Shown: one piece after another, positions 1 to 64,000 of the stretch | Layout: each line of letters opens with the position of its first letter | Position numbering within the stretch: the stretch's first letter is position 1 | Origin: an uncultured Acidobacteriota bacterium | GTDB lineage: Bacteria > Acidobacteriota > Blastocatellia > RBC074 | Reading direction: 5' to 3' | Length of the DNA stretch: 64,000 bases | Assembly: GCA_902825875.1 (NCBI GenBank) | Contig: CADECP010000005.1 | Span: 50,168 to 114,167 of the forward strand | The notes under the pieces: generated by a model | The model's database searches: none | What the model was told of the DNA's origin: nothing | Seen by the model: the letters and a program-made list of their open reading frames with translations, nothing else | Program-made: the position numbers and the translations under genes

Positions 1-491
1 CCGGACAAACCGGAAACGTAAGCAGGCAATTGATCCGCGAACGGCCCGCCGAGCAAATCGCAAACCCGCACGCCCAAAGCCTTGCCTTTAATGTCCCACA
101 ACGCGGTGTCAATTCCGGCAATCGCGTCCAGCATGAAAGAAGTCGTATGGCCGCGCACGCGCATTGCCGCGTACATCCGCGCCCACAATCGTTCGTGCGC
201 CATCGGGTCTTCGCCAATCAGAATCGGAGCCAGAATGGTTTCGATGATCGTCCGCACCACTTCGGGCGCGACAGGCGATTGCGATTCTCCCCAGCCGATC
301 GGCCCCGCGTCTGTTTCGATTTTGATGAGCGCGGTTTCGATCTTGGTCGAATACAGCGTTTGGTAATTCGTCGCCCAGCGGTAATCGTTCTGCGATTCCA
401 CCAGCGGCGCGGGCGAACCGGCGGTTCCGCGCGCGGCGTTTAAGTCTCTGGGAATTTTGATGGCGAAGGCTGAAATGCGCGTGATCTTCAT
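1..491 (-). CDS. Enolase-superfamily (mandelate racemase/muconate lactonizing enzyme family) sugar-acid dehydratase-like protein, N-terminal portion; gene runs off the window start
   Basis: Own minus-strand translation from ATG at 491-489: MKITRISAFAIKIPRDLNAARG...IKIETDAGPIGWGESQ...DAIAGIDTALWDIKGKALG (MR/MLE capping-domain pattern). ATG overlaps the stop of the MFS gene (ATGA). Absent from the ORF track because there is no stop inside the window. Confidence 0.7.
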   Translation of the reverse strand, partial: MKITRISAFAIKIPRDLNAARGTAGSPAPLVESQNDYRWATNYQTLYSTKIETALIKIETDAGPIGWGESQSPVAPEVVRTIIETILAPILIGEDPMAHERLWARMYAAMRVRGHTTSFMLDAIAGIDTALWDIKGKALGVRVCDLLGGPFADQLPAYVSGLS

Positions 492-1816
492 TGCGATTGC
501 TCCTGCAATTTCAATTCGACGGCGGCTTGCGAATCGCTTTTGACCAAGATTCGCACGCACAAATACGCCAGCGGATGCAGCACGCCCATCAACACCAGCA
601 GCGGCGTGTACGAATATTTATCAATCACCTGACCGGCAAAGGATTGAAACAGCGCGCCGCCTATGCCGCCGCCCATCGCCACAATGCCGTGAATGGTCGC
701 CACAATCGGGCGCGGAAAAATGTCCACAGTCAGCGTCACCAGATTGGTTTTCCACGCCGAATGCACTCCCAACACAAAGCTGATAATCGCCAACGCCACG
801 GGAATCGGTGGTCGCAAAACCAGCAACATCCCCAGCGGCATCATCAACGCGGTGACGATCATGACGGATTTGCGCGCGGCGACTGCGCCAATTTTTCTGG
901 CGATCAATCGCCCCGAATACCAACCGCCCGCCACTGAGCCGACATCGGCAATCAGATAAGGAATCCAAACCACGTAACTCATCCGCTGTTCCGTCATGCC
1001 TTCGCGTTCGGTCAGATACTTCGGCAGCCAGAACAGATAAAACCACCAGACCGGATCGGAGATGATGCGCGCCAGCAACAATCCCCAGGTTTGAGGCAAA
1101 CGGAAAAATGAAAGGAAAGCGGGACGGGGAGATTGAGGGACAGCGGGACTGAGGGAAGTTCGTTCCGTCTCTCCGTCTCCCCGTCTCTCCGTCTCTCCTT
1201 CCCGAATCAGCGCCAGTTCTTCAGCCGAAATGCGCGGATGTTTTTCCGGCAAGTGATAAAACCAGAACCACGCCGCCGCCCAAATCAAACCCAACGCGCC
1301 TGTGGAAACAAACGCCGATTGCCAGCCCCAACGGTCTGCCATCCACACGGCGATGAGCGGCGTGATAATCGCGCCTGTCACCGTTCCCGCCTGAACCCAA
1401 CCGTTGAGCGTGCCGCGATCTTTGGGTGGAAACCATTCCGCCGCCACTTTTTGCGCGCCGACGAAATTGGCTGATTCCGCCGCGCCAAGCAAAAACCGCA
1501 TGGCGCCGAAACCGAAAACAGAACCGACCGCCGCATGCAGCATCGCCGCGACTGACCACCAAACAGCCGCAACGCCGTAGATCAATTTCGTACCGTAACG
1601 ATCAATCAGCCAACCGGAGACGACGAACATGACTGTGTACGGAATCAGAAAAGCATTTGAGATCAGGCCGTAATCGCTGTTTGTCAGATGCAGTTCTTTG
1701 GTCAGACGCGGAGCCAGCGACGACAGCGTTTGGCGGTCAACGTAATTGATGACCGTGCCGAAAAAGACCAGCCCAGTGATCCACCAGCGCAAATTGGGAA
1801 TTGGCTTTTTCATCAT
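488..1816 (-). CDS. MFS transporter, hexuronate/sugar-acid (ExuT/DgoT-like anion:cation symporter) type
   Basis: ORF track 488..1846. Multi-TM with MFS signatures (GxLxDRxGxK: 'GWLIDRYGTK'). Start taken at the second Met pair (MMKKPIP) because that ATG overlaps the upstream stop as ATGA. Central cytoplasmic loop carries an unusual ETER/GDGETER insertion. Confidence 0.8.
   Translation of the reverse strand: MMKKPIPNLRWWITGLVFFGTVINYVDRQTLSSLAPRLTKELHLTNSDYGLISNAFLIPYTVMFVVSGWLIDRYGTKLIYGVAAVWWSVAAMLHAAVGSVFGFGAMRFLLGAAESANFVGAQKVAAEWFPPKDRGTLNGWVQAGTVTGAIITPLIAVWMADRWGWQSAFVSTGALGLIWAAAWFWFYHLPEKHPRISAEELALIREGETERRGDGETERTSLSPAVPQSPRPAFLSFFRLPQTWGLLLARIISDPVWWFYLFWLPKYLTEREGMTEQRMSYVVWIPYLIADVGSVAGGWYSGRLIARKIGAVAARKSVMIVTALMMPLGMLLVLRPPIPVALAIISFVLGVHSAWKTNLVTLTVDIFPRPIVATIHGIVAMGGGIGGALFQSFAGQVIDKYSYTPLLVLMGVLHPLAYLCVRILVKSDSQAAVELKLQEQSQ
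1121..1198. repeat. GA/TC-rich imperfect palindromic element lying in frame inside the MFS gene (encodes ...EGETERRGDGETERTSLSP...); related copy at 31557-31620
   Basis: Direct reading: 'gggactgagggaag...ccgtctctccgtctccccgtctctccgtctctcc'. Shares 'gactgaggga' and 'tctccgtctc' with the intergenic hairpin downstream of the PEGA gene. Confidence 0.5.
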
Positions 1817-3249
1817 TGGTAAATAAACGTCACCGTCGCGTTGCAATCCGCGTTTGCCGTCACACGTACCCAGTGGGCACTGAATCCGGCGGGAAATTCG
1901 TGGTGCTTGTATTCATTGTTGCCCAAGTGAACAACCTCGTAGCTTTCCCAGCTTCCATCGCCGAGAAAGTCCACTTCGATATTGAAGGCCACCGATTTCG
2001 GCGAGGCGTTTTTCAGATGCACGACTTTGCGATCAAAGCCCGTCATCAAAAACGGATCGGAGGGAACATTCGCTTTCACATCTTGTTTGTGCCACACGCT
2101 GCCCCAACCGGCAGGTTTGCCCATCTTCCACAGATCGTCTACTTGACCGAACCATAGGCCGGTTTGCGGCTGCCCCCACGAGTTGTCGGTTTGATCTCCG
2201 CCCAACACGAAGAGTCCGCGCCAATAACAAAAGTCAGGCACGATCCTCAAGTGATTGCTGATCGGGCGAATCGGCAGAATGCGTCCGTCATAAATTTGCG
2301 CGGGCAGTTCGTAAAAGATGCCGTGCAAATCCATCAGGAAGCGTTCCGTTTGCGCGTCGCGGATTCGCATCCATTCGGTGTTCCAGGCGTGATCGAAGGT
2401 TTGCGCGCCTTTCGGCAGACGGTAGGTCAGCCATTTGCCTTTGGCGAAAACTTTCAGAATCGCCGACGCCTGGTCCCAGCCTGTAGCAAAAATCGGATTG
2501 CCGTAAGTTTCCGCCGACCAGTGTTTGCCCGCGACTTCGACAAAAGGTTTGCGCTCCAGAATTGTCCAGGTTTTGCCGTTCCATTCGGCCAAACGACCGG
2601 AGGCGTCTTTGCCGAGATAGTCCGCTTCGTAATAAGAATTGTTGGCGACGACTACGCGTCCGTTGGCTGAAAACGCGGCTTTGAAATGGACGCGGCCTTT
2701 GATGTCGAGTTCTTTGACCAGATTGAAAAGCTGTTTGGCTTCGAGCGTCTTTACGTCCACTTCATAAAACTCGCCTTCCATCGCCAGCATATAGACTTTG
2801 TTTTTCGGATCGGTCAGGTGAGTCATCGTCGAAGTCAGCCGCACATTCTTGATCGCTTCGATGGTGCGCACGTTGCCTTTGACATCAATGGCGTGCGGGC
2901 CGAGAAACGCCTGATTTGACGGATTGTGAATGTAACGATTGGTGAACGTGCCGACGACCGAAGCCGGATGTTTGTGCATCTGCATCTTTTCGTCCAGCCA
3001 GAACAGCCCCGTGCCTTCGCCGCGAATGTGGGCGACATAAGCGACGAACCATAATTTGTCAGCCCAGGGCAACAACGCGCCGATGCCTGCTTCGCTGCGG
3101 TTTTCGTGTCCAGCGACGACGGCAAGACCGGGGAACGCGCCGCCAATTTGAATGGGTGGCGTTTCAATTTTCTTTTCCGGTTCTTGCGCGCGCGCCACAG
3201 TCACCAGCACGAACAGACAAAACATGAAATTTATGAGCCAATGTTTCAT
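1813..3249 (-). CDS. Secreted hypothetical protein (N-terminal signal peptide); possible polysaccharide-active enzyme in this sugar-acid locus
   Basis: 478-aa ORF with cleavable signal (MKHWLINFMFCLFVLVTVARAQEP). Stop overlaps the MFS start. No family recognised from sequence. Confidence 0.6.
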   Translation of the reverse strand: MKHWLINFMFCLFVLVTVARAQEPEKKIETPPIQIGGAFPGLAVVAGHENRSEAGIGALLPWADKLWFVAYVAHIRGEGTGLFWLDEKMQMHKHPASVVGTFTNRYIHNPSNQAFLGPHAIDVKGNVRTIEAIKNVRLTSTMTHLTDPKNKVYMLAMEGEFYEVDVKTLEAKQLFNLVKELDIKGRVHFKAAFSANGRVVVANNSYYEADYLGKDASGRLAEWNGKTWTILERKPFVEVAGKHWSAETYGNPIFATGWDQASAILKVFAKGKWLTYRLPKGAQTFDHAWNTEWMRIRDAQTERFLMDLHGIFYELPAQIYDGRILPIRPISNHLRIVPDFCYWRGLFVLGGDQTDNSWGQPQTGLWFGQVDDLWKMGKPAGWGSVWHKQDVKANVPSDPFLMTGFDRKVVHLKNASPKSVAFNIEVDFLGDGSWESYEVVHLGNNEYKHHEFPAGFSAHWVRVTANADCNATVTFIYQ

Positions 3250-3264
3250 AACAAGTCGTAAGCG

Positions 3265-4335
3265 TTATCCTGCTTTGAGTGGAATCTGCACGTTGAAGGA
3301 ATACTCGCGCGCTGCCGAAACATCCGCTGCGCACAGCAACACCGCCGGTTTGTCTTTTTCAAACCAAAGCTGCGGTCGCTCCAATGAATTCATTTTTTGC
3401 TTCGTGCCATTGGCCCATTTCACTTCCATCGTTGCCACCAACGGATGCCGTGACAATTTCCAGTCCAAGCCATCCGCCGATTCAAACAACGCGAGCGATT
3501 TGCCTGCGTTGGTGAAATAGCCTTCGTTGTCTTTGACGATGGCGCGATAGCGTTGACCGTCGTGCCAGATGAACGGGTCTTCAGCGGCAAAAGCTACGCC
3601 CTCTTTCACAAAGACCGGATTGGGATGTTTTTTGAAAGTGCCGGTCGGGCTGTCGCTGGTTGCCACGCAATGCAGCACGGGGCCGCCGAACGGCATTTTG
3701 TTTTTATCGCCGACCGCTTTGTAAACCATCAGGAACCCGCCGTCAGGTCGTTTGGTGACGCTCGGATTGGAACACATCAGCGCGTCATAAAATCCTGCCG
3801 TAGGTTCGATCAACGGTTTATCAAATCGCTGCCACGGCCCCAGCGGATGATCGGCGACGGCCACGCCGATGCGTTGATTGTTGCGATGCGTCCAGTTGAG
3901 CGACTTCATCGCCAGGCCATCGCCCGTGTTGCCCATGTAATACAGATAATACTTTTTCCCGAACCGCTGCACCGTTGGATTGTGCGTGCAAAGCCCGTCC
4001 CAGAGCTGCTTGCCACGCGCGGGCAACGCGACCGACTTGAAGGTGAACGGCCCCAGCGGACTCTTGCCAACCGCCACCGCAACTTCGGAATGCGTCACCC
4101 AGGCGTTGTGTCCCAACGCGCGCGGCCAGCGCGAAAACAGCAGGTAGTATTTGCCGTCGTCGCCTTTGGTCAGCGTGCCGCACCAGACGTAATAATCCGG
4201 CAACTCAAATTTCGCCGTCAGTGGCACAGGCTGAATCAACTTTTGAAAATTCAGGTTATCGGCATTATGTTGTGGCAATGCCAGCGCACTCGCCAAAATC
4301 TGTCCGATAAATTGTCGGCGCGTTGGATGGTTCAT
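3265..4335 (-). CDS. Tat-exported glycoside hydrolase, five-bladed beta-propeller type (GH43-like)
   Basis: Twin-arginine motif TRRQFIG followed by a hydrophobic stretch. Propeller-type motifs (YYLYYMG, ADHPLGPW, EDPFIWHDGQRY). 4-nt overlap with the upstream gene. Confidence 0.6.
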   Translation of the reverse strand: MNHPTRRQFIGQILASALALPQHNADNLNFQKLIQPVPLTAKFELPDYYVWCGTLTKGDDGKYYLLFSRWPRALGHNAWVTHSEVAVAVGKSPLGPFTFKSVALPARGKQLWDGLCTHNPTVQRFGKKYYLYYMGNTGDGLAMKSLNWTHRNNQRIGVAVADHPLGPWQRFDKPLIEPTAGFYDALMCSNPSVTKRPDGGFLMVYKAVGDKNKMPFGGPVLHCVATSDSPTGTFKKHPNPVFVKEGVAFAAEDPFIWHDGQRYRAIVKDNEGYFTNAGKSLALFESADGLDWKLSRHPLVATMEVKWANGTKQKMNSLERPQLWFEKDKPAVLLCAADVSAAREYSFNVQIPLKAG

Positions 4336-5639
4336 ACGATGACTTTCGCCAACTCCTTTTCATTAAACTCAACGCCGAGTCCCGGACGTTCGGGCACGCG
4401 CGCGCTGCCGGGTTTGAACTCCAGCGGCTCTTTCAGCAACACGTTGCCAAACGGCCCTTCGCTTTTGTTGCCGCCTTCGATGATGACGAAATTCGCTGTG
4501 GCTACTGCCAGATGCAGCGAAGCCGCCACATAAGGAGCAGTCCCCGTGCTGACATGCGGCGACCACAAAACGCCGTGCGCGTCGGCAAGCGTCGCAATGC
4601 GTTTGCATTCGGTGATGCCGCCCGCGCGGCAAACATCAGGGTTGATGATGTCGCAGGCTTTCGCGGCGAACAGGTCGCGGAACTGAAAACGATTCGACAA
4701 GCCTTCGCCCACGCAGACGGGCGTACTCAGCGCCGCCGCCAAACGCGGATAACCAGATGTGTCTTCGGGCATCAGCGCGTCTTCCCACCAACCGATGCCG
4801 GGCATTTGATCGAGTTCGCGTCCGAGTTGTTCGGCTTCGTGCAACTTGAACGCGCCGAGCGAATCCAGCAGCAATTGCCCGCGGCCTTTGACGGCTTGCG
4901 TGACGGCGGCCAGGCGATCCAGCCCGCGCGAATTTGCGCCTTTGCCGAGTTCGGTTTTCATCGCGGTGTAACCCGCTTCGACCGCGCGCACGGCTTTGTC
5001 TTTCAACTCTTCGGCAGACGCGCTGCTGATGCCGAGGTAGGTCGGAACCGTGTCGCGGTACTTGCCACCGAGCAGCACATACAACGGCTGTCCGGTGAAT
5101 TTGCCCAGGATGTCCCACAGCGCCAGATCAATGCCGGCGATGGCTTCGGTGAACGGCGCAGTGGCGTAACCGCGCAATCGTTCGCTGGAATACATCCGTT
5201 CCCACAGCACTTCGACGTTGCGCGCGTCTTGTCCAATCAACAGCGGCGCGAGCATGTCGCTGATGATCGTTTGATGAACGCGCGGCGCGGCAGGCGCGTG
5301 GCATTCGCCCCAACCGATCAAGCCTTGATCGGTTGTGACCTTGACGATCACCGCTTGCGTGTAGCCGTTGAAACGTGACGGACTCGCGTGATCCAACCGA
5401 TTCCACAAACCTACGCCGCCCGTGCGATTGCCGACCGGAGGCATGACGATCAACTCTTCGGGCGTTTTGTTGTCTTTGGGAGTGCGAATGACGAAGGGTT
5501 CGATCTTCGTGATTTTGAGCGGAGAGGTTCCGACGCGAGCGCGCTGCACGACGGACATTTGAGCGAAATTTGTCGTGGCGGCGACGACCAACGCGCCGCC
5601 GCTTTTGAGCCATTCACGTCGTTTCATGCGAAAAGGCAT
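4332..5639 (-). CDS. Enolase-superfamily enzyme (MR/MLE family) carrying an N-terminal Tat signal peptide
   Basis: KRREWLKSGGALVVAATTNFAQM = RRxFLK-like Tat motif plus h-region. Body has MR/MLE pattern (IGWGECHAP..., DLALWDILGK, metal-ligand region). Start could also be Met5 (5627). Confidence 0.75.
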   Translation of the reverse strand: MPFRMKRREWLKSGGALVVAATTNFAQMSVVQRARVGTSPLKITKIEPFVIRTPKDNKTPEELIVMPPVGNRTGGVGLWNRLDHASPSRFNGYTQAVIVKVTTDQGLIGWGECHAPAAPRVHQTIISDMLAPLLIGQDARNVEVLWERMYSSERLRGYATAPFTEAIAGIDLALWDILGKFTGQPLYVLLGGKYRDTVPTYLGISSASAEELKDKAVRAVEAGYTAMKTELGKGANSRGLDRLAAVTQAVKGRGQLLLDSLGAFKLHEAEQLGRELDQMPGIGWWEDALMPEDTSGYPRLAAALSTPVCVGEGLSNRFQFRDLFAAKACDIINPDVCRAGGITECKRIATLADAHGVLWSPHVSTGTAPYVAASLHLAVATANFVIIEGGNKSEGPFGNVLLKEPLEFKPGSARVPERPGLGVEFNEKELAKVIV

Positions 5640-5641
5640 AT

Positions 5642-5700
5642 AGTCCCAGCTTCAGCCGTAATGCTTCGATAATAAAGGCATTCCGGCTGAAGCTGGGACT
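5642..5700 (-). terminator. Perfect 17-bp inverted repeat hairpin between the TonB-receptor gene stop and the Tat-enolase start (terminator/attenuator-like)
   Basis: agtcccagcttcagccg ... cggctgaagctgggact. Loop itself contains aatgc/gcatt. Lies 6 nt after the receptor stop codon. Confidence 0.4.
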
Positions 5701-5706
5701 ACGAAC

Positions 5707-8700
5707 TTAGAAAATCAGCTTCAAGCCCAACTGCATCAAACGCGGATCGCGCGAACCGGTGATGCGTCCGAAAGCGTCGTTGTTATTCGTGCCGCCCGGC
5801 CCGGCACCGAACGAACCGTTCGGCGTGCCCAGGTTGACGTGATTCGGCGCGTTGAAGGCTTCGGCGCGGAATTGCAGCTTCAGCCGTTCGGTAATGGTGA
5901 AGTTCTTGAACACCGACAGGTCAATGATGATCGCGCCCGGATTGCGGAATTGGCTGATGGCGCGCGGCGTGTTGCCGAACACGTACAAAGCCGGATTCAC
6001 GAAGGCCGCCGGGTTGAACCATTGCACGCCGCGGTTTGGATTGGCATCGGTGAAACCGCTGGGCAATTCCAGACTGCCGATCCAGTCGGGACGATTTGCC
6101 AAACCGTTGTTCGCGCCGCGCACCGAAGTCGGCGTCCCGGCCACAATCGTCGTGATCGTGTTCAATTGCCAACCGCCAAGAACGTTGTTGGCCACTCCGT
6201 TTTTGAAATCGAAGCGTTTGCCCGCGCCGAAAGGCAGTTCGACCAAACCGCTGACCACCAAACGATGCGGCACGTTCGACGGGTCTTCCGAACGTTCGGC
6301 GCGACGATTGTACAAACCGTTCTGATAGCCGAAATCGTTGCCGCCTTCCGAACCTATGAAGTTCAATCCGTTGAAGATCGAATCGCTGATGAGTTTGGCG
6401 AAGGTGTATGAAGCCAGCACCGTGAAGCCTTTGGAAAAACGTTTTTCCGCCGACACCAGCATTGAGTGATAAATCGAATTGCCCGCGTGCGGCGCTTGGA
6501 CGGTGATGCCGCCGACATAAGGCAGCGGACGCAGCGCCTGAGCCTGTGTGATGGTCGCTCCGCCGAATGGGCCTGGGACTTTGCCCGCGAACGGATTCGG
6601 CACGTTGTTGGTCAGGCGTCCCGCCAAACCGAATTCACGAATCTTCGCCGGATCGGCTTGATTCAAATCGTAACTGCCGGACAGCAAGTGAGTGCCGTGA
6701 TTGGCCGAATAAGCGACTTCGACCAGAAAGCCTCCGCCGAGTTGTTGTTGCAAGGACAGATTCCATTGCTGCGACATCGGCGTGCGCGAAATTTGCTCTT
6801 TGAACGACGCGCTGGACGTGGCAAAAAAGTTCGGCCCTAAACGCGCGCCCAAGGGTTGATTCGGCGCGAAGGGAAAACCGTCCTTGAATTGAAATGCCGT
6901 CAGCAGGTTGTTGCCGTTCGGCGCAGGGTAAGCCGTCGTCGTTCCGGCAAAACCGTTCGTGCTTTCGTAATTGGCGTTCCAATAAGAAAACAGCGCCGAC
7001 ATAAAGATGCCGTAACCGCCGCGAACAACCGTTTGCTGATTGCCGCGCACATCCCACGAAAAACCCACGCGCGGCGCGAAGTCGTTTTTGTCGTCTTCGG
7101 AAAAGGTTCGCCCGTAATCAATGCAGGCGTATTGCGTCAAGCCTGGCAGACTGTTGGTCGGGTTCGTAGCGAAAGGATTGAACCTCGAAGTGCCGCAACG
7201 CCGTTCGTAAGGCTGTTGCTGGTAATCGTAACGCAATCCCAAACTCAGACTCAGGCGGCGGCGAATCTTCCATTCATCGTTGACGTAAAAACCGTAAGAC
7301 TTGCCGACTTCGGATTCGCCCAGATGCGTCGTCACGCTGGCGCTGCCGACCGCGCCGAGCAAAAACGTGGCGAATTGATTGCCGGTGTTGATGCGGTTGC
7401 CGGCGATGGGCGCGGCGTTGTCGGTCAAGGTTGTCGGGAATTGGAAATCGCCGGACGGCGAGCTTTTTTGCAGGTTGTTGGCCTGTGTCAGTCGCAACTC
7501 CGTGCCGAATTTGACTGTGTGATTGCCTTTCAACCAGGTCAGCGAATCAAACAATTGCCAGACCGAGCCGCCGCGTTTGCCCACAGTGCCGGTGTTGAAT
7601 CCGGGCAAACCGTTGTTCGGACGCGGCAACACATCCGGCGGAACGATTGACGGCAAACCCAATTGCGACGGCAGGTTCTGATCGGCGCTCGCCACCTTGA
7701 ATTCAAAAATCTGCCGCGCCACGCCGATGCGGAATTCGTGAATCAGGTTCGGCGTGAAGTTGTGAATGTCGCTCAGCACGACGTTGTGTCCGCGAAACGG
7801 GTCGGTGCGTTGGCGCACAATCGGATCGGGATAAAGATTCGCCGTGCCGTTGTCGGTGAACTGTTTGTAAAAGGTGTAGCGCGCCGTGAAGTTGTTCTTT
7901 TCAGAAAAGCGATGATCCACGCGCGAAGTGTGATTGGTCAGCGTGCGTTTGTTGCTGACCGCGCCGAAGAAATTGTTCAGATTGGTGAAGGCGTTGTCCG
8001 CCGTGCGGTTGGGCAGCGGATAAAACCGCAGGAAGTTTTTCGAGACCGCATCAATCCGATTGGCCGGAATGATGTTGCCGGGAAACGGGTCGCGCAGAAA
8101 GCCTTGCCCGTTCGGATTCGGGCGAGTGGTCGCCGGATCGTAAATGATGATCGGTTTGCCTGTGGCGTCGGCCAGCTTGGAAAAATCGCCGTTGCGGAAA
8201 GCTTCGGTCGGCAAGGTGTAAAAGCCCGAAGCGTTGGTTACAAACTGATAGCCTTCATAGTTGTAAAAGAAAAAGCTCTTGTCGCGTCCGTCGTAACCCA
8301 GCGGCCCGAAGACTTTGCCGGGCAAACGGATCGGCCCGCCAATCGAACCGCCGTATTGGTTGTAACGCAGCGGCTGTTTCGGACGCCGCGCGCGATTGTT
8401 GGCCCAAGAATTGGCGTCGAGCGAATTGTTGCGGAAAAACTCGTAAACCGTGCCGTGATAAGCGTTCGTGCCGGCTTTGGTCACCAGGTTCACCACGCCG
8501 CCGAGCGTGAAACCGTATTCCGCCGACATGGTGTTGGTCTGGACTTTGAATTCCTGCACCGAATCCACGTTCGGATTGATGTTTGCGTCCGGCAGATAAG
8601 CATTGACGCTGCTCAAACCGTCCACAACCAGATTGTTGGTGGCGAACGGCGAGCCGTTGATGCGAATGAACGAGACCTGCGTGCCGCGATCCGCAAAGCC

Positions 8701-9252
8701 CGAAGCCGTCGGGCCAACGCCGGATTGAACGGCAGGCGCGAGCAGCACCAGCGACAGCGCGTTGCGCCCATTGACCGGCAATTCTGCGACGCGGCGGCTT
8801 TCAATCACTTTGCCAAACGTCGCCGTCGTGGTGTCCACGAGCGGAGCCTGGCTGGTGACTTCGACTGTTTCCGTCACCGCGCCGGTTTCCAACACCAGAT
8901 TGATTTCGGCGCGCTGATCTACTTCCAGCGTGATGCCGCTGCGAAGCGCCTTCTTGAAACCGGTTTTGGTCGCCGCGACGGTGTAACCGCCGACGTTCAA
9001 GTTCGGCACTACATACCCGCCGCTTTCGTTGGTGACGACAGTCGTGCCGGCGTTGGTTGCCGGATTTGTAATCATGACGGTTGCACCGGGAACCACCGCT
9101 CCGGTGGAATCGGTCACAGTGCCAAGAATGGTTCCGCGCCCGCGTTGAGCGAATGCGGTCAGTGATGACAGCGCCAACAGCGCCAGAATTGACAAAGTCA
9201 CGGTCGCAATTTTTACTGCGGTCAGTGACCTTTGGATAACAAGGTGATTCAT
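5707..9252 (-). CDS. TonB-dependent receptor with N-terminal carboxypeptidase-regulatory-like domain, plug and 22-strand barrel
   Basis: ORF 5707..9312. Start set at MNHLVIQRSL, which has GGAGG 7 nt upstream, and a signal peptide ending AFAQ. 'TVTDSTGAVVPGATV' CarbopepD_reg-like. C-terminal ...LKLIF (terminal aromatic). Confidence 0.85.
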   Translation of the reverse strand: MNHLVIQRSLTAVKIATVTLSILALLALSSLTAFAQRGRGTILGTVTDSTGAVVPGATVMITNPATNAGTTVVTNESGGYVVPNLNVGGYTVAATKTGFKKALRSGITLEVDQRAEINLVLETGAVTETVEVTSQAPLVDTTTATFGKVIESRRVAELPVNGRNALSLVLLAPAVQSGVGPTASGFADRGTQVSFIRINGSPFATNNLVVDGLSSVNAYLPDANINPNVDSVQEFKVQTNTMSAEYGFTLGGVVNLVTKAGTNAYHGTVYEFFRNNSLDANSWANNRARRPKQPLRYNQYGGSIGGPIRLPGKVFGPLGYDGRDKSFFFYNYEGYQFVTNASGFYTLPTEAFRNGDFSKLADATGKPIIIYDPATTRPNPNGQGFLRDPFPGNIIPANRIDAVSKNFLRFYPLPNRTADNAFTNLNNFFGAVSNKRTLTNHTSRVDHRFSEKNNFTARYTFYKQFTDNGTANLYPDPIVRQRTDPFRGHNVVLSDIHNFTPNLIHEFRIGVARQIFEFKVASADQNLPSQLGLPSIVPPDVLPRPNNGLPGFNTGTVGKRGGSVWQLFDSLTWLKGNHTVKFGTELRLTQANNLQKSSPSGDFQFPTTLTDNAAPIAGNRINTGNQFATFLLGAVGSASVTTHLGESEVGKSYGFYVNDEWKIRRRLSLSLGLRYDYQQQPYERRCGTSRFNPFATNPTNSLPGLTQYACIDYGRTFSEDDKNDFAPRVGFSWDVRGNQQTVVRGGYGIFMSALFSYWNANYESTNGFAGTTTAYPAPNGNNLLTAFQFKDGFPFAPNQPLGARLGPNFFATSSASFKEQISRTPMSQQWNLSLQQQLGGGFLVEVAYSANHGTHLLSGSYDLNQADPAKIREFGLAGRLTNNVPNPFAGKVPGPFGGATITQAQALRPLPYVGGITVQAPHAGNSIYHSMLVSAEKRFSKGFTVLASYTFAKLISDSIFNGLNFIGSEGGNDFGYQNGLYNRRAERSEDPSNVPHRLVVSGLVELPFGAGKRFDFKNGVANNVLGGWQLNTITTIVAGTPTSVRGANNGLANRPDWIGSLELPSGFTDANPNRGVQWFNPAAFVNPALYVFGNTPRAISQFRNPGAIIIDLSVFKNFTITERLKLQFRAEAFNAPNHVNLGTPNGSFGAGPGGTNNNDAFGRITGSRDPRLMQLGLKLIF

Positions 9253-9372
9253 CTTGAGCCTCCAATGGAAACAAGACAGCGTGTCGGTTTCAGTCGGACT
9301 GTCACTCGCCAAAGTCGTCTGTCCGCTGAAACCGCCCGCTGCTGATAGCTGCGTGTTGATAAATGTGATTGC

Positions 9373-10071
9373 TTAATCCTGTTTGACGGATCGTTCGACA
9401 TCTTCCAGCAAAGAAAAGCCGCCGCGTTTGATATGTTCGCCGATGGCGCGCGACACGCCTTCGGCGTCTTTCTGTTCCAGAGCGCGCAAAATGGCGCGAT
9501 GCTCTTTCTGCTCCTGTGCGATGCGCTCCAGCCAGGTTTCCGACCGATAATGAATGCCCGCCACCTGAATCGGCACGCGCAAGCGGTGATAGGTTTCTGC
9601 CAGTTTTCGATTGTCCGACAATTCCACGATCAGGCTGTGAAATTGAAAATTCAGTTCCAGGTGATGCGCGACCTCTGTGGACTTTTCCATTTCGGCAATC
9701 AGAGCACGCAATTTTTCGATGTCCGATTTTTTGACATGGGCTGCGGCCAGTTCACCGGCCAGCATTTCCAGCGCGCGACGCACTTCAAAAGTTTCAGCCA
9801 GTTCGCGCGGGTCCACGCGGCTGACAAATGTGCCGCGTTGCGCCTGAACATCCAACAAACCTTCCGTCGCCAATCGGCCAATGGCTTCCTTGACCGGCAT
9901 TTTCGACACCTTCAACCGCTCGACCAATTCGCCCAAATCCAGCCTGTCGCCCGGAGCAAACCTCCCTGTCAAAATTTCCGACCGCAAATAATCGTAAATC
10001 TGATCGCTCAGCGTGGCGCGATTGATAATGAAATCGTTTGCCGCACTCGTTGAAATCGCCGTTGAAGCCAT
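9373..10071 (-). CDS. GntR-family transcriptional regulator (FadR-like, FCD C-terminal domain)
   Basis: wHTH region (DQIYDYLRSEILTGRFAPGDRLDLGELVERLKVSKMPVKEAIGRLATEGLL) plus alpha-helical FCD-like C-terminus. Start chosen at MASTAIS, which has AAGGAGG about 8 nt upstream. Divergent from the cupin gene. Confidence 0.85.
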   Translation of the reverse strand: MASTAISTSAANDFIINRATLSDQIYDYLRSEILTGRFAPGDRLDLGELVERLKVSKMPVKEAIGRLATEGLLDVQAQRGTFVSRVDPRELAETFEVRRALEMLAGELAAAHVKKSDIEKLRALIAEMEKSTEVAHHLELNFQFHSLIVELSDNRKLAETYHRLRVPIQVAGIHYRSETWLERIAQEQKEHRAILRALEQKDAEGVSRAIGEHIKRGGFSLLEDVERSVKQD

Positions 10072-10129
10072 CGGTCGTTCCTCCTTAACCCTCTCAGTCC
10101 TCGATTCAAGTTTGAGATTATTTTCTAAA

Positions 10130-10161
10130 ATCACAGCAGCTAATATATTAGTCACTGTGAT
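10130..10161. promoter_or_regulatory. Palindrome ATCACAG-N18-CTGTGAT in AT-rich divergent promoter region (candidate GntR operator)
   Basis: Seen directly, about 60 nt upstream of the GntR start. FadR/GntR-type regulators commonly bind short GT...AC palindromes. Confidence 0.25.
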
Positions 10162-10453
10162 GCTAAGTTTCTAAGGAAAAATTGTCAACCGCCGCTTCTA
10201 CACTCAATGGCCAGCCATCGTAACTATTCAGTCCGCTCAGCCACGCAAACCGACTTTTGACACCCCGACAAACGACATGCTACAACGCCGCATCAACGCA
10301 CTGATTTCGCAGCATTTTCCGAATAATTATTGACGTTTGACCGTTTCGGCCCCATCCCGAAAGTAAAAAAACTGCGGTTGGAAATTAACCATCTGACGCT
10401 CGTTCCTTGTCGCTCTCCGAACGTCAACCAACACAAGAAAGGTGAGTACATTC

Positions 10454-10978
10454 ATGAAAGCAACCGGCGCTGCGCCTGCTCGTCAGCAGGAAGAGACAAA
10501 AATCGAACAACTGATTCGCACAGTTCACCTGACCGTTCAGCCAATGACGGCTGAAACTTTTTCACCTTACGGCGAAATCGTCACAGAGCGCGGAAGCATC
10601 AAGCTGGATTTTGACGGCGGGCAGGCCAGCGTAGCGGCTCAGACCGTCGAAGCGCGCCCGATGACGTTTGATTTCCTGGGTCGCCATTTGCGGTCGGAGC
10701 AATTTTTCGCGCCGTTGGGCGGGACGAAATCCGTGATTGCCGTCGCGGCTCCGTCCGAAAACGGAACCGCCATGCCGGATGTCAACAAACTGGCGGCGTT
10801 TTTGGTGGATGGTTCCTGCGCGTTCAAATTGCATCGCGGAACCTGGCACATCAGCGCGTTTCCATTGGCAGAAAACGCCACGTTTCTGGTGCTGGATCGA
10901 GAAAACACTTTGGAAGAAGATTACGATTTGCGCGATTTGAAAACTTCGCTCGGCGTCGTTGTCGAAATTCACAGATAA
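10454..10978 (+). CDS. Ureidoglycolate-lyase-family cupin protein (AllA-like)
   Basis: Recalled AllA-like alignment: ETFSPYGEIV / HLRSEQFFAPLGG / FKLHRGTWHISAFPL / TFLVLDR. ATG at 10454 preceded by AAAGGTGAG. Confidence 0.65.
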   Translation: MKATGAAPARQQEETKIEQLIRTVHLTVQPMTAETFSPYGEIVTERGSIKLDFDGGQASVAAQTVEARPMTFDFLGRHLRSEQFFAPLGGTKSVIAVAAPSENGTAMPDVNKLAAFLVDGSCAFKLHRGTWHISAFPLAENATFLVLDRENTLEEDYDLRDLKTSLGVVVEIHR

Positions 10979-10996
10979 CTCAAACCAAAACAAATC

Positions 10997-11434
10997 ATGA
11001 AGAACACCACGTTTATTGTCCGAAGTGCGCTGGTCGCGGCGCTTTTTTCAGTTGTTGCCGGAATGACGGCTTGCAGCAAAAGCAGTGTAGTTTCTGATTC
11101 GCCAGCGACGACGCAAGCCCCTGCTGCTCAACCGCAAACGGCGACACAATCGCAACCAGCGGCTCAATCGGCGGAACAGGCTCCCGCCGCTGAACAAGCT
11201 GGCGCAACGCAACCGCAACAACCGACGCCTTCGCCAACTCTGCATCCGATCATGAAACAGGCGCAATCCAAACCTGGCGTGCCGGTTTCAGTTCCCGATT
11301 CGATGCGTCGCCCGCTGAACGCCGAAGAAATGAAAAAAGCGATGGAAGCGATGCCGCCTGAAGTCCGCGCACGGCTTCAGGGAATGGCCGCCGCTCCGCA
11401 AGGCGCTAAACCGCAGGCAACGCCTAAACAATAA
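10997..11434 (+). CDS. Lipoprotein with Q/A/P-rich low-complexity region
   Basis: Signal plus lipobox-like AGMTAC, followed by ATTQAPAAQPQTATQSQPAAQ repeats. Confidence 0.55.
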   Translation: MKNTTFIVRSALVAALFSVVAGMTACSKSSVVSDSPATTQAPAAQPQTATQSQPAAQSAEQAPAAEQAGATQPQQPTPSPTLHPIMKQAQSKPGVPVSVPDSMRRPLNAEEMKKAMEAMPPEVRARLQGMAAAPQGAKPQATPKQ

Positions 11435-11441
11435 TTTCGTC

Positions 11442-11660
11442 ATGTCCAAGCCGTCTGAACAGGGAAAGTTCGCGCTGGCTTATTCGATGGGGTTGTCGTT
11501 TGCGTTCAACGTCATCGGCGGAATCGTCGTCGGAATTTTGGTGGATCGTTGGTTGACCACCACGCCCTGGGCGTTGCTGGCCGGAATCCTGCTGGGAGTT
11601 TTCAGCGGACTGGCCAGCATTTACCGCATCACCAACCGGCTGAACCGCACCGACGAATAA
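11442..11660 (+). CDS. AtpZ/AtpI-like small membrane protein (orphan, not next to an atp operon)
   Basis: 72 aa, two TM helices, pattern AYSMGLSFAFNVIGGIVVGILVDRWLTTTPW typical of the ATPase_gene1 family as recalled. Confidence 0.5.
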   Translation: MSKPSEQGKFALAYSMGLSFAFNVIGGIVVGILVDRWLTTTPWALLAGILLGVFSGLASIYRITNRLNRTDE

Positions 11661-11691
11661 CTGTCTGACGGACACAGCCCGGAACACAGTT

Positions 11692-14600
11692 ATGCACCGA
11701 ATCTCACTTGTCCTCTTCTTCGCTTTTCTCGCTTTCCCGCTCGCTTCGATCGTTACTGAATCTACTCAAGCGCAATCGGCTCAACCAATCAATGTCGTGA
11801 ACGGCTACCCGCAATTTCAACTTCACGGCCAGCCTTTTTTTGCCCACAGCACTGCGTTCTTTTACAACCGCATCCCGCGTGACGAATGGGCAAGCTCGCT
11901 GGTCAAGTTGAAAGAAATGGGCATCAACACGGTTGACCTTTACATCGCCTGGAATTGGCACGAACCCGAAGAAGGCAAGCTGGATTTTGACGGACGCTCG
12001 AATCCTCGCCGAGACGTGAAAGCTTTGATGCAGATGGCGACAGAAATGGGATTTGCCGTCATCGTTCGCCCCGGCCCGGTGATTCTGAACGAATGGAAAA
12101 ACGGCGGTTATCCCGATTGGTTGCTGGCTCGACCTGAATTCCAAATGAACGAAGTCGCTCGGCGAGACGGACATTACCCGCCGCTTTCGGGCGTCAGCGC
12201 CTCCAATTCCGAAGAAGCCAGCAAGCAGTGGATGGCCAACGAAACTCATATGCGATACACGCGGCGCTGGTTCGCCGATGTCATGCGCGAAGTTCTGAAA
12301 GGCAAACAAGCAACCGAAGGCGGCAACGTCATAGCCATTCAGCTTGACGACGATCAAGCCATCAACCGCGCAAATTACAACGGCCCTGTGTTTTGGAAAT
12401 ACATGAATTCGCTCGCCGCTTTCCTGCGTGAAGCCGGAGCGACCGTTCCCGTTTACATCAACCCAACAGACATGCGAGTTTCCGCCGCTGGCGCTCCGCA
12501 TCAAATCGGCGCAATGGGTCAGTGGTATTTCAATTTCGGAACCGATGCCGCGCTGCGTTGGGAAGACACTGCGACCTTGCAGTTTTACACCGAGACGCTG
12601 AAGACCCAGCCGCACTTCCCGCCTATGGTCATCGAGTATCAGGCCGGTTGGTACGGCAACGGCGAAGACAGTTACGCCAAAACCGCTGACCCGACAAACA
12701 CTTTGCTGTCTTCGCGCGTGATGATCGGACACGGGCTGCACGGGCTGAATTACTTCCCTGTTCAAGACACGCTGTACCCCGCTGGTTGGGAAGTTCCTTG
12801 GACGAATCATTACTACACTTGGGAATCGGCGTTGAACCTGGCGCGCGAAGAACGTCCGCGAGCCGCCGCCGTGCATCGCAACGGCAGATTGATTTCGGGA
12901 CTTGGCCACGAACTCGCCGCCGCGCACAAAGCCGCCGACCTGGGCTTGGTTTATCCCATAAGCTCCTTCGATCAACCTAAACTGACGCGCGAAGACATTT
13001 TGCGAATCTCCCGCGCGCAAATGCAGATTCAACAGTTCTGCCAACTCAATCAAATCTCAGTCGAATATCTCGATTTGGAATTTCAGCCGCTAGAATTGCT
13101 GAAACGCCACAAAGCGATTCTGCTGCCAACTTTCGACGACGAAGCCTTGAAGAAAACCGCAGCAACCGGTCGAGAGGAAATTACCGCCGCAAATGAGGAC
13201 AAGCGCGGAAACGCGGCGACGGGGAGACGCGGCGAGAGGAAGCTTGAGTTGTCAGTTGAAGCTCAGCGAAAGTTGGTTGAGTTTGTGAAGGGCGGCGGGC
13301 TGTTGGTTTGTACGCCTGCTTTGCCAACTGGCGAAGCGTTGAACGAATTGAAAACCGAGCCGTTGGCTTCGCGTGTGATCGTGGTTCCCGATTTCTGGCG
13401 AACGATTCCGACCGAGCCGGGCAAAACGAAACGCGAAGAATTGCTGGCCAGCGTGCAATCGGCGACTGTCGAATTCGTCAGCCGTTTGTCGCGGCTGGGC
13501 GTCAATCGCCGAGTCAAAGCTCGCGTGTTGAAAGCGGGCGAACGAACCATCGCGGCGGCTTCGGTTGGAGCCAGCGTTGAACCGGATTTGGTGGCGACTC
13601 AGTTGATTCCCGACGATGGCAAGCAGACTTTCGGCTTTGTCAGTCTGGCGAACTTCGACGACAAACACACTATGCGCGTCACGTTGAACGTAGCCGATCC
13701 GGCGTCAACTGGACGGCTGGAATTGCCAGAATTCAGTTTGCGAGCGCGCGATGCGTTGATGCTGCCGCTGCGATTGCCACTGGGTTCAAATGGCGAAGAA
13801 CTCGTTTATGCCACCGCTGAATTGTTAAGCCATGAAATATCGAACGGTAAAATCCAGCTACGATTTTATTCACCTGACAGGGCGGACATTGCACTGAAAC
13901 TGCCGCACAAACTTCAAGGTGGAGTAACGATTAATGGCCTCCCAGCAGTTTGGGCAACTGATGAAGCTGGCCACCTCACCATTAAGTTAGCCCCGCCGAT
14001 TCGACGAGCCAACGCCGACGACGAAGACGAATTGGCCGGACGCCGCCAGCACGAACTGGATGTTGAAGTTATCTACGAACGCGGATTGCCGGAACTGGCT
14101 GTCAAAACGGCGAAGCTCATCATCGGCGAAACGAATCAGGTGGCGGTTGAAATCTCGAATCGCACGGCTGCCGCAGCCGTGCGTGGAAAGCTGATACTCA
14201 GCGTTGATCGCCTGTTTCGCCACGAACAATTCACGCTGGACGTTGACCTGCCGCCGCAAGCAACTCGCGTCTTCAACTTCGCCGTGCCGCTCAGCAAACA
14301 AGCCGTCGCCGACGATCAAGTCACTCTACAAGCGACACTGACGACCAACACTCGGCAATTCAATTCGCCAACCGCGACCGCCGAAATCCTGCCGCGCTTT
14401 TCATGGCAAGTCTTTCCGAAAACGGCCATCCCGCTCAGAGCCGACACCGCGCTGACCATCAATCCGCCGCTGCTTTTGCCAACCGACGCTGGAGCGACTT
14501 CGGCGCAATTCAGTTTGCGCGTCGGCAACAACACCTCGCAGCCAATCACGCTGAAACGTGAATCGTTATTCCTGAACGCCTTGCCGCTGAAACTCGCCCC

Positions 14601-15513
14601 CGACGAAGAAATGCAGAGCACGTTCACCTTCAATTACGCGCCCGGCGAAAAGTCTGCGCTGAATCAATTCAACGTCACGCTCAGCGACGGCGCGTTGACC
14701 GAAACTGCGCGCGTTGTGCCGGTGACTTTGCGAAAAGGCGAAGCCATCGCTTTCGCTTACGACGTTGACCGCGACGGTTTTGACGATTACGTGATGGAAA
14801 ATGAATTTCTGCGATTGGTAATTTCGCCCAACGCCGGAGCGCGGGCTTTCACTTTGCTGAACAAACGCACAGGCCAAAATGTCTTCACCGGCATCGGCGG
14901 ATTGCGCGATAAATTCGTCGAACTCGATCCGGCTGATCCGACTCGAAATCCCAAACGAAAGCGCGGAGCTTACGGCACTTTCAACCGCGCTTATTCCGCC
15001 GAAGTCGTTTCGGGAATGGGCGCTCAATCGGTTCTGAAACTCAGCTACGACGCGCCGGACGTGTTCCCTTCAGGCGCTCACATCGAACGCACAATCACGC
15101 TGAAAGGCGGCGAAGAATTCTTCACGGTTGATTACCGAGTGACTCCGAAAGTGGCCAATAGCAAACAAGCGTTTTGGTCAGCTTCGTCCATTGCCGTTGG
15201 CGATCCGGCCAATCAGGCTCGGAAGTTTTCGGCTTCGGAAGGATCGTTCGATTTTGCGGCGAACAAAATTCGTGAAGTGAAAGGCGGCTGGCTGGCTGCG
15301 CCGATTGGCGGCCAAAACACTTTCGGAATTTTCTGGCGAGAAGCCGAAACCGAAACGGTGGAAGTCGAAATGAAAGACTTTTCTTCGCTGGTCAACCTGA
15401 AATTCAAACCATTCGCTTCAGCCACGGAGCATTCTTACCGGCTGGCCTTTTACTTCGGCGCGCTGCCTCCTGAGCGCCTGCAAGCAGAGCGAATGCGGCT
15501 GTTGGGGCAGTAG
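11692..15513 (+). CDS. Secreted multidomain glycoside hydrolase family 35 beta-galactosidase (1273 aa)
   Basis: Signal peptide. GH35 catalytic-domain motifs (NTVDLYIAWNWHEPEEGKLDFDG, VIVRPGPVILNEWKNGGYPDWL). Long C-terminal extension of unknown domains. Confidence 0.8.
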   Translation: MHRISLVLFFAFLAFPLASIVTESTQAQSAQPINVVNGYPQFQLHGQPFFAHSTAFFYNRIPRDEWASSLVKLKEMGINTVDLYIAWNWHEPEEGKLDFDGRSNPRRDVKALMQMATEMGFAVIVRPGPVILNEWKNGGYPDWLLARPEFQMNEVARRDGHYPPLSGVSASNSEEASKQWMANETHMRYTRRWFADVMREVLKGKQATEGGNVIAIQLDDDQAINRANYNGPVFWKYMNSLAAFLREAGATVPVYINPTDMRVSAAGAPHQIGAMGQWYFNFGTDAALRWEDTATLQFYTETLKTQPHFPPMVIEYQAGWYGNGEDSYAKTADPTNTLLSSRVMIGHGLHGLNYFPVQDTLYPAGWEVPWTNHYYTWESALNLAREERPRAAAVHRNGRLISGLGHELAAAHKAADLGLVYPISSFDQPKLTREDILRISRAQMQIQQFCQLNQISVEYLDLEFQPLELLKRHKAILLPTFDDEALKKTAATGREEITAANEDKRGNAATGRRGERKLELSVEAQRKLVEFVKGGGLLVCTPALPTGEALNELKTEPLASRVIVVPDFWRTIPTEPGKTKREELLASVQSATVEFVSRLSRLGVNRRVKARVLKAGERTIAAASVGASVEPDLVATQLIPDDGKQTFGFVSLANFDDKHTMRVTLNVADPASTGRLELPEFSLRARDALMLPLRLPLGSNGEELVYATAELLSHEISNGKIQLRFYSPDRADIALKLPHKLQGGVTINGLPAVWATDEAGHLTIKLAPPIRRANADDEDELAGRRQHELDVEVIYERGLPELAVKTAKLIIGETNQVAVEISNRTAAAAVRGKLILSVDRLFRHEQFTLDVDLPPQATRVFNFAVPLSKQAVADDQVTLQATLTTNTRQFNSPTATAEILPRFSWQVFPKTAIPLRADTALTINPPLLLPTDAGATSAQFSLRVGNNTSQPITLKRESLFLNALPLKLAPDEEMQSTFTFNYAPGEKSALNQFNVTLSDGALTETARVVPVTLRKGEAIAFAYDVDRDGFDDYVMENEFLRLVISPNAGARAFTLLNKRTGQNVFTGIGGLRDKFVELDPADPTRNPKRKRGAYGTFNRAYSAEVVSGMGAQSVLKLSYDAPDVFPSGAHIERTITLKGGEEFFTVDYRVTPKVANSKQAFWSASSIAVGDPANQARKFSASEGSFDFAANKIREVKGGWLAAPIGGQNTFGIFWREAETETVEVEMKDFSSLVNLKFKPFASATEHSYRLAFYFGALPPERLQAERMRLLGQ

Positions 15514-15577
15514 AAAAAGCCATGCCCATCGTGTAGCTTATTGCCCGTTCCCTGACAGAAAATAAAAGAGGTACTAA

Positions 15578-18133
15578 ATGAGAAGAAGGTGTTCGGAGTT
15601 TTCTTTGCTCAGTTCGTGGGATTTTTTTTTGCTTCGTGGCGCGATTGCTTCGCTGATAATTTGCCTGATTTCTGTTGCTGCGTTCGGCCAACAATCGCAA
15701 GTTCGCACACGGTTGCGAATCACAACTGTTGATGAAGCCGGTCAGCCTGTCGCAGGTGTCGCTGTTCAAATCAAACTGAAAAACGATGTTCTTTCTTCGA
15801 TCTTCACTGACGAAAAAGGCGAAGTCGTTGCCGCCAACTTTCCTCCGGGAACTTACGAAATCACAGTTTCAAAAGAGGGTTTTCAGCCACGCACTCAAAA
15901 CAAACTTGACCTCAACACAGGCCTGGAAGTTGCCATCAACTTCGTCATGGTTGCGCTGATTTCCATCAAAGACGAAGCCAACATTACGGCCAGCACTTCG
16001 GACAGTCCGCCGGAACAGACGACTTCGACTTCGATGGAACTGTCGCGCGTTACGCTGCGCGAACTGCCAATGCCGACCAATTCGGTCAAAGACGCTTTGC
16101 CGCTGCTGCCCGGCGTCGTTCGTTCGCAACAGGGCGAAATCAAAATCTCCGGCACGGGCGAAAATCGCAGCGCCTTTATAGTCAATTCCGCCGACGTGAC
16201 CGACCCGGCTACGGGACAGTTCGGAATGACTGTGCCGGTGGACAGCGTTCAATCCATCAACGTTTTCAAAACACCTTATCTGGCGCAGTACGGACGCTTC
16301 ACCGCCGGAGTCGTTTCGGTCGAAACTCGTCGCGGCGGCGACAAATGGCGGTTTGAGCTGAACGACCCTTTCCCGGAATTTCGCTTCTTGAATGGCCACT
16401 TGAGGGGTTTACGCGACGCCACTCCGCGCATTGTGTTCAACGGGCCGTTGGTCAAAAACCGGCTTTTCATTTCGCAAGGCACGGAATACACCATCAGCAA
16501 ACGCGCCGTGCAGACGCTGGAATATCCGAACAAAGAAATGATCAGCGAATCAGTCAATTCCTTTACGCAGCTTGATTACATCGCGTCGGGCACGCACACC
16601 CTGACAGGGACCTTTCATCTGGCTCCGCGCAAAGACAAATTTCACGGCCTGGATTTTTTCAACCGCCGAGAAGTCACTCCGAATTTCAGCGGCAAGGATT
16701 ACACAGGAACTCTGATTGACCGGCTGACGCTGGGAAGGAGTTTGCTGGAAAGCCTGGTGTCTGTGAAAAACTACAGCGCAAACGTCTGGGGGCAAGGCGT
16801 TCGGGAAATGACGCTGACCCCGACAGGCAATCGCGGGAATTATTTCAGCGAACAGGATCGTCAGGCGACGCGCGTGGAATGGACAGAAACCTTGTCGCTG
16901 CAACCGATCCGCAGTTCATCCATTGGCGGCACGCACAACCTGAAATTCGGCAGCGTCATTGCTCGCACCACCAATCGCGGCGAATTTGTCGCGCGTCCGG
17001 TGAACATCGTTGACAACGATAACAACCTGCTTCGCCGCATTGAATTTGTTGGCGGCACACCATTCGATTTGACCGATTTGGAAACGCACGGCTTCGCGCA
17101 GGATCACTGGAACATCACGCCGAAAATGGCGATGGACATAGGGTTGCGCGTCGAACGGCAACGCATTGCTGAAACGTTGCGCCTTGCTCCGCGAGTCGGC
17201 ATCGCCTGGACTCCGTTCGACAATCGCAAAACCGTGTTGCGCGCCGGAGCCGGATATTTTTACGACCGAGTGCCGCTGGGCGTTTACGCTTTCGACAAAT
17301 ATCCCGAACAGGTGTTGTCGTTTTACGGCGCGAACGGCGCAATCGTTGACGGCCCTCGCCGATTGGCCAACATCACCGACCGCGCCAAAAGCCGCAACAA
17401 CCCGTTCATCGTGGGCGACGGCGATGTCGGCAACTTTTCACCGTACAGCGCAACGTGGAATGTCGAACTGGAACACAGCTTCACGCGATTGCTGAAACTG
17501 CGCGTCAATTATCTGACCAGCAACTCAGACGGCGTGGTGGTTGTCGAACCAAAAGTTTTTCAGGGAAAAGACGCTCTGGTTTTGGGCGGCGGAGGCCAAT
17601 CGCGGTATCGCCAGTTTGAAATCACAGGCAAGTTGAATTGGAGCGAAGGCAAACAGAATCTGTTTTTGTCTTATGTTCACAGCAGCATTCGCGGCAACAT
17701 CAACGAATTCAACACCTACATCGGCAACTTCCCGTTTCCTGTGGTGCGACCGGATCAACTCGCCCGGCTGAGCGCGGATCTGCCACATCGCTTTTTGGGC
17801 TGGGGAACTTTCAACCTGCCGTGGAAAGTGCGGTACTCACCAATTGTCGAATTCCGCAACGGCTTTCCGTATTCGAAACTGAGCGCCAACCAGCAATTCA
17901 TCGGTGAAGCCAACAGTTTGCGAATGCCTAAGTTCTTTTCTCTGGACAGCCGCATTTCGCGCGACTTTCAGGTCAATCCGAAATACGCTTTTCGGTTTTC
18001 GCTGAGCGGATTCAACCTGACGAATCGCAACAATCCGCTGGACGTGCATCGCAATGTCGCCGATCCGCAATTCGGCAGGTTCTTCGGCAACTTCCCCAGA
18101 TTTTTCCGTCTGGATTTCGACGTCATCTTCTAG
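15578..18133 (+). CDS. TonB-dependent-receptor-like outer-membrane protein (CarbopepD_reg-like N-domain, plug, barrel; C-terminal F)
   Basis: 851 aa, 'TTVDEAGQPVAGVAVQIKL', plug-like region, ends ...LDFDVIF. AAAGAGG RBS upstream. T9 tract at 15622-15630 inside the N-terminal coding region. Confidence 0.7.
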   Translation: MRRRCSEFSLLSSWDFFLLRGAIASLIICLISVAAFGQQSQVRTRLRITTVDEAGQPVAGVAVQIKLKNDVLSSIFTDEKGEVVAANFPPGTYEITVSKEGFQPRTQNKLDLNTGLEVAINFVMVALISIKDEANITASTSDSPPEQTTSTSMELSRVTLRELPMPTNSVKDALPLLPGVVRSQQGEIKISGTGENRSAFIVNSADVTDPATGQFGMTVPVDSVQSINVFKTPYLAQYGRFTAGVVSVETRRGGDKWRFELNDPFPEFRFLNGHLRGLRDATPRIVFNGPLVKNRLFISQGTEYTISKRAVQTLEYPNKEMISESVNSFTQLDYIASGTHTLTGTFHLAPRKDKFHGLDFFNRREVTPNFSGKDYTGTLIDRLTLGRSLLESLVSVKNYSANVWGQGVREMTLTPTGNRGNYFSEQDRQATRVEWTETLSLQPIRSSSIGGTHNLKFGSVIARTTNRGEFVARPVNIVDNDNNLLRRIEFVGGTPFDLTDLETHGFAQDHWNITPKMAMDIGLRVERQRIAETLRLAPRVGIAWTPFDNRKTVLRAGAGYFYDRVPLGVYAFDKYPEQVLSFYGANGAIVDGPRRLANITDRAKSRNNPFIVGDGDVGNFSPYSATWNVELEHSFTRLLKLRVNYLTSNSDGVVVVEPKVFQGKDALVLGGGGQSRYRQFEITGKLNWSEGKQNLFLSYVHSSIRGNINEFNTYIGNFPFPVVRPDQLARLSADLPHRFLGWGTFNLPWKVRYSPIVEFRNGFPYSKLSANQQFIGEANSLRMPKFFSLDSRISRDFQVNPKYAFRFSLSGFNLTNRNNPLDVHRNVADPQFGRFFGNFPRFFRLDFDVIF

Positions 18134-18146
18134 CCAAAACTTTTTC

Positions 18147-18223
18147 ATCCACGAAGAAACACGAAGATGACACGAAGAAAACCAAAGTTTTTTCTTCGTG
18201 AAACTTCGTGTTCCTTCGTGGAT
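18147..18223. repeat. CACGAAG-decamer palindromic repeat forming nested hairpins between convergent genes (bidirectional terminator-like)
   Basis: atccacgaagaaacacgaagatgacacgaagaaaaccaaagttttttcttcgtgaaacttcgtgttccttcgtggat. Same family as 55018-55186. Confidence 0.6.
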
Positions 18224-18239
18224 AGAGATTTATGCTTTC

Positions 18240-18794
18240 CTACCTTCGCCGTCTGCTTCTTCCTTTCCCGCCCCCGCCAATGGATTTGACTGCCGACCAA
18301 GCAAGGTCAGCCGCCGTGTGAGACAACGCTCCCAGACACAATCCCAGAAATCCAGCCCACAAGTAGTTTTTGTCAGCTTGGTCGTAAAAAGAAAACATGT
18401 CGCTTTTGACCAGATTGAATTCCGCCGTCCAGGTGGTTTGCATTCCTCGCAAATAAGCGTGTCGCAAATACAACAACGTCGCCGCCACCACCGCGAACAT
18501 CAGCGCGAAATACATAATCCGCAACACAGTTCCCAAAACCGGCCCATGTGATAACGCCGAACGATGCGGCAAAGCGACTTGATACGGCTTCCAGATAAAT
18601 CGCAGCGGCCCCCAACGTTTGTACGGCCGGCTCATCAAATCCAGGTCAGGCCCGAACATCAACCCGGCGAACAACATCGCGGCTGTGGCGATGACGGACA
18701 TCAGGTGATCGCCGCCCCAATACATTTCCGCGCCCAGATACGTGAACGGAACCAACACATAAGTGATGATGTCGTGGGTGTCAGCATTTGGCAT
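18240..18794 (-). CDS. Membrane-bound metal-dependent hydrolase-like protein (DUF2227/YdjM-like)
   Basis: N-terminal MPNADTHDII, 4-5 TM helices, basic C-tail. Family assignment from memory, tentative. Confidence 0.5.
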   Translation of the reverse strand: MPNADTHDIITYVLVPFTYLGAEMYWGGDHLMSVIATAAMLFAGLMFGPDLDLMSRPYKRWGPLRFIWKPYQVALPHRSALSHGPVLGTVLRIMYFALMFAVVAATLLYLRHAYLRGMQTTWTAEFNLVKSDMFSFYDQADKNYLWAGFLGLCLGALSHTAADLAWSAVKSIGGGGKGRSRRRR

Positions 18795-18905
18795 AGACGC
18801 CTGCCTCCTTCTCTTTCATTGTTCTATCTATGAAACAGAAAGATACCGAAGCCGACAAGTTCAGGTCAAGCGGCGTAATTTCAGGATTCATTTCGGCGGG
18901 AAAGT

Positions 18906-20246
18906 TCAGGCGTAATCGGCTTGGGAGTATGGTTTGGGAATTGGCGAATCCACCAATCGCAACAATGAGTACACGCTCAACGCGCGTTCGGCCATCTGCG
19001 TCGAAGAGTAATGTTCGCGGACGTTTGCTGCTCCTTGCCGAGCCAGATCATTGGCAAGTTCAGGGTTTTTCCAAAGCGAATAAATGGCATCGGCCAACGC
19101 GGCGACATTGCCCGGTTCAAATAATAACCCACCATTGGTTCGTTCGATGATTTCGGTGAATGAACCGTGGCGAGGTTGCACGACTGGGACACCGCTGGCC
19201 ATGGCTTCGAGTACGGACAAACCTTTCGCTTCGACATAAGTCGTCGGGATGGAAATTACGTCTACGTTTTGAAAGAAATTGAGCTTGGATTCGCGCTCCA
19301 AAGCGCCGTGATAATGAAACTCGCCGGCCAAACCGGCTTCGCGCATTTCCCGCTCAATCTTTTGCAAATAGTGTTTGTGTTCCGGCGCCAGATAACCTGC
19401 GACCTCAAGCTGCGCAGGTGCAAAATCTCCTCGCCGTCTCAGCAGCCGGTAGGCTTCGGCCAGCACATGCAAACCTTTTTCCGGCGCGATGCGCGCGAAA
19501 TATCCAACACGAAACACTTCATTGCTGGTTAGTTGTTTCGGTTTGTACTCTTTCAAGTTGATGCCCAGCGGCACGACATGAATTTTGCTGCGCGGGATTT
19601 TCAGGTAGTCGGCCATGAAGTCGGCGTAATAATCGCTGACCGCCAGAAAAGCATCCACGTATTGCGAATGTTCGTGAATCAGACTGAGCGCCTGGCTGCG
19701 ATACGGTTCGCGCATTCCGTCAAGAAACAAATCTTCACCTTGCAACGTGCAGCAAATCGGACTACCTGTCGCTTCTTTGACGGGTTTGGCCAACCCGATC
19801 AACATCGAATTCTGCATATCCACAACATCGGGAGCGCCATCAAACGGGTCGGTTTTCAGCCAATCAGTCAGCTTGGCAATTTCTTTTCGTTGATTGCCGT
19901 GTTCACCTTTCAAAATCGAAAGCGTCATTTCACAGAGCGAATCCGGGTCAACGGCGATGGAACGTTTTGACGCGGCTTTGAGCGCGAACGACGAATCCCA
20001 CAACTTATCCAACCAGCGCGGTGTGTGACGAAAAAGTGCCGAGTGCTGTTCCAGATACACACTGATTCCACCAAAGAAGACCTTCTCGCTGCTGACGCTG
20101 GGTTCGTCGGTCAGCGGCGGGGTATACAACGGCTGCAACGTGACTTCGTGCCCTTGCCGCAACAACTCCGAGGCAAGCGCATTGTCCCGCAAACAACTGC
20201 CGCAATACATTCCAGCGGCTCCGGCTGTCAGGTACAGAATCTTCAT
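18906..20246 (-). CDS. Glycosyltransferase family 4 (GT-B, glycosyl transferase group 1)
   Basis: MKILYLT...GHEV N-domain and C-terminal EAKGLSVLEAMASGVPVV plus FEPGN (E-x7-E region). Start at MKILY (AGGTGA upstream). Unusual GMYCGSC in the first loop. Confidence 0.8.
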   Translation of the reverse strand: MKILYLTAGAAGMYCGSCLRDNALASELLRQGHEVTLQPLYTPPLTDEPSVSSEKVFFGGISVYLEQHSALFRHTPRWLDKLWDSSFALKAASKRSIAVDPDSLCEMTLSILKGEHGNQRKEIAKLTDWLKTDPFDGAPDVVDMQNSMLIGLAKPVKEATGSPICCTLQGEDLFLDGMREPYRSQALSLIHEHSQYVDAFLAVSDYYADFMADYLKIPRSKIHVVPLGINLKEYKPKQLTSNEVFRVGYFARIAPEKGLHVLAEAYRLLRRRGDFAPAQLEVAGYLAPEHKHYLQKIEREMREAGLAGEFHYHGALERESKLNFFQNVDVISIPTTYVEAKGLSVLEAMASGVPVVQPRHGSFTEIIERTNGGLLFEPGNVAALADAIYSLWKNPELANDLARQGAANVREHYSSTQMAERALSVYSLLRLVDSPIPKPYSQADYA

Positions 20247-20261
20247 AAAACTATTTATCAC

Positions 20262-20615
20262 CTACTGCAGGCCCAGAAGTTTTCTTTTCATTGATCTAGG
20301 GGACTGCCAGTAGCTCATTCCAGGTGGAATGCGCGGATTACGGGGAGGCGGGTACTGTTTCCGTAGTATTGCAAAAACGTTTTGAGTCAATTTGAGAGCG
20401 TCTTTATCATCTCCTACCCTGTCTTTCTGGGCCTCTAGCCAATGTGCGACATAGGTCGAAAAATTAGGGTGTGTGTTACCGTAAGCCTCAACCGACCTCC
20501 AATAGTGTCCTTCAATGAGCATCAAAGTTGCCCGCGCACGCTCCTCATCTGTTGTTGCGTTGTCATACATCGTCGAAGCTTGGTCTTTAAGCTTTTCCCG
20601 CTCGCAGTAATCCAT
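20262..20615 (-). CDS. Hypothetical protein, GC-poor gene embedded in operon
   Basis: 117-aa ORF abutting the GT4 start. Local GC clearly lower than flanks. No recognisable motif. Confidence 0.4.
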   Translation of the reverse strand: MDYCEREKLKDQASTMYDNATTDEERARATLMLIEGHYWRSVEAYGNTHPNFSTYVAHWLEAQKDRVGDDKDALKLTQNVFAILRKQYPPPRNPRIPPGMSYWQSPRSMKRKLLGLQ

Positions 20616-20676
20616 AAGAAACTTCTCCGCTTATCACAATTGAGCAAAAACTGATTGGACACTACAGCTTGACCAG

Positions 20677-22101
20677 TCAAGCTGTCATCGCGCGTTGAAA
20701 CGCTCGCCGTGCGTACAAATGTTCGAACAAATTGCCTTCGTGCGGTTGATCCCAGGCGATCTTCATCGTCGGAATCGCGCCTATGTTCAGGCGATCTACG
20801 TGCGAAGAATTCACCAACCGATTGATAAGCTTCAGGTCTTTGGTGATTGCCGTCACCACCAGCGAAGGCCCAAAGGCTTCGGGCATTTGTTCGGGTTTGA
20901 CTTCGACTACGCTGGCAAACGGGAACAGGAATTCTCGATTGGCCAGCGGGTGTTCCGGGCTTTCAACGTGAACGATGGTCGGCAGTAAGTACGTCGCGCC
21001 GTCAACTTCTACCAGGCGTTCGCCGCGAACTTTCGCCGAAACATCGGTCGCGCCCGATTCGCGCAAACCGGAATCCACGATCCCTGAAATGCGTTTGGCA
21101 ATGTCGGCATTGGCAAACGGAGCCAACAAAGCTTCGGGGTCTTCGGCGTCGCGCGGAACGATTTTGGCAACTCGTTCGGCCACAGCCTGAGCAATCTCTT
21201 TTCCGTGCCGAGTCACCCAAACGCCCGAAGCATTGATACAAGATCGTCCGCCGTTTTCCGTGATCGAAGCGACCATGACATCCAGGTATTTTTCCCAATC
21301 GTCCACCACGTCATCACCGAGCACGACTTTGCTGTAACCGGTTCCGTGCAATTCAACGCGAGAATCGCTGGCGTATTTTCCGACCGTAGACGAATCGCCA
21401 AAAAACATTCCGCGTCCGCACGATTGCAAGATCGCGCCCGCTCCGCCGTGATCCGCCGGGTAATAACCGAAAGCTTCTTTCGGTACGCCTGCTTTGATCA
21501 GAGCCTGAGCAATTCGATACGGCGACCAAGGCTCGCTGCTGCCGGGTTTCAAAACCAGCGGCACTTTCATCGCAATCGAAGGAATCCATAAGCTGTGAAC
21601 TCCCGGCGAATTGCTTGGCAAAATCACGCCGAGCGAATTTGTGCGCGGAAAGAAACTGACCGAGTGGCCTTCGTGAGTACCAAACCCATCATCCAGAATT
21701 TTCAGATCAATGCCGCGCGTCAGCCCGTCGAGCACGGATTTCATTTCCGCCATCACGCCGCTGATCTTGCTCATGTTTTTGCGAACCAGCACGTGCGGCA
21801 TTCCAGTTGTTGCCGACAACTGGCGAACGTAATCATCCGGCGTTTGCGATTCGTCACCGACCGGCAAGGTGTCGTTCATAAAATAATCCGCAGCCTGACG
21901 ACACATCGCTATCAACCGATCGGTCGTGAAGGCCGCCAGCATCGCCTGAATAGAGTCCAGGTCGCGCAAATCGCGCCGGATCAATCCGGCATTCGCCTGA
22001 CTGAGTTCAACAAACGTTTCGCGCGTTCGGAAATGCGGCACGCGCGAAACATCAACACTTTTATAAGAATTGCCTTTGCGAAGAATGGGTATGTGAAGCA
22101 T
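20677..22101 (-). CDS. ALDH-superfamily protein, LuxC-like acyl-CoA reductase
   Basis: About 475 aa. Architecture and motifs resemble LuxC/ALDH (ILPSNSPG..., catalytic-Cys region ITENGGRSCINASG). Start set at MLHIPIL to avoid a 14-nt overlap. Confidence 0.7.
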   Translation of the reverse strand: MLHIPILRKGNSYKSVDVSRVPHFRTRETFVELSQANAGLIRRDLRDLDSIQAMLAAFTTDRLIAMCRQAADYFMNDTLPVGDESQTPDDYVRQLSATTGMPHVLVRKNMSKISGVMAEMKSVLDGLTRGIDLKILDDGFGTHEGHSVSFFPRTNSLGVILPSNSPGVHSLWIPSIAMKVPLVLKPGSSEPWSPYRIAQALIKAGVPKEAFGYYPADHGGAGAILQSCGRGMFFGDSSTVGKYASDSRVELHGTGYSKVVLGDDVVDDWEKYLDVMVASITENGGRSCINASGVWVTRHGKEIAQAVAERVAKIVPRDAEDPEALLAPFANADIAKRISGIVDSGLRESGATDVSAKVRGERLVEVDGATYLLPTIVHVESPEHPLANREFLFPFASVVEVKPEQMPEAFGPSLVVTAITKDLKLINRLVNSSHVDRLNIGAIPTMKIAWDQPHEGNLFEHLYARRAFQRAMTA

Positions 22102-22108
22102 TGCGTTC

Positions 22109-23134
22109 TTAAATTTCCTCATCTGTTGTTTCTCTTAGGTACTCATTAATCAGAGATTCGACAACATAAAAGTTAAAACCACTTTGGTAATGAAGTCTGT
22201 AGAAGTTAACAATATCCGCAATTTCGTATAGCAACTGCATTGACTTCGGCAACTGGCCAATTTCGCGAAAACCAAAGCCGCTGTTAATACCACAACTTTC
22301 AATAACCTTTTCTTTTAAGTGCTCCAGCGCAGCAACTCTCCTGCCTTCCAATCCCATAATTTCGCTCAGCAGTGGCAGCGTCTGAGCAGCTTGCTCACAA
22401 AGATTCCTGAAATAGGTTTGACTGAACATCTCCAAACGAAGCAACTCAAGAAACTTTTCTCGCACATAAAAATGCACTTTCTCCGCATAGCGAACCCCAA
22501 GAGCTTTGATCTTTATCAGTTCTTGCACATCAACCAAGTCTTTTTGCCTTTGTGGATTTGTCATGCCAGAGGCAAGTTTCAAGCTGATGAGGTTATCAAG
22601 CGTAAGTGTTTTAACCTGATTAATGACAATGCTCGCTGTTCCAGGAATCGGAAAGCTAATGGGTTTTACTTCTCCATCTCCGGGATACTCACCCGCGGTG
22701 ATGATTTCAATTGGAACGTTCCTTAAAATCTCGCGGAAAGTTTTCTTCGCTCCCTTGAACTTTTCCACATATCCAAGCCCGACAAGTTCTTGATGAAATT
22801 TCTCAAGCCCTTCTTTTGTCATCAGCAAGTCTATATCCGAGGTAAAACGTGGATAACCATGTTGATTCAAGGCGACAGCACCAATCACGGCGTAATCAAT
22901 CCCATGTTTTTCCAAGTCTGCAACAAGTTTTTTTAGAGTTTCGTTCAGCATGCCTTTGCCCTCAAAGAAATCCAGCCCTTCTTCGTACGTCAACACCGGT
23001 GACAACAAGACCTGTTGAAAATCTGTTCCGCGTTGAAAGCTTTGTACAGCACTCATAACAAACTGCTTGCTCTGGAAAAAGGTTTTACAAAATCCATGAT
23101 CGGGAAAATTTGACGGCGAAACGATACCGGGCAT
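22109..23134 (-). CDS. Nucleotidyltransferase-fold protein (MNT/NTP_transf-like), GC-poor
   Basis: GAVALNQHGYPRFTSDIDLLM = G[SA]x9-13Dh[DE]h nucleotidyltransferase signature. Gene is about 45% GC by eye. Confidence 0.55.
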   Translation of the reverse strand: MPGIVSPSNFPDHGFCKTFFQSKQFVMSAVQSFQRGTDFQQVLLSPVLTYEEGLDFFEGKGMLNETLKKLVADLEKHGIDYAVIGAVALNQHGYPRFTSDIDLLMTKEGLEKFHQELVGLGYVEKFKGAKKTFREILRNVPIEIITAGEYPGDGEVKPISFPIPGTASIVINQVKTLTLDNLISLKLASGMTNPQRQKDLVDVQELIKIKALGVRYAEKVHFYVREKFLELLRLEMFSQTYFRNLCEQAAQTLPLLSEIMGLEGRRVAALEHLKEKVIESCGINSGFGFREIGQLPKSMQLLYEIADIVNFYRLHYQSGFNFYVVESLINEYLRETTDEEI

Positions 23135-23224
23135 CGCGCGTTTTCACAATCTCGTTGAGTCTAGGCTGGAAAACGAAAAGCGCGGCTGAGGAGGCGCTTT
23201 TCTCATCTTATCGGCAGAACCGGT

Positions 23225-24259
23225 TCAGGATTCAGCGCGAACAGGGTCTTCGACAATGTCGCCTGTGGGTGCGTGTTTCGGGAAAACTTCAGGAATGTCG
23301 AAGGGTTCTTGCGGAGCACGCCAGTTGTCCAGCATCGCCACTTGCTGGACGCAAGCGATGGTGCAGAATTTGGCGCAGGGTTTTTCCGACCGGAATTCAT
23401 GTTCAATATGTTCGCGCGTGTATTCTGCCAGCGGGATTCCAGGATAGCCGCGCTGTTGCGAGCAGTAATGCACAAGGCCGTCTTCGCAAATGTACAGGTA
23501 ACGTGCTCCGGCTCGGCAGCGCCAGTTGTGCGGACGCCCGTGAGCAAGATTGTCTTGAAACTGATTCAACCAGCCGAATTTCTTTTTGCCGAATCGGCGA
23601 AGCTTTTGATAAACCACTTCTTCCCTGCCACTCAACGGTTTCAACTGGCCGCTGTGGTCGTGAATGATGCCCAGCGTCGAACCGAAGCCGAGTTCGACCG
23701 CGCGTTCGGAAACCGTCACCGCATCTTCCGGATTTTGAATGCCACCGCCAATCACCGAATTGATATTGATGTGAAACTTGGCGTATTTCGACAGGTTGAC
23801 CAGATAGCGGTCAATCACCTTCAAGCTTTTCTGCGAAACCTTGTCCGGTTTGACGTTATCAATGCTGATTTGCAGGTATTCCAATCCGGCTTGATTGAGC
23901 TTTTCGATGTTTTCACGGGTCATGTAATACCCGTTGCTGATAAGCCCCGCGATCATTCCGTGAGACCGAATGTGGGTGATGATGTCGAAAATCTGCGGAT
24001 GCAACATCGGCTCGCCGCCGCTGATGGTAATGGTAGTTGTGCCGAACGAAGCCAGTTTGTCCAACCGTCGCTTCATTTCTTCAAACGGCACTGGGTCAGA
24101 AGTCTTGTCGTATTCGTTGCAATATCCACAGGCCAGATTGCATCGGCGCATTGGGATGACGTGCGCCAAAATCGGGTGACTGGTCGAAGCCAGTCCTTTG
24201 GCAACGAGTTTTGCTTCGCGCAGAGTTCGGCTCAGTTTGCTGCTGCTTAAGTCTGTCAT
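23225..24259 (-). CDS. Radical SAM protein with C-terminal SPASM/twitch-like Cys-rich domain
   Basis: CNLACGYC (CxxxCxxC), then the glycine-rich segment [11 protein letters not shown]-terminal [20 protein letters not shown]...CAKFCTIAC. Confidence 0.8.
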
Positions 24260-24348
24260 TGAAAGTCCATTGGTACGGATGAAGTACCTGCCTCCTGATT
24301 ACACAAAGTCGCTCCAAGTCGTCGTGGACAAGATTAGCGAAATTGGCG

Positions 24349-24384
24349 AAAAGGACGAGCTTTTATGAACTCGTCCTTTTCGCA
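24349..24384. terminator. Hairpin aaaggacgagc-N9-gctcgtccttt with T-rich tail (terminator for LolA-like gene / insulator before radical SAM operon)
   Basis: Seen directly between 24259 and 24423. Confidence 0.4.
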
Positions 24385-24422
24385 ACCGTTGAGTTATTTT
24401 TGAATCGTAAAGATGTGGTGGA

Positions 24423-25121
24423 TTACAGCTTGTCTATGATTTTCGTGCCGCCCGGCAGATTGATGACAAACGCCGAATCGGCAATGTTCGTGTTGACCTG
24501 CGTATTTTTCAGCGAAATGACGGTGTAATCGCCGTTGCGTTCGACCATCTTCCACTGCACAGGCAATCCGCTTTGCGAAACCCAGATGTCAATCGAAGTA
24601 AAATCGCTCTTGGTTTTCGGAGTCAGCCGCAGAATTGTCGCCATCTGTCCACTCACTTGAGCATCGCCTGCGATGTCCATGTTGTAACTGTTGAGCAATG
24701 CTCGCAGTGAACCATCCAAACCGACCAAATTGGCGGCAGTTTTGCCTTTGGTGGCTTTGCTGACCGTGCTTTTCATCGCCTGATTCAGCTTCGGTTCGTA
24801 AAACGTGAAGCTTTCGCCGATCACCGACAATGTCTTGATGCCGGGTTTGGTGTAATCAATCCGCAGCTTGCCTTTGTCTTTGCCGACACCCGGTTTGTAA
24901 ATCAACATGCCGTAATCGGAATCCTTGCTGCCGATTTGCGGATTCACTTTTTCCTGAACCAATTCGGCTTTCAGGCTTTTCATTTGTTTGTGGGCAGTCT
25001 CCATCTTGTTGAGAATGCCTGTGAGAATCTGGGGCGATGCTTTGACATCAAAAACCGGCTTCGCTCCGACCAGAGTCAGAACCAGACCGGTAATCAGCGC
25101 CAATGTCATAAATTTTTTCAT
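24423..25121 (-). CDS. LolA-like outer-membrane lipoprotein carrier/sorting protein
   Basis: Signal peptide, about 230 aa, beta-rich with LolA-like length and pattern. In a cluster with an ABC ATPase plus FtsX permease. Confidence 0.6.
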   Translation of the reverse strand: MKKFMTLALITGLVLTLVGAKPVFDVKASPQILTGILNKMETAHKQMKSLKAELVQEKVNPQIGSKDSDYGMLIYKPGVGKDKGKLRIDYTKPGIKTLSVIGESFTFYEPKLNQAMKSTVSKATKGKTAANLVGLDGSLRALLNSYNMDIAGDAQVSGQMATILRLTPKTKSDFTSIDIWVSQSGLPVQWKMVERNGDYTVISLKNTQVNTNIADSAFVINLPGGTKIIDKL

Positions 25122-25171
25122 TCGTTACTTCTCCATCTCCGTATGGCTTTCAGGTTACAACCGCTGGACTT

Positions 25172-25573
25172 TTATTTGATCCAGACCTTATAGCCGTTGC
25201 CCCGCGTTTGCGGGTTGATAAAGGGTTCGTATTTGCTGACGCTTACATCCTGATTGAGTTTGTCGCTCAGAAAAAGCGAAAGAGCTTCCTGTGGCGCATT
25301 CAAAATCAACTCAGCCTTGTTCAGCCTGTTCAAAAAAAACTGCAATTCGGCAACAGGGACCTCCTGAACCGTTTCGCCCGGCTTCGATGCCGAAACCGGA
25401 CGTTCATTTGCCCTGACGGTTTTGATACTTTCGCGGTCACGGTCGCCGAAGTATTCGCTGGGAACCAAAAATATCGTGCCAATAATCAACGCGCAAAGAA
25501 CGTCGTATTGCCAGGTTCCGCGCTCATGCGACCAGAGTATGATGTTTTTGATTTCCACGAATAACGATTTCAT
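25172..25573 (-). CDS. Hypothetical small membrane protein
   Basis: Start taken at MKSLFVEIKN. One TM segment (VLCALIIGTIFLV). Confidence 0.45.
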   Translation of the reverse strand: MKSLFVEIKNIILWSHERGTWQYDVLCALIIGTIFLVPSEYFGDRDRESIKTVRANERPVSASKPGETVQEVPVAELQFFLNRLNKAELILNAPQEALSLFLSDKLNQDVSVSKYEPFINPQTRGNGYKVWIK

Positions 25574-25616
25574 CTCACATCTTCTCTGCAATTCAGCAAG
25601 GTTGCGACGACAATTG

Positions 25617-26300
25617 TCATTTTTCGCCGACAATCATTCCGTCGCGCATGTGAACCGTTCTGGCGGCCACCGCAGCGGCTTCGGGATTGTGCGTAATCAT
25701 GACGATTGTCTGATTCAGTTCGCGATTGAGCTTTTGCAACATCTCCAAAACGATTTCGGAATTTTCCGAATCCAGATTCCCTGTCGGCTCGTCGGCCAAA
25801 ATGATCGCCGGACGAGTAATGATTGCTCTCGCTATGGCGACTCGTTGTTGTTCTCCACCTGAAAGCTCTAAAGGCTTGTGCCGCATTTTATTTTCGAGCC
25901 GCAATAACCGCAAGACTTCGCGGCGTACCTCTTCGTCCACAACCTTTTTTCCGTTGCCGTGAATTTGTTCGGCCAATCGCAAATTGCCTTCGGCGGTCAG
26001 GGTTGGAAACAGGTTGAACCGCTGGAACACAAATCCAATCTTGCGGCGGCGAGTGTCTGTTCGCTCAGCGTCGGTCATTCCGGCCATGTCTTCATTATCA
26101 ACGATCACCTTGCCCGAAGTCGGTTTCAGCAAGCCGCCCAAAATGTGCAGCATAGTGGATTTGCCGCATCCCGAAGGCCCCATAATTGAGACGAACTCGC
26201 CACGCCCAACCGACAAATTGACTCCGCGCAGCGCGTTCACGTCCACTCTGCCGACGCGATAAGTCATCACCAAATTTTCAGTTTTTAGAATTGCGTCCAT
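25617..26300 (-). CDS. ABC transporter ATP-binding protein (LolD/MacB/FtsE-like)
   Basis: Walker [11 protein letters not shown]-loop, signature [14 protein letters not shown], Walker [13 protein letters not shown]-loop ITHN. Confidence 0.9.
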
Positions 26301-26387
26301 AAAAGTTCACAGTTCTCAGTTCGCGGTTCACAGCTTTGGCAATTGCTCAGGTTCGGGATTCAACTGCGAACTGCCAACAGCGAACTC

Positions 26388-27482
26388 TTATTCGTAAGAC
26401 AAAGCCTGTACCGCGTCTTTGTTCGCCGCTCGAATCGCCGGATAAAGCGCGCCCAAAGCTCCGGCTCCCAAGCCGATCAAACCGGCGCGCAGAATCCACG
26501 ACCAGGTGAATTCCAGTTGCAGAGTCGTCGCGCGCTCCAGCGCCCAAGCCGCGATCATCGAAATTATCAATCCGACCAAAACTCCAATCAGGCTGATGGT
26601 CAAAGCTTCTTTTTCGATGACGCCGATGATGAAGCCTTTCGACGCTCCCAGCGATTTCAAAATGCCAATTTCGCGTGTGCGCTCGGTAATCGTCGTGTAC
26701 ATCGCCAGCAAAATCACCAGCGCACTGACAATCACCGACAACACCAGCACGGCGCGAACAAAGCCTTTGATACCAGGAATTTCGCGCCCAACACCGACGC
26801 CCAGGTCGCGCGTCAGCAGAATTTCATTACCCGGCAATTCATCCAGAATGCGCTGGCGAACATCATCCTGCTTTTCCGGGTCTTTTACTTTGACCAGAAT
26901 TTCAAAGCACTTGCCTTCGGCGGACAGCGCATTTTGCAACGCGCTGAGCGGCATCTTTATCCTTGATCCAACTTGCGGCGAATAAATTCCCGATACTTTC
27001 TTGGTTTCGCCGAACACTTGAATATCGCTGCCGACCTTTAACTTATTGTGGAGTGCCTTGAATTCGTCAATCATCACTTCCTGATCGGTTTTCGGCGCAT
27101 TGCCTTCAACAACTTTCGCGCCCGTGATCGCCGAATACGACTCGAACTCCACGCCTTCTACAATTTCCATTCCCAAACCGCTGTTGCCGCTTTGAATGTA
27201 ATACCCGACAGGGCTGACCTGTCCGACGCCTTCGATTTTCATCAGCCGATCGGCGTATCGAACGTCAACCGGATTGCTGGACGACGGCGAAAGCATCGCG
27301 CCGCTGCGTCCAAAGCGAATTTCTGCGCCGACACCTCGTTCGCGTTTGATGCGGTCGTTGAGCATTCCTTCGACCAGCCCGGTATTCAAAACAATCAGCA
27401 CCACACCCAAAGCTACGCCGGCCACACTGAGCAGAGTGCGCGTCGGTCGCTGACGAATGTTGGAAGCTACCAGATTGTCCAT
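26388..27482 (-). CDS. ABC transporter permease, FtsX/MacB-type with periplasmic domain (LolC/E-like)
   Basis: N-terminal TM, large periplasmic domain, C-terminal FtsX 3-TM bundle ([12 protein letters not shown]...). Confidence 0.85.
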
Positions 27483-27500
27483 AAAGTTTTGCGCTCTGAA

Positions 27501-28508
27501 TTACGGCGCAGGCGGTTTGTCCAGATCAACTTCTTTCAGTTTTTCGGTGTTTTCCAGCATGAACGCAGTGGCAGGAAGTTCGGGATCAATTTCAAAGCTC
27601 ATTTCGTTGAACAACAGCCGAGCCGAGTATCCATCGTGCGGGCGACTGACCAGAATCACGCTCGGCCAAAGATCGGCGCTGTTTTCGTTCAGCTTTTTGT
27701 AGTCGGAATAATAGACTTCAGTGGTCAGCGTGCCTTTAACATCAAAAAGCTGCTGGCGGGCGAACCTTAATCCGTTGGTTCGATCAAACCAGAGTCGGCG
27801 AACGATTTTTGAAATCCCCGTCCCCATTCCCGGCACACCAAGTTCGATCTCGGAAATCACATAAAAACTGCGAACAACGCGCGAACCTTTCGGCGCTTTC
27901 GGCGTCGGGTCGGCTTCTTCGACCAACGCTTCTTCCATCAAATAAGTGTAGCGCGAATCATTGACCATCAGCGGGCGCATCATGAGAGCTTCAGTAAAAT
28001 GAAACGGACGCGCCGCCACCAATCCGCTGTTTGCCTTTTCACCGAGCTTTTCACGCCACATGCTGTAATCGGCGTCATTGGTTCCGATCAAAAAGCTTGG
28101 CGATTGTTGGTAAAGAGCGACTTTGAACTTGCTGGATTCCGAAACCATTTCGGCAATTTTGATCTTGCCGATAGGAGCATTAATGATCAGACGAATCTTG
28201 TCCGGTCTCATCAACACCAGATTGGAATCCGTTTCCGGCCAACGTTCGGCAAGCCCAGTATCCTGAAAAACTATGCCGACACGTGTCCTGAGTGATTGAA
28301 GGCCGGCAAACGGCTTCACCTGTTTAACCAGGTCTTCAAAACTGGCATCCGCCAATGGAGTAATAAGTTTAGGAATTGAACGGTCTTTGGTGACGATCAA
28401 ACTTTTACAGGAAGCGCCGAACAAAGACAGTCCGATGACTGCCATCAACACGCCTGCATGCAGAAATTGACGCCTGATTTCCCACCGCAATCGGTCTACT
28501 TGAACCAT
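27501..28508 (-). CDS. Putative lipoprotein (LolB/DUF4292-like?)
   Basis: Signal with LFGASC lipobox-like cysteine, first gene of the ABC cluster. Family assignment weak. Confidence 0.55.
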   Translation of the reverse strand: MVQVDRLRWEIRRQFLHAGVLMAVIGLSLFGASCKSLIVTKDRSIPKLITPLADASFEDLVKQVKPFAGLQSLRTRVGIVFQDTGLAERWPETDSNLVLMRPDKIRLIINAPIGKIKIAEMVSESSKFKVALYQQSPSFLIGTNDADYSMWREKLGEKANSGLVAARPFHFTEALMMRPLMVNDSRYTYLMEEALVEEADPTPKAPKGSRVVRSFYVISEIELGVPGMGTGISKIVRRLWFDRTNGLRFARQQLFDVKGTLTTEVYYSDYKKLNENSADLWPSVILVSRPHDGYSARLLFNEMSFEIDPELPATAFMLENTEKLKEVDLDKPPAP

Positions 28509-28644
28509 AATTCGTATGATGCCTGCTAACCGCTAAAAACAAGGGCGCGAAGCTAACAGATGGTTTTTTGGATGTCAAATTTTGACGACAAGCAGCGAAT
28601 CAAACCGCCAGTCAGTCATCATTCGCCCTGTCGAAGATGCTGGC

Positions 28645-28674
28645 TTGACGCAATTTACGCGCCTCGCGTACACT
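28645..28674 (+). promoter_or_regulatory. Sigma70-like promoter candidate (TTGACG-N18-TACACT) for the GWxTD gene
   Basis: Seen in the divergent intergenic region. Hexamers inferred by eye only. Confidence 0.25.
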
Positions 28675-28873
28675 CCGACTGTCTCTTAAACCTTCCAACT
28701 CGGGTGACATTTTGGAGCTTGATCCGATGTTTCTTTGACTCAGAGTTGAAGATGGCAAACATTCACGGCAAAGACTTTGGCTTTGTTCGTTCTGAATTTG
28801 CCAACTCTGCGGATTTAGCTCAAACATAAAGAAGCAAAACAAGTAGGCCACCTTCGAGAGGAGAAAAGTTGTT

Positions 28874-30550
28874 ATGTTACACAGATTGTTCTCAAGAAAT
28901 GCCGCGCGCCGTACCGCGCTGCTGTTGATTGTTACGATGCTCGTATCGTCGCTGTCCGTCTTTGCCCAGGATACAAAGAAAAAACAGGATAAAGACAAAG
29001 AAAAACGTGCCGCTCAGGAAAAGCTGAAAAGCGTTTACAAACGTTGGGTGAATGAAGACGTGCTCTGGATCATCACCGACGAAGAGCGCAAAACATTCAA
29101 TTCGCTGAAAACCGACGACGAACGCGAAAATTTCATTGAACAGTTCTGGCTGCGCCGCGATCCAGACCCGGACACAGACGCCAACGAATACCGCGAAGAG
29201 TATTACCAGCGAATCGCTTACGCCAACGAACAATTCACCAGCGGTATTCCAGGCTGGAAAACCGACCGCGGGCGCATTTACATCATGTTCGGAGCGCCTC
29301 ACCAGAAAGAATCCCATCCTTCGGGCGGCAGTTATGACCGACCGATTTGGGAAGGCGGCGGTTCGACCTCGACTTATCCTTTTGAAATCTGGTGGTATCG
29401 CTACATTGAAGGCGTCGGTTCCGATGTGGAAATCGAATTCGTTGACCCGACCGGTTCCGGCGAATATCGCATCGCCCGCAATCCCAACGAAAAAGACGCG
29501 CTGTTGTACACGCCCAACGCCGGTTTGACGCTGGCTGAACAACTTGGACTTTCCAACAAAGCCGACCGCATCGCTTACGGCATGTTCGGACCGAGCGGCG
29601 GCGGGGCTGGTGGCGGACAGTTGTTCGGCACGCGCGCCAAAGACCAGCCGTTTGAACGTCTGGATTTGCTGGCTCGATTGCAAAAACCGCCGAAGGTCAA
29701 ATTCAACGATCTGGCTGCATTGGCCGCCGAATCCGATCTGCCCAAAGCCAGCTTCGACGTTCTCGCCGCCGGATTGAACATCAATCTGCTGCGCGTGACC
29801 GAAAACGCCGTGTTGTCTTCGTTCACCGTGCAACTGGAAAACTCCGATCTGGTGTACAAAGATATCGGCGGATTGCCGCAAGCGGCGATCAACGTTTACG
29901 CCAAAATCACCAACGTCGCCGGTCGTCGCGCCGGACAGTTTGAAGACGTGGTGACTTCCAGCTACACGCCAGAAGCGTTGGAATTGGGCATGCAGCAACG
30001 TTCGGCGTATCAGAAAAACGTTGTGCTGCCGCCGGGTAATTACAAAATTGACCTGGTTGTCCGCGACGTGAACAGCGGCAAAACCGGCGTCATCAAACAG
30101 GGCTTTGTCGTTCCGCGTTACGAAGAAGGCAAGCTTTCGACTTCAACCATGATCCTGGCTTCGCGCATTGAACCGATGGCTGGCCGTTTGTCCACAGGCC
30201 AATTCGTGCTCGGTTCGCTGAAAGTGATTCCGAACGCGACCGGCGAATTCAAACAGGATCAGCAAGTCGGTGTTTATATGCAGGTGTACAACATCGCCAT
30301 TGACCAGGCGACGTTGCGTCCCAGCGTTGACATCGAATACGTCATCACGCAACGCGACAAAGAAATTTTGCGCTTCAAGGAAGATGGCAAAAACGGCATG
30401 AGTTCGATCAACAGCCAACAAATTACGTTGGCGCGTTCGTTCCCGCTCAAGCAGTTCAAGCCCGGCTTTTACGACGTTCACGTCGAAGTGAAAGATAATG
30501 TCGCCGGTGTGATGGTGAAAACTGACAAAGACAACTTCCAGGTGAAGTAA
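28874..30550 (+). CDS. GWxTD-domain secreted protein
   Basis: Signal peptide. [17 protein letters not shown] = GWxTD motif. 558 aa. GGAGAAAAG RBS. Confidence 0.8.
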
Positions 30551-30572
30551 CTTTTCTATTCCGGTCTATTCC

Positions 30573-30656
30573 GGATGTTGGGTTTTGGATTTTGAAAAAC
30601 TGGCGCTTTGAGTGCGATTCAAAATCTAAAATCCAACATCCACAATTCGTTTTTTC
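30573..30656 (+). terminator. Rho-independent terminator: 24-nt imperfect inverted repeat followed by T-run
   Basis: ggatgttgggttttggattttgaa ... ttcaaaatctaaaatccaacatcc, then cgttttttct. Confidence 0.55.
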
Positions 30657-30725
30657 TCCCTCCCGCAGCACGTCAGCCCCCAAAGTTTCCGATTTCGCCC
30701 CTCACTTAGCTTCAAGAGGTTCCAA

Positions 30726-31553
30726 ATGAGCAAACGTACAATTCAAATTTTGACTTTCATCGTCACACTTTGCCTGATGTTACCGGCGCTGGCCGCATAC
30801 GGGCAGGACAGGCGGCTGACTTACGAAAACTGGTATGGCGACGTGAAAAAAACGCTGGCCGATCATTACACCGGCAAAACCGTCAAACTGAGAATGGCGA
30901 TTCCGGCAACCAGACGCGGACTGGAAATGGTGGATGGTTCGTTTGATCGCGCGGCGGTTCCGGTCTCCACCGAAACCCTGGCGCAATCCGGCGACGACGT
31001 AACTATTCAAAACTTCATCGTTCGTGACACCGACATCGAATTGTTGCTGAACAAAAACGGCGAAAAACCCAAAGGCTGGTTCTTTCCGAAAAAACCGCGC
31101 ATCAAGCTGCGGTTTTCGCGCGAACTGACGGCCAAAGACATGACCATCGAAACCATCAATCGTTGGCTGGCTCCGGCTTTGGATGTGACGGCATTGGCCA
31201 GCACTCAGGAGGCTTCGATTGCGCCGCCGGTCGCTCCGCCGAAAGAAGCGGCTCCACAGCCGGTTGTCGCCAAAACCTCTTCCGAAAACGCTGCCGGATT
31301 GCCTACGCCGGAAATCATCGGCGACCTGCCGAAATCAGAAGCTCGTTTGGCGGAATTGACGGTTGAATGTCCTGGCAAATACGCGCGCGTGTATATTGAC
31401 AGCGCCTACAGCGGATACGCCCCGCGCACGATCCGACTTCGCGCCGGAGTGCATTCGATTTTGGTGATGGCGGATGGTTATTCGGCTTGGGAACAGAGGC
31501 TGTTCATTCCCGGCGGCAAAGCGTCTGTGGTGAAGGCTGAACCCGCAAAATGA
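30726..31553 (+). CDS. Secreted PEGA-domain protein
   Basis: Signal peptide. C-terminal VYIDSAYSGYAPRTIRLRAGVHSILVMADGYSAW matches the PEGA pattern. Confidence 0.65.
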   Translation: MSKRTIQILTFIVTLCLMLPALAAYGQDRRLTYENWYGDVKKTLADHYTGKTVKLRMAIPATRRGLEMVDGSFDRAAVPVSTETLAQSGDDVTIQNFIVRDTDIELLLNKNGEKPKGWFFPKKPRIKLRFSRELTAKDMTIETINRWLAPALDVTALASTQEASIAPPVAPPKEAAPQPVVAKTSSENAAGLPTPEIIGDLPKSEARLAELTVECPGKYARVYIDSAYSGYAPRTIRLRAGVHSILVMADGYSAWEQRLFIPGGKASVVKAEPAK

Positions 31554-31556
31554 TGG

Positions 31557-31620
31557 AAAGACGGAGAGACTGAGGGATGGGGTGTTTTCTCTCCGTCTCT
31601 CATTCTCCCTGTCTCTCAAA
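31557..31620. repeat. GA/TC-rich hairpin (gacggagaga...tctctccgtc) between convergent genes; terminator-like; related to 1121-1198
   Basis: Seen directly. Shares 'gactgaggga' and 'tctccgtctc' with the element inside the MFS gene. Confidence 0.5.
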
Positions 31621-32296
31621 TCCCGCCATCGTCCCGCCTCAATTGATTGACCAGCAAATGCGCCTGTCGAGTCGGTTCCGGTTGGCGATATTTCGTCACT
31701 GACCTCATTGCCAGATCAACCGCCGTATTCAAATCCATCAAGTGCCCGGCGGAGATGTACACCGGCGCAACTTTCTTTTTCGTCCTGAGCGCAACGCCGA
31801 CAATTTCCTGTTTGTCTATCAATGGCGAACTGCTTCCGGCATCCAAATCAAGCTTGCCGTGCCGCCCAACCAGAATGCTTTTCGCACAACCAAGCGTTGG
31901 CAAATCCAGAATCAATCCGATGTGACAGGCGATGCCAAACCGTCGCGGATGAGCCAGCCCTTGTCCGTCCAGCATCAAGGCATCCGGCTTGGTCGTCAGC
32001 TTTTCCCAGCATTCCAAAAACGAAGGCGTTTCGCGGAAACTCAACAAGCCCGGCACGTACGGAAACTTTGCCGTGCTGCGAACGCTGGAGGTTTCGACAA
32101 TCTGCAAATCAGGCAGGCTGAGCACAACAATGCCGGAGTAGATCACGTCCGAAAATCGGTTGAAGGAAATGTCTGCTCCGGCAATGGTGTGGATTTCGTG
32201 GTTGGGCGGTTCGATGCGAACCAGCGAGCGCCATTCTTTCTGGGCTTCGATGGCTTCTTTAGGCGTCAGATTCCAATTAGTAAGCGAATAAGGCAT
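31616..32296 (-). CDS. nfi: Endonuclease V (deoxyinosine 3' endonuclease)
   Basis: AGADISF, YVPGLLSFRE, DGQGLAHPRRFGIACHIGLILDLPTLGCAKS match Nfi catalytic motifs. Confidence 0.85.
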   Translation of the reverse strand: MPYSLTNWNLTPKEAIEAQKEWRSLVRIEPPNHEIHTIAGADISFNRFSDVIYSGIVVLSLPDLQIVETSSVRSTAKFPYVPGLLSFRETPSFLECWEKLTTKPDALMLDGQGLAHPRRFGIACHIGLILDLPTLGCAKSILVGRHGKLDLDAGSSSPLIDKQEIVGVALRTKKKVAPVYISAGHLMDLNTAVDLAMRSVTKYRQPEPTRQAHLLVNQLRRDDGGI

Positions 32297-32318
32297 AGAC
32301 AGGATTTACAAGATTCAC
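32295..32318. repeat. Left arm of inverted repeat 'tagacaggatttacaagatt' flanking the GxxExxY gene
   Basis: 21-nt perfect match to the reverse complement of 32734-32757. Also present at 55059-55078. Confidence 0.7.
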
Positions 32319-32323
32319 AGGAT

Positions 32324-32713
32324 TCAAGAAGAAATTGTGCCAGATGTCTTGTAGATGCGATATTTGCGCCTGACTTGAACCGACGAACCGAAGTTGAGCA
32401 ACAACCCAGAATTATTTCCGGTCGCAACTAAATAGTTGACCAACTGAACCTCGTGATCTTTGCTCAACGACTGAACCGCTTTCAATTCAACAATGATTTG
32501 GTTTTCAACCCACAAGTCAGCGAAATACTCACCTATCGCCCGTCCGTCATAAAAAACAGTTATGGGAACTTCAACCATAGCTGACAGCCCAACCTTTTCA
32601 AGCTCAATACACAAGGCTTTTTTGTAAATCTTTTCGAGAAAACCAGATCCAAGGGTGTTATGAACTTTGTAAGCACAGCCAATGATGATTTCAGTCAATT
32701 CGTCATCGCTCAT
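32324..32713 (-). CDS. GxxExxY-family protein (PD-(D/E)XK-like small protein)
   Basis: 129 aa. GFLEKIY = GxxExxY motif. Family size and pattern as recalled for TIGR04256-like proteins. Gene lies exactly inside a hairpin-repeat loop. Confidence 0.75.
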   Translation of the reverse strand: MSDDELTEIIIGCAYKVHNTLGSGFLEKIYKKALCIELEKVGLSAMVEVPITVFYDGRAIGEYFADLWVENQIIVELKAVQSLSKDHEVQLVNYLVATGNNSGLLLNFGSSVQVRRKYRIYKTSGTISS

Positions 32714-32733
32714 AGACTACACACCATCCTGTT

Positions 32734-32757
32734 AATCTTGTAAATCCTGTCTATTAT
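32734..32757. repeat. Right arm of inverted repeat (aatcttgtaaatcctgtcta) flanking the GxxExxY gene
   Basis: Reverse complement of the left arm. Starts 21 nt past the GxxExxY start codon (32713). Confidence 0.7.
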
Positions 32758-32767
32758 CTGTGTTGCT

Positions 32768-33199
32768 TTAACCAGCGATTTCTACCAACTTCAAATCGAA
32801 ATGCAGTTCTTCGCCCGCCAATGGATGATTGGCATCCAGCGTGACGGTGGTTTCGGTCAGTTCGGTGATGACCAGCGGGATGGCTCCCTGCGGAGTTTGC
32901 ATTTCAATCGCCATGCCGAGTTCCGGTTCGACATCGCCGATGTTGAATTGTTCGCGGCTGATGGTTTGCATCAGTTCTTCCATTCGCTGGCCGTAGGCTT
33001 GATCGGCGGGAATGACGACATTCTTGGTTTCGCCGATTTGCATTCCAACCAACGCGGCGTCAAAACCCGGTATAACGTGACCGGCTCCGACCGTGAATCC
33101 CAACGGGTCGCCGCCTTCCGAAGAATCGAAAACCTGGCCGTCATCGAACTTACCTGTGTAATGCACCTTCACGGCGTCGCCGTTTTTCACTATAGACAT
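32768..33199 (-). CDS. slyD: FKBP-type peptidyl-prolyl cis-trans isomerase SlyD-like (FKBP with IF insertion domain)
   Basis: VKVHYTGKFDDGQVFDSS..GDPLGFTVGAGHVIPGFDAALVGMQIGE FKBP core plus insert-in-flap domain. 143 aa. Confidence 0.85.
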   Translation of the reverse strand: MSIVKNGDAVKVHYTGKFDDGQVFDSSEGGDPLGFTVGAGHVIPGFDAALVGMQIGETKNVVIPADQAYGQRMEELMQTISREQFNIGDVEPELGMAIEMQTPQGAIPLVITELTETTVTLDANHPLAGEELHFDLKLVEIAG

Positions 33200-33299
33200 G
33201 TAATTGTTCCTTTCAGAGTTGGAGCTTCGAGATGAAGCAGGATTTATGACTGTCCGCAGCTTCGCACACGATTTTGTAAAAAGCCAGTAACGATGATGC

Positions 33300-34352
33300 T
33301 TGAAAATGCCGGACGCTTACCGTAGCTTCGCGCGCGTGAAGGCATTACGTTTTGAACAAGGCGAATTGCATCTGGCTGAAATCGCCAAGCCCAACCGCGA
33401 AGGCGAAGCGTTGGTGCGCGTGACGCTGGCTGGAATTTGTAATACCGATCTGGAAATCGTTCGTGGTTACACCGGGTTCAACGGCACGCTCGGTCACGAA
33501 TTCGTCGGCGTCGTCGAAACTTCGCCCGACGCATCGCAAATCGGTCGCCGCGTCGTCGGCGAAATCAACATCGGCTGCGGCAATTGCAACTGCTGCCAAG
33601 CTGGCGATGCCCGGCATTGCACGACGCGAACGGCGCTCGGCATTCATCGCCGCGACGGAGCGTTTGCCGAGTTTCTGACCTTGCCGCCGCAAAATCTTTT
33701 TGTCGTTCCTGACAACGTCAGCGACCGTCAGGCAGTGTTCACAGAACCGTTGGCCGCTGCCTGCGAAATTTTGGATCAAGTCACGATAAATTATTCGCAC
33801 AAAGTCGCAGTCATTGGCGACGGCAAGCTCGGTCAATTGATCGCTCGCGTCTTGGCGACAACCGGCTGCGAATTGATTTTGATCGGCAAACACGCCGACA
33901 AGCTGGAACTTGCGGCCAAAGCCGGAATCAAAACATTCAAGTGCGGAGTCAGCGGGTACGGAACCGGGAGCGGTAGCGACCGGGTTCGTTCTGGCAAAGA
34001 AATAACCGGGGCGCTACACCGGAGTTTTGATTTTGTCGTCGAAGCCAGCGGTTCCGTCAGCGGATTGCAGACGGCGCTCGATTTGGTGAAAGCGCGCGGG
34101 ACAATCATTTTGAAATCCACTTTTCACGGCGGAGCGGTTCCAGTGGACACCACGCGCATCGTTGTAGATGAAATCTCGCTGGTTGGCTCGCGCTGCGGAC
34201 GATTTGAAGCTGCCTTGAAACTTCTGGAATCCGGCCAGATCAACGTCGAACCATTGATCGCCGCCGAATTCCCTTTAACCGAAGCCGTCAACGCGATGGC
34301 TTCTGCCGCAAAACTCGGCACGTTGAAAACTCTACTGACTACTGTCTACTGA
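33300..34352 (+). CDS. Zinc-dependent alcohol dehydrogenase, MDR superfamily (sorbitol/threonine-DH-like)
   Basis: GICNTDLE, GHEFVGVV, structural-Zn Cys cluster CGNCNCCQAGDARHC, Rossmann VIGDGKLG. Carries a 25-aa insertion encoded by a REP-like element. Confidence 0.8.
   Translation: MKMPDAYRSFARVKALRFEQGELHLAEIAKPNREGEALVRVTLAGICNTDLEIVRGYTGFNGTLGHEFVGVVETSPDASQIGRRVVGEINIGCGNCNCCQAGDARHCTTRTALGIHRRDGAFAEFLTLPPQNLFVVPDNVSDRQAVFTEPLAAACEILDQVTINYSHKVAVIGDGKLGQLIARVLATTGCELILIGKHADKLELAAKAGIKTFKCGVSGYGTGSGSDRVRSGKEITGALHRSFDFVVEASGSVSGLQTALDLVKARGTIILKSTFHGGAVPVDTTRIVVDEISLVGSRCGRFEAALKLLESGQINVEPLIAAEFPLTEAVNAMASAAKLGTLKTLLTTVY
33947..34024. repeat. REP-like element 'gaaccgggagcggtagcgaccggg' inserted in frame in the ADH gene (encodes GVSGYGTGSGSDRVRSGKEITGALH); homologous to the hairpin at 59152-59240
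   Basis: 25/26-nt identity of the core to the intergenic palindrome after hisS. Partner arm degraded here. Confidence 0.5.
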
Positions 34353-34365
34353 CTACTGTCTACTC
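34332..34365. repeat. Heptanucleotide tandem repeat (CTACTGA/CTACTGT)x4.7 spanning the ADH stop codon
   Basis: ctactgactactgtctactgactactgtctact. Same unit as the tract upstream of hisS. Confidence 0.6.
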
Positions 34366-34371
34366 AAAGAA

Positions 34372-35016
34372 ATGTATCCTGCTGGCAATCTTTTCATTCC
34401 TGCGCCACACGGCCAACTCGAAGCGATTTATCGTCCGAAAACCAACTCTGCCGAACGAGTCGCGCTGGTGCTGCATCCGCATCCGCTGCACGGCGGCACG
34501 ATGCACAACAAAGTCGTTTTTCGCGCGGCTAAGGCACTGGGCGAATCCGGCTTTGAAACCTTGCGGTTCAACTTTCGCGGCGTCGGCGCAAGCACAGGCC
34601 AATACGACGAAGGTCGCGGCGAATGCGACGACGCGCGCGTGGCGCTGGACTTTCTGATTGCCGATCAACCAAACGCGCGCGAAGTCGTCGTCGCCGGATT
34701 TTCGTTTGGCTCGATTGTCGGTTTGAACGTCGGTTGCGCCGATGCGCGAGTTGATCGGTTGATTGCGATTGGCGCTCCGGCGCGATTCGGCAAACTGGAT
34801 TGCCTGCTCGATTGCCTGAAACCGAAGCTGTTCGTTCACGGTGCGGAAGACGACATTGCGCCGCTGGCTCCGCTGGAAGAATTTCTGGCCAGATTGCCGG
34901 CCAACAGCAACCATCGGTTGGTGAGCATTGCCGGCGCAGGGCATTTTTTCGACGATCAGGCCAGCGAGTTGATGCAAACGATCAAAGATTTTGTTGGCGA
35001 TTTCATCGCCCAATAA
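34372..35016 (+). CDS. Alpha/beta-hydrolase family protein
   Basis: Nucleophile elbow GFSFGS. Asp and His positions consistent with a catalytic triad (HGAEDDIAP, GAGHFF). Confidence 0.75.
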   Translation: MYPAGNLFIPAPHGQLEAIYRPKTNSAERVALVLHPHPLHGGTMHNKVVFRAAKALGESGFETLRFNFRGVGASTGQYDEGRGECDDARVALDFLIADQPNAREVVVAGFSFGSIVGLNVGCADARVDRLIAIGAPARFGKLDCLLDCLKPKLFVHGAEDDIAPLAPLEEFLARLPANSNHRLVSIAGAGHFFDDQASELMQTIKDFVGDFIAQ

Positions 35017-35030
35017 CTTGAGAACCTTTC

Positions 35031-36209
35031 ATGCGCCTCAAACCATTCCAAGTCGCCCGTTTGTTCGGCATTCCGCTGATGATTGATTACAGTTGGTTGC
35101 CGATGGCGGCGTTGCACGTCTGGCTGGTAGCGCAATTCTGGCTGCCGATGAAAGTCAGTCCGCCATTGCCGTTGTGGCAAAACCTGTTGTTCGGCGCTGG
35201 CATCACGGCGCTGTTTTTCGCGTCGGTGTTGGGACACGAATTGGCGCATGCGTTTGTCGCCCGGCTGGAAGGCATCAAGATTTACGACATTCAACTGCAC
35301 ATCTTCGGCGGATGGGCGCGACTGGTTGGCGAACCGAGCACGGCGATGGCCGAATTTCGAGTCGCTGTGGCTGGCCCGGCAGCTTCGTTTTTGTTGGCGT
35401 TTTTTTTCTGGCTTTGCCTGTACACTGTGCAGGAATTCACCAGCAAAAATCAGATAGAGCGCGCTCTGGCCGCAGGCTTTCTTTATCTGGCAGCCGCAAA
35501 TCTGTTTTTGGCGATGTTCAATCTTTTGCCGGGTTTGCCTCTGGATGGCGGACGAGCCATGCGGGCGTATCTTTGGCACAAACGCGGAGACATTCTGTCG
35601 GCAACACGAACGATGAGCCGCATGGGCGTCGGCATCGCGTACATGCTGATGTCATACGGAATCTTTTTGGTCGGATACGGAATGATTCGCGGCACGTTCT
35701 GGCAGGATTTCGTCGTCGCCGTCTGGATGATGGTGCTGGGCGCATTTTTGAAAAACGCCGCCGAAAGCGATTACCGCAATCGCCAGCGCCTGGCCGCCGA
35801 ATCCACCTCGAACGGTCAGCGCGAACTGGTTATTGCTCCGGGAACCGTCGGCGAAGTGATGATCGCTCCGGCGGTGAGCATCGCGCCGGAACTTCGCGTC
35901 AGTGAATTCGTGGACAACGTCTTGCCGAAAAATCGGCTGGTGATGTTTGCCGTCGCCCACGAAGGCCGATTGCATGGAATTTTGTCGCTGGTGAAACTGC
36001 GCGAACTTCCCAGCGAACTGTGGGAGCAAACCATCATACGCGACGTGATGCTGCCCATCAGCGAAGACCTGTTCGTTCCCGTTCGCGCCTCCATCGAACA
36101 CGCCCAGCGCAAATTGAAATCCAATCAATTGGGCTTTTTGGCCGTCATTGACCAGGATGGATTTCTGGTCGGCTCCCTGAACCTCAGCGATCTGGAACGC
36201 GCCGTCTGA
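35031..36209 (+). CDS. Site-2 protease family (M50) zinc metalloprotease with C-terminal CBS pair
   Basis: HELAHAF (HExxH) in a TM helix, LLPGLPLDGG, two CBS-like repeats at the C-terminus. Confidence 0.85.
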   Translation: MRLKPFQVARLFGIPLMIDYSWLPMAALHVWLVAQFWLPMKVSPPLPLWQNLLFGAGITALFFASVLGHELAHAFVARLEGIKIYDIQLHIFGGWARLVGEPSTAMAEFRVAVAGPAASFLLAFFFWLCLYTVQEFTSKNQIERALAAGFLYLAAANLFLAMFNLLPGLPLDGGRAMRAYLWHKRGDILSATRTMSRMGVGIAYMLMSYGIFLVGYGMIRGTFWQDFVVAVWMMVLGAFLKNAAESDYRNRQRLAAESTSNGQRELVIAPGTVGEVMIAPAVSIAPELRVSEFVDNVLPKNRLVMFAVAHEGRLHGILSLVKLRELPSELWEQTIIRDVMLPISEDLFVPVRASIEHAQRKLKSNQLGFLAVIDQDGFLVGSLNLSDLERAV

Positions 36210-36333
36210 GAAAGCCAGAGTGTTTGGTGTTGATGGAAAAACCGCGCCGTTTGGCTTATGCTCTCGCGGCTTCGATGTCCCGCTCGAACTTCTTCACATA
36301 CGTCGAATTCATACTTTCGGAGGAATTATCCCA

Positions 36334-37935
<1,602 letters not shown>

Positions 37936-38105
37936 TTTTTTTCGTATCCCAACCGGCGCAAAGCCGGAAATCTTCATCATACACTCCGATCCCCACCGCC
38001 TTTGTTCGTAGGCGGTCGAACTGCAATTGTTTTCTACAATTGAATGCTGCCCCAGTAAGAATTCATAAGCTCAGGTTTTTTCCGAGCAAAAGGAGTGGTG
38101 TCGCA

Positions 38106-40172
38106 ATGAAAAGATCACGTTTTGTTGTTTTGCTGTTGCTCCTCACAGCAACAGGATTGTTGGCAGGCGGGTTGATCGCCCGCGCCAAATCATCGAATGC
38201 AGGTTCCCAAGAACTGCGACAGGCGGCGGCCAGAAAAATTGCGCCGTGGGTAATGGCTAAAACCTCTGACGGCAAAGCAGCCGAATTTCTGGTGTTGCTT
38301 GGCGACCGCGCCGATCTGAGCGCCGCCAATTCGCTGCCGACCAAAGCAGAAAAAGGCCGCTTCGTTTTCAACGCTCTACACGCCAAAGCCGAAAGCTCCC
38401 AAGCCGCGCTGTTGAACCTGCTGGCCGAACGCAAAGTTCCTCATCAATCGTTTTACATCGTCAATGCCGTACTGGTGACTGGTTCCGAAGAACTGGCGCT
38501 GGAAATCGCGGCTCGCCCTGAAGTCGTCAGCATCGTCGGCAACCCTGAAATTCAGGGCGTCCGTCCGGTCGAACTGGCTGAGTTGAGCGAAGCGGAAAAA
38601 ACTTCACTAAGTTCCGAAACCAGCGCGCCAGAAGATGCCGAACAAGGACTCAGCAACATTCGCGCAACCGAAGTCTGGGGGATGGGCTTTACCGGTCAGG
38701 GCATCACCATCGGCGGTCAGGACACTGGTATTGACTGGAATCATCCGGCGCTGAAAAACCGCTATCGCGGTTGGGACGGCACAAACGCCAGTCACGATTT
38801 CAACTGGCACGACAGCATTCACGCGGACAATAGCAATTGCAGCAAAGATTCTACTGCGCCTTGTGACGACGACAGTCATGGAACGCATACGATTGGTTCG
38901 GCGGTCGGAACCGACGGAGCCGCGAATCAAATCGGCGTCGCCCCCGGAGCCAAATTCATCGGCTGCCGCAACATGAATTTGGGCAACGGCACACCGGCAA
39001 CTTACCTGGAATGTTTGGAATGGATGCTGGCGCCGTATCCCAATGGCGCAACTCCGGCACAAGGCGATCCGACGAAAGCTCCTGACGTGACGGTGAATTC
39101 GTGGACGTGTCCGCCATCCGAAGGTTGCGAACCGAACACGCTGAAAGCCGCCATCGAAGCTCAACGAGCCGCCGGCATCGTGACAGTCGCCGCCGCTGGC
39201 AACAGCGGAGCCGCCGGTTGCTCTTCGGTCAAAGACTCGCCGGGAATTTACGACGCGGCCTACACCGTCGGAGCTTATTCGTCCAGCAGTAATTTGATCG
39301 CCGGATTCAGCGGACGCGGCCCTGTGGCAATTGACGGCAGCAACCGCTCCAAGCCGGACATCACCGCTCCCGGAGTTCTGGTTCGCTCGGCAGTGCGCGG
39401 TGGCAGTTATTCAATGCTGAGCGGGACTTCGATGGCGACGCCGCATGTCGCCGGAGCCGTCGCGCTGCTGTTGTCTGCTCGCCCAGAACTGCGCGGCAAA
39501 GTCGAACAGATCGAAAATATCCTGAACGAATCCGCCGTGCGCGTAATGACCACAGATTGCGGCGGGACCAATACCAGCATTCCAAATGCTGTGTATGGTT
39601 ACGGACGGCTGGACATCAAAGCGGCGGTTGATCTGGCCGCGACGACGCTCAACCAGACGGAGTTCATGTTCGGAGTCAAAGGCGGCGCGGATGAAATAAT
39701 CGTCAATGCCCTGCCCAACGTGACTTGGCGAGCAGTCAGCGATTCCGACTGGATCACTGTCACCGCCGGTCAAACCGGAACCGGCCTGAGCGCGGTGTTT
39801 TTCTCAGTCGCGGCCAATTCCAGTCCGAATCCCAGAACCGGCACCTTGCTGATTGCCGGTCGAACGGTGAAGATTTCGCAGCCGGGTTTGGCCCCGCTGT
39901 TCACGGTTTCCGGAAAGGTTGCCAGTTCGGCGGGCTTTGCAATTCCGGGTGTGCGGCTGAGTTTTTCGCGCGTATCCGGTGGCGGAGAAATTCCAGGCGA
40001 AGCACTGACAGACGCCGACGGCAATTGGAGCCAGTCGGGATTTGAACCGGGAACGACTTATCGCGTGACAGCCAGCAAGATTCGCTCGTCCTTCTCACCG
40101 GCTTCGATAGAGTTCAATGCTGCGAATTCGGCGTTGGATTTCACCAGCGTCGGACGCGCCATTTCCAGGTAA
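38106..40172 (+). CDS. Secreted S8-family (subtilisin-like) serine peptidase with C-terminal beta-domain extensions
   Basis: Asp DTGIDWNHP, His HGTHTIG, Ser GTSMATPHVAG. Signal peptide from MKRSRFVVLLLLL, which has AAAGGAG upstream. Confidence 0.85.
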   Translation: MKRSRFVVLLLLLTATGLLAGGLIARAKSSNAGSQELRQAAARKIAPWVMAKTSDGKAAEFLVLLGDRADLSAANSLPTKAEKGRFVFNALHAKAESSQAALLNLLAERKVPHQSFYIVNAVLVTGSEELALEIAARPEVVSIVGNPEIQGVRPVELAELSEAEKTSLSSETSAPEDAEQGLSNIRATEVWGMGFTGQGITIGGQDTGIDWNHPALKNRYRGWDGTNASHDFNWHDSIHADNSNCSKDSTAPCDDDSHGTHTIGSAVGTDGAANQIGVAPGAKFIGCRNMNLGNGTPATYLECLEWMLAPYPNGATPAQGDPTKAPDVTVNSWTCPPSEGCEPNTLKAAIEAQRAAGIVTVAAAGNSGAAGCSSVKDSPGIYDAAYTVGAYSSSSNLIAGFSGRGPVAIDGSNRSKPDITAPGVLVRSAVRGGSYSMLSGTSMATPHVAGAVALLLSARPELRGKVEQIENILNESAVRVMTTDCGGTNTSIPNAVYGYGRLDIKAAVDLAATTLNQTEFMFGVKGGADEIIVNALPNVTWRAVSDSDWITVTAGQTGTGLSAVFFSVAANSSPNPRTGTLLIAGRTVKISQPGLAPLFTVSGKVASSAGFAIPGVRLSFSRVSGGGEIPGEALTDADGNWSQSGFEPGTTYRVTASKIRSSFSPASIEFNAANSALDFTSVGRAISR

Positions 40173-40181
40173 TTTGCGGTT

Positions 40182-50204: not shown

Positions 50205-50756
50205 ATGAAGTTCGTTATGTCGCTTCTTGCATTGCTTGCGGTCTGTTCGACTCTGGCGATGGCTCAGAATAACCCGAAAGTGGAATTGTTCGGCGGCTAC
50301 TCGTACACGCGGTCGAGCTTTTTCCAGGATGAGTTGAGCAAGGTGAATGGCAATGGCTGGCACGGTTCTGTTTCGATGCCCGTGTGGTTTGCGATAGAAG
50401 GCGCGGTTGACGCGAGCGGACATTACGGTTCGGCAAAGGGCGTCAATTCCAGTTTGCACGTTTTCCTGGCCGGCCCGCGCTTCGCGTATCACGGCAAGCG
50501 GTTTTGCTTCTTTTCTCAAACGTTGTTTGGCCGCGCTCGCGTCCGTGTTGATGCTGCAATTCCGGGAGTGACTGCGGCAGCGACGACTGATTCAGCCTTC
50601 GCCGTAGCGCCAGGCGGCGGCTTCGACGTGCGAATCAAAGATAAACTTTCCCTGCGGTTGGTGCAGTTGGATTACATCAGCACCAATTTCAACGACTTTT
50701 CGCTGGGAACTCTCCGCGTATCCACCGGAGTCGTGTTGCACATTGGCAAGCGTTAG
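50205..50756 (+). CDS. Outer-membrane beta-barrel protein (OmpA-like barrel / OmpW-porin family)
   Basis: Signal MKFVMSLLALLAVCSTLAMAQ, alternating-hydrophobic beta strands, about 160-aa barrel, AGGAGG RBS. Confidence 0.7.
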   Translation: MKFVMSLLALLAVCSTLAMAQNNPKVELFGGYSYTRSSFFQDELSKVNGNGWHGSVSMPVWFAIEGAVDASGHYGSAKGVNSSLHVFLAGPRFAYHGKRFCFFSQTLFGRARVRVDAAIPGVTAAATTDSAFAVAPGGGFDVRIKDKLSLRLVQLDYISTNFNDFSLGTLRVSTGVVLHIGKR

Positions 50757-50793
50757 TTCGGATGCTTGAAAAAGTTGATCATCCGCAGGTTTG

Positions 50794-52122
50794 TTACTGA
50801 ACCGATGTCCCGCATCTAGCCAATAGATTGTAAAACTCCGGCAGCGAAACCGAAGCGGCTTCGGCTCCGGCAATTTCGGTTTCGCCGGTGGCGATCAATC
50901 CAGCAACCGCAAACGCCATGGCAATGCGATGGTCGCTGTAAGATTCCACGCGAGCACCTTTCAAAGTTTGTTTGCCGGTCAGACGCAAACCGTCGTCGAA
51001 CTCTTCGACTTCGATTCCCATTCGCCGCAAGTTATCCACAATCGAACGAATGCGGTCGCTTTCTTTGACGCGAAGTTCGCGCGCGTCACGAATCGTCAGA
51101 GTGCCTTCCAGTTGAGTTGCTGCGACAGCCAAAATCGGAATTTCATCAATCAGGTTGGCAATCACCGCTCCGGACAATTCCAGGTCGCCGCTGAGTTTTG
51201 ACGAACGAATCAGGAAATCAGCCACCGGTTCGCCGTGAGCCAGCCGCTGGTTTTCAACTTCGATCTGCCCACCGATTTGTTTCAACACGTCAATCAACGC
51301 CGTCCGTGAAGGGTTGACGCCAATATGTCGCAATAGAATTTCGGCGTCCGGCGCAATCAACGCCGCGACAATGAAAAACGCCGCCGAAGACAAATCGCCC
51401 GCAACAGTGTAATCGCCAAGCGGTTTCAGCCGCTGACGTCCTGTGACGGAAATCCGTTCGCCGTCGGCGGAAGTTTCCGGGCTTGCGCCAACTTCGCGCA
51501 GCATGACTTCCGTGTGATTGCGCGTCGGAGTTTTTTCGACCACTGTCGTTTTGCCTTCGGCAAACAGCCCGGCCAGCAACACGCAAGATTTGACCTGCGC
51601 GCTGGCAATCGGCGGAGTGTATTCGATGGCTTTCAAATTCCCGCCGGTGATTTTGATTGGCGCGAAGTTGCTATCCCGCGCTTCGATGGTTGCGCCAAAC
51701 AAACGCAACGGATCAATGACGCGCTTCATCGGACGGCGCTGAATGCTTTCGTCGCCGGTGATTTCAGTCGTGAAGTTCTGCCCTGCCAAAATCCCCGACA
51801 GCATGCGAATCGTGGAGCCGGAGTTGCCGACATCCAGCACCTGAGAAGCCTGCCGCAGCCCGTCAATGCCTACGCCTTCGACAGTGATTAAGTCCGGTTC
51901 GCGTTTGACCTGAACTCCCAGAGCTTCCAGGCAATCCAGAGTGCTTTGGCAATCGCGCGCCGAAGAGTAGTTTCGCAGTCGGCTCTGCCCGTCGCCAATG
52001 GCGGCGAACATTGCCGAACGGTGAGAGATTGATTTGTCTCCAGGCAGTTGGAAATCGCCGCGCAATTTTCCAACTGTAGTGATTTTGATTGTGGTGGTTT
52101 CGTGATTTTTGATTTCAGACAT
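50794..52122 (-). CDS. aroA: 3-phosphoshikimate 1-carboxyvinyltransferase (EPSP synthase)
   Basis: [10 protein letters not shown] and the rest of the EPSPS fold pattern. 442 aa. Confidence 0.9.
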
Positions 52123-52204
52123 TGGATTTTTTATCGCAGCGGAACTTTACCGGTAAACCTGCCGTAGAACCGGGCATCCTGCAAAGTGTCCGCAAGTCAT
52201 ATTC

Positions 52205-52233
52205 TTGACATAACTTTTTTCGCTGTGTTACAC
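52205..52233 (+). promoter_or_regulatory. Sigma70-like promoter candidate TTGACA-N17-TTACAC upstream of rsbW-like operon
   Basis: Seen directly. Adjacent tgtgttacacagtg palindrome could be an operator. Confidence 0.3.
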
Positions 52234-52358
52234 AGTGCGAGCTTTCAAAAGAGCATTAAGAAGCTTGATTGAAGCGCCTGACCGCATTTGCCGCAGCGAA
52301 AATTCGCGGGCATCTTAACAGATCAAAATTCGCCTGAAAAAAAGGAAGCAGCGGCTTT

Positions 52359-52841
52359 ATGATGCTAGCCGAAAACGTGGTCGAATTGACCATTGCCAGT
52401 CAACTAGAGTTCATTGATCTGGTTACCACACTCACCGACAACATCACACACATGATTGGTTTCGATGACGAGTCGGCGTACTGGGTCAACATGGCTGTGC
52501 GCGAATCTGTGGCCAATGCAGTCGAGCATGGAAACAAATACGATCCGCAGAAGTCCGTGGATATTCGCTTTACCATCGGAGTTGATGCGCTTCGAGTCAC
52601 CATACGCGATCACGGCGAAGGGTTCGATCCGTCTACGCTGCCCGACCCTCTTGACCCGAACAACCTGCTCAACCCGGCTGGGCGAGGCATTTTGTACATG
52701 CGAACCTTCATGGACAGCGTCGAATACGAACGCCATCCCGAAGGCGGGATGATTGCCACCATGTCTAAACGCCGCGCGCCCAAACTGGCCGGTCAGGAAT
52801 CCGGCGAAGGAGATCACAAACTCGATGCAGTTAGAAATTAG
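52359..52841 (+). CDS. Anti-sigma factor / serine-protein kinase RsbW/SpoIIAB-like (HATPase_c)
   Basis: N-box [11 protein letters not shown]-boxes DHGEGF, GRGILYM. 160 aa. Confidence 0.8.
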
Positions 52842-53169
52842 AGAACGCACCATCGGCGAAGTCACCGTTCTGGATTTGATCGGCAAGATCACCATCGGCG
52901 ACGGCAGCGTGCAATTGCGCGACGCCGTTAATCATTTGCTCGAAGCCGGGCGTAACCGAATCATACTCAATCTGGGCGGTGTGACTTATGTGGATAGTTC
53001 CGGCATTGGCGAACTGGTATCGCGTTTCACCACCACCAAAGGCACGGGCGGCAAATTGAAGCTGCTGAACCTGCCGAAAAAGATCAAAGACCTGTTGATG
53101 ATTACCAAGCTGCTGACCGTCTTTGAAATTCACGAAGACGAACAAGCCGCCATCGAAAGTTTTCAGTAA
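52825..53169 (+). CDS. STAS-domain anti-sigma factor antagonist (RsbV/SpoIIAA-like)
   Basis: Start [11 protein letters not shown] overlapping the rsbW-like stop. Phosphorylatable Ser in [10 protein letters not shown]. Confidence 0.8.
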
Positions 53170-53192
53170 CACCCTTCAACCTGCGAAAAAGA

Positions 53193-53238
53193 AAAACCGG
53201 AGTCGAAGTCAATCTTCTTCTCCGGTTTTCTTTTTTTG
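53193..53238. terminator. Bidirectional rho-independent terminator (aaaaccggag...ctccggtttt + T-run; A-run on other side)
   Basis: Seen directly between convergent genes. Confidence 0.6.
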
Positions 53239-53253
53239 ACGATTTCCAGGTCA

Positions 53254-53793
53254 TCACTTTCGGCGAAGCCAGCCCACCGCTTTCCACACGACTCCAATCA
53301 GAATCATGACAAGACAAATAGTCACTCCCCACCATTTGCCGGTTGAAAAGATCGGAGCCACGCTGGCCAAAACGTCGTTGCGCTCTGGCTTAAAAGTCGC
53401 AGCCAGATAAGCCGTCGTGAAGTTTTCCAGCAGATCGAAAAGCCCAGTCAGCAGCGGCAGCAACACCAGACAGCGAAGCTTTTCCCAGCGATAAAGAACC
53501 ACCAGCAAAACGGCAAACAGCAAGCAATACACCACCGGATAAATGACATCCAGCGTGACCTGAGTCCAGGCATAAAGCCGTCTGCCGCTTTCGCCAATCC
53601 CGCCGAGAAAAGCGTAAAGCTCTTCTGGCGAATAATGACTTTTGGCATCGGGCGGCTCCAGCTTCAACTGGTTATGCCGCCAGTTGAAACCAGCGATGCA
53701 AGCCAGATTGGCGACAAACAGGAAAATGCCGACTCGCCAGTTAGCGATACGATTGATGCGTTGATAAAGGGAATCACACATCTTCGCCTCCAC
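53254..53793 (-). CDS. Hypothetical integral membrane protein
   Basis: 179-aa ORF with 4 predicted TM helices. No family recognised. Confidence 0.5.
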   Translation of the reverse strand: MEAKMCDSLYQRINRIANWRVGIFLFVANLACIAGFNWRHNQLKLEPPDAKSHYSPEELYAFLGGIGESGRRLYAWTQVTLDVIYPVVYCLLFAVLLVVLYRWEKLRCLVLLPLLTGLFDLLENFTTAYLAATFKPERNDVLASVAPIFSTGKWWGVTICLVMILIGVVWKAVGWLRRK

Positions 53794-53800
53794 TCGCGGC

Positions 53801-54988
53801 TTAGTTACAAGCTTCGAACAAGCCAGCCATGCCTTGTCCGCCGCCGATGCACATCGTCACCACGCCATATTTCGCTTTGCGGCGAAGCAATTCGTTGCCG
53901 ATGGTTCCGACCAAACGCGAACCGGTCATGCCGAACGGATGCCCAATCGAAATCGAACCGCCGTTGACATTCAGTTTGTCAGGGTCAATGCCCAGAAAAT
54001 CGCGGCAGTAAACGACCTGCACGGCGAAGGCTTCGTTCAATTCCCACACGTCAATGTCGTTGACCGTCAGACCGTGACGCTTCAGCAGTTTCGGAATCGC
54101 GTAAATCGGGCCGATGCCCATTTCGTCCGGCTCACAACCGGAGACGGCGAATCCGCGAAAGATCATTTTCGGTTTGATGCCCAAGGCTTCCGCGCGTTCA
54201 CGCGACATCAGCAAATTGATTGCCGCTCCGTCGGACAATTGCGAAGAATTCCCAGCGGTGACGCTTCCCTGCCCGCTGTCTTTGTCGAAGTGCGGTTTCA
54301 ACGCCAGCAAACCTTCGAGCGTGGTGTCCGGGCGATTGCATTCGTCTTTGTCGCAAAGTCGTTCTTCTTGGCTGACCACCTGTCCGGTTTGTTTATCCAG
54401 AATGCCTGCCATCACTTTCATCGGAGCGATTTCGCCCTGGAAAAATCCTTCGGCCTGAGCGCGTGCTGTGCGTTGCTGGCTGCTGAGCGAGTATTCGTCC
54501 TGCGCCTGTCGGCTGACGCCATAGCGTTTGGCAACGATTTCCGCCGTGTCGCCCATGACCATGTAAATTCCCGGCTTCATTTCCTTGACCACAGGATGCG
54601 GATTGCTGTCGCGGCCCAGCATCGTGATGCTTTCGACTCCGCCGCCGATGGCAGCGTCCGCGCCTTCGACCATAATCTGGTGAGCCGCCATCGCCACCGA
54701 TTGCAAACCGGAGGAACAAAACCGATTGACCGTCGTCGCAGCCACCGACACCGGCAAGCCCGACAACACCGAAGCCACGCGAGCGACGTTTGTGCCTTGC
54801 GCTCCGCACGGATAACCCGCGCCGATGATGACGTCTTCGATTTCAGCCGGATCAAGTTGCGGAGTTTTGGCCAACACATCCTTGATGCAATGCGCCAGCA
54901 TGTCCGCAGGCAACGTCAGGTTGAACGATCCGCGAAACGATTTGGCCAGCGCCGTGCGCGAACTGGCGACAACAACTGCTTCTTTCAT
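53801..54988 (-). CDS. Acetyl-CoA C-acetyltransferase (thiolase II)
   Basis: Thiolase motifs VNRFCSSGLQSV (active Cys), NGGSISIGHPFGMTGSRL, CIGGGQGMA. Confidence 0.9.
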   Translation of the reverse strand: MKEAVVVASSRTALAKSFRGSFNLTLPADMLAHCIKDVLAKTPQLDPAEIEDVIIGAGYPCGAQGTNVARVASVLSGLPVSVAATTVNRFCSSGLQSVAMAAHQIMVEGADAAIGGGVESITMLGRDSNPHPVVKEMKPGIYMVMGDTAEIVAKRYGVSRQAQDEYSLSSQQRTARAQAEGFFQGEIAPMKVMAGILDKQTGQVVSQEERLCDKDECNRPDTTLEGLLALKPHFDKDSGQGSVTAGNSSQLSDGAAINLLMSRERAEALGIKPKMIFRGFAVSGCEPDEMGIGPIYAIPKLLKRHGLTVNDIDVWELNEAFAVQVVYCRDFLGIDPDKLNVNGGSISIGHPFGMTGSRLVGTIGNELLRRKAKYGVVTMCIGGGQGMAGLFEACN

Positions 54989-55017
54989 GATTTTTCCCTT
55001 CTGAAATGTAGGTTAAA

Positions 55018-55186
55018 TCCACGAAGTCACACGAAGCAGCACGAAGAAGAAAAGACCTTAGACAGGATTTACAAGATTGGACAGGATTGACTGGCAGTCT
55101 GTTGAATCAGGCTTTCATCCTGTTGCATCCTGTAAATCCTGTCTAAAAATTTCTTCTCTTCGTGTCCTCTTCGTGTGTCTTCGTGG
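55018..55186. repeat. Composite nested palindrome: outer CACGAAG-decamer arms enclosing an 'empty' copy of the tagacaggatttacaagatt hairpin
   Basis: Outer arms ccacgaagtcacacgaagcagcacgaagaag... / ...cttctcttcgtgtcctcttcgtgtgtcttcgtgg. Inner arms tagacaggatttacaagatt / atcctgtaaatcctgtcta. Confidence 0.6.
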
Positions 55187-55194
55187 AAGATAAG

Positions 55195-55809
55195 TTATTT
55201 CAACAGACCGCCCAGTGCGATCTTGCAAAGTTCTTCGGCGACTTGCTCGCGCGACAGTTCGCCGTCAGGCCGGAACCAGCGCGCCAACCACATAATCATT
55301 CCCAACAAACTGAACGCCGCCGCCGTCACATCAACAGCTTTCAGCTTGCCTTCGGCGTTCATTTCTTCCAGCGTCGAGCGAATCAAATCCACGTACAGAC
55401 GTTTTCGCTGACGCAGCTTGCGGCGATGCGCGGGCGACAATCCCAATTCTTCTTCGACCAGAATCGTCACCGGACTGTGACCTTCGTCCGTGCTGCTCCG
55501 AGCGATCAACATCGCGTGATTGGTGATGATGAACCGCAAACGTTGTTCGGCGTCAGCGACTTCCTTTGCCGGTTTGATGACCGCAGCCTCCAGCGTATCC
55601 ATGCCGTAGCTCATAATCGCAAAGAGCAATTCTTTTTTGCTGGGAATGAAATGATAGACACCGGCTTTGGTGATGCCGACGGCTTCGGCAATGTCGCTCA
55701 TTGAAGTGGCGTCGAAACCACGCTCGCAAATCATCTGCGCGGCGACGGAGTAAATCTGATCCGTGCGTTCTGAACCGCTCAATCGAATTTGTTTCTTGCC
55801 GTTTTTCAT
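55195..55809 (-). CDS. TetR/AcrR-family transcriptional regulator
   Basis: HTH region IYSVAAQMICERGFDATSMSDIAEAVGITKAGVYHFIPSKKELL. Confidence 0.85.
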   Translation of the reverse strand: MKNGKKQIRLSGSERTDQIYSVAAQMICERGFDATSMSDIAEAVGITKAGVYHFIPSKKELLFAIMSYGMDTLEAAVIKPAKEVADAEQRLRFIITNHAMLIARSSTDEGHSPVTILVEEELGLSPAHRRKLRQRKRLYVDLIRSTLEEMNAEGKLKAVDVTAAAFSLLGMIMWLARWFRPDGELSREQVAEELCKIALGGLLK

Positions 55810-55854
55810 AACTGACCGACCGGTAGGCAAGTTATCACGCAGCCCGACAGAGCG

Positions 55855-56850
55855 TCAATTTTTGGCCGTCAGGTCAAATCGCATGCCATCTTTGGCAAGA
55901 ACAACTTTGCCTTTGAAAATGTCTGCGACTCCGCGCAGAAACATTTGTTCGGTGACAGGCGGATTCAGCGGAGGAACCATGTGCGTGAAAACCAGCGTTT
56001 CGACTTTGGCTTCGTTGGCGATTTCGGCGGCTTCGGTGGGGCTGGCGTGGTAAGTCAAAATGTCTCGAACCAGCTTAGCGCGGCGTTTATCGCCGGAACG
56101 TTCGGCGTTGGCGGCTGCCATGATCATCACGTCTTTGGCCAGCACATCGTGAATAAGCAAATCGGCTCCGGCAGCGTGCTTGGCCAGATTCGCGCTTTTC
56201 GCCGTGTCGCCGGAAATGACTACGCTGCGGCCTTTGTAATCCAGCCGATAACCGTAAGCCGGTTTAACCGGATCGTGTTCGACTTTGAAAGCCGTCACTT
56301 TCAAACCATTACGGTCGAAAACAACAGCGGCTTCGGCGTCGTTTTTCAACTTCACTTCACGGGCGACGGCTACGGCGGCGGCGCGCGGCAACATCGCTTC
56401 GGTGTGATGAGCGATGCGGTATTCCACATCCTGGCTGAACGCCTGAGCAAAACCGGCAACGATTTTTTCAACGCCCGGCGGGCCAAAAACTTCCAGCGGT
56501 TTCGCGCGACCGCCCAGCCATGTTTGCGTGACGGCTTCGCCCAAATCGCCGATGTGGTCGGAATGAAAATGCGTCAGCAAGACGGCACTGACGGCTGCGG
56601 TGGGGATGCGATTGACCGCGACTTGCCGCCAGGAACCGGGTCCGACATCAATCAAAACGACTTCTCCGCCAGCGACAACCGCCACACACGACGAAGCCCG
56701 CGTCGCATCTGCCAGCGGCGAACCCGTTCCGCACATCACCACGTGCAATTGTCCGTCGCTGAGCATCGCGATGTCTGCTTGTTGTTGCGCCGACACCGCA
56801 CCAACCATCATCAACAATCCCACAACCAATCCAACCAAAAGCTTTTTCAT
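55855..56850 (-). CDS. Secreted MBL-fold metallo-hydrolase
   Basis: Signal peptide. HxHxDH motif (LLTHFHSDHIGDL) and downstream His/Asp ligands. Confidence 0.8.
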   Translation of the reverse strand: MKKLLVGLVVGLLMMVGAVSAQQQADIAMLSDGQLHVVMCGTGSPLADATRASSCVAVVAGGEVVLIDVGPGSWRQVAVNRIPTAAVSAVLLTHFHSDHIGDLGEAVTQTWLGGRAKPLEVFGPPGVEKIVAGFAQAFSQDVEYRIAHHTEAMLPRAAAVAVAREVKLKNDAEAAVVFDRNGLKVTAFKVEHDPVKPAYGYRLDYKGRSVVISGDTAKSANLAKHAAGADLLIHDVLAKDVMIMAAANAERSGDKRRAKLVRDILTYHASPTEAAEIANEAKVETLVFTHMVPPLNPPVTEQMFLRGVADIFKGKVVLAKDGMRFDLTAKN

Positions 56851-56871
56851 TGTCAGAGCTTCCTTTTGCCA

Positions 56872-56940
56872 GCGCGTTTGTAGTTCCGCCTTTAGGCGGC
56901 TGAAGTTACGCAGCCGCCTAAAGGCGGAACTACAAACGCG
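56872..56940. repeat. Perfect about 30-bp-stem palindrome (gcgtttgtagttccgcctttaggcggctg / loop aagttacg / reverse complement); each arm also self-palindromic
   Basis: Seen directly. Lies 2 nt after the crotonase stop and 22 nt before the MBL start. No T-run. Confidence 0.55.
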
Positions 56941-56942
56941 AT

Positions 56943-57692
56943 TCAGTTTCGTTGTTTGAGCTTGGCGACAAACTCCGTCGCCATTTGTTTATGTTCTTCG
57001 GATTGCAGCCGTTCGCGGATGGCTTTGCCCATTCGTCGAAACGCAGTTTGAGTATCCACATCAATCAATTCGCGCGTCAGGCGTTTGGTTTCAAACAAAG
57101 CTTCGCGCGGTCTGGCCGCCAAAGTTTCCGCCAGCGACATTGTGCTGCTGAGCAATTGTTCAGAATCGCAGACGTGATTGACCAAGCCGATTCGATGGGC
57201 TTCGTTGGAGTGAATGACTTCGCCGGTCATCGCCAATTCTTTGGCGCGTCCCAGTCCTATGATTTTGTAAAGCGGGAAAACCATCTGCGTCAAACCCAGC
57301 AGGATTTCGGTTTGAGCAAATGTCGCTTCGGGCGAACACAACCTGAAATCGCACATCACAGACAGATCGAATCCGCCCGCGATGGCCGGGCCATTGATGG
57401 CGGCAATCACCGGCTGCGGCTGAGTGTAGATTTGTTGAAACATCCTGAAGACGTTTTCCAGATAAACAACTTTCTCTTCAAACGAAGCTTCGAGCACGAA
57501 TCCAAGATCAAGCCCGGCGCAAAAGCTTTTGCCTGCGCCGGTGATAATCGCGACATTGACTTCAGGATTTTCCGCCGCTTCTTCCAGCCTCGCGGTAAGT
57601 TCGGCGATCAAATCAGGATGAAGCGCGTTACGTTTTTCAGGCCGATTGAGCGTGAGCAGCAACACTGCGCCGCGTTGTTCAGTAATCAACAT
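56943..57692 (-). CDS. Enoyl-CoA hydratase/isomerase (crotonase) family protein
   Basis: AIITGAGKSFCAGLDL oxyanion-hole motif and the second motif GPAIAGGFDL. 249 aa. Confidence 0.85.
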   Translation of the reverse strand: MLITEQRGAVLLLTLNRPEKRNALHPDLIAELTARLEEAAENPEVNVAIITGAGKSFCAGLDLGFVLEASFEEKVVYLENVFRMFQQIYTQPQPVIAAINGPAIAGGFDLSVMCDFRLCSPEATFAQTEILLGLTQMVFPLYKIIGLGRAKELAMTGEVIHSNEAHRIGLVNHVCDSEQLLSSTMSLAETLAARPREALFETKRLTRELIDVDTQTAFRRMGKAIRERLQSEEHKQMATEFVAKLKQRN

Positions 57693-57825
57693 TGAATTCT
57701 CTCCATTTTGCCGCAGACTTGGCTAAACCAACTGCTATGCTACAATCCGCGCCTTGTTCTGTCAGGCATTTTCCAGCCTGCAACACCAAAACCAATCCAG
57801 TAGCCATTCAAACAGCGGCTTCAAA

Positions 57826-57866
<41 letters not shown>

Positions 57867-57870
57867 CTTT

Positions 57871-59151
57871 ATGATTCAAACCGTTCGAGGAACCAGAGAC
57901 ATTTTGCCGAGCGATATGCCTTTGTGGCACCGCGTCGAAGCTGTCGCGCGCGAAGCTTTTCGCCGTTACGGCTTCCGTGAAATTCGCACGCCGATTTTTG
58001 AAAAGACCGAACTGTTCGCTCGCGGCGTCGGCGAAGCCACAGACATCGTTCACAAAGAAATGTACACCTTCACTGATCGCGCCCGTCAGGGCAGTGAAGG
58101 CGAATCGCTGACGTTGCGGCCTGAAAACACTGCTTCCGTCGTTCGAGCATACATTCAACACAAGATGTTTGCTGATAAATCTCCGGGCGAATTGACCAAG
58201 CTTTATTACATCGGCCCGATGTTTCGCCGCGAACGCCCGCAAGCCGGACGTTATCGCCAGTTTTATCAAATCGGCGTCGAAGTCATGGGTTCCAGCGACG
58301 ACGCAGCCATCGAAGCCGAAGTGATGGAAATGCTGGATTGGTTTCTGAAAGAACTGAAAATCACCAACACGACGTTGCTGATCAACTCCGTAGGCGAACC
58401 TGCAAGCCGCGCAGTGTATCTGGAAACACTGCGCGAAGCGATTCGCCCGAATCTGGACAAACTCTGCGGCGATTGCCACCATCGGTTTGAAACCAACGCG
58501 CTGCGCGTGTTCGATTGCAAGGTAGAAAGCTGCCAAACAGTCGTCGCCACTTTGCCGACGATTACCGATTCTTTGGACGAAGCTTCGCGCCAGCACTTTG
58601 AACAGTTCAAAGCTCACCTGGACGCGCGCGGCATCGCTTACACGGTCAATCCGCGAATGGTGCGAGGTTTGGATTATTACACTCGAACGGCGTTTGAAAT
58701 CGTTGGGCACGACGGACTTGGCGCGCAGAACACCTTGGTTGGCGGAGGCCGTTACGACGGATTGTCTGAAACCATCGGCGGCCCTCCGACCAAAGGTTTT
58801 GGCTTTGCGTTTGGGCTTGATCGAATGGTCATGGCTTTGTCGGAAGCTGAAGCCGAAAGCTTGCGCGCCGCTGACGCCCCAAGCATTTTCATAGTCTTTT
58901 TGGGCGAAGCGGCTCGTGCTCATTCTTTCGTCGTTGCCCAACAATTGCGCGCCGCTGGCGTTGCCGTGGCGATGGAATTTGAAGACCGGAAAATGAAAAA
59001 GGCTATGGCGGCTGCCGACAAATCTCGCGCCACTTACGCGCTGATCGTCGGCGACAACGAAGTCGCCACCGGCAAATACGGCTTGAAGAATTTGAAAACC
59101 GGCGAGCAGGAATCTCTGACGCTGGACGAAATCATTTTGAGATTAAATTGA
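57871..59151 (+). CDS. hisS: Histidine--tRNA ligase
   Basis: Start at MIQTVRGTRDILP. Class II motifs (FRRERPQAGRYRQF, GGGRYDGL), C-terminal anticodon-binding domain. Confidence 0.9.
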   Translation: MIQTVRGTRDILPSDMPLWHRVEAVAREAFRRYGFREIRTPIFEKTELFARGVGEATDIVHKEMYTFTDRARQGSEGESLTLRPENTASVVRAYIQHKMFADKSPGELTKLYYIGPMFRRERPQAGRYRQFYQIGVEVMGSSDDAAIEAEVMEMLDWFLKELKITNTTLLINSVGEPASRAVYLETLREAIRPNLDKLCGDCHHRFETNALRVFDCKVESCQTVVATLPTITDSLDEASRQHFEQFKAHLDARGIAYTVNPRMVRGLDYYTRTAFEIVGHDGLGAQNTLVGGGRYDGLSETIGGPPTKGFGFAFGLDRMVMALSEAEAESLRAADAPSIFIVFLGEAARAHSFVVAQQLRAAGVAVAMEFEDRKMKKAMAAADKSRATYALIVGDNEVATGKYGLKNLKTGEQESLTLDEIILRLN

Positions 59152-59240
59152 ACCCGGTACAGAACCGGGAGCGGTAGCGACTGGGTGATTTCGTGAAGCA
59201 CTCACCTAGTCGCTACTGCTCCCGGTTCCATACCAGTAAC
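59152..59240. repeat. REP-like palindromic element (gaaccgggagcggtagcgactgggtga / tcacctagtcgctactgctcccggttc) between hisS and aspS
   Basis: 27-nt arms with 2 mismatches, loop tttcgtgaagcac. Core also found inside the ADH gene (33961-33985). Confidence 0.6.
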
Positions 59241-59251
59241 AGGAAAGAACA

Positions 59252-61030
59252 ATGTTGGATCATCTTGGACAAACGAAACGCACTCATAATTGCGGCGAGC
59301 TTCGCCGGGAACACGCAGGTCAGACAGTCACGTTAATGGGCTGGGTGAATTCGCGGCGCGACCACGGGCCGTTACTGTTCGTGCATTTGCGCGACCGCGA
59401 AGGCATTACTCAAGTCGTCTTTGACGCCGAACGTTCCGCCGACGCGCACGCCAAAGCCAAAGACGCTCGCGGCGAATACGTGCTGGCCATCACAGGCAAA
59501 TGCGTGCTGCGCGAAGAAAGCAATTTCAACCCAGCGATGACGACCGGCGAAATAGAAATCATCGCCGACGAAATCAAAATCCTGAACGATTCGCGCACGC
59601 CGCCTTTTCAAATCGAACGCTGCGACGCTTCGGAAGACGTGCGCTTGAAATATCGCTACCTGGATTTGCGCCGCCCTGAAATGCAGAAGAATTTCAGGCT
59701 GCGCCATCAACTGGCTTTCACCACGCGCCGAGTGCTGGACGAACACGGCTTTTTTGAAATCGAAACGCCGATCCTGACCAAATCAACTCCCGAAGGCGCG
59801 CGCGATTATTTGGTTCCTTCGCGGACAATGCCCGGCAAGTTTTTCGCTCTGCCGCAATCGCCGCAGTTGTTCAAACAGTTGCTGATGATTTCCGGCTACG
59901 AGCGTTACTTCCAAATCGCGCGTTGTTTCCGCGACGAAGATTTGCGCGCAGACCGCCAGCCGGAATTCACGCAGATTGACATCGAAATGAGCTTCGTCCA
60001 GCCCGACGACGTGTTCAACGTCATCGAACCGTTGATCGTCGAATGCTTCAAAGTCGCGGGTTACGAAGCTCCGGCGCGTCCATTCCAGCGAATGAGTTAC
60101 AACGACGCGATGAACCGATTCGGCTCCGACAAACCGGATATACGTTTCGGCATGGAGTTCATTGATCTGACCGCGCAATTCGATGGCAGCGCATTTCCTG
60201 TCTTCGCCGACGCCATCAAAAAAGGCAGCGTAGTCAAGTCCATCGTCGTTCCCGGCGCAGCCACCTGGTCGCGCAAGCAGTACGACGACATCATCGAACA
60301 CGCCAAAAAGTTCGGCGCTGGCGGACTGGCTTACATTCAAGTGTTGGAAGGCGAAAACAAATCCGCGCTGACTAAAACGATGGGCGCTGACGGAGTTGCC
60401 AAAATCGTCGAAGCAGCCGGAGCCAAAGTCGGCGATTCGATTTTGATGATGTGCGCCAAATGGGAAAAGGCTTGCGACGTGTTGGGCGAAGTTCGTCTGG
60501 AAGTCGGTCGCCGCGAAAAACTCATCAACGAAGATGACAATCGGTTGCTGTGGGTGACTGAGTTCCCGATGTTTGAATACCACGAAGAAGACAAACGCTG
60601 GTACGCCAAACACCATCCGTTCACTTCGCCGCGCGACGAAGACGTTGAAAAGCTGAGCGGCGGCGATCTGGGTTCGGTCTACGCCAAAGCTTACGATCTG
60701 GTGCTGAACGGCAAAGAATTGGGCGGAGGCTCGGTTCGTATTCACCGTTCTGACGTACAAGCGACCGTGTTCAAAGCTTTGGGACTAAGCGACGAAGAAG
60801 CGCGCGAAAAATTCGGCTTCTTCCTGGACGCGCTCAGTTACGGAACCCCGCCGCACGGCGGCATCGCCTTGGGCTTGGATCGTTTGGTAATGCTGCTGGC
60901 CAAAGCGACTTCACTGCGCGATGTAATCGCCTTCCCCAAAGTCTCAACCGCTTCGGATATGATGACCGACAGCCCCAGCGAAGTCGCTCCGGCGCAATTG
61001 GCTGAGTTGAAAATCAAGACGTTGGTGTAA
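59252..61030 (+). CDS. aspS: Aspartate--tRNA ligase (bacterial type)
   Basis: OB-fold N-domain, class II motifs (FRDEDLRADRQPEFTQIDIE, GGGSVRIHR, GLDRLVMLL). 592 aa. Confidence 0.9.
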   Translation: MLDHLGQTKRTHNCGELRREHAGQTVTLMGWVNSRRDHGPLLFVHLRDREGITQVVFDAERSADAHAKAKDARGEYVLAITGKCVLREESNFNPAMTTGEIEIIADEIKILNDSRTPPFQIERCDASEDVRLKYRYLDLRRPEMQKNFRLRHQLAFTTRRVLDEHGFFEIETPILTKSTPEGARDYLVPSRTMPGKFFALPQSPQLFKQLLMISGYERYFQIARCFRDEDLRADRQPEFTQIDIEMSFVQPDDVFNVIEPLIVECFKVAGYEAPARPFQRMSYNDAMNRFGSDKPDIRFGMEFIDLTAQFDGSAFPVFADAIKKGSVVKSIVVPGAATWSRKQYDDIIEHAKKFGAGGLAYIQVLEGENKSALTKTMGADGVAKIVEAAGAKVGDSILMMCAKWEKACDVLGEVRLEVGRREKLINEDDNRLLWVTEFPMFEYHEEDKRWYAKHHPFTSPRDEDVEKLSGGDLGSVYAKAYDLVLNGKELGGGSVRIHRSDVQATVFKALGLSDEEAREKFGFFLDALSYGTPPHGGIALGLDRLVMLLAKATSLRDVIAFPKVSTASDMMTDSPSEVAPAQLAELKIKTLV

Positions 61031-61051
61031 ATCAGTGGAAGGGAGATGATT

Positions 61052-61309
61052 ATGGCAATTTCAAAGTTGATGCTTCTTGAATCGCGCATTGTGATTCTGG
61101 AAGCAGAGGTAGCACAACTCAAACAACAAATCTCCGTCACGCCGAACAATGAAACGCCTTGGTGGGAACAGCACTGGGGAATCTTTAATGACTATCCTGA
61201 TTACGAAAAGGTCGTGGCATTAGGCCGGCAGTACCGCGAATCGCTACGACCGAAACCAACGAAGAACAAAACCAGTAAGAACACACAAAAGAAACTCAGC
61301 GAGGATTAA
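61052..61309 (+). CDS. Small hypothetical coiled-coil protein (GC-poor), first gene of the aspS-purF insertion
   Basis: 85 aa. Heptad-like LLESRIVILEAEVAQLKQQI, basic C-tail. GGGAG RBS. Ends 5 nt before the ATPase gene. Confidence 0.45.
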   Translation: MAISKLMLLESRIVILEAEVAQLKQQISVTPNNETPWWEQHWGIFNDYPDYEKVVALGRQYRESLRPKPTKNKTSKNTQKKLSED

Positions 61310-61314
61310 TTGTT

Positions 61315-63030
61315 ATGCTCACCAATATCCACATCAAAAACTTCAAGCGATTTGAAGATGTCAGCTTTGAACTTGGGGAAAGAGTTGTGCTGATTGGGCC
61401 GAACAATTCCGGTAAAACAACAGCATTGCAGGCACTTGCTTTGTGGGAAATTGGGCTGCGGCGTTGGAATGAAAAGCGTGGCGGCAAATCACCCACTGAA
61501 AAAAGAAGTGGCGTCCCTATAAATCGCAATGATTTGATTGCCATCCCATTGCCGGGTGCAAATTTGCTCTGGCGAGACTTGCACGTCAGAAATGTCGAGT
61601 ACGTAGATAGCAAACCGAAAACCCAAAACATTCGCATTGATATTTGTGTTGACGGCATAACTGACGGACAAGCTTGGTCGTGCGGTTTGGAATTCGATTA
61701 TGCCAATGAAGAATCCTTTTATTGTCGAACGTTGCGTTTGAACGACGACAAACAGCCGCAACGAATGGAAGTCCCTCTTGCCGCTAGCGCGATGCGTGTT
61801 GCGTTTCTGCCTCCGATGTCCGGCTTGGCCGCAATTGAACCAAAGTGGGAACCCGGACGAATCAACGTGCTGCTTGGTGAAGGACAAACGGCACAGGTCT
61901 TACGAAATTTGTGTTATCAGATTTATGAACAGCACAAAGCGAACGGTCACTGGGAAAAGCTGCAAAGGGATATTGAGAAGCTGTTTGGTGTGCAATTACT
62001 TCCGCCGCAATACATCAGCGAGCGCGGCGAAATAACGATGGCTTACAAAGAACCGAATGGGGTGAATCTTGATCTGAGTTCCGCCGGGAGAGGTTTGCAA
62101 CAGACGCTGTTATTGCTGGCCTATCTTTATGCCAATCCTGGCACTGTCATATTACTTGACGAACCGGATGCACATCTTGAGGTGCTGCGCCAACGCCAAA
62201 TCTATCAACTCCTAACAAACATTGCTCAACAGCAAGGCTCTCAAATCATTGCTGCCAGTCATTCCGAGGTTATCCTTAATGAAGCCGCAGATCGTGACAT
62301 CGTCATCGCCTTCCTTGGCCAGCCACACCGCATAGATGATCGCGGCAGCCAAGTCCGAAAATCCTTGAAGGAAATCGGATTTGACCAATACTATCAGGCG
62401 GAACAGACTGGCTGGGTCCTATACCTGGAGGGATCAACGGATTTAGCTGTCTTGCAAGCTTTTGCCGATACACTTGGCCATTCGGCAGCGAATTTTTTAG
62501 AGCGCCCATTTGTTCATTATGTGGGAAATCAACCACCAAAAGCCGAAGAGCACTTTTATGCTTTACGTGAGGCTTACCCTGACCTTATTGGAGTGGCGAT
62601 CTTTGATCGTCTAAAGCGCGAGCCACAATCTACTGAGACGCTCAAAGAGACAATGTGGAGCCGGCGTGAGATCGAAAATTATCTATGCACTGAAACAGTT
62701 TTGCTCTCGTACGCGGAGAGAAGCATAAACATGAATTTGTTCGCTGAGATTTCTAAACAGTTAATGGTTGATGCAATAAAAGAAATCTCGCAAGCCCTCC
62801 TTACTTTGGGCATTGATCCTTGGTCTCACGATGTTAAAGCTTCAGATGAGTTTCTTGACAGACTTTTTGCCTTGTATTTCAAGAAGCTAAAGCTCCCGAA
62901 TCTTTTGACCAAAACGGATTACCACGTATTGGCGCAATTTCTGACGAAAGACCAAATTGATACTGAGGTGATTCAAAAACTCGATTTGATTGTTGAAACC
63001 GCTTCAAAAGCCAAGCCTCGTGTAAATTAA
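61315..63030 (+). CDS. ABC-type ATPase with C-terminal TOPRIM/DUF4435-like domain (OLD-family / Gabija GajA / PARIS AriA-AriB-fusion-like); candidate anti-phage defence nuclease
   Basis: N-terminal IHIKNFKRF plus Walker A GPNNSGKTT, Walker B LLDEPDAHLE, H-loop-like ASHS. C-terminal WVLYLEGSTD...GVAIFDRL resembles TOPRIM E/DxD. GC-poor. GAGGA RBS. Confidence 0.75.
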   Translation: MLTNIHIKNFKRFEDVSFELGERVVLIGPNNSGKTTALQALALWEIGLRRWNEKRGGKSPTEKRSGVPINRNDLIAIPLPGANLLWRDLHVRNVEYVDSKPKTQNIRIDICVDGITDGQAWSCGLEFDYANEESFYCRTLRLNDDKQPQRMEVPLAASAMRVAFLPPMSGLAAIEPKWEPGRINVLLGEGQTAQVLRNLCYQIYEQHKANGHWEKLQRDIEKLFGVQLLPPQYISERGEITMAYKEPNGVNLDLSSAGRGLQQTLLLLAYLYANPGTVILLDEPDAHLEVLRQRQIYQLLTNIAQQQGSQIIAASHSEVILNEAADRDIVIAFLGQPHRIDDRGSQVRKSLKEIGFDQYYQAEQTGWVLYLEGSTDLAVLQAFADTLGHSAANFLERPFVHYVGNQPPKAEEHFYALREAYPDLIGVAIFDRLKREPQSTETLKETMWSRREIENYLCTETVLLSYAERSINMNLFAEISKQLMVDAIKEISQALLTLGIDPWSHDVKASDEFLDRLFALYFKKLKLPNLLTKTDYHVLAQFLTKDQIDTEVIQKLDLIVETASKAKPRVN

Positions 63031-63163
63031 AGAGAAGGGGCACTGCCACAATTGAAGAAAATAGCTACTCCTAAAGATAAAACTCTCCTGCCTTTCGCCA
63101 TTTAGCCGGGTTGTTTATACTGTGGCTTACATTCATCGGGTACACCATTCACAACCAAAAACT

Positions 63164-64000
63164 ATGTTCGACAAATTACGCGAAGAGTGCGGAGTCTTCG
63201 GGATTTACGGCCACGAAGAATCTGTGCGGCTCACTTATTTAGGCTTGTACGCGCTTCAGCATCGCGGGCAGGAATCGGCAGGGATTGTTTCGTCCGATGG
63301 CTCGCGGCTGTATGCCGAACGGGGCATGGGCTACGTCGGCGATATTTTCCAGGAAGAAAATCTGGGGCGAATGACCGGGCGTTCAGCCATCGGCCACGTG
63401 CGATATTCCACAGCCGGCAAAGTCAGTTTGAACGAAGCGCAGCCGTTTTCGGTCAAATGCAGCTTCGGCCAGATTGCGCTTTGCCACAATGGAAATTTGC
63501 CTGATGCCACCGAAGCGCGGCTGCAATTGGAAAACGACGGCGCGATTTTTTCTTCGACTTCCGACACTGAAGTTGTATTGCATCGCATCGCGCGTTCGCG
63601 CGCGGGCGACGTGGTCGAAGCCATTGCCGAAGCATTGCGAAACGATGAAGGCGCTTTTTCGATGCTGTTTGTCACGCCGGACAAATTGATCGCCGTGCGC
63701 GACCCGCGAGGTTTTCGTCCGTTGTGCATGGGCGAATTGGAAGGCGCAACAGTCTTCGCTTCTGAAACCTGCGCTTTTGATTTGATCGGCGCGAAATACG
63801 TGCGCGATGTCGAACCGGGCGAAATCGTCGTCGTCGAAGCCAACGGCATTCGGTCGCTGAAACCATTCGCCGCGCGCCCGACTTCGCATTGCGTTTTCGA
63901 ACACGTCTATTTTTCGCGGCCTGATTCGCTGGTGTTTGGCCGCAGCGTCAACAAAAGCCGTCACTTGTTTGGCCGCCATCTGGCGCGCGAACATCCGGCG
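63164..64000 (+). CDS. purF: Amidophosphoribosyltransferase, N-terminal part (gene runs off window end)
   Basis: Own translation: MFDKLREECGVFGIYGHEE...YALQHRGQESAGIV (Ntn glutaminase domain with propeptide and catalytic Cys). No stop inside the window. Confidence 0.85.
   Translation, partial: MFDKLREECGVFGIYGHEESVRLTYLGLYALQHRGQESAGIVSSDGSRLYAERGMGYVGDIFQEENLGRMTGRSAIGHVRYSTAGKVSLNEAQPFSVKCSFGQIALCHNGNLPDATEARLQLENDGAIFSSTSDTEVVLHRIARSRAGDVVEAIAEALRNDEGAFSMLFVTPDKLIAVRDPRGFRPLCMGELEGATVFASETCAFDLIGAKYVRDVEPGEIVVVEANGIRSLKPFAARPTSHCVFEHVYFSRPDSLVFGRSVNKSRHLFGRHLAREHPA

Follow-up and report, generated by a model that had tools for sequence, protein, structure and literature searches.

A mandelate racemase-subgroup enzyme with a conserved twin-arginine signal in a sugar-acid operon of uncultured Acidobacteriota

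The stretch of DNA analysed here (64,000 nucleotides from a contig of an uncultured Acidobacteriota bacterium, hereafter the window) carries at its left end a sugar-acid locus whose genes all lie on the minus strand. ORF and Pfam scans recovered every gene named in a preliminary description made from the sequence: a TonB-dependent receptor, a propeller hydrolase bearing a twin-arginine (RR) signal, an MFS symporter, a secreted protein and two genes of the mandelate racemase/muconate-lactonizing enzyme (MR/MLE) family. The operon is arranged in the order promoter/operator, gntR, TonB-dependent receptor, hairpin, Tat-signalled MR/MLE enzyme (the Tat enzyme), exported glycoside hydrolase, secreted protein, ACS-type MFS transporter and cytosolic MR/MLE enzyme. 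The locus extends beyond position 10071 on one side and beyond base 1 on the other. In a relative, locus L009, the operon runs on past the position that corresponds to the left edge of the window, with genes for a DHDPS-family dehydratase-like enzyme, ApbE, a secreted protein and a Tat-signalled Gfo/Idh/MocA oxidoreductase.

The GntR/FCD regulator (9373..10071, minus strand; Pfam GntR 1.7e-21, FCD 6.6e-24; 232 aa in the gene call of the identical contig L001) had been described as divergent, but it is the co-directional first gene of the operon; the gene that does diverge from it codes for a ureidoglycolate-lyase-like cupin (10442-10978, plus strand). The promoter/operator region occupies 10130-10188. 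It holds a sigma-70-like promoter ahead of the gntR-led operon (TTGACA, 17 nt, TAGCAT; 10160..10188, minus strand), which is a consensus match only (10/12 matches in a consensus scan), such sites being no commoner in the region than in shuffles. Directly after the -10 box lies an inverted repeat, the 32-nt palindrome ATCACAGTGACTAATATATTAGCTGCTGTGAT (10130..10161), which was placed relative to the promoter, an AAGGAGG ribosome-binding site and the gntR ATG at 10071; we infer that this candidate operator is bound by the GntR/FCD protein in autoregulation. The receptor gene follows (5707..9252, minus strand, with the ORF open to 9312; Pfam OMP_b-brl_4 1.8e-223, CarboxypepD_reg 1.6e-19); its ATG at 9252 is preceded by GGAGG, and its product starts with a Sec-type signal ending LTAFA↓QRG.

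Downstream of the Tat enzyme gene, and overlapping its stop with its own start, is the gene for an exported five-bladed beta-propeller glycoside hydrolase of GH43/GH117-like type (3265..4335, minus strand; Pfam GH43 1.9e-13, a partial match), with the RR signal MNHPTRRQFIG. Its best PDB sequence matches are GH117 chains (4.6e-12), covering the blade repeats only, and the top 18 Foldseek matches of its AlphaFold model (pLDDT 92) are all GH117 (TM 0.60-0.64, 15-19% identity), the TM scores of GH137, GH159 and GH43 being similar. The next gene encodes a secreted 478-aa protein (1813..3249, minus strand) with a Sec-type signal ending VARA↓QE, for which Pfam, NCBIfam and PDB sequence searches gave no match; its more than 3700 homologues are all unnamed, and its AlphaFold model (pLDDT 72), a beta-propeller with a C-terminal beta-sandwich, matches generic propellers only. 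The MFS transporter (488..1816, minus strand; Pfam MFS_1 4.9e-58) is of the anion:cation symporter type, a relative of galactonate, hexuronate and glucarate transporters, and its best NCBIfam match, TIGR00893, reaches 249.7 bits, under the 395-bit cutoff. Its stop overlaps (ATGA) the start of the second MR/MLE paralogue (1..491, minus strand), of which the window edge leaves the 5' part; this protein begins MKITRISAF and has no signal.

An RNA hairpin (5641..5701, minus strand) separates the receptor gene from the Tat enzyme gene; its arms of 24 nt (5641-5664 and 5678-5701) are 96% complementary, and it occurs as a single copy in the window. The preliminary description had noticed this hairpin, and our analysis bears out that it is real: a folding energy of -58.5 kcal/mol was obtained for the 131-nt region (z = -7.6 relative to shuffled sequences), and in the comparison of the window with L009 and L010 compensatory double changes occur at 4 of the 23 pairs, and 88% of the hairpin cells are paired, against 22-44% when the partners are slid. 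The hairpin is thus under structural selection. L006, L012 and L016 carry unrelated hairpins in the corresponding gap, and in L012 and L016 these are followed by T-runs. The window hairpin has a stem with no strong U-tract (tail UAUAUGCCUUUUCGC), and a terminator scan gave no call there; its putative role in attenuating read-through from the receptor gene is plausible.

The Tat enzyme (4332..5639, minus strand) has 435 aa, or 431 aa from the ATG at 5627 (MKRR...), which is the probable start because the 98%-identical relative L009 has no upstream ATG; ribosome-binding sites precede the MKRR start in relatives, and the RR motif is retained whichever of the two starts applies. Both of its domains score above the Pfam gathering cutoffs (MR_MLE_C 1.3e-54, MR_MLE_N 1.5e-20). 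Strands 3, 4 and 5 each have an acidic metal ligand at the end (D259, E286 and E312, aligned with D194, E220 and E246 of the cycloisomerase AtGCI), and these are invariant in 121 family sequences, as is the dyad formed by D335 on strand 6 and H362 on strand 7 (D269 and H296 in AtGCI). At the end of strand 2 the K-x-K motif is incomplete: its first Lys, K228, is invariant and the second has gone. At this second position 100 of the 121 sequences have G, 18 have S and 3 have E, the residue of the window (E230). The family also has a conserved lid insertion of 25 residues, MPPVGxxTGGxGLWNRLDHASPSRF. The protein is an MR-subgroup enzyme with an intact catalytic core, presumably Mg2+-dependent, and belongs to this operon; the retained ligands and His-Asp dyad fit a dehydratase or beta-eliminase. 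Since the NCBIfam search gave no equivalog-level family match (the galactonate dehydratase model NF010624 reaches 214.8 bits, 2e-63, against a curated cutoff of 311), the reaction type, which we infer from the active site, and the substrate are guesses.

As the preliminary description had proposed, this enolase-superfamily enzyme begins with a twin-arginine signal, (MPFR)MKRREWLKSGGALVVAATTNFA↓Q (5562..5639, minus strand), in which MKRREWLK is followed by the h-region SGGALVVAATTNFA and an A-x-A-like NFA↓Q site. The receptor and the 478-aa protein have the same A↓Q ending on their Sec signals. An RR signal with at least 11 uncharged residues is present in 108 of 120 homologues (57-91% identity) and in 73-75 of 78 genomic orthologues, whereas all 45 cytosolic paralogues lack it. 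As its consensus the family has [S/T]-R-R-x-F-L and then the uncharged stretch. The 108 sequences were chosen for RR, so both Arg are present in all of them; S or T precedes the pair in 38, position +2 is F or L in 85 and position +3 is L or F in 95, and RR is invariant in a 34-row alignment. Over 57-98% identity both Arg, the F/L-L at +2/+3, the uncharged h-region and the A-x-A↓Q-like end are kept while the remaining extension drifts. Because Met1 of the cytosolic paralogue aligns with residue 41 of the Tat enzyme, the extension amounts exactly to signal plus linker. The neighbouring secreted families have mainly Sec-like signals (82/118 and 82/120), and therefore the use of Tat is specific to the MR/MLE enzyme and not a habit of the lineage. 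The preliminary description had named two results that would speak against it, a better start beyond RR and orthologues devoid of a signal; neither came out, and its central proposal is well supported. The enzyme is predicted to fold in the cytoplasm and probably to be exported by Tat to the periplasm.

The Tat enzymes form one tight clade, a single cluster at 50% identity, found mainly in Bryobacterales and Blastocatellia MAGs; outside it scores fall from 538 to 303 bits, and the next relatives start MKI..VE, have no signal and share at most 42% identity. The 80 carriers are without exception uncultured MAGs, to judge by their record titles mostly of Acidobacteriota from soil or freshwater. 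Among the 80 related loci, 57 have a receptor of the CarboxypepD_reg plus OMP_b-brl_4 type, 55 an MFS gene (directly adjoining the Tat enzyme gene in 43), 49 a DHDPS-like gene, 47 the cytosolic MR/MLE paralogue and 42 a GntR/FCD gene, and oxidoreductases with a Tat signal come up repeatedly (Gfo/Idh/MocA and an FAD enzyme, in 11 loci each). The full-length cytosolic paralogue (388 aa in L009) shares 36% identity with the Tat enzyme, and the DHDPS-like enzyme is nearest to L-2-keto-3-deoxyarabonate (L-KDA) dehydratase (PDB 7C0C/3FKK, 2.3e-42). No aldehyde dehydrogenase for the last Weimberg step was found among the conserved neighbours. The accessory genes vary between lineages, PSCyt2/PSD1-DUF1501-FGE-like proteins being found in the Bryobacterales loci, and therefore the natural substrate may vary too.

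We propose that the Tat enzyme carries out a dehydration or other beta-elimination in the periplasm, an explanation that, taken as a whole, we hold to be somewhat better than an even bet. The receptor would carry an acidic carbohydrate, or a glycan yielding one, over the outer membrane, and periplasmic accessory enzymes (the hydrolase and the oxidoreductase here, the PSCyt2/PSD1-DUF1501-FGE-like proteins in Bryobacterales) would free or oxidise the substrate, which could be a monomer instead of an oligosaccharide. The Tat enzyme would hold the carboxylate via Mg2+ bound by D259, E286 and E312, the His362-Asp335 dyad would take the alpha-proton, and the beta-substituent would be expelled, giving an anion, probably a 2-keto-3-deoxy acid. 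The adjacent MFS symporter would take up this keto-deoxy product, the cytoplasmic MR/MLE paralogue would dehydrate sugar acid arriving unprocessed, and the DHDPS-family enzyme would carry the keto-deoxy acid further, our best guess being a Weimberg-type route to alpha-ketoglutarate semialdehyde. The GntR/FCD protein at the palindrome may repress the operon until the sugar acid appears, and the hairpin may decouple the level of receptor mRNA from those of the downstream genes. Against this explanation speaks that the cell would have one dehydratase in the periplasm and another in the cytoplasm, for which there is no obvious need.

Three other readings have to be weighed against periplasmic beta-elimination. 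The RR stretch might not be a Tat signal, the enzyme being cytoplasmic with an N-terminal extension, exported by Sec, or given a mis-set start. Pfam TAT_signal has no match on the window peptide and scores two homologues at 19.1 and 13.9 bits (cutoff 22.7), an in-frame Met28 lies downstream of RR, and a few orthologues have no motif (L081, L086 and L087, and the second copy in L079). However, Met28 is not conserved, and a search for a true start downstream of RR found none better than the MKRR start with its ribosome-binding sites in relatives; the extension is the very part that the cytosolic paralogue lacks, its signal elements are the part that is conserved, and the same kind of RR signal occurs on four other cluster proteins (the hydrolase, Gfo/Idh/MocA, DUF1501 and FAD oxidoreductase). 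We thus regard this reading as very improbable. Hardly stronger is the case for a periplasmic 2-epimerase or racemase that would convert one sugar-acid stereoisomer into the isomer accepted by the MFS transporter and the cytosolic dehydratase. It would account for the second, cytosolic MR/MLE dehydratase, and 1,1-proton transfer is within the capability of the MR subgroup, as in mandelate racemase and in the epimerase side activities of GlucD and TalrD/GalrD. Two-base racemisation, however, needs the second Lys of K-x-K opposite the His-Asp dyad, where the family has G, S or E at position 230, and with K-x-F and D-A-L the cytosolic paralogue shares this single-base arrangement.

It also seems unlikely that the Tat enzyme acts as an AtGCI-type aldarolactone cycloisomerase in the periplasm, to which a periplasmic oxidoreductase would supply galactaro- or glucaro-lactone made from a uronate; the Tat enzyme would turn this lactone by direct ring opening into 5-keto-4-deoxy-glucarate, the MFS transporter would import it, and the DHDPS-family enzyme would be KdgD. 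This order of steps is that of the oxidative uronate pathway (PMC6353982). AtGCI (4GGB/4HPN) is the best solved match of the Tat enzyme (9.6e-55, about 37% identity), with DauB (5OLC) at 1e-47 and 36.5%; AtGCI has the same fold and subgroup, the same three metal ligands and the same His with its Asp partner, and it belongs to a sugar-acid pathway ending at a DHDPS-family dehydratase, as the operon includes a DHDPS-family enzyme. Many family members are named 'D-galactarolactone cycloisomerase' by JGI, a Tat-signalled Gfo/Idh/MocA enzyme is encoded in the same operon of L009, and the DHDPS-like protein also matches KdgD models (8e-30, below cutoff). On the other side, this protein is nearer to L-KDA dehydratase than to KdgD, and the Gfo/Idh/MocA gene is restricted to the 11 loci. 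AtGCI presumably acts in a cytoplasmic pathway, and its solved chain begins directly at the catalytic domain, whereas the Tat enzyme has its N-terminal signal. Both AtGCI and DauB lack the 25-residue lid insertion. Their pocket residues Asp87 and Trp298 are replaced by Leu155 and Thr365, and after the first metal ligand AtGCI has D-A-N-H and DauB D-S-N-H, while the Tat family has D-S-L-G. The position of Lys166, the residue predicted to act as general base in AtGCI and DauB (PMC5698469), holds Glu230 in the window and Gly, Ser or Glu in the family at large. With this catalytic Lys missing the Tat family is probably not of the cycloisomerase type, and of the chemistry suggested at the outset, lactone chemistry of the AtGCI kind is disfavoured.

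What could the export of such an enzyme mean? To our knowledge, the MR/MLE type is known only from inside the cell, and a literature search found no paper on an exported enzyme of this family. The conserved export signal on the Tat enzyme suggests that soil Acidobacteria probably process acidic sugar in the periplasm, before import.

The locus is PUL-like in a loose sense. Like the SusC/SusD systems of Bacteroidota, it groups the genes for a regulator, a TonB-dependent receptor, a transporter of the inner membrane and exported glycoside hydrolases; unlike in those systems, Pfam scans found no SusD-like family among the operon proteins, the receptor is an Acidobacteria-type CarboxypepD_reg plus OMP_b-brl_4 barrel, and the regulator is GntR/FCD. 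There is also a likeness to the DauB system, in which beta-elimination opens an intramolecular ether to give a 2-keto-3-deoxy acid, and the enzyme is encoded with glycoside hydrolases, sulfatases and a TonB-dependent receptor regulon (PMC5698469). The fold of the window hydrolase is nearest to the GH117 anhydro-galactosidases; DauB, however, has no apparent export signal, its aligned chain starting within the catalytic domain, its K-x-K is not kept in the Tat family, and it comes from a marine carrageenan system, in contrast to the carriers here, which are mostly from soil or freshwater.

Among acid-sugar dehydratase models, those of galactonate dehydratase, ManD (1e-51) and archaeal arabinonate dehydratase (1.6e-51) match the Tat enzyme, all far under their curated cutoffs, and these enzymes lack the lid insertion of the Tat family. 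The MR-subgroup acid-sugar dehydratases that we know of (galactonate, arabinonate, rhamnonate and mannonate) are all cytoplasmic. Several MR-subgroup dehydratases use single-base chemistry, with the His-Asp dyad and no second Lys of K-x-K, and by analogy the dyad and lost Lys of the Tat enzyme suggest the same chemistry. The cytosolic half of the operon (sugar-acid dehydratase, DHDPS-family dehydratase, MFS transporter and GntR regulator) resembles Weimberg-type pentonate layouts such as the L-arabinose route of Azospirillum and the L-lyxonate route of Pseudomonas aeruginosa, although these are not known to include a periplasmic MR/MLE step or a TonB-dependent receptor. For the export itself, a parallel is the glucose-fructose oxidoreductase of Zymomonas (Gfo/Idh/MocA), which likewise belongs to a cytoplasmic-type family, bears an RR signal and is periplasmic after folding in the cytoplasm. 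It is of a different superfamily and uses Tat for a different reason, its tightly bound NADP, whereas for the Tat enzyme the likely reasons are oligomer assembly and Mg2+ loading.

Our comparison of sequences and conservation statistics across homologues, orthologues and paralogues points to a conserved twin-arginine signal on the MR/MLE enzyme with an RR N-terminus (the Tat enzyme), encoded at 5639-4332 on the minus strand of the window. Its N-terminus reads MPFRMKRREWLKSGGALVVAATTNFA|QMSVVQRARVGTSPLKITKIEPF, with the bar at the predicted cleavage site. RR followed by at least 11 uncharged residues is present in 108 of the 120 best homologues (57-91% identity); in these 108 the residue before RR is S or T in 38, the +2 position is F or L in 85 and the +3 position is L or F in 95, and the surroundings of RR in the predicted signals match the canonical S/T-R-R-x-F-L pattern. 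In a 34-sequence alignment both Arg are invariant and the remaining signal residues drift. When 78 orthologues were taken directly from genomic DNA, with the reading frame extended upstream, 73 passed the same RR/h-region rule and two more had RR with a shorter h-region; the signal is missing in three, which are near-identical to each other. As a control, none of the 45 cytosolic paralogues from the same loci, the second MR/MLE gene of the operon, has a signal. Two neighbouring families of exported proteins carry Sec-like signals in 82/118 and 82/120 members, and since they are mostly Sec-like, Tat use is specific to the Tat enzyme and is not a lineage trait. The Pfam TAT_signal model, run on N-terminal peptides, gave no match in the window and sub-threshold matches in two homologues, and is too insensitive to decide.

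The preliminary description had seen two ways in which the signal could fail, namely orthologues lacking it or a true start downstream of RR. In the 98%-identical relative L009 the MPFR position lacks an ATG and the gene begins at MKRR, ribosome-binding sites (GAGGAA or GGAGGG) precede the MKRR start in more distant relatives, and Met28, downstream of RR, is not conserved. The true start in the window is probably at 5627. Start-site and orthologue evidence therefore both support the signal. The cytosolic paralogue shares 36% identity with the Tat enzyme and aligns by its Met1 with residue 41 of it, so that the 40-residue extension of the Tat enzyme corresponds exactly to the signal plus a linker.

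All genes of the sugar-acid operon are on the minus strand of the window. A predicted sigma-70-like promoter (TTGACA-17-TAGCAT, 10188-10160) is directly followed by a 32-nt inverted repeat (10161-10130), a palindrome that lies ahead of the ribosome-binding site (AAGGAGG) of the GntR/FCD regulator gene (10071-9373) and is a candidate autoregulatory operator of this regulator. Then come a TonB-dependent receptor of the CarboxypepD_reg and OMP_b-brl_4 type (9252-5707), a 61-nt hairpin (5701-5641), the Tat enzyme, a five-bladed propeller glycoside hydrolase (4335-3265) that begins MNHPTRRQFIG and whose start overlaps the Tat-enzyme stop, a secreted 478-aa protein without a family match (3249-1813), an MFS transporter (1816-488) whose best NCBIfam match, the D-galactonate transporter subfamily, is below cutoff, and, with an ATGA overlap, the second MR/MLE gene, which starts at 491, begins MKITRISAF without a signal and runs off the window. 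Gene calls are the same in an identical 10.3-kb contig from a public run. Every gene in the earlier list is thus present, but the regulator, described there as divergent, is co-directional with the operon. The divergent unit is that at 10442-18133 on the plus strand, with four gene products: a ureidoglycolate-lyase-like cupin encoded by its first gene, a secreted 145-aa protein rich in Pro/Ala/Gln, a GH35-like beta-galactosidase of 1273 aa and a second TonB-dependent receptor. This gene content suggests that the wider target is a galactose-containing glycan. The MFS gene contains an inverted repeat of 19 nt (1123-1185) that coincides with an insertion of 10 residues, GETERRGDGETER, in the transporter's central loop; the insertion is found in the window and in L009 and is missing from more distant orthologues.

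Both MR/MLE domains were found in the Tat enzyme, and its best solved matches are the cycloisomerases AtGCI (4GGB/4HPN) and DauB (5OLC), with 37.2% and 36.5% identity. In AtGCI/DauB the catalytic residues are the metal ligands D194/E220/E246, the base K166 and the acid H296, and the pocket contains D87 and W298 (PMC5698469). We mapped the AtGCI residues onto an alignment of 121 family sequences. The metal ligands (window D259, E286 and E312), the Asp-His dyad D269 and H296 (window D335 and H362) and K164, the first Lys of K-x-K (window K228), are invariant in the family. The general base K166 is E230 in the window and G in 100, S in 18 and E in 3 family members, the pocket residues D87 and W298 are not kept (window L155 and T365), and the D-A-N-H that follows the first metal ligand in AtGCI is an invariant D-S-L-G. 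The capping domain of family members also contains a 25-residue insertion that is strongly conserved (residues 66-90, MPPVGxxTGGxGLWNRLDHASPSRF) and is missing from both cycloisomerases. Residue mapping and insertion together argue that the Tat enzyme is an intact MR-subgroup catalyst and not a cycloisomerase of known type. Because K166, D87 and W298 are not kept, the JGI name galactarolactone cycloisomerase was rejected. Galactonate, mannonate and arabinonate dehydratase were likewise rejected, all NCBIfam scores being far below their cutoffs; no equivalog was reached, the best being galactonate dehydratase with 214.8 bits against a cutoff of 311.

The neighbourhood of the gene was compared in 80 loci by tblastn with reference proteins and by an independent all-against-all clustering of ORFs, and the two methods agree. 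A TonB-dependent receptor is present in 57 of the 80 loci, an MFS transporter in 55 (on the same strand and adjacent to the Tat enzyme in 43), a DHDPS-family gene in 49, the cytosolic MR/MLE gene in 47 and GntR/FCD in 42; these counts are lower bounds because several of the loci are short contigs. Accessory genes vary with the lineage. In Bryobacterales, a receptor-(NHL propeller)-PSCyt2/PSD1-DUF1501-FGE-sulfatase-like run immediately precedes the Tat enzyme gene in 27-29 loci, the PSCyt2/PSD1-DUF1501-FGE trio being assigned to L019, L027, L028, L031, L032, L038, L045-L047 and L051-L085 (about 27). The DUF1501 protein is sulfatase-like and has an RR signal, the FGE-sulfatase-like gene often overlaps the Tat-enzyme start codon, and the trio suggests that the substrate may be sulfated or esterified in another way. 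In Blastocatellia, including the window, the propeller hydrolase occurs in 5 loci and the 478-aa protein in 3. Periplasmic oxidoreductases are recurrent, a Tat-signalled Gfo/Idh/MocA protein and a Tat-signalled FAD enzyme being found in 11 loci each. Past the left edge of the window, L009 continues after the cytosolic MR/MLE gene with a DHDPS-family gene and then (17455-20569) an ApbE flavin-transferase-like gene, a secreted 354-aa protein with no Pfam match and a Tat-signalled Gfo/Idh/MocA oxidoreductase that starts MITRRTFLE. The DHDPS-family protein, in its L006 copy, is closest to L-2-keto-3-deoxyarabonate dehydratase (7C0C/3FKK, 2.3e-42), clearly ahead of DapA and the YagE aldolase, and is under all NCBIfam cutoffs. 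The nearest structures to the cytosolic MR/MLE protein are enolase-superfamily proteins of Sinorhizobium and Agrobacterium (2PPG/4H1Z, 2NQL), whose PDB names are function-unspecific. This protein shares the single-Lys layout, with D-A-L as its motif.

The AlphaFold model of the propeller hydrolase has a pLDDT of 92, and the top 18 Foldseek matches are all GH117 anhydro-galactosidases (TM 0.60-0.64, 15-19% identity), with GH137, GH159 and GH43 next at a similar TM. At this identity, and with TM values like those of other propeller families, an assignment to GH117 was rejected and the protein is left as GH43/GH117-like; since its nearest solved fold is GH117, it may represent an undescribed glycoside hydrolase family. 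Some of its relatives (P0398, P0405, P0407 and others) carry a fused GH16 (PF00722) or SGNH-lipase (PF13472) domain. The 478-aa protein is a member of a very large family with strong conservation (more than 3700 homologue matches, 57-87% identical) that spans Acidobacteriota, Cytophagales, Planctomycetota and Omnitrophota; it lacks any Pfam domain and is 'hypothetical' in every source, and its model (pLDDT 72), a beta-propeller with a C-terminal beta-sandwich, gave generic matches only.

The hairpin between receptor and Tat enzyme has arms at 5641-5664 and 5678-5701, with 24 nt paired and one mismatch, and the region folds with -58.5 kcal/mol (z = -7.6). Its arm sequence has a single site in the 64-kb window, and a dispersed REP-like repeat was therefore rejected. 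Aligned between the window, L009 and L010, 4 of 23 pairs are changed on both sides and still paired, and 88% of the cells are paired vs 22-44% with the partners shifted by 1-3 columns; for three sequences this is modest but consistent covariation support. In four more relatives the receptor-to-enzyme gap is occupied by unrelated hairpins, of which two are followed by T-runs. A canonical terminator was rejected, as the terminator scan made no call and there is no U-tract. The best reading is a putative partial terminator, or a 3'-end stabiliser that would set the receptor mRNA above the downstream genes, which is broadly in line with the attenuation suggested in the preliminary description. Two other long hairpins are found in the window (56873-56940 and 59156-59234), one with perfect arms of 30 nt and one with 33-nt arms of 88% complementarity, so long stem-loops may be a habit of this genome.

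What would such an enzyme do in the periplasm? We propose that the substrate, or a glycan bearing it, would pass the outer membrane via the TonB-dependent receptor and be trimmed or oxidised by the exported accessory enzymes. The Tat enzyme would bind the carboxylate via Mg2+, His362-Asp335 would take the alpha-proton and the beta-substituent would be expelled. The product would be an anion, in the simplest case a 2-keto-3-deoxy acid, which the adjacent MFS symporter could import. The cytosolic paralogue would dehydrate sugar acid that came in intact, and the DHDPS-family enzyme would convert the keto-deoxy acid further, with alpha-ketoglutarate semialdehyde as the probable product, in a Weimberg-like manner that has its parallel in the L-arabinose and L-lyxonate pathways. 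We hold the predicted export and acid-sugar role of the Tat enzyme with good confidence, the reaction type stands in the balance, and the mechanism as a whole we favour by a little.

Dehydration or another beta-elimination appears likelier than racemisation because a single base only (His-Asp) is present; for the same missing second base, a racemase or epimerase is disfavoured and very improbable. An AtGCI-like opening of a lactone in the periplasm would fit the oxidoreductase of the operon and the resemblance of the DHDPS-like protein also to KdgD, but the active-site differences make it unlikely. Least probable is an N-terminus that is not a Tat signal, a reading which the conservation pattern of the signal opposes. 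A bolder but unlikely alternative is that the Tat enzyme is a putative enolase-superfamily glycan lyase whose substrates would be chains instead of free monomers, cleaved by beta-elimination at an aldonate or substituted acid-sugar end. The reducing end of the imported oligosaccharide would be made an aldonate by a Tat-signalled Gfo/Idh/MocA or FAD enzyme, or the chain would already bear an O-substituted acid sugar, e.g. a sulfate ester. Once the Tat enzyme had removed the alpha-proton, it would expel the rest of the chain, which is 3-O-linked; this would free a 2-keto-3-deoxy acid for import by the MFS transporter and expose a new reducing end. Repeated, this would be an enzymatic 'oxidative peeling' of 1,3-linked glycans. 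If true, chain cleavage would explain why the enzyme is periplasmic and the receptor obligatory, why redox and sulfatase-like partners recur in the periplasm, why the lid insertion is specific to the family and why free sugar acid needs its own cytosolic dehydratase, and it would define a new class of glycan-degrading enzyme.

How distinct is the family? A HMMER scan of the full set of 1.84 billion 50%-identity representatives returned one full-length family representative (54% identity) with the Tat signal and the DSLG motif; for the next relatives the score drops from 538 to 303 bits and the identity is at most 42%, and these lower-scoring proteins start straight at MKI..VE. The sole other MR/MLE protein with a convincing RR signal among the full-length representatives in the top 150 is P0375 (401 aa, 37% identity to the Tat enzyme), which starts MMEVRRKFIKKAGLLG / MMEVRRKFIKKAGLLGMGSS. 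This suggests a second, independent Tat-signalled case and hence that Tat export may have evolved repeatedly in the enolase superfamily. A pattern scan with one genome per species found a relative in 162 genomes. The best 80 of these (57-98% identity) are all MAGs, most of them Bryobacterales/Bryobacteraceae and Blastocatellia, with a minority of a few Latescibacterota, Calditrichota, Opitutales and Gemmatimonadota bins; no cultured carrier was found among these 80 and ten looked-up clusters, which are MAGs or metagenome contigs. Source names of the clustered relatives are generic or 'D-galactarolactone cycloisomerase'. Full-text searches, in a coverage that excludes most subscription journals and in which absence is not proof, turned up no account of an MR/MLE enzyme that is Tat-signalled or periplasmic; in PMC5507952 the co-occurring Tat and MR/MLE terms are reference-list entries only.

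The clade is tight and widespread, with members in at least 80 species-level genomes (possibly 162), most of them Acidobacteriota. Its conserved Tat signal, an active-site layout of its own and the fixed association with an outer-membrane receptor and an acid-sugar importer point to an undescribed periplasmic reaction. The Tat enzyme is a concrete candidate for expression and screening, and gives a handle on the uptake of acidic carbohydrates by abundant yet uncultured soil Acidobacteria. DauB and AtGCI are octamers (PMC5698469), and by likeness to them Tat export would suit an enzyme that assembles into oligomers. The route would also allow Mg2+ loading before the periplasm, and the family lends itself to testing why oligomeric enzymes that depend on Mg2+ would go via Tat. 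The enolase superfamily is a textbook case of function prediction from sequence, and to our knowledge, and by the full-text searches, all its characterised MR/MLE members are cytoplasmic. The Tat enzyme thus combines a well-known kind of fold and chemistry with a new, predicted compartment, an active-site layout of its own and a conserved operon.

Follow-up and report, generated by a model that had tools for sequence, protein, structure and literature searches.

CACGAAG iteron hairpins of an Acidobacteriota bacterium and their possible relation to cassettes of GxxExxY nuclease genes

Two intergenic hairpins in the window (the whole stretch of 64,000 nucleotides analyzed here, from an uncultured Acidobacteriota bacterium) belong to a family of elements whose arms each consist of three CACGAAG units. 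The arms are spread across phyla, the elements are polymorphic at individual sites, their units are under constraint, and genes of the GxxExxY nuclease family lie between unit arrays of several types. On balance, we lean toward the interpretation that both hairpins are gene-less, MITE-like derivatives of widespread small selfish cassettes that carry a GxxExxY gene.

The CACGAAG hairpins and their family

The simple element at positions 18147-18223 reads ATC-CACGAAG-aaa-CACGAAG-atga-CACGAAG, a 16-nt loop, and CTTCGTG-aaa-CTTCGTG-ttc-CTTCGTG-GAT. It is flanked by the convergent stops of a TonB-type outer-membrane protein (OMP) gene and a DUF2227 gene (Table 1). The composite element at 55018-55187 has the same 3+3 CACGAAG/CTTCGTG arms, with the innermost units 111 nt apart, and these outer arms enclose a second palindrome, GACAGGATTTACAAGATTGGACAGGATT / ATCCTGTTGCATCCTGTAAATCCTGTC, built from GACAGGAT/ACAAGAT units. 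The unit period is 10-11 nt in both elements. The heptamers correspond exactly between arms, and the spacers are only partly complementary. An earlier, sequence-only reading of this DNA had described tandem triplets followed by their reverse complement at both places, and had placed the first between convergent genes. The sequence and the two stop codons bear this out, as do folding z-scores against shuffled sequences (-9.6 for the 18147 element folded as RNA and -11.5 for the 55018 element folded as DNA).

The window contains CACGAAG 25 times, whereas shuffles contain it 12.1 +/- 3.8 times and 0 of 100 reach 25; 12 of the 25 occurrences lie inside the two elements. With one mismatch per unit allowed, no arrays are found in the window beyond the four arms of these elements. 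The same reading had proposed shorter echoes of the family elsewhere, which do not hold up. The echo at 15611-15640 falls where the OMP gene encodes its signal peptide, the one at 59189-59201 is an isolated partial match within another palindrome's loop, and the one at 49843-50108 is part of a different element (49841-50119) that has its own terminal repeats. Proteins identical to those of the window are present in wastewater and other metagenome assemblies. Homologues of its TetR protein carry the names Blastocatellia/Acidobacteriota, and the organism is a Blastocatellia acidobacterium.

Table 1. Positions in the window of the CACGAAG elements, the GxxExxY cassette and the genes that border them
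Feature	Position	Strand	Details
TonB-type outer-membrane protein gene	15578-18133	+	stop 13 nt before the 18147 element
Simple element, left arm	18147-18177	.	ATC + 3 CACGAAG units, starts 18150, 18160, 18171
Simple element, loop	18178-18193	.	16 nt, aaaaccaaagtttttt
Simple element, right arm	18194-18223	.	3 CTTCGTG units, starts 18194, 18204, 18214, + GAT
DUF2227 gene, convergent	18240-18794	-	stop 16 nt from the 18147-18223 element
Endonuclease V gene	31616-32296	-	flanks the GxxExxY cassette
Cassette arm	32298-32325	.	GACAGGATTTACAAGATTCACAGGATTC; 2 nt from endonuclease V start codon; overlaps GxxExxY stop codon
GxxExxY / PDDEXK_3 nuclease gene	32324-32713	-	129 aa; PF13366, 140.2 bits vs cut-off 22
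Cassette, other arm	32726-32751	.	ATCCTGTTAATCTTGTAAATCCTGTC; ends 12 nt upstream of GxxExxY ATG, 16 nt after FKBP stop
FKBP gene	32768-33199	-	flanks the GxxExxY cassette
Thiolase gene	53801-54988	-	start borders the 55018-55187 composite
Composite, outer left arm	55018-55046	.	TC + 3 CACGAAG units
Composite, inner left arm	55061-55088	.	GACAGGATTTACAAGATTGGACAGGATT; 3 ACAGGAT-type units, period 10
Composite, central loop	55089-55116	.	site of the GxxExxY gene in gene-bearing relatives
Composite, inner right arm	55117-55143	.	ATCCTGTTGCATCCTGTAAATCCTGTC
Composite, outer right arm	55158-55187	.	3 CTTCGTG units + GA
TetR gene	55195-55830	-	stop borders the 55018-55187 composite

One genome per species was scanned with the pattern CACGAAG-N3-4-CACGAAG-N3-4-CACGAAG. 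The triplet arm is found at at least 120 genome loci (designated here by L and a number) in many phyla; by our own reckoning, 21 fixed bases would be matched by chance about once in 596 Gb. A few of the listed loci (L017, L063, L031 and others) are plain tandem repeats, and most share the layout seen in the window. Among the listed loci are 66 non-redundant elements in which CACGAAG units are followed by CTTCGTG units within 250 nt, and the reverse order is found only in L016. The second half-array is always inverted and lies 11-190 nt from the first, and the insert between the arms is usually palindromic itself.

The arm consensus is TTyATC-CACGAAG-nCA-CACGAAG-rrr-CACGAAG. Across 159 arms, the outer unit is preceded by TTyATC, with C at -1 in 126 and T at -2 in 97; the first spacer is nCA in 59, and the second is purine-rich. 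This position-specific arm points to common descent, rather than repeated chance invention, as the source of its presence in different phyla. Record titles name Blastocatellia, other Acidobacteriota, Caldilineaceae, Chloroflexia, Anaerolineae, Dehalococcoidia, Planctomycetota, Bacteroidales, Calditrichota, Ignavibacteria, Syntrophobacter, Auribacterota, Kiritimatiellota and others as hosts, these names being MAG labels of which some are clearly wrong. MAGs labelled "uncultured Heliomicrobium/Heliobacteriaceae" (L007, L051, L060, L070, L074 and others) have flanking genes and element copies in common with Blastocatellia MAGs, for example "Heliomicrobium" L060 with Blastocatellia L056 and L066; thus the Heliomicrobium label is probably incorrect. 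An identical 34-nt arm, spacers included (CTTCGTGtttCTTCGTGtaaCTTCGTGgctaaat), is present in MAGs labelled Aminicenantes and Auribacterota (L044 6318-6394 and L057 1559-1635), which suggests either recent transfer or a binning error. Contigs from viral collections contain 19 further CACGAAG loci, including a dense 4+4 sub-family with up to five copies per 14 kb.

The elements lie 0-30 nt from gene ends. According to crude ORF calls, the neighboring genes are co-directional in 22 cases, convergent in 7 and divergent in 1. Elements are found within ilvD-[x]-ilvBN-[x]-ilvC in L061 and within a rhamnose cluster in L070. The ~110-nt core between the arms in L061 is non-palindromic and is inverted between the two copies, a MITE-like arrangement. 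The genes linked between paired elements in L061, L070 and L044 were considered as possible partners and are housekeeping or unrelated genes.

Several variations on the family layout were observed. The commonest unit variants (degenerate units in L007-L126) are changed at position 4, the G of CpG, giving CACAAAG, CACCAAG and CACTAAG, with partners CTTTGTG, CTTGGTG and CTTAGTG. Long one-directional tandem arrays, with units of ~48 nt or more, occur in Caldilineaceae and Versatilivoraceae (L058 2407-3468, L059 3623-4622, L109 3391-3545, L045 3829-4100), where each unit has triplets of the type ATC-CACGAAG-ggg-CACGAAG and no inverted partner. A third layer of nesting is found in Caldilineaceae and Chloroflexia (L081 338-451 and 1711-1814; L106, L113, L040), with the CACGAAG element inside an outer palindrome of the form AGGCCAnnCC...AAATAATnATC / GATnAnTATTT...GGnnTGGCCT.

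Gain, loss and constraint at orthologous sites

CACGAAG elements are present or absent at the same intergenic site among close relatives. At the DUF2227/OMP site, the element is found in the window and in L128 (91% protein identity), and L127 (91%), L129, L130 and L133 each have a different simple hairpin instead. L128 additionally contains a ~190-nt degenerate GACAGGAT-type element, with TA on both sides, that is missing from the window. At the TetR/thiolase site, the window and L136 (90%) have the same composite. The site is an empty 31-nt spacer in L134 and L135 (91%), the two genes overlap in L138, and L137 and L139 have other palindrome families. These states indicate that the composite is gained or lost as a unit, and that the TetR/thiolase gap attracts several families.

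The nesting of one hairpin in another had been read as repeat-into-repeat insertion. However, the composite with CACGAAG outside and GACAGGAT inside is found in about ten independent loci among those listed (L009, L078, L080, L089, L093, L098, L102, L105, L124). Because the composite recurs, and because it is present or absent as a whole at the TetR/thiolase site, the nesting is a propagated architecture and not a local accident.

Target-site duplications were sought in 66 elements at offsets 0-21 and lengths 2-5. Apart from the AT of ATC/GAT, which is self-complementary, no combination of offset and length rose above the level of shuffled partners. Two single cases were considered and set aside: TTA/TTG at the TetR site, and TA/TA around the degenerate element of L128, the one clean example. 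The palindrome reaches 3-6 nt past the outer unit and then ends.

Orthologous copies were aligned in three sets: the window with L128, the window with L136, and L056/L060/L066. In these sets 3 of 126 heptamer columns vary, compared with 95 of the 238 other columns (Fisher p = 2e-17). The two comparisons retrieved by protein homology, which are unbiased by the search pattern, give 2/84 heptamer columns and 79/203 others. Orthologous copies retain the sequence of both arms and not merely their pairing, and the loop of the 18147 element differs from that of L128 by an indel and substitutions. This conservation of units argues for their recognition by a factor, and against both a purely structural RNA role and inert debris.

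GxxExxY genes and unit arrays

To characterize gene families linked with the arrays, 719 ORFs from 120 of these loci, each of up to 8 kb, were clustered all against all. No transposase, RAYT or IS200/IS605 gene was found beside arrays in this clustering, so the association with IS200/IS605-type (TnpA_REP) genes that the sequence-only reading had envisaged was not borne out at these loci. The only recurrent neighbor is a pair of genes, L060 701-1084 and L014 1106-1477, that belong to the GxxExxY family (TIGR04256 / Pfam PF13366 PDDEXK_3; 147-148 bits for TIGR04256 against a cut-off of 35). The L060 gene begins 3 nt past CACGAAGx3, and CTTCGTGx3 follows 70 nt beyond its end. In L014, the gene lies between two complete CACGAAG hairpins.

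A profile of the L060 and L014 proteins found a further member in the window, at 32324-32713, and another in L130. The window cassette (32298-32751) takes up precisely the space that separates the FKBP and endonuclease V genes, and its GxxExxY gene is co-directional with both neighbors. Its arms (GACAGGATTTACAAGATTCACAGGATTC and ATCCTGTTAATCTTGTAAATCCTGTC) share their unit type, GACAGGAT, with the inner arms of the 55018 composite. No GxxExxY gene of CACGAAG type was found within the 64-kb window. It had been supposed that the machinery that moves these repeats is not encoded in the window; this is now doubtful, since the only gene family found inside such arrays is represented there.

The window protein has a PD-(D/E)xK fold with an intact D...ExK catalytic motif (structure model pLDDT 89.9). 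Residues D66, E76-x-K78, E27, Y30 and Q90xxxY94 are kept in 46 relatives. One search returned 4,734 relatives at E<=1e-10. No relative was found in a PDB sequence search or in viral contigs scanned with a GxxExxY alignment. A 2012 survey of the superfamily lists the function of PDDEXK_3 as "Unknown" and notes "multiple transfers" (PMC3424549). In the library searched, literature on GxxExxY/PDDEXK_3 and the motif yielded nothing relevant beyond this survey and no link to flanking repeat arrays. The link between this nuclease family and repeat arrays is apparently undescribed.

The association of unit arrays with GxxExxY genes is two-way. Terminal inverted repeats form a stem that has the gene in its loop in the window (32298-32751) and in L060, L130, L147, L148 and L153; the arrays around the L130 gene are of CACAGAG type. 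Relatives of the window protein at 67-89% identity are all accompanied by GACAGGAT arrays. These include genes at the same locus as in the window (L148, L149), at a YceI/aldehyde dehydrogenase locus (L153), at a ThiC locus (L157), and in an Anaerolineae MAG with a complete hairpin on each side of the gene (L152). Thus, one protein clade always accompanies one unit type. However, the two CACGAAG-linked proteins (L060 and L014) are only 39% identical, and that of L014 is closer to CACAGAG-linked proteins, so co-variation of protein and unit is clear only for the GACAGGAT clade.

From the other direction, nine GxxExxY genes were taken from plasmid and secondary-chromosome records regardless of repeats. 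Arrays of 3+3 CACAGAG or CGCAGAG units accompany the genes of Bacteroides finegoldii, Bernardetia and Gemmatirosa, and a second Gemmatirosa copy has a GCGGAT 3+3 hairpin. The Sphingomonas gene, in the arrangement fabD-[gene]-fabG, has a CGCGAAG array directly upstream, the Prevotella gene has ACAAATC unit repeats in direct orientation on both sides, and the Treponema gene (L144) has only an 11-nt inverted repeat. Two of the nine genes are without arrays: a Fusobacteria plasmid gene (L141) has direct repeats, and a Persicobacter gene (L142) has nothing. In annotated records, GxxExxY genes are all co-directional with their neighbors and ~30-60 nt away from them. In several cassettes, the innermost purine-rich unit is at the position expected for a ribosome-binding site (CACGAAGgggATG, ACACAGAGGAcggtATG).

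The GxxExxY gene at the ThiC locus of L157 is accompanied by tandem copies of an arm and the 5' end of the gene. Upstream of the gene, at 396-905, a ~120-140-nt module is repeated in tandem, in three to four copies; it consists of an ATCCTGT-type arm, a ribosome-binding site and the first ~10 codons of the gene. These modules look like the result of repeated partial duplication or conversion events.

Origin of the elements: proposal and alternatives

According to the explanation we favor slightly, a full cassette consists of a promoterless gene for a ~125-aa GxxExxY nuclease (PD-(D/E)xK, Cas4/RecB-like) together with unit arrays. The gene lies either in the loop between two inverted arrays, each made of three purine-rich 7-8-nt units at a spacing of one helical turn, or with a complete hairpin of such arrays on each side. 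Both cassettes and gene-less stems reside in short intergenic gaps, mostly in co-directional gene clusters, and are gained and lost as a unit. The units may be sites that are bound or cut in a sequence-specific manner, most probably by the cognate nuclease, which could act on the hairpin or cruciform or, in a homing-like manner, on vacant copies. Such activity would drive the spread or maintenance of the elements, and loss of the gene would leave a solo stem. The 55018 composite could then be two stems that now propagate together, a GACAGGAT-type stem that has lost its gene and, around it, a CACGAAG-type stem in whose loop it lies. Between its convergent genes, the 18147 stem is located where relatives have an ordinary 3'-end hairpin, and so it probably also serves as a transcript-end stem-loop there.

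A broader proposal, which we put forward tentatively, is that GxxExxY/PDDEXK_3 proteins are the nucleases of an unrecognized class of mobile cassettes whose ends are inverted arrays of three helically phased iterons. Recognition of its own iterons, in an extruded hairpin or cruciform or in vacant stems, would let the nuclease drive copying without target duplication. The gene-less hairpins of Acidobacteriota, Chloroflexota, Planctomycetota, Bacteroidota and others would be non-autonomous offspring. As part of the same proposal, the cassettes would form a partnership like that of REP and RAYT, with a Cas4/RecB-like nuclease replacing the Y1 transposase.

Some observations run against the cassette interpretation. 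Only 2 of ~100 listed CACGAAG loci contain the gene. None of the 19 viral-collection loci has a GxxExxY gene, despite the density of copies there, so stems may spread without a nearby gene. In addition, PD-(D/E)xK nucleases cut DNA, and integration is not accounted for by them alone.

An alternative explanation, which is possible but which we doubt, is that the hairpins form an independent REP/MITE-like family mobilized in trans by a transposase (Y1/RAYT, another duplication-free type, or a DDE enzyme with several sub-terminal sites). GxxExxY genes would then be separate selfish passengers that home into existing hairpin loops, and the hairpins would be targets and not remnants. The small number of gene-bearing CACGAAG copies and the weak co-variation outside the GACAGGAT clade keep this explanation alive. 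The terminal inverted repeats and core of L061 and the polymorphism among relatives also suit it, and a lack of target duplication is shared with IS200/IS605-type and REP elements. CACGAAG arrays accompany two quite different GxxExxY proteins, and the tandem copies in L157 resemble repeated partial conversion. However, no transposase or RAYT recurs beside the arrays at the loci whose ORFs were clustered, and the arms lack GTAG. Moreover, the units are conserved after insertion while the rest drifts, which a spent non-autonomous copy would not need, and the GACAGGAT protein clade is accompanied by its arrays at different loci and in different phyla.

It is unlikely that the elements are non-mobile RNA stem-loops selected by the host for an effect on neighboring genes, whether they terminate transcription, are processed (by RNase III, for example) or act as intercistronic or 3'-end stabilizers. 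Their placement close to gene ends, mostly between co-directional genes, would fit such a role, as would their very stable folds, the retention of copies at orthologous sites across species, and the presence of some hairpin in every relative at the 18147 site. However, neither element of the window matches intrinsic-terminator (GC-rich stem plus U-tract) or sigma-70 patterns, and the flank consensus of the family is T-rich upstream and A-rich downstream (GATGAAAA), the opposite of a terminator. In 22 co-directional contexts, the folding energy of the sense strand shows no advantage over that of the antisense strand (p=0.14), and thus there is no G-U signature. A search of the window with Rfam 15 at the gathering score detected only tRNA and no match for the elements, and a relaxed search gave only sub-threshold, generic miRNA-hairpin matches on both strands. 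Arm sequence is conserved and not just pairing, spacers are often unpaired, and equally close relatives have empty sites.

It is highly improbable that the arrays serve as operators, read by a regulator or nucleoid protein that binds DNA at helical-turn direct repeats in the style of OmpR/PhoB or MraZ: three conserved 7-nt direct repeats with a 10-11 bp period would suit one, as would solo arms directly upstream of ribosome-binding sites (L026, L075, L097, L145), but the arrays have no common neighbor gene or pathway, also lie between convergent stops and inside operons, and have a half-array inverted at a variable 11-190 nt with palindromic inserts, which fits a hairpin and not a duplex operator. 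Resemblances to other binding sites were set aside. Only the outermost unit fits a DnaA box (TTATCCACg), with no supporting context, and the same lack of context applies to the likeness of the arm to parS or Mu ends.

In genomic behavior, REP/REPIN and MITE families are the closest known systems, but the defining features of either (GTAG and RAYT; target duplication and a transposase parent) were not detected. The sequence-only reading, which had called the repeats REP/BIME-like or MITE-like, was right in that they are dispersed extragenic palindromes, found in many genomes and variably present; the GTAG of REP units is missing. Like REP, BIME and REPIN sequences, CACGAAG elements are extragenic, multi-copy imperfect palindromes at gene ends and between cistrons, they form long hairpins from inverted pairs without target duplication, and different families occupy the same intergenic spots. 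REP families are lineage-specific, and each of their units, a short imperfect palindrome, keeps GTAG at the 5' end. In contrast, the same CACGAAG arm is found across phyla, the unit is not self-complementary, no 5' GTAG is part of the arm consensus, and each arm is made of three direct iterons one helical turn apart. Also unlike REPIN-RAYT systems, no RAYT (Y1 transposase) is flanked by CACGAAG repeats at the loci whose ORFs were clustered. The elements resemble MITEs in having terminal inverted repeats around a short non-coding core, in occurring in both orientations, in being present or absent at orthologous sites, and in inserting into operons without breaking genes. They differ from MITEs in lacking a target-site duplication at any offset. 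The sole gene-bearing relatives found encode a 125-aa PD-(D/E)xK nuclease, which is not a known transposase but may mobilize the element.

The ends of Mu, Tn7 and IS21 each have several short direct protein-binding repeats that are inverted between ends, and Mu end sites contain CACGAAA / GCGAAAG-like half-sites ~10-12 bp apart. However, no such transposase is near CACGAAG elements, which are 65-200 nt long and lack both a TG...CA terminus and target duplication.

The closest analogue in layout is the ORF-bearing intervening sequence (IVS) of 23S rRNA, for example that of Coxiella burnetii with S23p. This selfish element has a ~28-bp terminal-repeat stem, and its loop contains a small ORF whose function is listed as unknown (PMC4990558). 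It is transcribed within the host transcript, and its ORF is prone to decay, leaving the stem behind (PMC4990558). Similarly, the GxxExxY ORF is in the loop of a stem made from terminal inverted repeats. However, the IVS resides in rRNA helices, is excised by RNase III and encodes a four-helix-bundle protein, whereas GxxExxY cassettes reside in intergenic gaps of mRNA operons, have iteron-built stems and encode a nuclease.

If the link between GxxExxY genes and arrays holds, it would provide the first functional context for the GxxExxY/PDDEXK_3 family. It would also explain the iteron-built hairpins that pepper the intergenic regions and operons of many poorly studied phyla and that probably break up short-read assemblies. 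The resulting design of selfish element, with a nuclease gene in the loop of its iteron stem and without target duplication, would differ from the known REP-RAYT and IS-MITE systems. The arm consensus and cassette layout can be used to annotate such elements, and the strong conservation of the 7-nt unit makes a binding or cleavage test with recombinant protein straightforward.

A multi-copy gene for a 131-aa protein (MRTLSEIRKEIRALQRKYHRQL...) was observed in Dehalococcoidia (L026 ~4100-4870, L075 ~2560-3200 on the minus strand, L097 ~3650-4124). It has no match in Pfam. Three AAAATGGCAC units followed by a solo CTTCGTGx3-GAT arm lie directly upstream of its ribosome-binding site.

The palindromes of the window fall into at least five distinct families. 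The 279-nt element at 49841-50119 has perfect 18-nt terminal inverted repeats (TCACGAGTTTGGACAAAA) with CTA on both sides; it is unrelated to CACGAAG and looks like a MITE with a 3-bp target duplication. A perfect 30-nt palindrome with an 8-nt loop at 56873-56940 (CGCGTTTGTAGTTCCGCCTTTAGGCGGCTG) contains GTAG and thus resembles a classical REP doublet. Of two further intergenic palindromes, at 5641-5701 and 30568-30646, one reads TAGTCCCAGCTTCAGCCG... and the other consists of GGATGTTGGGTTTTGGATTTTG-type short units. The palindrome at 59156-59234 (GGTACAGAACCGGGAGCGGTAGCGACTGGGTGA) is related to one at L139 2702-2824 (CAGTACCGCGAGCGGTAGCGAGCG) that fills the TetR/thiolase gap. REP doublets of GTAGGGGCAGACCTGCGTGTCTGCCCC type are found at L137 2687-2874 and L075 2300-2560. 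They fill the TetR/thiolase gap in L137, a Blastocatellia relative, and are abundant in a Dehalococcoidia chromosome.

Follow-up and report, generated by a model that had tools for sequence, protein, structure and literature searches.

Six co-directional open reading frames occupy positions 18240-24259 on the minus strand of the 64-kb window, the whole stretch of DNA that we analysed, and the question they raise is whether they constitute a single biosynthetic cassette, as a preliminary description of the locus proposed. All six ORFs lie where that description placed them (Table 1), but in the neighbourhoods of their homologues only the reductase and the GT4 glycosyltransferase are kept together. 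Our best explanation, which we consider fairly probable, is that the apparent operon is a patchwork of two independently conserved modules lying side by side, plus insertions; homology, gene order and its conservation, insertion boundaries and catalytic residues are the demonstrated part of this explanation.

Table 1. Coordinates of genes, sites and structural elements in the window
Feature	Position	Strand	Basis or remark
CACGAAG-repeat palindrome	18147-18223		20-nt arms, 95% complementary
Relatives (copies) of the palindrome	55017-55193		
DUF2227 gene	18240-18794	-	PF09988, E 5e-44
Promoter-like site	18869-18840		in GT4-DUF2227 gap
GT4 gene, 446 aa	18906-20246 (first called 18906-20261)	-	PF00534, E 4.8e-29; PF13439, E 4.1e-13
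CxxC loop of GT4 (C15, C18)	20193-20204		
Insertion of ~430 nt with orphan ORF	20247-20678	-	nucleotide alignment
117-aa ORF	20262-20615	-	no family
EhpG-type ALDH-superfamily reductase, 474 aa	20677-22101 (first called 20677-22122)	-	PF00171, E 1.9e-18
Catalytic Cys288 codon of reductase	21238-21240		
AT-rich nucleotidyltransferase (NTase)-fold protein, 341 aa	22109-23134	-	weak NTP_transf_5 and AbiEii matches
C-terminal extension of NTase, insertion relative to L007	22112-22445		nucleotide alignment
Terminator-like hairpin with GUUUUCC, right after radical SAM stop	23175-23202	-	9-bp stem
Radical SAM gene	23225-24259	-	PF04055, E 1.9e-20
Strong hairpin in LolA-radical SAM spacer	24346-24383		14-nt perfect arms
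Lol-like cassette (module A)	24423-28508	-	Pfam LolA, ABC_tran, FtsX, MacB_PCD

Profile searches upheld the radical SAM and GT4 calls, while NTP_transf_5 fell below its cut-off and the LuxC and SPASM models found nothing. Gene junctions had been described as overlapping or abutting; with the reductase and GT4 starts set from homologues, they become spacers of 7 and 15 nt. The GC mosaic with two AT-rich genes is real: against a GC content of 0.532 for the whole window, GC3 is 0.433 in the NTase and 0.500 in the 117-aa ORF, compared with 0.545-0.654 in twelve other measured genes.

The ALDH-superfamily enzyme had been read as a LuxC-like acyl-CoA reductase. PF05893 (LuxC) gave no match to it even at E<=10, which leaves that reading unsupported; BLASTP instead aligns it at 26% identity (E 2e-35) with EhpG, encoded in the ehp cluster of Pantoea, and we assign it as an EhpG homologue on these grounds. 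Scores against the NCBIfam curated equivalogs were all far under cut-off, leaving only the general ALDH family, and NCBIfam holds no curated model covering the acidobacterial reductase clade. The AlphaFold model (pLDDT 92) has a complete ALDH fold (TM 0.78) whose structural neighbours are generic ALDHs. Residues N164 and C288 are invariant among the aligned homologues, and conservation is lost at the position of the general-base Glu, a residue that ALDHs need for thioester hydrolysis. Homologues occur in at least 598 species, and dN/dS values of 0.045 for the reductase and 0.054 for the GT4 indicate that both genes have been kept functional.

In the GT4, the GMYCGSC loop that had been remarked on as odd turns out to be a genuine signature, its two cysteines being invariant in 71/71 orthologues. 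The sequence does not reveal which acceptor this protein prefers, its PDB matches being generic. Neighbourhoods were counted in the 80 best-scoring of at least 598 species loci, a sample biased towards relatives of the query, with denominators of 73, 65, 62, 57 or 51 of the 80 depending on the neighbour counted. On this basis the GT4 lies immediately 3' of the ALDH gene in 68 of 73 loci (and within 4.5 kb in 2 more), so that the grouping of these two genes stands. EhpF adjoins the reductase in 44 of 65 loci, with inserted genes between them in a further 9; an ABC gene comes next in 47/62 and a large FtsX gene in 36/51. The other genes of the stretch fared differently: upstream of the ALDH, a radical SAM gene lies in 0/57 loci and an NTase in 2/57, and only 3 of 51 loci have DUF2227 downstream.

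The canonical order is an EhpF-like adenylating enzyme (an ANL enzyme without the C-terminal domain), the EhpG-like reductase, the CxxC-GT4, an ABC ATPase and a large FtsX/MacB-type permease of about 1100 aa. This cassette is uncharacterised and is found throughout Acidobacteriota and also in Planctomycetota. Its 360-aa acidobacterial EhpF-like partner matches the EhpF structures 3hgu/3l2k (E 3e-46) and, by BLASTP, EhpF itself (E 3e-50, 32% identity), and the EhpF-EhpG pairing recurs on a Halalkalicoccus plasmid and in a phenazine cluster that an E. coli plasmid carries. Two planctomycete clusters, L177 and L178, hold all five components, with identities of 57-59% for EhpF, 46-53% for EhpG and 35%, over the full length, for the GT4. 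In these planctomycetes an iron-dependent alcohol dehydrogenase (Fe-ADH) is fused to the reductase or lies beside it, and a HemN-like radical SAM enzyme sits between reductase and GT4; no Fe-ADH was found near the reductase in the acidobacterial loci examined.

Conserved adjacency by itself is no proof of a common pathway, and the ALDH-like protein could be an ordinary oxidative aldehyde dehydrogenase that lies beside a housekeeping GT4 by coincidence. Its general-family assignment, low equivalog scores and generic structural neighbours would suit such an enzyme, as would the fact that no reductase-GT4 fusion was seen. We nevertheless consider this unlikely: adjacency of the pair extends across acidobacterial classes and recurs in Planctomycetota, both genes moved jointly in the window's subclade, the general-base Glu lacks conservation, the nearest relative of characterised context is EhpG, itself partnered with an adenylating enzyme, and the Fe-ADH fusions indicate an aldehyde as product, not substrate.

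In the window itself, neither an EhpF homologue nor the ABC/FtsX exporter of the canonical cassette was found within the 64 kb, and as part of our best explanation we think it rather likely that the reductase-GT4 pair moved away from EhpF in this subclade. Assembly GCA_018269055.1, whose ALDH is 92% identical, has the genes split between two contigs, with ALDH-GT4-DUF2227 in one and Vut_1-EhpF-(toxin/antitoxin)-...-PQQ_2 in the other. In four more assemblies, and in metagenome contigs from ENA, Vut_1-EhpF-PQQ_2 is present but the ALDH-GT4-ABC-FtsX block is missing; in the genome of L009, as in several related assemblies, a highly conserved EhpF still occupies the ancestral site. The displaced pair would have landed beside the Lol-like cassette and gained DUF2227 downstream and the AT-rich NTase upstream; in the window lineage only, the ~430-nt insertion with its orphan ORF would have been added between reductase and GT4.

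The gene at the upstream end of the stretch belongs to different company. Module A encodes a 335-aa protein, a LolC/E-like FtsX permease, a LolD-like ABC ATPase, a 153-aa protein and a LolA-like carrier, and is collinear in metagenome loci, where the LolA-like gene stands directly upstream of the radical SAM gene in 57 of 63 and the ABC gene is present in 38 of 40. ALDH, GT4, EhpF and DUF2227 occur in none of 80 radical SAM loci. We therefore assign the radical SAM gene as the conserved terminal gene of this LolCDE/LolA-like cassette and not as a member of the reductase/GT4 unit, which it neighbours in this lineage only. The cassette resembles the LolCDE/LolA system in its LolA, LolC/E-type permease and LolD-type ATPase matches, but scores under the NCBIfam equivalog cut-offs (the lolA match is sub-threshold); to our knowledge, no Lol system described so far includes a Cys-rich radical SAM gene conserved at the operon end. 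The enzyme had been called SPASM/twitch-type, and its cysteine pattern is indeed SPASM/twitch-like, with a CNLACGYC motif and six C-terminal Cys, all 9 Cys being invariant in 80/80 orthologues, although the Pfam SPASM model found no match.

These data bear directly on the proposal that the six genes form one co-functional operon whose product would be a modified glycolipid or conjugate. All six run in one direction with little space between them, the order rSAM-NTase-ALDH-GT4-DUF2227 recurs in the close relative L007/L008, and planctomycete cassettes do hold a radical SAM enzyme; yet the latter is unrelated to that of the window (no BLASTP match at E<=1e-3), the window's radical SAM gene is tied to LolA, it, the NTase and DUF2227 are missing from nearly all 80 ALDH loci, and the 117-aa ORF is confined to this lineage. 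As a conserved unit, such an operon is already largely refuted by the comparative data, and we give it very little probability. The terminator-like hairpin 3' of the radical SAM gene likewise speaks against it and probably, though the evidence is only suggestive, separates the Lol/rSAM unit from the NTase-reductase unit; it is no more stable than shuffled sequences (z 0.01), so the radical SAM gene may still be co-transcribed with the genes downstream. The stronger hairpin upstream (dG -27.6 kcal/mol, z -5.9), partly conserved in L007 and L095 and without a family in Rfam, had been taken to mark the operon end, but it lies inside the LolA-rSAM unit and marks no such end.

The two AT-rich genes were suspected of being later arrivals in an older unit, and their insertions relative to L007, the dS of the NTase and the singleton status of the ORF agree; what they joined was the older reductase-GT4 pair. 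The NTase (315 aa from an alternative start at 23056) scores 25.6 bits against NTP_transf_5 (cut-off 31.2) and 23.2 against AbiEii (cut-off 22.5), has no PADLOC match, and retains in translation the G-x-...-D-x-D motif IGAVALNQHGYPRFTSDIDLL. It is 73% identical to a 229-aa protein at the equivalent position in L007, the closest relative. Its dS of ~2.0, against 0.4-1.0 in seven flanking genes, is threefold higher and, together with its AT-rich composition, points to a horizontally exchanged gene, one that is nonetheless under purifying selection (dN/dS 0.10). Copies lie 7-30 nt upstream of ALDH in four lineages (window, L007, L016 and L017), and the NTase is a lineage-restricted occupant of this slot. 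That it took over substrate adenylylation for the reductase as a non-orthologous replacement, standing as it does in the EhpF slot with its motif and selection maintained, has only the slightest chance of being right, because the usual targets of Pol-beta-fold NTases are hydroxyl groups or proteins and not carboxylates, subclade members L009, L011, L012 and L013 carry ALDH-GT4 without it, EhpF persists at its ancestral site, the L007 copy has DIN in place of DID in the catalytic motif, and composition and dS suit an exchanged gene.

The insertion between reductase and GT4 is missing from L007 (~350 nt net), L009, L011 and others, and neither it nor its ORF matched DNA or protein in any other fetched locus; the ORF is a singleton cluster in a 15-billion-protein collection and has no family in Pfam, NCBIfam or PADLOC.

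For the relocated pair, the most likely mechanism is EhpF adenylation, EhpG-like reduction and GT4 glycosylation, where we infer the direction of catalysis, the substrate, the glycosylation step and export. A putative EhpF encoded elsewhere would adenylate a carboxylate; on the EhpG-like enzyme the acyl group would pass to Cys288 and be reduced by NAD(P)H, giving an aldehyde, which would be converted to an alcohol where an Fe-ADH is present; the GT4 would glycosylate the product or a derivative, conceivably to yield a (glyco)lipid, and where the cassette is canonical its ABC/FtsX pump would export the result to the envelope.

EhpF and EhpG from the D-alanylgriseoluteic acid phenazine cluster of Pantoea agglomerans are both homologous to the cassette's proteins and equal those of the canonical acidobacterial cassette in size (about 360 and 474 aa), order and adjacency, and EhpG carries its catalytic Cys in a GG-x-x-C motif, as does the window reductase. 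Their chemistry, from carboxylate through acyl-adenylate to aldehyde, was reportedly proposed from structure by Bera et al. in 2010. In contrast to the Pantoea cluster, a plasmid-borne antibiotic cluster, the acidobacterial cassette forms a core that is conserved vertically and throughout the phylum; it lacks phenazine genes and has the CxxC-GT4 and ABC/FtsX exporter as partners, and in the window the reductase has no EhpF beside it. The LuxC/LuxE fatty-acid reductase of bioluminescent bacteria follows a logic that the EhpF/EhpG-type pair resembles: LuxE, an activating enzyme of truncated ANL type, works with LuxC, a reductase of the ALDH superfamily that depends on a Cys and releases an aldehyde. 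The window reductase may work like LuxC, though it is no family member; EhpG itself is sub-threshold against the LuxC profile (18.5 bits), EhpF-like proteins do not match LuxE, and a LuxD or luciferase context is missing.

Planctomycete members of the reductase subfamily (46-48% identical) are fused to Fe-ADH in the domain order of AdhE, the bifunctional aldehyde/alcohol dehydrogenase, implying conversion of acyl to aldehyde to alcohol; such a layout favours catalysis in the reductive direction. The window reductase is unfused, and unlike in AdhE its acyl donor would probably be the EhpF adenylate rather than acetyl-CoA. In the heterocyst glycolipid pathway, a reductively released alcohol is combined with the HglT glycosyltransferase (GT4-type, Glycos_transf_1) and the MacB-type exporter DevBCA. 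The canonical cassette is comparable in gene content by analogy, but in the loci examined a polyketide synthase and a membrane-fusion protein or TolC are absent next to it.

At the downstream end, the DUF2227 product is a putative metal-binding membrane protein whose gene follows the GT4 only in the close subclade (L007-L009, L011, L012 and L016), with an extra gene between the two in L012 and L016. In the window the GT4-DUF2227 gap is 111 nt and contains a promoter-like site, and DUF2227 is probably driven by its own promoter. Beyond it, where the DUF2227 gene and a TonB-dependent receptor gene converge, sits the CACGAAG-repeat palindrome, with a dG of -49 kcal/mol on one strand and -45 on the other (z about -9; -9.3 for the fold at -49). 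It has relatives elsewhere in the window and probably serves as a terminator in both directions or as a REP-like element.

ORF calling confirms that six ORFs lie on the minus strand at 18240-24259, which the preliminary description read as a single biosynthetic operon of radical SAM (rSAM), nucleotidyltransferase (NTase), LuxC-like reductase, small ORF, GT4 glycosyltransferase and DUF2227 genes. A survey of gene neighbours upholds only part of this reading: the AT-rich genes are later additions, and the aldehyde dehydrogenase (ALDH)-superfamily reductase and the GT4 enzyme form a functional pair, but the six genes are not one unit. Brought together here are a Lol/rSAM unit, insertions that are mobile or lineage-specific, a displaced core of the reductase (a relative of EhpG, the ALDH-family partner of the adenylating enzyme EhpF) and GT4, and a subclade-specific DUF2227 gene. 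Homologues set the true start of the ALDH gene at 22101 (474 aa, MLHIP...) and that of the GT4 gene at 20246 (MKILY...), and the gene junctions described as overlapping are therefore short spacers.

Coordinates of the genes and window-specific segments, with the evidence for each
Feature	Position	Strand	Evidence
Lol-like set: 335-aa protein, FtsX/MacB_PCD permease, ABC ATPase, 153-aa protein, LolA-like protein	24423-28508	-	Pfam/NCBIfam
Radical SAM enzyme	23225-24259	-	PF04055, 74.1 bits (Pfam)
Weak nucleotidyltransferase-fold protein (NTase)	22109-23134	-	NTP_transf_5 below threshold, AbiEii marginal
ALDH-superfamily protein	20677-22122 as called	-	PF00171, 66.7 bits (cut-off 23)
117-aa ORF	20262-20615	-	No family in Pfam/NCBIfam
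GT4 glycosyltransferase	18906-20261 as called	-	PF00534, 101.5 bits, and PF13439, 50.2 bits
DUF2227 protein	18240-18794	-	PF09988, 150.7 bits, profile positions 1-167 of 169
Window-specific segment, C-terminal extension of NTase	22112-22445		Absent from L007, the window's closest relative
Window-specific segment containing the 117-aa ORF	20247-20678		Absent from L007

The neighbourhood of the ALDH gene was surveyed with one genome per species, yielding at least 598 relatives, of which the best 80 records were mapped; all denominators in this paragraph are the loci with enough flank among these 80. Almost all of the 80 are titled Acidobacteriota (Blastocatellia, Pyrinomonadaceae, Bryobacteraceae, Solibacteraceae, Vicinamibacteria and Terriglobia). 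The GT4 gene lies directly downstream of the ALDH gene at 68/73 loci and within 4.5 kb at 2 more, and an EhpF gene lies directly upstream at 44 of the 65 that could be scored, with 9 more behind inserted genes and 2 on the opposite strand. Further downstream, an ABC ATPase (47/62) and a large, ~1100-aa FtsX permease (36/51) are common, whereas rSAM (0/57) and NTase (2/57) upstream and DUF2227 downstream (3/51) are not. The canonical cassette defined by these counts is therefore EhpF-like, EhpG-like, GT4, ABC and large FtsX. Its EhpF is very strongly conserved, at 74-85% identity across classes. NCBIfam held no family above cut-off for any cassette member, planctomycete neighbours included, and a literature search found no paper linking Acidobacteria with an EhpF/EhpG-GT4 gene set.

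The assignment to EhpF and EhpG comes from a plasmid tblastn search with the window ALDH, which retrieved the phenazine (ehp) cluster of Pantoea agglomerans, where the AMP-binding gene for EhpF directly precedes the ALDH-family gene for EhpG. The gene names follow PMC11278526, with ehpG assigned by its place in the Pantoea cluster. The window ALDH is 26% identical to Pantoea EhpG by BLASTP (124 bits, E 2e-35, residues 90-468). Just upstream of the ALDH gene, the window's relatives encode a 360-aa protein with a faint AMP-binding signature, which matches the EhpF structures 3hgu and 3l2k (E 3e-46) and is 32% identical to Pantoea EhpF (E 3e-50). The pair also occurs in a phenazine cluster on an E. 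coli plasmid and, adjoining a sodium:solute symporter gene, on a Halalkalicoccus plasmid. Bera and colleagues reportedly described EhpF in 2010 as an ANL adenylating enzyme without the C-terminal domain, and are said to have proposed that EhpF and EhpG convert a phenazine carboxylate to the aldehyde via an acyl-adenylate. Our literature search found no paper on EhpF/EhpG chemistry.

The reductase itself had been called LuxC-like; however, the LuxC profile (PF05893) gave no match at E<=10, and on sequence homology we correct the annotation to a predicted EhpG-type enzyme. Its AlphaFold model (pLDDT 92) shows a complete ALDH fold with a TM score of 0.78 to many ALDH structures, and fold comparison found no solved structure closer than generic ALDHs. 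Both C288 (GGRSC; Cys302 equivalent) and N164 (PSNSPG; equivalent to the oxyanion Asn169) are invariant in both alignments. The general-base Glu of hydrolytic ALDHs (Glu268 equivalent, ELGGK motif) is not conserved in the subfamily: the position holds His in the window and its close relatives (VELHGTGYSK), Gln in EhpG, and Q, R, N, F or Y elsewhere. The enzyme belongs to a distinct ALDH subfamily of 358 clusters (50% identity) at E<=1e-30, and each of the 8000 word-sharing candidates scored from a redundant protein collection reached E<=1e-5; Blastocatellia matches are 76-99% identical. In planctomycete subfamily members, which are 46-48% identical to the reductase, an Fe-alcohol dehydrogenase (Fe-ADH) is fused to the ALDH or encoded after it. 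Since an ALDH-Fe-ADH fusion is the layout of AdhE, conversion from acyl to aldehyde to alcohol is implied. The reductase would make an aldehyde from an acyl-adenylate or thioester with NAD(P)H, with the Fe-ADH fusions as indirect support.

The partner enzyme combines a Glycos_transf_1 C-terminal and a Glyco_transf_4 N-terminal domain, places in the GT-B retaining family, and matches MshA, BshA and TreT-type GT4 enzymes among PDB sequences. The unusual GMYCGSC loop pointed out earlier is real and is a signature of this GT4 clade, as its CxxC (MYCGSCLRDN; C15, C18) is invariant in 71/71 GT4 sequences, planctomycete copies included, and occupies the usual site of the N-terminal glycine loop in GT4 enzymes. 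Purifying selection is strong on both the reductase and GT4, with dN/dS of 0.045 and 0.054, respectively, relative to L007.

Homology, conserved synteny, the active-site pattern and domain fusions make a sequence of adenylation, reduction and glycosylation the most likely mechanism. EhpF, acting in trans, would adenylate a carboxylate, Cys-dependent reduction by the EhpG-like enzyme would give the aldehyde, and GT4 would glycosylate a derived product. Conservation this broad points to an as yet undescribed core envelope or metabolite pathway. Possible, although in our judgement improbable in its full form, is a more specific reading in which the EhpF-like, EhpG-like, CxxC-GT4 and ABC/large-FtsX proteins constitute an undescribed ancient pathway, universal across Acidobacteriota and present in Planctomycetota too, that takes a carboxylate to an aldehyde or alcohol, glycosylates it and exports it to the envelope. 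If this were true, the product could be, for example, an alkyl-glycoside or an ether-lipid-related envelope component, in phyla for whose unusual lipids enzymes have yet to be assigned; the window would be an example of a reductase-GT4 core able to function in trans from the adenylase, and the gene junctions of the cassette would be preferred sites of selfish insertion. Among soil bacteria, Acidobacteriota rank with the most abundant, and most conserved genes without a known role in this phylum have never been tested. A putative EhpF/EhpG-type two-component carboxylate reductase with a CxxC-GT4, usually accompanied by a MacB-type exporter, would offer a defined target whose ALDH component has relatives in at least 598 species-level genomes and recurs in Planctomycetota accompanied by an alcohol dehydrogenase. 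The main interest lies in this wider uncharacterised cassette conserved across two phyla; the window itself is a more modest result.

Two Planctomycetota clusters (L177, L178) carry the full cassette set with extra genes in between, ending in ABC and then the large FtsX permease. Relative to the acidobacterial proteins, their EhpF is 57-59% identical, EhpG 46-53%, GT4 35% over full length and ABC 45%. The extras are an SSF symporter, Fe-ADH, BamB-like propellers, a HemN-like radical SAM enzyme, a flavin halogenase/GGR-like enzyme and a 4HBT thioesterase; this HemN-like enzyme is not an orthologue of the window rSAM. The extended cassette of L177 (~4.2-16.6 kb) and L178 comprises two PQQ_2 propellers, DUF3311 with the SSF symporter, EhpF, EhpG with Fe-ADH, a BamB-like propeller, the HemN-like enzyme, the flavin halogenase/GGR-like enzyme, GT4, the thioesterase, a 175-aa protein, ABC and large FtsX. 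Homologues of the 175-aa protein occur near the cassette in 17 acidobacterial loci. SSF symporter genes turn up repeatedly close to EhpF/EhpG (Planctomycetota, Halalkalicoccus, L077, L183-L188) but belong to different subfamilies, which leaves no more than a hint of partnership. The queuosine-precursor transporter Vut_1 was rejected as a partner, as it is adjacent only in close Blastocatellia relatives and had no match in the 80 species loci. Repeated inserts mark the EhpF/EhpG junction as an insertion hot spot (L093, L094, L178, L018, L055, L077, L079, L014), with a cargo of BrnT/CopG and DUF4258 toxin-antitoxin pairs, a 23S_rRNA_IVP protein, BamB-like propellers, an SSF symporter, Ser/Thr kinases and phosphatidylserine decarboxylase, some of which may be true accessory genes. 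The cassette also appears, at 59-90% identity to the window ALDH, in records titled Heliomicrobium, Heliobacteriaceae, Verrucomicrobiia and Bifidobacteriaceae (L012, L013, L015, L072, L088); these bins are probably mislabelled or contaminated.

EhpF adjoins the ALDH gene in most orthologous loci but not in the window, whose 64 kb hold no homologue of EhpF, large FtsX, PQQ_2 or SSF. The arrangement seen here, ALDH-GT4-DUF2227 beside a TonB-dependent receptor gene and without EhpF or ABC/FtsX, is confined to a close subclade with ALDH at least 88% identical (L007-L009, L011, L012, L016). In GCA_018269055.1 (ALDH 92% identical), EhpF lies on a separate contig at the ancestral site, in the order Vut_1, EhpF, BrnT/CopG toxin-antitoxin, glyoxalase, acetyltransferase and PQQ_2 propeller. 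Four more assemblies and ENA metagenome contigs likewise show Vut_1-EhpF-PQQ_2 with the ALDH-GT4-ABC-FtsX block cleanly absent. The persistence of EhpF at the ancestral site in relatives without the ALDH-GT4 block argues that the reductase-GT4 pair moved as a unit, leaving behind an EhpF that was conserved, and the window is a rearranged, insertion-ridden copy of this core pair. At such loci (L183-L188, L093), EhpF is highly conserved between Vut_1 and the PQQ_2 propeller, which is followed by SBF, DUF485 and SSF (ActP-like) transporter genes, a recurrent link of EhpF to carboxylate-type symporters.

The base-composition mosaic is real: GC3 is 0.433 in NTase and 0.500 in the small ORF, compared with 0.545-0.654 in the 12 other genes measured (GC of the whole window, 0.532). 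That these two AT-rich genes are later additions is borne out by L007, which is nucleotide-collinear with the window from 28586 to 15011 except for the two window-specific segments, by the divergence of NTase and by the singleton status of the ORF. The 117-aa ORF stands alone in the protein collection, matches none of the other loci compared, and could be spurious. In the slot of NTase, L007 encodes a 229-aa protein that shares 73% identity with the N-terminal 233 residues of NTase; similar proteins also occupy this slot in L016 and L017, whereas L009, L011, L012 and L013 lack them. NTase GC3 is low in all four lineages (0.43-0.54, versus 0.60-0.68 for the adjacent ALDH) and its synonymous divergence is ~2.0, versus 0.4-1.0 for flanking genes, with a dN/dS of 0.10. 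NTase is therefore a functional gene, exchanged or evolving independently of its neighbours. Its profile scores are 25.6 bits for NTP_transf_5 (cut-off 31.2) and 23.2 bits for AbiEii, just above 22.5, and its single-sequence AlphaFold model has a pLDDT of 41. An AbiE type IV toxin-antitoxin system is not supported, as the gene upstream of NTase is rSAM rather than AbiEi with no other ORF called between, and PADLOC gave no match in support of a defence role for either NTase or the small ORF. At the presumed catalytic D-x-D motif, the L007 copy of NTase (L007:7302-7991) has SDINLL in place of the window's SDIDLL, and may be catalytically inactive.

The rSAM gene, previously placed in the biosynthetic cassette, instead closes a LolC/E-LolD-LolA-like cassette as its conserved terminal gene. 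A metagenome scan returned at least 585 relatives; across the 80 best loci, rSAM directly follows a LolA-like gene in 57/63 and has a LolD-like ATPase within 3 kb in 38/40, and none of the 80 contains ALDH, GT4, EhpF or DUF2227. Nine cysteines are invariant in 80/80, namely C40-x3-C44-x2-C47 and six C-terminal residues (248, 258, 266, 295, 299, 303), a pattern consistent with one radical SAM cluster and putative auxiliary cluster(s). The SPASM profile (PF13186) gave no match at E<=0.01, NCBIfam SPASM-family models match the N-terminal core only, and PADLOC viperin matches cover only the generic radical SAM core. To our knowledge, no lipoprotein-sorting system has been reported with a radical SAM partner, and the presence of rSAM in a Lol-like lipoprotein-sorting cluster is a research lead of its own.

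The two elements reported as ends of the operon, a hairpin at 24346-24383 and a CACGAAG palindrome at 18147-18223, both exist, with stabilities well beyond those of shuffled sequence. The hairpin falls inside the LolA-rSAM spacer, so it does not mark where a biosynthetic operon starts; the median length of this spacer is ~200 nt in the rSAM metagenome loci (L095-L174). At 10 nt past the rSAM stop, a 9-bp hairpin of unremarkable stability is followed by GUUUUCC, a suggestive arrangement that fits a unit boundary, and a promoter-like site, likewise a suggestive signal, precedes DUF2227. A riboswitch or known RNA in the spacers was discarded, as Rfam gave only spurious microRNA-precursor matches on the long palindrome. 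This palindrome (dG ~-49 kcal/mol) separates the TonB-dependent receptor gene from the convergent DUF2227 gene, and related copies at 55017-55193, ~37 kb away, suggest that the CACGAAG repeats are a REP-like family in the window's genome.

Follow-up and report, generated by a model that had tools for sequence, protein, structure and literature searches.

The stretch of DNA analyzed here, which we call the window, is 64,000 nucleotides long. Within it, a small gene of the GxxExxY family lies between the arms of an inverted repeat, and a second hairpin with the same arms holds no gene. The question raised by this locus is whether gene and hairpin belong together as one element, or whether they are neighbors by chance. 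An earlier note, made from the letters of the window, had described the gene as bracketed by a perfect 21-nt inverted repeat. The bracketing is confirmed and is stronger than first stated, but the repeat itself had to be redrawn: we measured 29 nt with one mismatch (97% complementary), with 402 nt between the arms (Table 1).

Table 1. Coordinates of the element, its host genes, and the gene-less hairpins of the window
Feature	Position	Strand	Remarks
FKBP-type (SlyD-like) peptidyl-prolyl isomerase	32768..33199	-	PF00254; host gene directly upstream of the element
Upstream arm (gene orientation)	32726..32754	-	reads ATAGACAGGATTTACAAGATTAACAGGAT on the minus strand
Spacer, upstream arm to ATG	32714..32725	-	12 nt; not conserved among orthologous elements (alignment)
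GxxExxY gene, 129 aa	32324..32713	-	predicted PD-(D/E)XK nuclease, RecB/Cas4-like type
Downstream arm	32295..32323	-	reads ATCCTGTGAATCTTGTAAATCCTGTCTAT on the minus strand
Endonuclease V (nfi)	31616..32296	-	PF04493; host gene directly downstream of the element
Gene-less ACAGGAT-family hairpin, 87 nt	55059..55145		same arm family as the filled element
Outer palindrome, three CACGAAG / three CTTCGTG heptamers	55018..55187		composite enclosing the ACAGGAT hairpin
Stand-alone CACGAAG hairpin, 77 nt, 16-nt loop	18147..18223		palindrome scan

The gene and both arms together span approximately 460 bp between two host genes. The FKBP stop codon lies 13 nt ahead of the upstream arm. At the other end, the downstream arm abuts the stop codon of the GxxExxY gene (TGA, 32324-32326), as had been noted before, and supplies with its last A the first letter of the endonuclease V ATG (32296-32294, minus strand). 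The opposite arm had been placed 21 nt past the start codon; in its extended form it begins 12 nt beyond. This upstream arm consists of three ACAGGAT/ACAAGAT heptamers with a period of 9 nt. The 20-mer TAGACAGGATTTACAAGATT of the arms occurs in the window at 32296-32315 (+), 32734-32753 (-), and 55059-55078 (+), with a further copy at 55126-55145 (-) that has 2 mismatches; 100 dinucleotide-preserving shuffles yielded no match to the 20-mer.

The GxxExxY protein matches PF13366 (PDDEXK_3) with 140.2 bits (cut-off 22), its sole Pfam match, and TIGR04256 (GxxExxY) with 136.8 bits (cut-off 35). The motif G24-F-L-E27-K-I-Y30 is present together with D66, E76-L-K78, and Q90-x-x-x-Y94; in 26 aligned homologues G24, E27, Y30, D66, K78, Q90, and Y94 are invariant, and E76 is kept in at least 90%. 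Foldseek matched an AF2 model of the protein (pLDDT 90.5) to Cas4 SSO0001 (E 1e-4), lambda exonuclease, and Hjc resolvase. The model, these matches, and the conserved catalytic residues bear out the earlier assignment to the PD-(D/E)XK fold, and the active site, as predicted from sequence and model, is intact. PADLOC returned a weak Cas4-like match only, PHROGs returned no match, and a sequence search of solved structures found no relative. The family is patchy and has many paralogues; a protein search found at least 4741 relatives. Literature searches by family name returned almost nothing on GxxExxY (PF13366/TIGR04256), and those by family names, heptameric repeat, and repeat sequences returned no account of the gene-hairpin association, the matches being primer coincidences.

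The earlier note had proposed to compare filled and empty sites. Comparison of orthologous sites revealed that the element is present in some relatives and absent from others. At the FKBP|nfi junction the filled element is found in the window and at two other loci (L021 and L139), and three further junctions are bare, with 7-13 nt between the genes (L134, L136, and L141). The three closest relatives (L133, L137, and L138) carry a different, gene-less hairpin of AGGATTT type with a period of 7. The window nests in a clade with these three members, which have the different hairpin in place of the gene; the gene is found again in more distant relatives. Compared with L137, the closest relative, the sequence ceases to be similar exactly at the FKBP stop codon and becomes similar again only at nfi codon 8. 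Between the filled sites, GxxExxY identity is 85% and 76%, roughly following that of the host genes. The gene is under strong purifying selection (dN/dS 0.03-0.12 versus L021 and L139), and its dS of 1.2-2.3 exceeds that of the flanking genes (0.6-0.9). Purifying selection acts on the arms as well: 28 of 29 nt of the upstream arm are identical in the window, L021, and L139, and 29 of 30 nt of the downstream arm are kept in the three species. The arms are nearly invariant around a gene whose synonymous sites are saturated (pS 0.6-0.7).

The window's own empty ACAGGAT hairpin folds as RNA at -40 to -43 kcal/mol (z approximately -7.6) on either strand, the non-transcribed strand folding slightly better. 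It belongs to an 85-100-nt subfamily that is also found in other Acidobacteriota (L038, L057, L078, and L096). That it sits inside a CACGAAG palindrome had been seen before, and we found three heptamers on each side. This composite is found again in a further Acidobacteriota genome (L029, L036, and L057) and in L096 and L098, for which the label 'Heliomicrobium' is unreliable; CACGGAG outer arms occur in L015 (labeled Lewinellaceae) and L114 (labeled Saprospiraceae). The stand-alone CACGAAG hairpin has a fold of -42 to -47 kcal/mol (z -9 to -11). Several other palindromes are present in this genome.

We counted the arm repeat across genomes. The exact 20-mer was found in more than 120 stretches from at least about 80 species genomes (counted by assembly prefixes), several of which hold at least 10 copies. 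Submitter labels of the carriers span many phyla, although several of these taxon labels are unreliable and some are wrong. A partner arm was found for 89 of the 140 arms listed, and most of the resulting hairpins span 50-150 nt. Only 7 GxxExxY ORFs were present in 120 loci, 5 of them within approximately 250 nt of the 20-mer. Gene-less hairpins far outnumber filled ones, which suggests that hairpins may spread independently of the gene. A search of 2.9 million viral contigs found no exact copy of the 20-mer and hence points to no vector; GxxExxY relatives were found in two viral contigs only. No consistent direct repeat that would mark a target-site duplication surrounds 51 hairpins, whose flanks instead tend to extend the palindrome. 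When loops of empty copies were compared with the 5' end of the ORF, one of seven gave p of approximately 0.04, uncorrected, and no significant ORF-end remnant was found.

The association of gene and arms is not peculiar to the FKBP|nfi site. ACAGGAT arms also enclose GxxExxY genes between YceI and aldehyde dehydrogenase genes (L020, L049, and L149) and in L093 and L018 (both labeled Planctomycetota), and in L018 and L151 the gene has a complete hairpin on each side. Flanking by arms is near-universal in the ACAGGAT clade. We also assembled a broader sample of GxxExxY loci, drawn from plasmid and chromid records and from two viral contigs, together with the C-terminal tails from 120 homologue clusters. 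Ten genes sampled regardless of the ACAGGAT repeat have heptamer arrays alongside, and an inverted repeat encloses six of them. The repeats differ in sequence: CACAGAG inverted repeats of 28-30 nt in Bacteroides finegoldii and Bernardetia, CACGGAT arrays in Treponema and viral contig L131, CGCAAAG in L102, CGCGAAG in Sphingomonas, and CGCGGAT in Gemmatirosa. Viral contig L132 has an AT-rich 44-nt repeat. Beyond the window, all inspectable GxxExxY genes had adjoining heptamer-repeat arms, on one side only or as direct repeats in L142, L143, L144, and L146. In at least 74 of the 120 homologue clusters, the C-terminal tail translates the arm (xSIL*, NPVNLVNPV, RQDLQD). The heptamers of these palindromes are of CRCRRAK type, and the arm family tracks the protein clade across differently labeled phyla, a match that could partly reflect host GC content. 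Independent nested sites share one polarity (approximately 8 of 8), with the purine-rich heptamer arm upstream of the gene. Other small ORFs beside solitary arms are mostly ordinary neighbor genes or spurious ORFs; in L116, a DUF5618 gene adjoins an ACAGGAT arm.

These surveys dispose of the simplest alternative, an ordinary small gene next to a terminator-like palindrome. Apart from the a priori frequency of intergenic hairpins, to which the other palindromes of the genome add, nothing favors this reading. The 20-mer has a shuffle expectation of 0, the element lacks the GC-rich stem and T-tract of a terminator, and the same arrangement is seen at further, independent loci and in further genomes. 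This recurrence refutes coincidence, which we consider extremely improbable. The earlier note had itself held that a terminator coincidence would follow if other copies of the repeat were never associated with GxxExxY genes and other such genes lacked flanking repeats. We found many empty copies and a few filled ones, and heptamer hairpins with different arm sequences also flank GxxExxY genes of other genomes.

The transcriptional setting is consistent across loci. Both neighbors of each of the seven isolate GxxExxY genes run in the same direction as the gene itself; in Sphingomonas parapaucimobilis YK209, these neighbors are fabD and fabG. Promoter and terminator scans predicted none inside the element or at its arms, and an intrinsic terminator was rejected, as the stems are AT-rich and approximately 29 bp long and no GC-rich stem with a T-tract behind it was present. 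Few hairpins (4 of 60) lie in divergent intergenic regions. Where the genes on both sides run the same way, it was the transcribed strand that gave the better fold in 21 cases versus 9, on gene calls that are crude and ORF-based. Rfam 15 found tRNA only, and no rRNA, in the whole window at the gathering score; for the two hairpins at E up to 10, it returned spurious miRNA-precursor matches (for example, MIR8562, 34 bits versus a gathering score of 211).

Several known systems resemble this arrangement in part. The closest in architecture is the intervening sequence of 23S rRNA genes. That of Coxiella is 428 nt long, is described as selfish, and has a 28-bp terminal inverted-repeat stem that is cut by RNase III, with tandem GACAGAT heptamers ahead of a small ORF (PMC4990558). 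Such sequences are patchily distributed, and their means of mobility is unexplained (PMC4990558). Our element shares with those of Coxiella burnetii and Leptospira a size of a few hundred nt (428 nt in Coxiella, approximately 460 here), a terminal stem around one small ORF (28 bp and 29 nt, respectively), purine-rich heptamers that precede the ORF (GACAGAT there, (G)ACAGGAT here), a place within the host transcript (here predicted), patchiness, and an unexplained means of mobility. It differs in lying between the protein genes FKBP and nfi rather than in 23S helix 25 or 45, in having many gene-less hairpin relatives dispersed in the genome, and in encoding a PF13366 PD-(D/E)XK nuclease rather than the S23p four-helix bundle protein. 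Since the intervening sequences carry the four-helix bundle ORF, the heptamer hairpin goes with more than one protein family. Excision from the transcript is there by RNase III; here, the analysis covered the predicted stability of the stem.

Dispersed extragenic palindromes that flank a cognate enzyme gene are reportedly also the hallmark of REPs or REPINs and their RAYTs. REP families are generally species- or genus-specific. As in that system, short extragenic palindromes are here scattered in tens of copies, cognate palindromes stand on either side of a small enzyme gene (complete hairpins in L151 and L018), enzyme clade corresponds to repeat family, target-site duplications are lacking, and sites between divergent genes are rare. 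However, RAYT is a Y1/HUH transposase of the IS200/IS605-like type and the REP carries a 5' GTAG, whereas the enzyme here is a predicted PD-(D/E)XK nuclease and the arms are heptamer arrays rather than single REPs. Also unlike REPIN-RAYT pairs, GxxExxY genes are often inside one split hairpin and often multi-copy, and the exact 20-mer arm is found in genomes labeled as many phyla. Homing endonuclease genes, among which I-Ssp6803I is a PD-(D/E)XK enzyme, are likewise small nuclease ORFs lodged in host-neutral sequence. There, too, relatives differ in presence or absence at one site, and the diverged flank of our junction (nfi codons 1-7) is compatible with co-conversion. In place of a self-splicing intron or intein, however, our element has a hairpin, and gene-less hairpins occur at many non-homologous sites. 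MITEs also have terminal inverted repeats with sub-terminal motifs and many short gene-less copies beside few gene-bearing ones. In contrast to MITEs, the 51 hairpins show no target-site duplication, no DDE transposase is present, and the loops of empty copies have no significant ORF-end remnant. The STRR heptamer repeats of cyanobacteria are said to form tandem arrays, as do the intergenic heptamers here, and the hairpin of L133, L137, and L138 looks most STRR-like; we know of no description of STRRs as gene-enclosing palindromes or as linked to a nuclease. An integron cassette was rejected, since the element is a single gene among housekeeping genes (FKBP, nfi, ADH, and PEGA) with no array. 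No integrase was called in its flanks.

The gene with its hairpin resembles a single, compact selfish cassette. The most telling features, which the earlier note lacks, are the identical arms in many species, the arm families that match protein clades, and the likeness to 23S rRNA intervening sequences. In the reading we prefer, and to which we give an even chance, the GxxExxY gene and its two arms are co-inherited and spread horizontally, and the gene-less ACAGGAT hairpins are non-autonomous relatives or target sites of this cassette. The following steps are what we infer for its workings. The cassette, with no promoter of its own, would be read through from the upstream gene in the same orientation. 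The arms of the transcript could then pair into a 29-bp AU-rich stem, a likely substrate for an RNase III-type enzyme, and processing of this stem would let an operon tolerate the insertion, as in the 23S rRNA intervening sequences. The nuclease may recognize the cognate heptamer array or hairpin in DNA. By itself, a PD-(D/E)XK nuclease cannot join DNA strands; once it has cut, repair by the host might copy the gene into cognate hairpins, with the arms as homology. Alternatively, the nuclease might disperse or maintain the hairpins, as RAYT is thought to act on REPINs.

Two other explanations have to be weighed against this cassette. The hairpins could be a REP-like family in their own right, selfish or serving the host as RNA and mobilized by other means, with GxxExxY genes as unrelated passengers (for instance, repair or defense nucleases) that gather in or next to hairpins as harmless landing sites or recombination hot spots. 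Such independence would fit the vast excess of empty hairpins, the second, gene-less family that has colonized FKBP|nfi in the closest relatives, and the nesting of hairpins within hairpins without any gene. It would also fit the different ORF inside intervening-sequence hairpins with similar heptamers, the DUF5618 gene in L116, and the one-sided arms or direct repeats at four loci. We nevertheless think it somewhat unlikely, given that the arm family follows the protein clade across differently labeled phyla, that the polarity of the gene relative to the arms is constant at the nested sites, that flanking is near-universal in the ACAGGAT clade, and that no other candidate mobilizing gene was seen next to hairpins.

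The second explanation dispenses with mobility. The arms would act in cis, as RNA signals in the processing, stability, or translational control of a host-beneficial nuclease gene that is inherited vertically and repeatedly lost, and the empty hairpins would be generic RNA elements of the same motif, such as 3'-end stabilizers or RNase III sites. Against this stands the phylogenetic pattern at FKBP|nfi, where the window's three clade mates have a different hairpin and no gene while more distant relatives have the gene. The gene's dS is higher than that of its flanks, the exact 20-mer is found under the labels of many phyla, insertions split conserved operons such as fabD-fabG, and the family is patchy with many paralogues. 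Vertical inheritance does agree with GxxExxY identities that roughly follow those of the host genes, and with purifying selection on gene and arms across species; RNA signals agree with a promoterless gene co-directional with its operon neighbors, very stable hairpins, avoidance of divergent intergenic regions, and the folding bias toward the transcribed strand. On balance, we judge this explanation to be improbable.

The horizontally spreading cassette would, if correct, give a testable role to GxxExxY, a very large family without known function, and tie it to a specific conserved DNA or RNA partner, namely palindromes of CRCRRAK-type heptamers. These palindromes share their architecture with rRNA intervening sequences; how the latter arose and how they move has been a puzzle since approximately 1990. 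If the nuclease acts on its hairpin, the element would be a minimal PD-(D/E)XK mobile element without transposase or intron, and this would also account for a group of intergenic palindromes that occur in Acidobacteriota, Bacteroidota, Planctomycetota, Verrucomicrobiota, and others. A bolder and rather doubtful extension is that GxxExxY nucleases move or maintain a heptamer-palindrome superfamily of many phyla, with the 23S rRNA intervening sequences as its rRNA-resident branch. The gene with its arms, at approximately 0.45 kb, would then be among the smallest autonomous prokaryotic mobile elements, copied into cognate hairpins upon a trigger by the nuclease, and the 50-150-nt hairpins would be its REPIN- or MITE-like derivatives or its targets. 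Cultured carriers include Bacteroides finegoldii, Sphingomonas parapaucimobilis, Bernardetia, and Treponema saccharophilum.

The earlier note had placed the window's GxxExxY gene within a perfect 21-nt inverted repeat; the bracketing repeat exists, and it is in fact 29 nt long with 97% complementarity. Each arm consists of three heptamers (ACAGGAT or ACAAGAT; ATCCTGT on the opposite strand) with a period of 9 nt, and its 20-mer, TAGACAGGATTTACAAGATT, had 0 matches in 100 shuffles of the window. The cassette fills the gap between the FKBP gene and nfi (endonuclease V), and the three genes share the minus strand. The downstream arm directly adjoins the GxxExxY stop codon and provides the A of the nfi ATG. 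This is the only GxxExxY gene in the window. The gene-less copy, described in the same note as lying inside a CACGAAG palindrome, was recovered there, enclosed by three CACGAAG and three CTTCGTG heptamers. RNA folds of the ACAGGAT and CACGAAG hairpins are very stable on either strand (z -7.5 to -11).

Positions of the cassette, its neighbours and related hairpins in the window
Feature	Position	Strand	Remark
20-mer	32296-32315	+	sequence match
20-mer	32734-32753	-	sequence match
20-mer	55059-55078	+	sequence match
20-mer	55126-55145	-	sequence match, 2 mismatches
Inverted repeat around GxxExxY gene	32295-32323 / 32726-32754		
GxxExxY ORF, 129 aa	32324-32713	-	PF13366 PDDEXK_3, 140 bits; TIGR04256 GxxExxY, 137 bits
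FKBP-type isomerase gene	32768-33199	-	cassette neighbour
Endonuclease V (nfi)	31616-32296	-	cassette neighbour
Gene-less ACAGGAT copy	55059-55145		inside CACGAAG palindrome
Outer CACGAAG palindrome	55018-55187		encloses ACAGGAT hairpin
CACGAAG hairpin, solitary	18147-18223		

An AF2 model of the GxxExxY protein (pLDDT 90.5) has Cas4 SSO0001, lambda exonuclease, MGME1 and Hjc resolvases as its Foldseek neighbours. Among 26 homologues, E27, D66, K78, Q90 and Y94 are invariant and E76 is kept in at least 90%. These residues mark a RecB/Cas4-type metal-dependent nuclease core. A sequence search for solved structures returned no relative, and a defence-system search assigned the window protein to no known system.

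An HMM built from 120 homologues identified seven GxxExxY ORFs in 120 loci of the 20-mer scan, five of them within ~250 nt of the 20-mer. In locus L021, at the same FKBP|nfi site as in the window, the gene is nested, with an ACAGGAT arm ahead of it and an ATCCTGT arm behind it. The gene is likewise nested at a YceI|aldehyde dehydrogenase site in L020 and L049 (L149 is filled there too) and in L093, labelled Pirellulales; L018, labelled Thermoguttaceae, and L151 carry one complete hairpin on each side of it. Ten GxxExxY loci sampled irrespective of the ACAGGAT repeat show similar behaviour with other heptamers. The gene is nested in an inverted repeat in six of these independently sampled loci: CACAGAG ×3 / CTCTGTG ×3 over 30 nt in Bacteroides finegoldii (L148), CACAGAG over 28 nt in Bernardetia (L147), ACACGGATTCG over 11 nt in Treponema saccharophilum (L145), CACGGAT and an AT-rich 44-nt repeat in two viral contigs (L131 and L132, respectively), and arrays of CGCAAAG hairpins in L102, labelled Chloroflexi. 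As a yardstick, two ~130-nt stretches would share a perfect 11-nt inverted repeat by chance with an estimated probability of ~0.004. Three loci have one-sided heptamers or a direct repeat, namely CGCGAAG ×3 upstream only in Sphingomonas (L146), a CGCGGAT hairpin downstream only in Gemmatirosa (L144) and a 25-nt direct repeat containing ATCCGTG in Fusobacteria bacterium ZRK30 (L142); Persicobacter (L143), with AATCC-rich flanks and no clear pattern, is ambiguous. The flanking heptamers share the form CRCRRAK.

Protein C-termini provide a larger, indirect sample: in at least 74 of 120 homologue clusters the tail is a translation of the arm, of the type xSIL* (from TCAATCCTGTAA), NPVNLVNPV or RQDLQD (the opposite arm). 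All five "silent" clusters, those with no arm-like tail, whose DNA was read have arms (P0001, P0003, P0007, P0028 and P0035). The 9-nt heptamer period preserves the reading frame through the arm. GxxExxY ORFs often run on into the downstream arm (C-termini of clusters P0002-P0120; loci L020, L049 and L093). The tail appears dispensable, because the L021 ORF stops 14 codons before the window's.

A 17-protein tree unites all ACAGGAT-flanked proteins in a single clade, which includes two labelled Planctomycetota with 52-57% identity to the window protein. The two proteins with CACAGAG flanks group with each other, as do the two with CGCxAAG flanks (Sphingomonas and the Chloroflexi-labelled L102). 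This match between arm family and protein clade may owe something to host GC content. Among the window, L021 and L139, the GxxExxY gene has a dN/dS of 0.03-0.12, with synonymous sites saturated (pS 0.60-0.72); the arms are identical at 28/29 and 29/30 nt, and the 12-nt pre-ATG spacer and the post-stop region are unconserved. The dS of the gene, itself near saturation, is 1.2-2.3, versus 0.6-0.9 in the adjacent FKBP and nfi genes of the same genome pairs. The difference hints at elements older than their host loci, or exchanged independently of them.

We compared FKBP|nfi junctions in loci fetched via endonuclease V orthologues. The junction is bare (7-13 nt) in L134, L141 and L136, whose nfi is 81-86% identical to the window's, and in L135 (83%) it is 13 nt, TAGACAtacccTGTCTA-TG, in which the element's end hexamers make up a mini-palindrome. 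In L137, L133 and L138 (90-95%), it holds another hairpin without a gene, ~94-104 nt long and made of AGGATTT-type heptamers, and ACAGGAT arms with a GxxExxY gene occupy it in the window, L021 and L139 (100%, 88% and 86%). In nfi and FKBP trees, the window groups with the three other-hairpin genomes, and L021 and L139 fall outside that clade; between the window and L137, similarity is lost right at the FKBP stop codon and returns at nfi codon 8. Taken with the gene dS, this placement and these breakpoints require either recurrent loss with replacement or recurrent acquisition at this one junction, and the two hairpin families found there make it a repeated landing site for hairpin elements. 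Whichever history holds, the junction turns over by hairpin-element insertion. The alternative hairpin in the window's three closest relatives (L133 1407-1500, L137 1097-1200, L138 1107-1200) is built of period-7 AGGATTT/AGGAAT heptamers and resembles the STRR repeats of cyanobacteria. The L135 mini-palindrome (1488-1503), which provides the FKBP stop codon and adjoins the nfi ATG, could be an excision scar, a proto-site or chance.

In 7/7 isolate records, both neighbours of the GxxExxY gene are co-directional with it, on the same strand and across short gaps. In Sphingomonas parapaucimobilis YK209 (L146; NZ_CP155749.1 482837-483265), it separates fabD from fabG in the fatty-acid synthesis operon; CGCGAAG ×3 immediately precedes its ATG, and its stop codon falls 2 nt short of the start of fabG. 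A sequence scan found no promoter- or terminator-like sites at the window arms. By ORF-based calls on both sides, the neighbours of 60 hairpins are co-directional in 37, convergent in 19 and divergent in 4. At co-directional hairpins, the transcribed strand folds more stably in 21 versus 9 cases, with 7 ties (binomial p ~0.02, an estimate resting on crude ORF-based gene calls); the window's empty copy is an exception to this bias. Target-site duplications were looked for around the hairpins and none was found; the flanks tend to prolong the palindrome.

We hypothesize that the nuclease gene and its arms form a compact cassette, inherited and moved together, with the gene-less hairpins belonging to the same family; this reading has the best support, and we give it an even chance. 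Coincidence of gene and hairpin is excluded. The main rival, in which hairpins spread unaided and GxxExxY genes merely lodge in them, is possible but has a smaller share of our confidence. At ~8 independent nested sites, the gene has the purine-rich arm on its upstream side, a constant polarity that is unexpected if genes landed at random in symmetric palindromes. A purely regulatory, non-mobile role for arms and gene fits the phylogeny poorly, and we regard it as improbable.

Under the cassette reading, the element would be expressed by read-through, and its arms could pair into a 29-bp RNA stem. This is its likeness to the 23S intervening sequence of Coxiella, a 428-nt element described as selfish, in which RNase III cuts a 28-bp terminal stem and a small ORF follows three tandem GACAGAT heptamers (PMC4990558). 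At the DNA level, the nuclease may cut its cognate hairpin, with repair then bringing in a copy of the gene, or its role may resemble that of RAYT, the upkeep and dispersal of hairpins. In its RNA-level working the cassette would most resemble an intervening sequence, and in its DNA-level working a REPIN-RAYT pair or a homing endonuclease. Assignment to a known class fails for a 23S intervening sequence (the cassette is outside rRNA and without S23p), a REPIN-RAYT pair (without Y1 transposase), a MITE or TIR transposon (without target-site duplication or DDE enzyme) and an integron cassette (no cassette array, no integrase nearby). A literature search, with most subscription journals outside its coverage, found no description of a link between GxxExxY genes and heptamer hairpins and, in full text, no paper with these repeat sequences.

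An exact-20-mer scan of one genome per species returned at least 120 stretches. The matches listed come from ~80 assemblies (by a count of assembly prefixes), about half labelled Blastocatellia, Pyrinomonadaceae or other Acidobacteriota, which fits the source organism, as homologues of the window proteins are named Blastocatellia. Other labels among them are Lewinellaceae, Saprospiraceae, Bacteroidales, Thermoguttaceae, Pirellulales, Verrucomicrobiota, Kiritimatiellia, Anaerolineae, Caldilineaceae, Sumerlaeota, Nitrospinaceae and several Proteobacteria, and some of these non-Acidobacteriota loci sit on contigs of 0.2-2.5 Mb. Phylum assignments are database labels as given. The "uncultured Heliomicrobium" assembly CAZXZU01 (L140, CAZXZU010000095.1) has an nfi 85% identical to the window's; MAGs so labelled (L140, L042, L096-L098) are evidently mislabelled, and bins labelled "Streptomycetaceae" (L023, L051, L067, L110, L115) probably are too, so we did not rely on either label and taxon counts for the repeat should not lean on them. 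Among the matches listed, 89 of 140 arms have a partner within 3 kb, nearly all paired arms form 50-150 nt hairpins, and several genomes supply at least 10 copies each; a common form in Pyrinomonadaceae, 68 nt long, is a near-perfect palindrome around a central ACATGT. No Rfam family matches the hairpins. In L050 (7300-8000; labelled Bacteroidales UBA5281), the arm has been amplified into a tandem array instead of a palindrome, with head-to-tail ~31-nt units (TAGACAGGATTTACAGGGTTTACAGGTTTTT) 3' of a partial GxxExxY ORF. In L116, a Planctomycetota MAG, an ACAGGAT arm (position 6577, reverse-complemented locus) has a DUF5618 gene (124 aa; PF18498, 122 bits) next to it, ~107-481 nt inward. The same hairpins may serve other small genes as well.

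The source genome is rich in several palindrome families. Three more long intergenic palindromes of unrelated sequence lie at 56873-56940, 59156-59234 and 5641-5701 of the window, with arms of 30 nt (perfect, containing GTAGTTCCGCC), 33 nt (88%) and 24 nt (96%), respectively. At 49841-50119, a perfect 18-nt inverted repeat (TCACGAGTTTGGACAAAA and its complement) surrounds 243 nt that include a second hairpin (49934-49996); Rfam gave 0 matches at gathering score for this repeat. The CACGAAG family has heptamers at a 10-nt period and occurs in the window once alone and once around the ACAGGAT hairpin. The composite of outer CACGAAG and inner ACAGGAT is also present in L096, in L098 and in a further Acidobacteriota genome (L029, L036, L057), and the outer arms are CACGGAG in L015 (labelled Lewinellaceae) and L114 (labelled Saprospiraceae).

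Follow-up and report, generated by a model that had tools for sequence, protein, structure and literature searches.

The window, the 64-kb stretch of DNA analysed here, contains two copies of a palindromic repeat, one inside the coding sequence of an alcohol dehydrogenase (ADH) gene and one in the spacer between hisS and aspS (Table 1). The longest open reading frame at the ADH locus starts with a TTG codon at 33300, ends at 34352 and is intact over 350 amino acids. A database protein (P0001) with 100% identity to the window ADH starts with MPDAY at 33306, the start that is given in the table. The product scores 76.5 bits with ADH_N and 43.4 bits with ADH_zinc_N, both above the Pfam cut-offs, and its best relative in the PDB is 4ej6 (E = 4e-35). 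Across 38 ADH orthologues, the zinc-ligand and motif columns C47, H66, E67, C93, C96, C99 and C107 are invariant, as is the GxGxxG motif, G173-D-G-x-x-G178 (GDGKLG). Judged from these sequence features, the window ADH belongs to the MDR zinc-ADH superfamily, with a GroES-like catalytic domain, a Rossmann domain, the metal ligands and the GxGxxG motif. An NCBIfam scan of the protein reached no equivalog cut-off.

The relatives of the window ADH found in a protein homologue search are annotated as Acidobacteriota/Blastocatellia MAGs. The order endonuclease V, FKBP, ADH, alpha/beta hydrolase and M50 peptidase is conserved in every locus fetched, so that the orthology of the ADH genes is secure. 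The window ADH shares 97% amino acid identity and 94% identity at third codon positions with the orthologue at locus L001, which together with the invariant catalytic residues indicates that the host gene is still constrained.

Table 1. Positions of the host gene and of the repeat copies in the window.
Feature	Position	Strand	Basis or detail
Host gene, zinc-dependent MDR alcohol-dehydrogenase-family protein	33306..34352	+	ORF, Pfam, identity to P0001
Left arm of the repeat, intact, GGTACGGAACCGGGAGCGGTAGCGACCGGGT; encodes G219-YGTGSGSDR-V229	33955..33985	+	29/31 identity to 59156-59186
Inter-arm spacer, TCGTTCTGGCAAAGAAATA; encodes roughly RSGKEI	33986..34004	+	same spacer in orthologue L001
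Right-arm remnant, inverted, ACCGGGGCGCTAC then ACC; encodes T236-GALH-R241	34005..34020	-	alignment with L001 and L004
Extragenic copy, intact inverted doublet	59156..59234	+	arms 59156-59188 and 59202-59234, loop 13 nt

Two copies of one repeat in the window

The repeat copy in the ADH gene consists of an intact left arm, a spacer and an eroded right arm in inverted orientation. An earlier note on this DNA had described the core of the copy as near-identical to the left arm of the palindrome that follows hisS, and the alignment of the two arms bears this out. With up to three mismatches allowed, the 25-mer core has three matches in the window, at 33961-33985 (+), 59162-59186 (+) and 59204-59228 (-), and no match in 100 dinucleotide shuffles. 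Gly/Ser-rich linker codons might resemble an intergenic palindrome by coincidence, and the low complexity of the peptide is the sole point for such a reading. The chance of this is negligible, given that 29 of 31 nt match, that the shuffles yield nothing, that orthologues hold both arms as a near-perfect palindrome and that the family occupies more than 100 loci, as described below.

The partner arm, which had been called only partly recognisable, can be read by alignment with L001, an orthologue of 91% identity, as a right arm minus 15 nt, represented by 34005-34017 followed by AC(C). The missing bases (CGCTTCCCGGTCCGT in L001) are deleted in frame between ACCGGGGCGCTAC and ACC, and a search for microhomology at the ends of this deletion found none. 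The ADH copy folds with -30.9 kcal/mol (z = -2.5), the long hairpin being lost. At the ADH junctions the inverted arms are present and no target-site duplication is recognised. Because the ancestral loop has been replaced there, neither a target-site duplication nor a clean empty site can be defined for this insertion.

The second copy is flanked by hisS and aspS, both of which pass the NCBIfam equivalog cut-offs. Its 33-nt arms are 88% complementary and fold strongly both as RNA (-61.8 kcal/mol, z = -11.5) and as DNA (-34 kcal/mol, z = -9.9). A single arm was also considered as a significant hairpin by itself, as in classical REPs, and was rejected, as its fold is weak (DNA, -5.4 kcal/mol, z = -1.0). 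At gathering thresholds, an Rfam scan of the whole window returned one tRNA only and no RNA family at either repeat site.

From the open frame we infer that the insert in the ADH gene is translated. The peptide quoted in the earlier note, GVSGYGTGSGSDRVRSGKEITGALH, corresponds to ADH residues 216-240. An AlphaFold2 model of the window ADH has a mean pLDDT of 77, and the values fall below 50 at residues 217-234, between strands 211-214 (bC) and 243-248 (bD) of the Rossmann domain. When the insert is mapped onto this model, a check that the earlier note had proposed, the repeat-encoded segment is predicted to be a disordered loop. The site was correctly placed in frame and before DFVVEASG; it had also been placed after the Rossmann region, and it actually lies inside the Rossmann fold, in the bC-bD connection. 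The description of the insert as a Gly/Ser-rich loop likewise agrees with the predicted disorder, and its size is to be corrected: about 22 residues (G219-H240) are derived from the repeat and, because the ancestral loop sequence is lost, the net gain over an ancestral segment of 18-20 aa is about 17-19 residues instead of the 25 proposed.

A dispersed repeat family, an associated transposase and the host genes

A scan of species-representative genomes for GGAACNGGRAGCRGTAGCGAC recovered at least 114 stretches, nearly all of them in Pyrinomonadaceae or other Blastocatellia MAGs. We refer to this repeat as family A. When arms are counted with up to three mismatches in the matches listed, the window and locus L004, there are 277 arms at 146 sites. 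The arm consensus, derived from 271 arms, is about 29 nt long (TACGGAACCGGGAGCGGTAGCGACCGGGT). The commonest arrangement among the matches listed is one inverted pair ('+-'; 55 of 146 sites), the spacers between arms are mostly 30-90 nt, and arrays of arms also occur at extragenic sites, such as '++++----' at L015. Several genomes contribute 5-7 family A loci each; the 64-kb window has two sites only. By an ORF heuristic, which is not equivalent to gene calls, 122 of the 146 sites among the matches listed lie outside stop-free frames of at least 200 aa. Family A thus appears, from its sequence and distribution, to be a REP/REPIN-like family, as it is multi-copy, forms inverted doublets with a long hairpin and is mostly extragenic. 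The 5´ GTAG that is a feature of the GTAG-REP superfamily is absent from family A, whose arms have TAC-C(G/A)GA-ACCGG at the 5´ end and GTAG in the interior (GCGGTAGCGA). The CGGA or CAGA at the 5´ end of the arm is a CnGA foot.

At two loci, a gene for a Y1_Tnp protein of 146-157 aa lies between two arms that are inverted relative to each other. At L017 the arms at 7123 (+) and 7708 (-) enclose the gene at 7204-7677, and at L111 the arms at 139 (+) and 729 (-) enclose the gene at 264-704. Partial cases of arm flanking are seen at L097, L106 and L117. Six repeat-selected loci contain a homologue of the transposase, and in five of them it adjoins arms. No such gene was found in the 64-kb window by tblastn with the transposase, so that the evidence tying the repeat to the enzyme comes from other genomes.

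Sequence searches with the transposase against the PDB, using a single sequence as well as a 20-sequence profile, returned no meaningful match, and NCBIfam gave none either; its homology is therefore shown by Pfam, by motifs and by a fold search. The Pfam Y1_Tnp scores are 24.7 and 29.6 bits, the cut-off being 23. In the transposase alignment N86, H87 and H89 (NHVH), W79, Y147 and Q152 are invariant; W79 is mostly followed by T, and four residues lie between Y147 and Q152 (Y----Q). The 30 best PDB fold matches of an AlphaFold2 model are all TnpA proteins of IS200/IS608/ISDra2 or related transposases, including the E. coli RAYT 4er8. The transposase has more than 1000 relatives, many of which bear the JGI name 'REP element-mobilizing transposase RayT'. 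Mobilisation of the repeat would presumably proceed through single-strand cleavage and joining by this Y1 enzyme.

A site was called intragenic when it lay 150 nt or more from either end of a stop-free frame of 200 aa or more. Among the matches listed, 24 of the 146 family A sites (about 16%) are intragenic, so that counting the copies, as the earlier note had suggested, reveals a multi-copy family of mostly extragenic elements with a fraction in long open frames. Ten intragenic hosts were scanned, and all ten have Pfam domains above the curated cut-offs. In six of them, namely LysRS, an AcrB-type transporter, RNase R, a sulfatase, a DUF1553 protein and a VIT-vWA protein, the insert is located inside a Pfam-matched region or between such regions; the remaining hosts are an M14 peptidase, a DUF969 protein and transketolase, which has the insert at one and the same position in two genomes. 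In transketolase, the insert adds a block of 25 aa between positions 562 and 564 of 8cip. Comparison of the LysRS insert with E. coli LysS showed no clean gap, the insert lying in a variable region.

The arm is readable in most frames: five of its six reading frames are without a stop codon, and one of the three sense frames has one. The sense frame GTGSGSD is used in 14 of the 24 intragenic cases among the matches listed, and this frame bias points to a filter on tolerated peptides.

The same ADH loop also hosts a second repeat in another clade. In a monophyletic clade of orthologues, the peptide RSDDFSR...VTTEVVTTK occupies the loop site in one or two copies (family B). Nucleotide data for this family were taken from L122 and L123, in place of the two-copy orthologue P0110. 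In L123, family B is a perfect 54-nt palindrome, CTTTGTAGTGACGACTTTAGTCGTCA-AG-TGACGACTAAAGTCGTCACTACAAAG, which folds as DNA with -28 kcal/mol (z = -12), and each half of which is a GTAG-tagged hairpin. Relative to L121, which has no insert, it is a clean gain of 17 codons. Family B (GTAGTGACGACTTTAGTCGTCA) has the 5´ GTAG of the GTAG-REP superfamily, and it is dispersed as well: a metagenome scan recovered at least 120 stretches with 233 arms, and 24 of 129 sites among the matches listed are in long open frames. Families A and B are unrelated, and they share no nucleotide position in the ADH loop. A permissive loop explains the double occupancy better than a target-site hotspot.

History of the insert in the alcohol dehydrogenase gene

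Most of the 120 best homologues have a segment of 18-20 aa between IGKHxxKLxLA and FDFVVEASG (for example AKAGIKTIELDALKIDPASR). The window ADH has 37 aa at this place, and a set of relatives has 22-60 aa. The orthologue alignment proposed in the earlier note accordingly finds the segment to be lineage-specific, with 18-20 aa in syntenic orthologues, whereas the window ADH and close relatives of it have 37-60 aa. The extra residues of the long-segment relatives are GTGSGSD...SLPLPVPY, and the DNA sequences of the two parts are reverse complements of each other. In L004, the full palindrome CGGTACGGAACAGGGAGCGGTAGCGAC...GTCGCTACCGCTTCCCGTTCCGTACCG lies within the ADH gene and folds with -60.4 kcal/mol (z = -7.1). 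Because this DNA is present and folds in L004, the ADH gene hosts the full palindrome in some lineages, and the likeness to the intergenic repeat holds at the nucleotide level.

Compared with its relatives, the window copy has lost more than the 15 nt of its right arm, since it is also without a second 45-nt right-arm unit that is found in L001 and L004; in L001, 6 nt of the left arm are lost. All length changes of the repeat region in the window, L001 and L004 are multiples of three. Over 265 aligned codons, the flanks of the window and L001 genes are 97% identical in nucleotides, with about 3% substitutions and no indels, and the repeat region of about 100 nt contains three indels. This contrast indicates that the insert evolves faster than the gene, mainly by indels.

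The same contrast bears on the earlier suggestion that the repeat was domesticated, that is, that the encoded loop was selected for a new enzyme property such as interaction, regulation or solubility. The in-frame persistence of the insert in several lineages would agree with domestication, and the predominance of the GTGSGSD frame could be taken as a peptide filter. However, tolerance by itself should produce a frame filter, the peptide is found in unrelated proteins as well, the loop is predicted to be disordered, and sister lineages have deleted most of the insert. With the region changing by indels (three, against none in the 97%-identical flanks) faster than the rest of the gene, we consider domestication quite improbable, and we find no evidence for a function of the loop. 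The peptide is presumably neutral.

In a neighbour-joining tree of the ADH orthologues, calculated with the loop masked, the main-clade orthologues that carry family A fall among relatives with a short loop. The short-loop orthologues of this clade were considered as alleles that never received the insert, and the comparison of L244 with L245 led us to reject this, as at least some of them are deletion scars. L245, with the short loop GTEMPDRT, retains GGCACGGAA, the first nine bases of the arm, at the site that is occupied in its sister L244 by a full, though decayed, element, and the short-loop form of L003 resembles L245. Because of this scar and the likeness of L003, the main clade probably experienced one insertion, followed by independent deletions, some of which restored the original length with repeat-derived residues.

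Other comparisons fit one ancestral insert less well. The arms of L004 and the window differ at 2 of about 31 positions, while the third codon positions of the two genes are 65% identical. At L119 both arms belong to a distinct sub-variant (GTACAGGRAGCGGTAGCGAC), and the sister L120, with 87% nucleotide identity, has the ancestral loop. The near-consensus arms of L004 and the sub-variant of L119 fit poorly with one ancient, freely drifting insert, which suggests later re-insertion or gene conversion. Genomes without a full ADH insert also carry the family elsewhere, with L120 and six repeat loci in JBDSAM and L003 and L039 in JBJXFR.

If the ADH loop had been hit repeatedly, or its insert refreshed by gene conversion, the window copy would be younger than its clade and the scars would have served as landing pads. 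The near-identical arms of L004 and the window favour such a history, as do the sub-variant arms of L119 next to the ancestral loop of L120. The partial arm duplications in the ADH inserts of L004, P0012 and L001 point in the same direction, together with the extragenic arrays such as that of L015, which represent local amplification, and the unrelated palindrome of family B in the same loop supports repeated hits. On the other hand, the scars of L245 and L003 fit descent from one ancestral main-clade insert, the window and L001 have a common spacer and common junctions, and no re-insertion is directly observed. We therefore regard recurrent insertion or conversion at this loop as unlikely, though as a serious competitor.

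Taken together, the ADH gene very probably carries an old, in-frame and partly deleted REP/REPIN-like palindrome, whose repeat population is maintained in Pyrinomonadaceae by a class 3-type IS200-like HUH/Y1 transposase. The age, frame and loop position assumed in the earlier note agree with the eroded right arm, the in-frame indels of sister lineages and the pLDDT below 50. An inverted doublet of about 80 nt would have entered the codons of the bC-bD connection in the Rossmann domain, a short, exposed and poorly conserved loop. Since five of the six arm frames are stop-free (the sense frame reading YGTGSGSDR and its inverted partner SLPLPVPY), the gene would have stayed open, and the enzyme would have remained under purifying selection. 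The insert would afterwards have been unconstrained and structurally unstable DNA, in which lineage-specific indels in multiples of three duplicated or removed pieces of the arms. In the window lineage, the 15-nt deletion broke the right arm, so that the long hairpin was lost. Deletions in some of the sister lineages probably reduced the loop to 18-20 aa again, with repeat-derived residues taking the place of the ancestral loop. We infer that this erosion was driven by instability of the hairpin, by selection against a stable mRNA hairpin, or by both.

Significance and comparison with known systems

The kind of event described here is already known from other bacteria, and no new mechanism is revealed. 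The case provides well-documented selfish palindromic DNA inside working genes of a poorly studied soil phylum, it resolves at the nucleotide level the stages of an intact hairpin, duplicated arms, a one-armed remnant and a near-complete scar, and it connects the copies within genes with class 3 Y1 transposases, about which little is known. In practical terms, such inserts, which are without annotation in MAGs, inflate and vary protein lengths and make alignments and structure predictions show low-complexity loops that are falsely 'lineage-specific'. More tentatively, and with more doubt than conviction, we put forward that class 3 TnpA_Y1-associated REP-like elements have given Pyrinomonadaceae proteomes a broad layer of repeat-encoded loops, that the ancestral ADH loop was replaced altogether and that old scars may attract new copies. 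If this is true, repeats would repeatedly drive the turnover of loops in free-living bacteria, two unrelated families having occupied one permissive loop.

A literature search for in-frame palindromic repeats in genes found no report for Blastocatellia. Such cases are less unusual than the earlier note implies, as both intragenic REPs and the Rickettsia palindromic elements (RPEs), which are the nearest precedents, have been described (PMC3733652, PMC10969869). As these two papers summarise them, RPEs are in-frame palindromes in functional genes (Ogata et al. 2000). Like RPEs in these accounts, the repeats studied here lie in frame in many unrelated and apparently functional genes, encode a peptide at permissive places and are also intergenic. 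According to the same sources, RPEs differ in sequence and in host phylum, an obligate intracellular alphaproteobacterium in contrast to free-living soil Acidobacteriota, and in length, with roughly 100-150 bp against about 66-80 nt here. As far as RPEs are portrayed there, the present repeats also differ in being associated with a Y1 transposase and in a lower intragenic fraction (about 16% of the sampled sites). The relation to RPEs would accordingly be one of behaviour and not of membership.

Parallels also exist among REP systems. Intragenic REPs, often dimers that encode 20-30 aa, were described by Di Nocera et al. [quoted passage not shown] The Y1 transposase genes that have inverted repeats of repeat families on either side (TIRtron/TIRYT) include a sharply defined Acidobacteria group (PMC3733652), and the arm-flanked transposases of L017 and L111 resemble this arrangement. 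By description, the transposase motifs, the CnGA foot and the phylum would agree with the TIRYT group that Di Nocera et al. describe in Acidobacteria, although the genomes of that study are of the Terriglobia type (Koribacter, Terriglobus, Acidobacterium and Granulicella) and not Blastocatellia. In contrast to the systems of Di Nocera et al., family A is without a terminal GTAG tag.

The motifs, the CnGA foot and the phylum also fit the REPtron-like group of class 3 TnpA_Y1, for which Quentin et al. (2018, PMC6006769) reported about 600 flanking structures in Solibacter. The shared features are NHVH, W followed by T, Y----Q, atypical multi-copy flanking structures, the CnGA foot and occurrence in Acidobacteria, with the qualification that the Y motif YVEYDQ found here is an approximate match only to the published YV[VI][AENY]EQ. 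Intragenic in-frame copies, present here, are not a reported feature of class 3 TnpA_Y1 (PMC6006769). Finally, the repeats resemble the REPIN-RAYT system of Pseudomonas and E. coli (Bertels and Rainey 2011, PMC3116915) in the inverted doublet with a long hairpin, in the mostly extragenic location and in a cognate Y1 transposase gene that is flanked by repeats. RAYTs are class 2 enzymes with a YxxxNP-type motif and REPs that carry a 5´ GTAG, whereas the enzyme described here has Y----Q and family A contains GTAG only inside the arm.

Repeats at the alcohol dehydrogenase C-terminus and elsewhere in the window

Tandem heptamers (CTACTGA/CTACTGT) occur in two arrays in the window. One overlaps the stop codon of the zinc-dependent alcohol dehydrogenase (ADH) gene, and the ADH C-terminal ...LLTTVY is therefore repeat-encoded. 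The C-terminal ends differ among the ADH orthologues, which terminate in TTVY, TTGN, TTDN or TTGNRKLETGN; these varied endings suggest that the C-terminus has been remodelled by the heptamers. Another repeat family (ATAGACAGGATTTACAAGATT...) occurs as inverted copies in the window. The coordinates of all features are summarized in the table.

Repeats and additional genes in the window and in loci from other genomes (L-numbers)
Feature	Position	Size or identity	Location
Heptamer array	window 34331-34364	4.7 copies	over ADH stop codon
Heptamer array	window 57826-57865	5.7 copies	immediately upstream of likely hisS start
ATAGACAGGATTTACAAGATT... inverted pair	window 32295-32323 / 32726-32754	402 nt between copies	immediately upstream of FKBP gene
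ATAGACAGGATTTACAAGATT... palindrome	window 55040-55164	48-nt arms	near 55.1 kb
Perfect palindrome, arm CGCGTTTGTAGTTCCGCCTTTAGGCGGCTG / its complement	window 56873-56940	30-nt arms, 8-nt loop	
One-armed family A remnant	L055:3530-3550		transketolase
One-armed family A remnant	L071:1697-1717		transketolase
Distant Y1 transposase homologue	L061:331-798	56% identity	
PDDEXK_3-domain gene	L003:2056-2403		between endonuclease V and FKBP genes

Family A and the ADH neighbourhood in other genomes

Remnants of family A, the REP-like palindromic repeat of Pyrinomonadaceae, lie at an identical transketolase site in two different Pyrinomonadaceae genomes, between the pyrimidine-binding and C-terminal domains, which could be either another old shared insertion or another permissive loop. 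No family A arm was found within 400 nt of the more distant Y1 transposase homologue, which may serve some other repeat family. The PDDEXK_3-domain gene is present in one orthologous locus and absent from the window and the other orthologous loci.

The Pyrinomonadaceae-type repeat is also present in four loci (L005, L025, L034 and L245; records CAZXZU, CAZMXG and CAYYDG) of MAGs whose title reads 'uncultured Heliomicrobium sp.'; Heliomicrobium belongs to Bacillota. L245 additionally has the conserved neighbourhood FKBP-ADH-hydrolase-M50. The organism names in these record titles look wrong.

A palindrome with GTAG-containing arms

The perfect palindrome is flanked by two ORFs, both on the minus strand, and each of its arms consists of GTAG and a short stem whose loop is TTTA. 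This arm architecture is the same as that of family B, the palindromic repeat found in other ADH orthologues. The palindrome probably represents a second REP doublet family of the source genome, of GTAG type.
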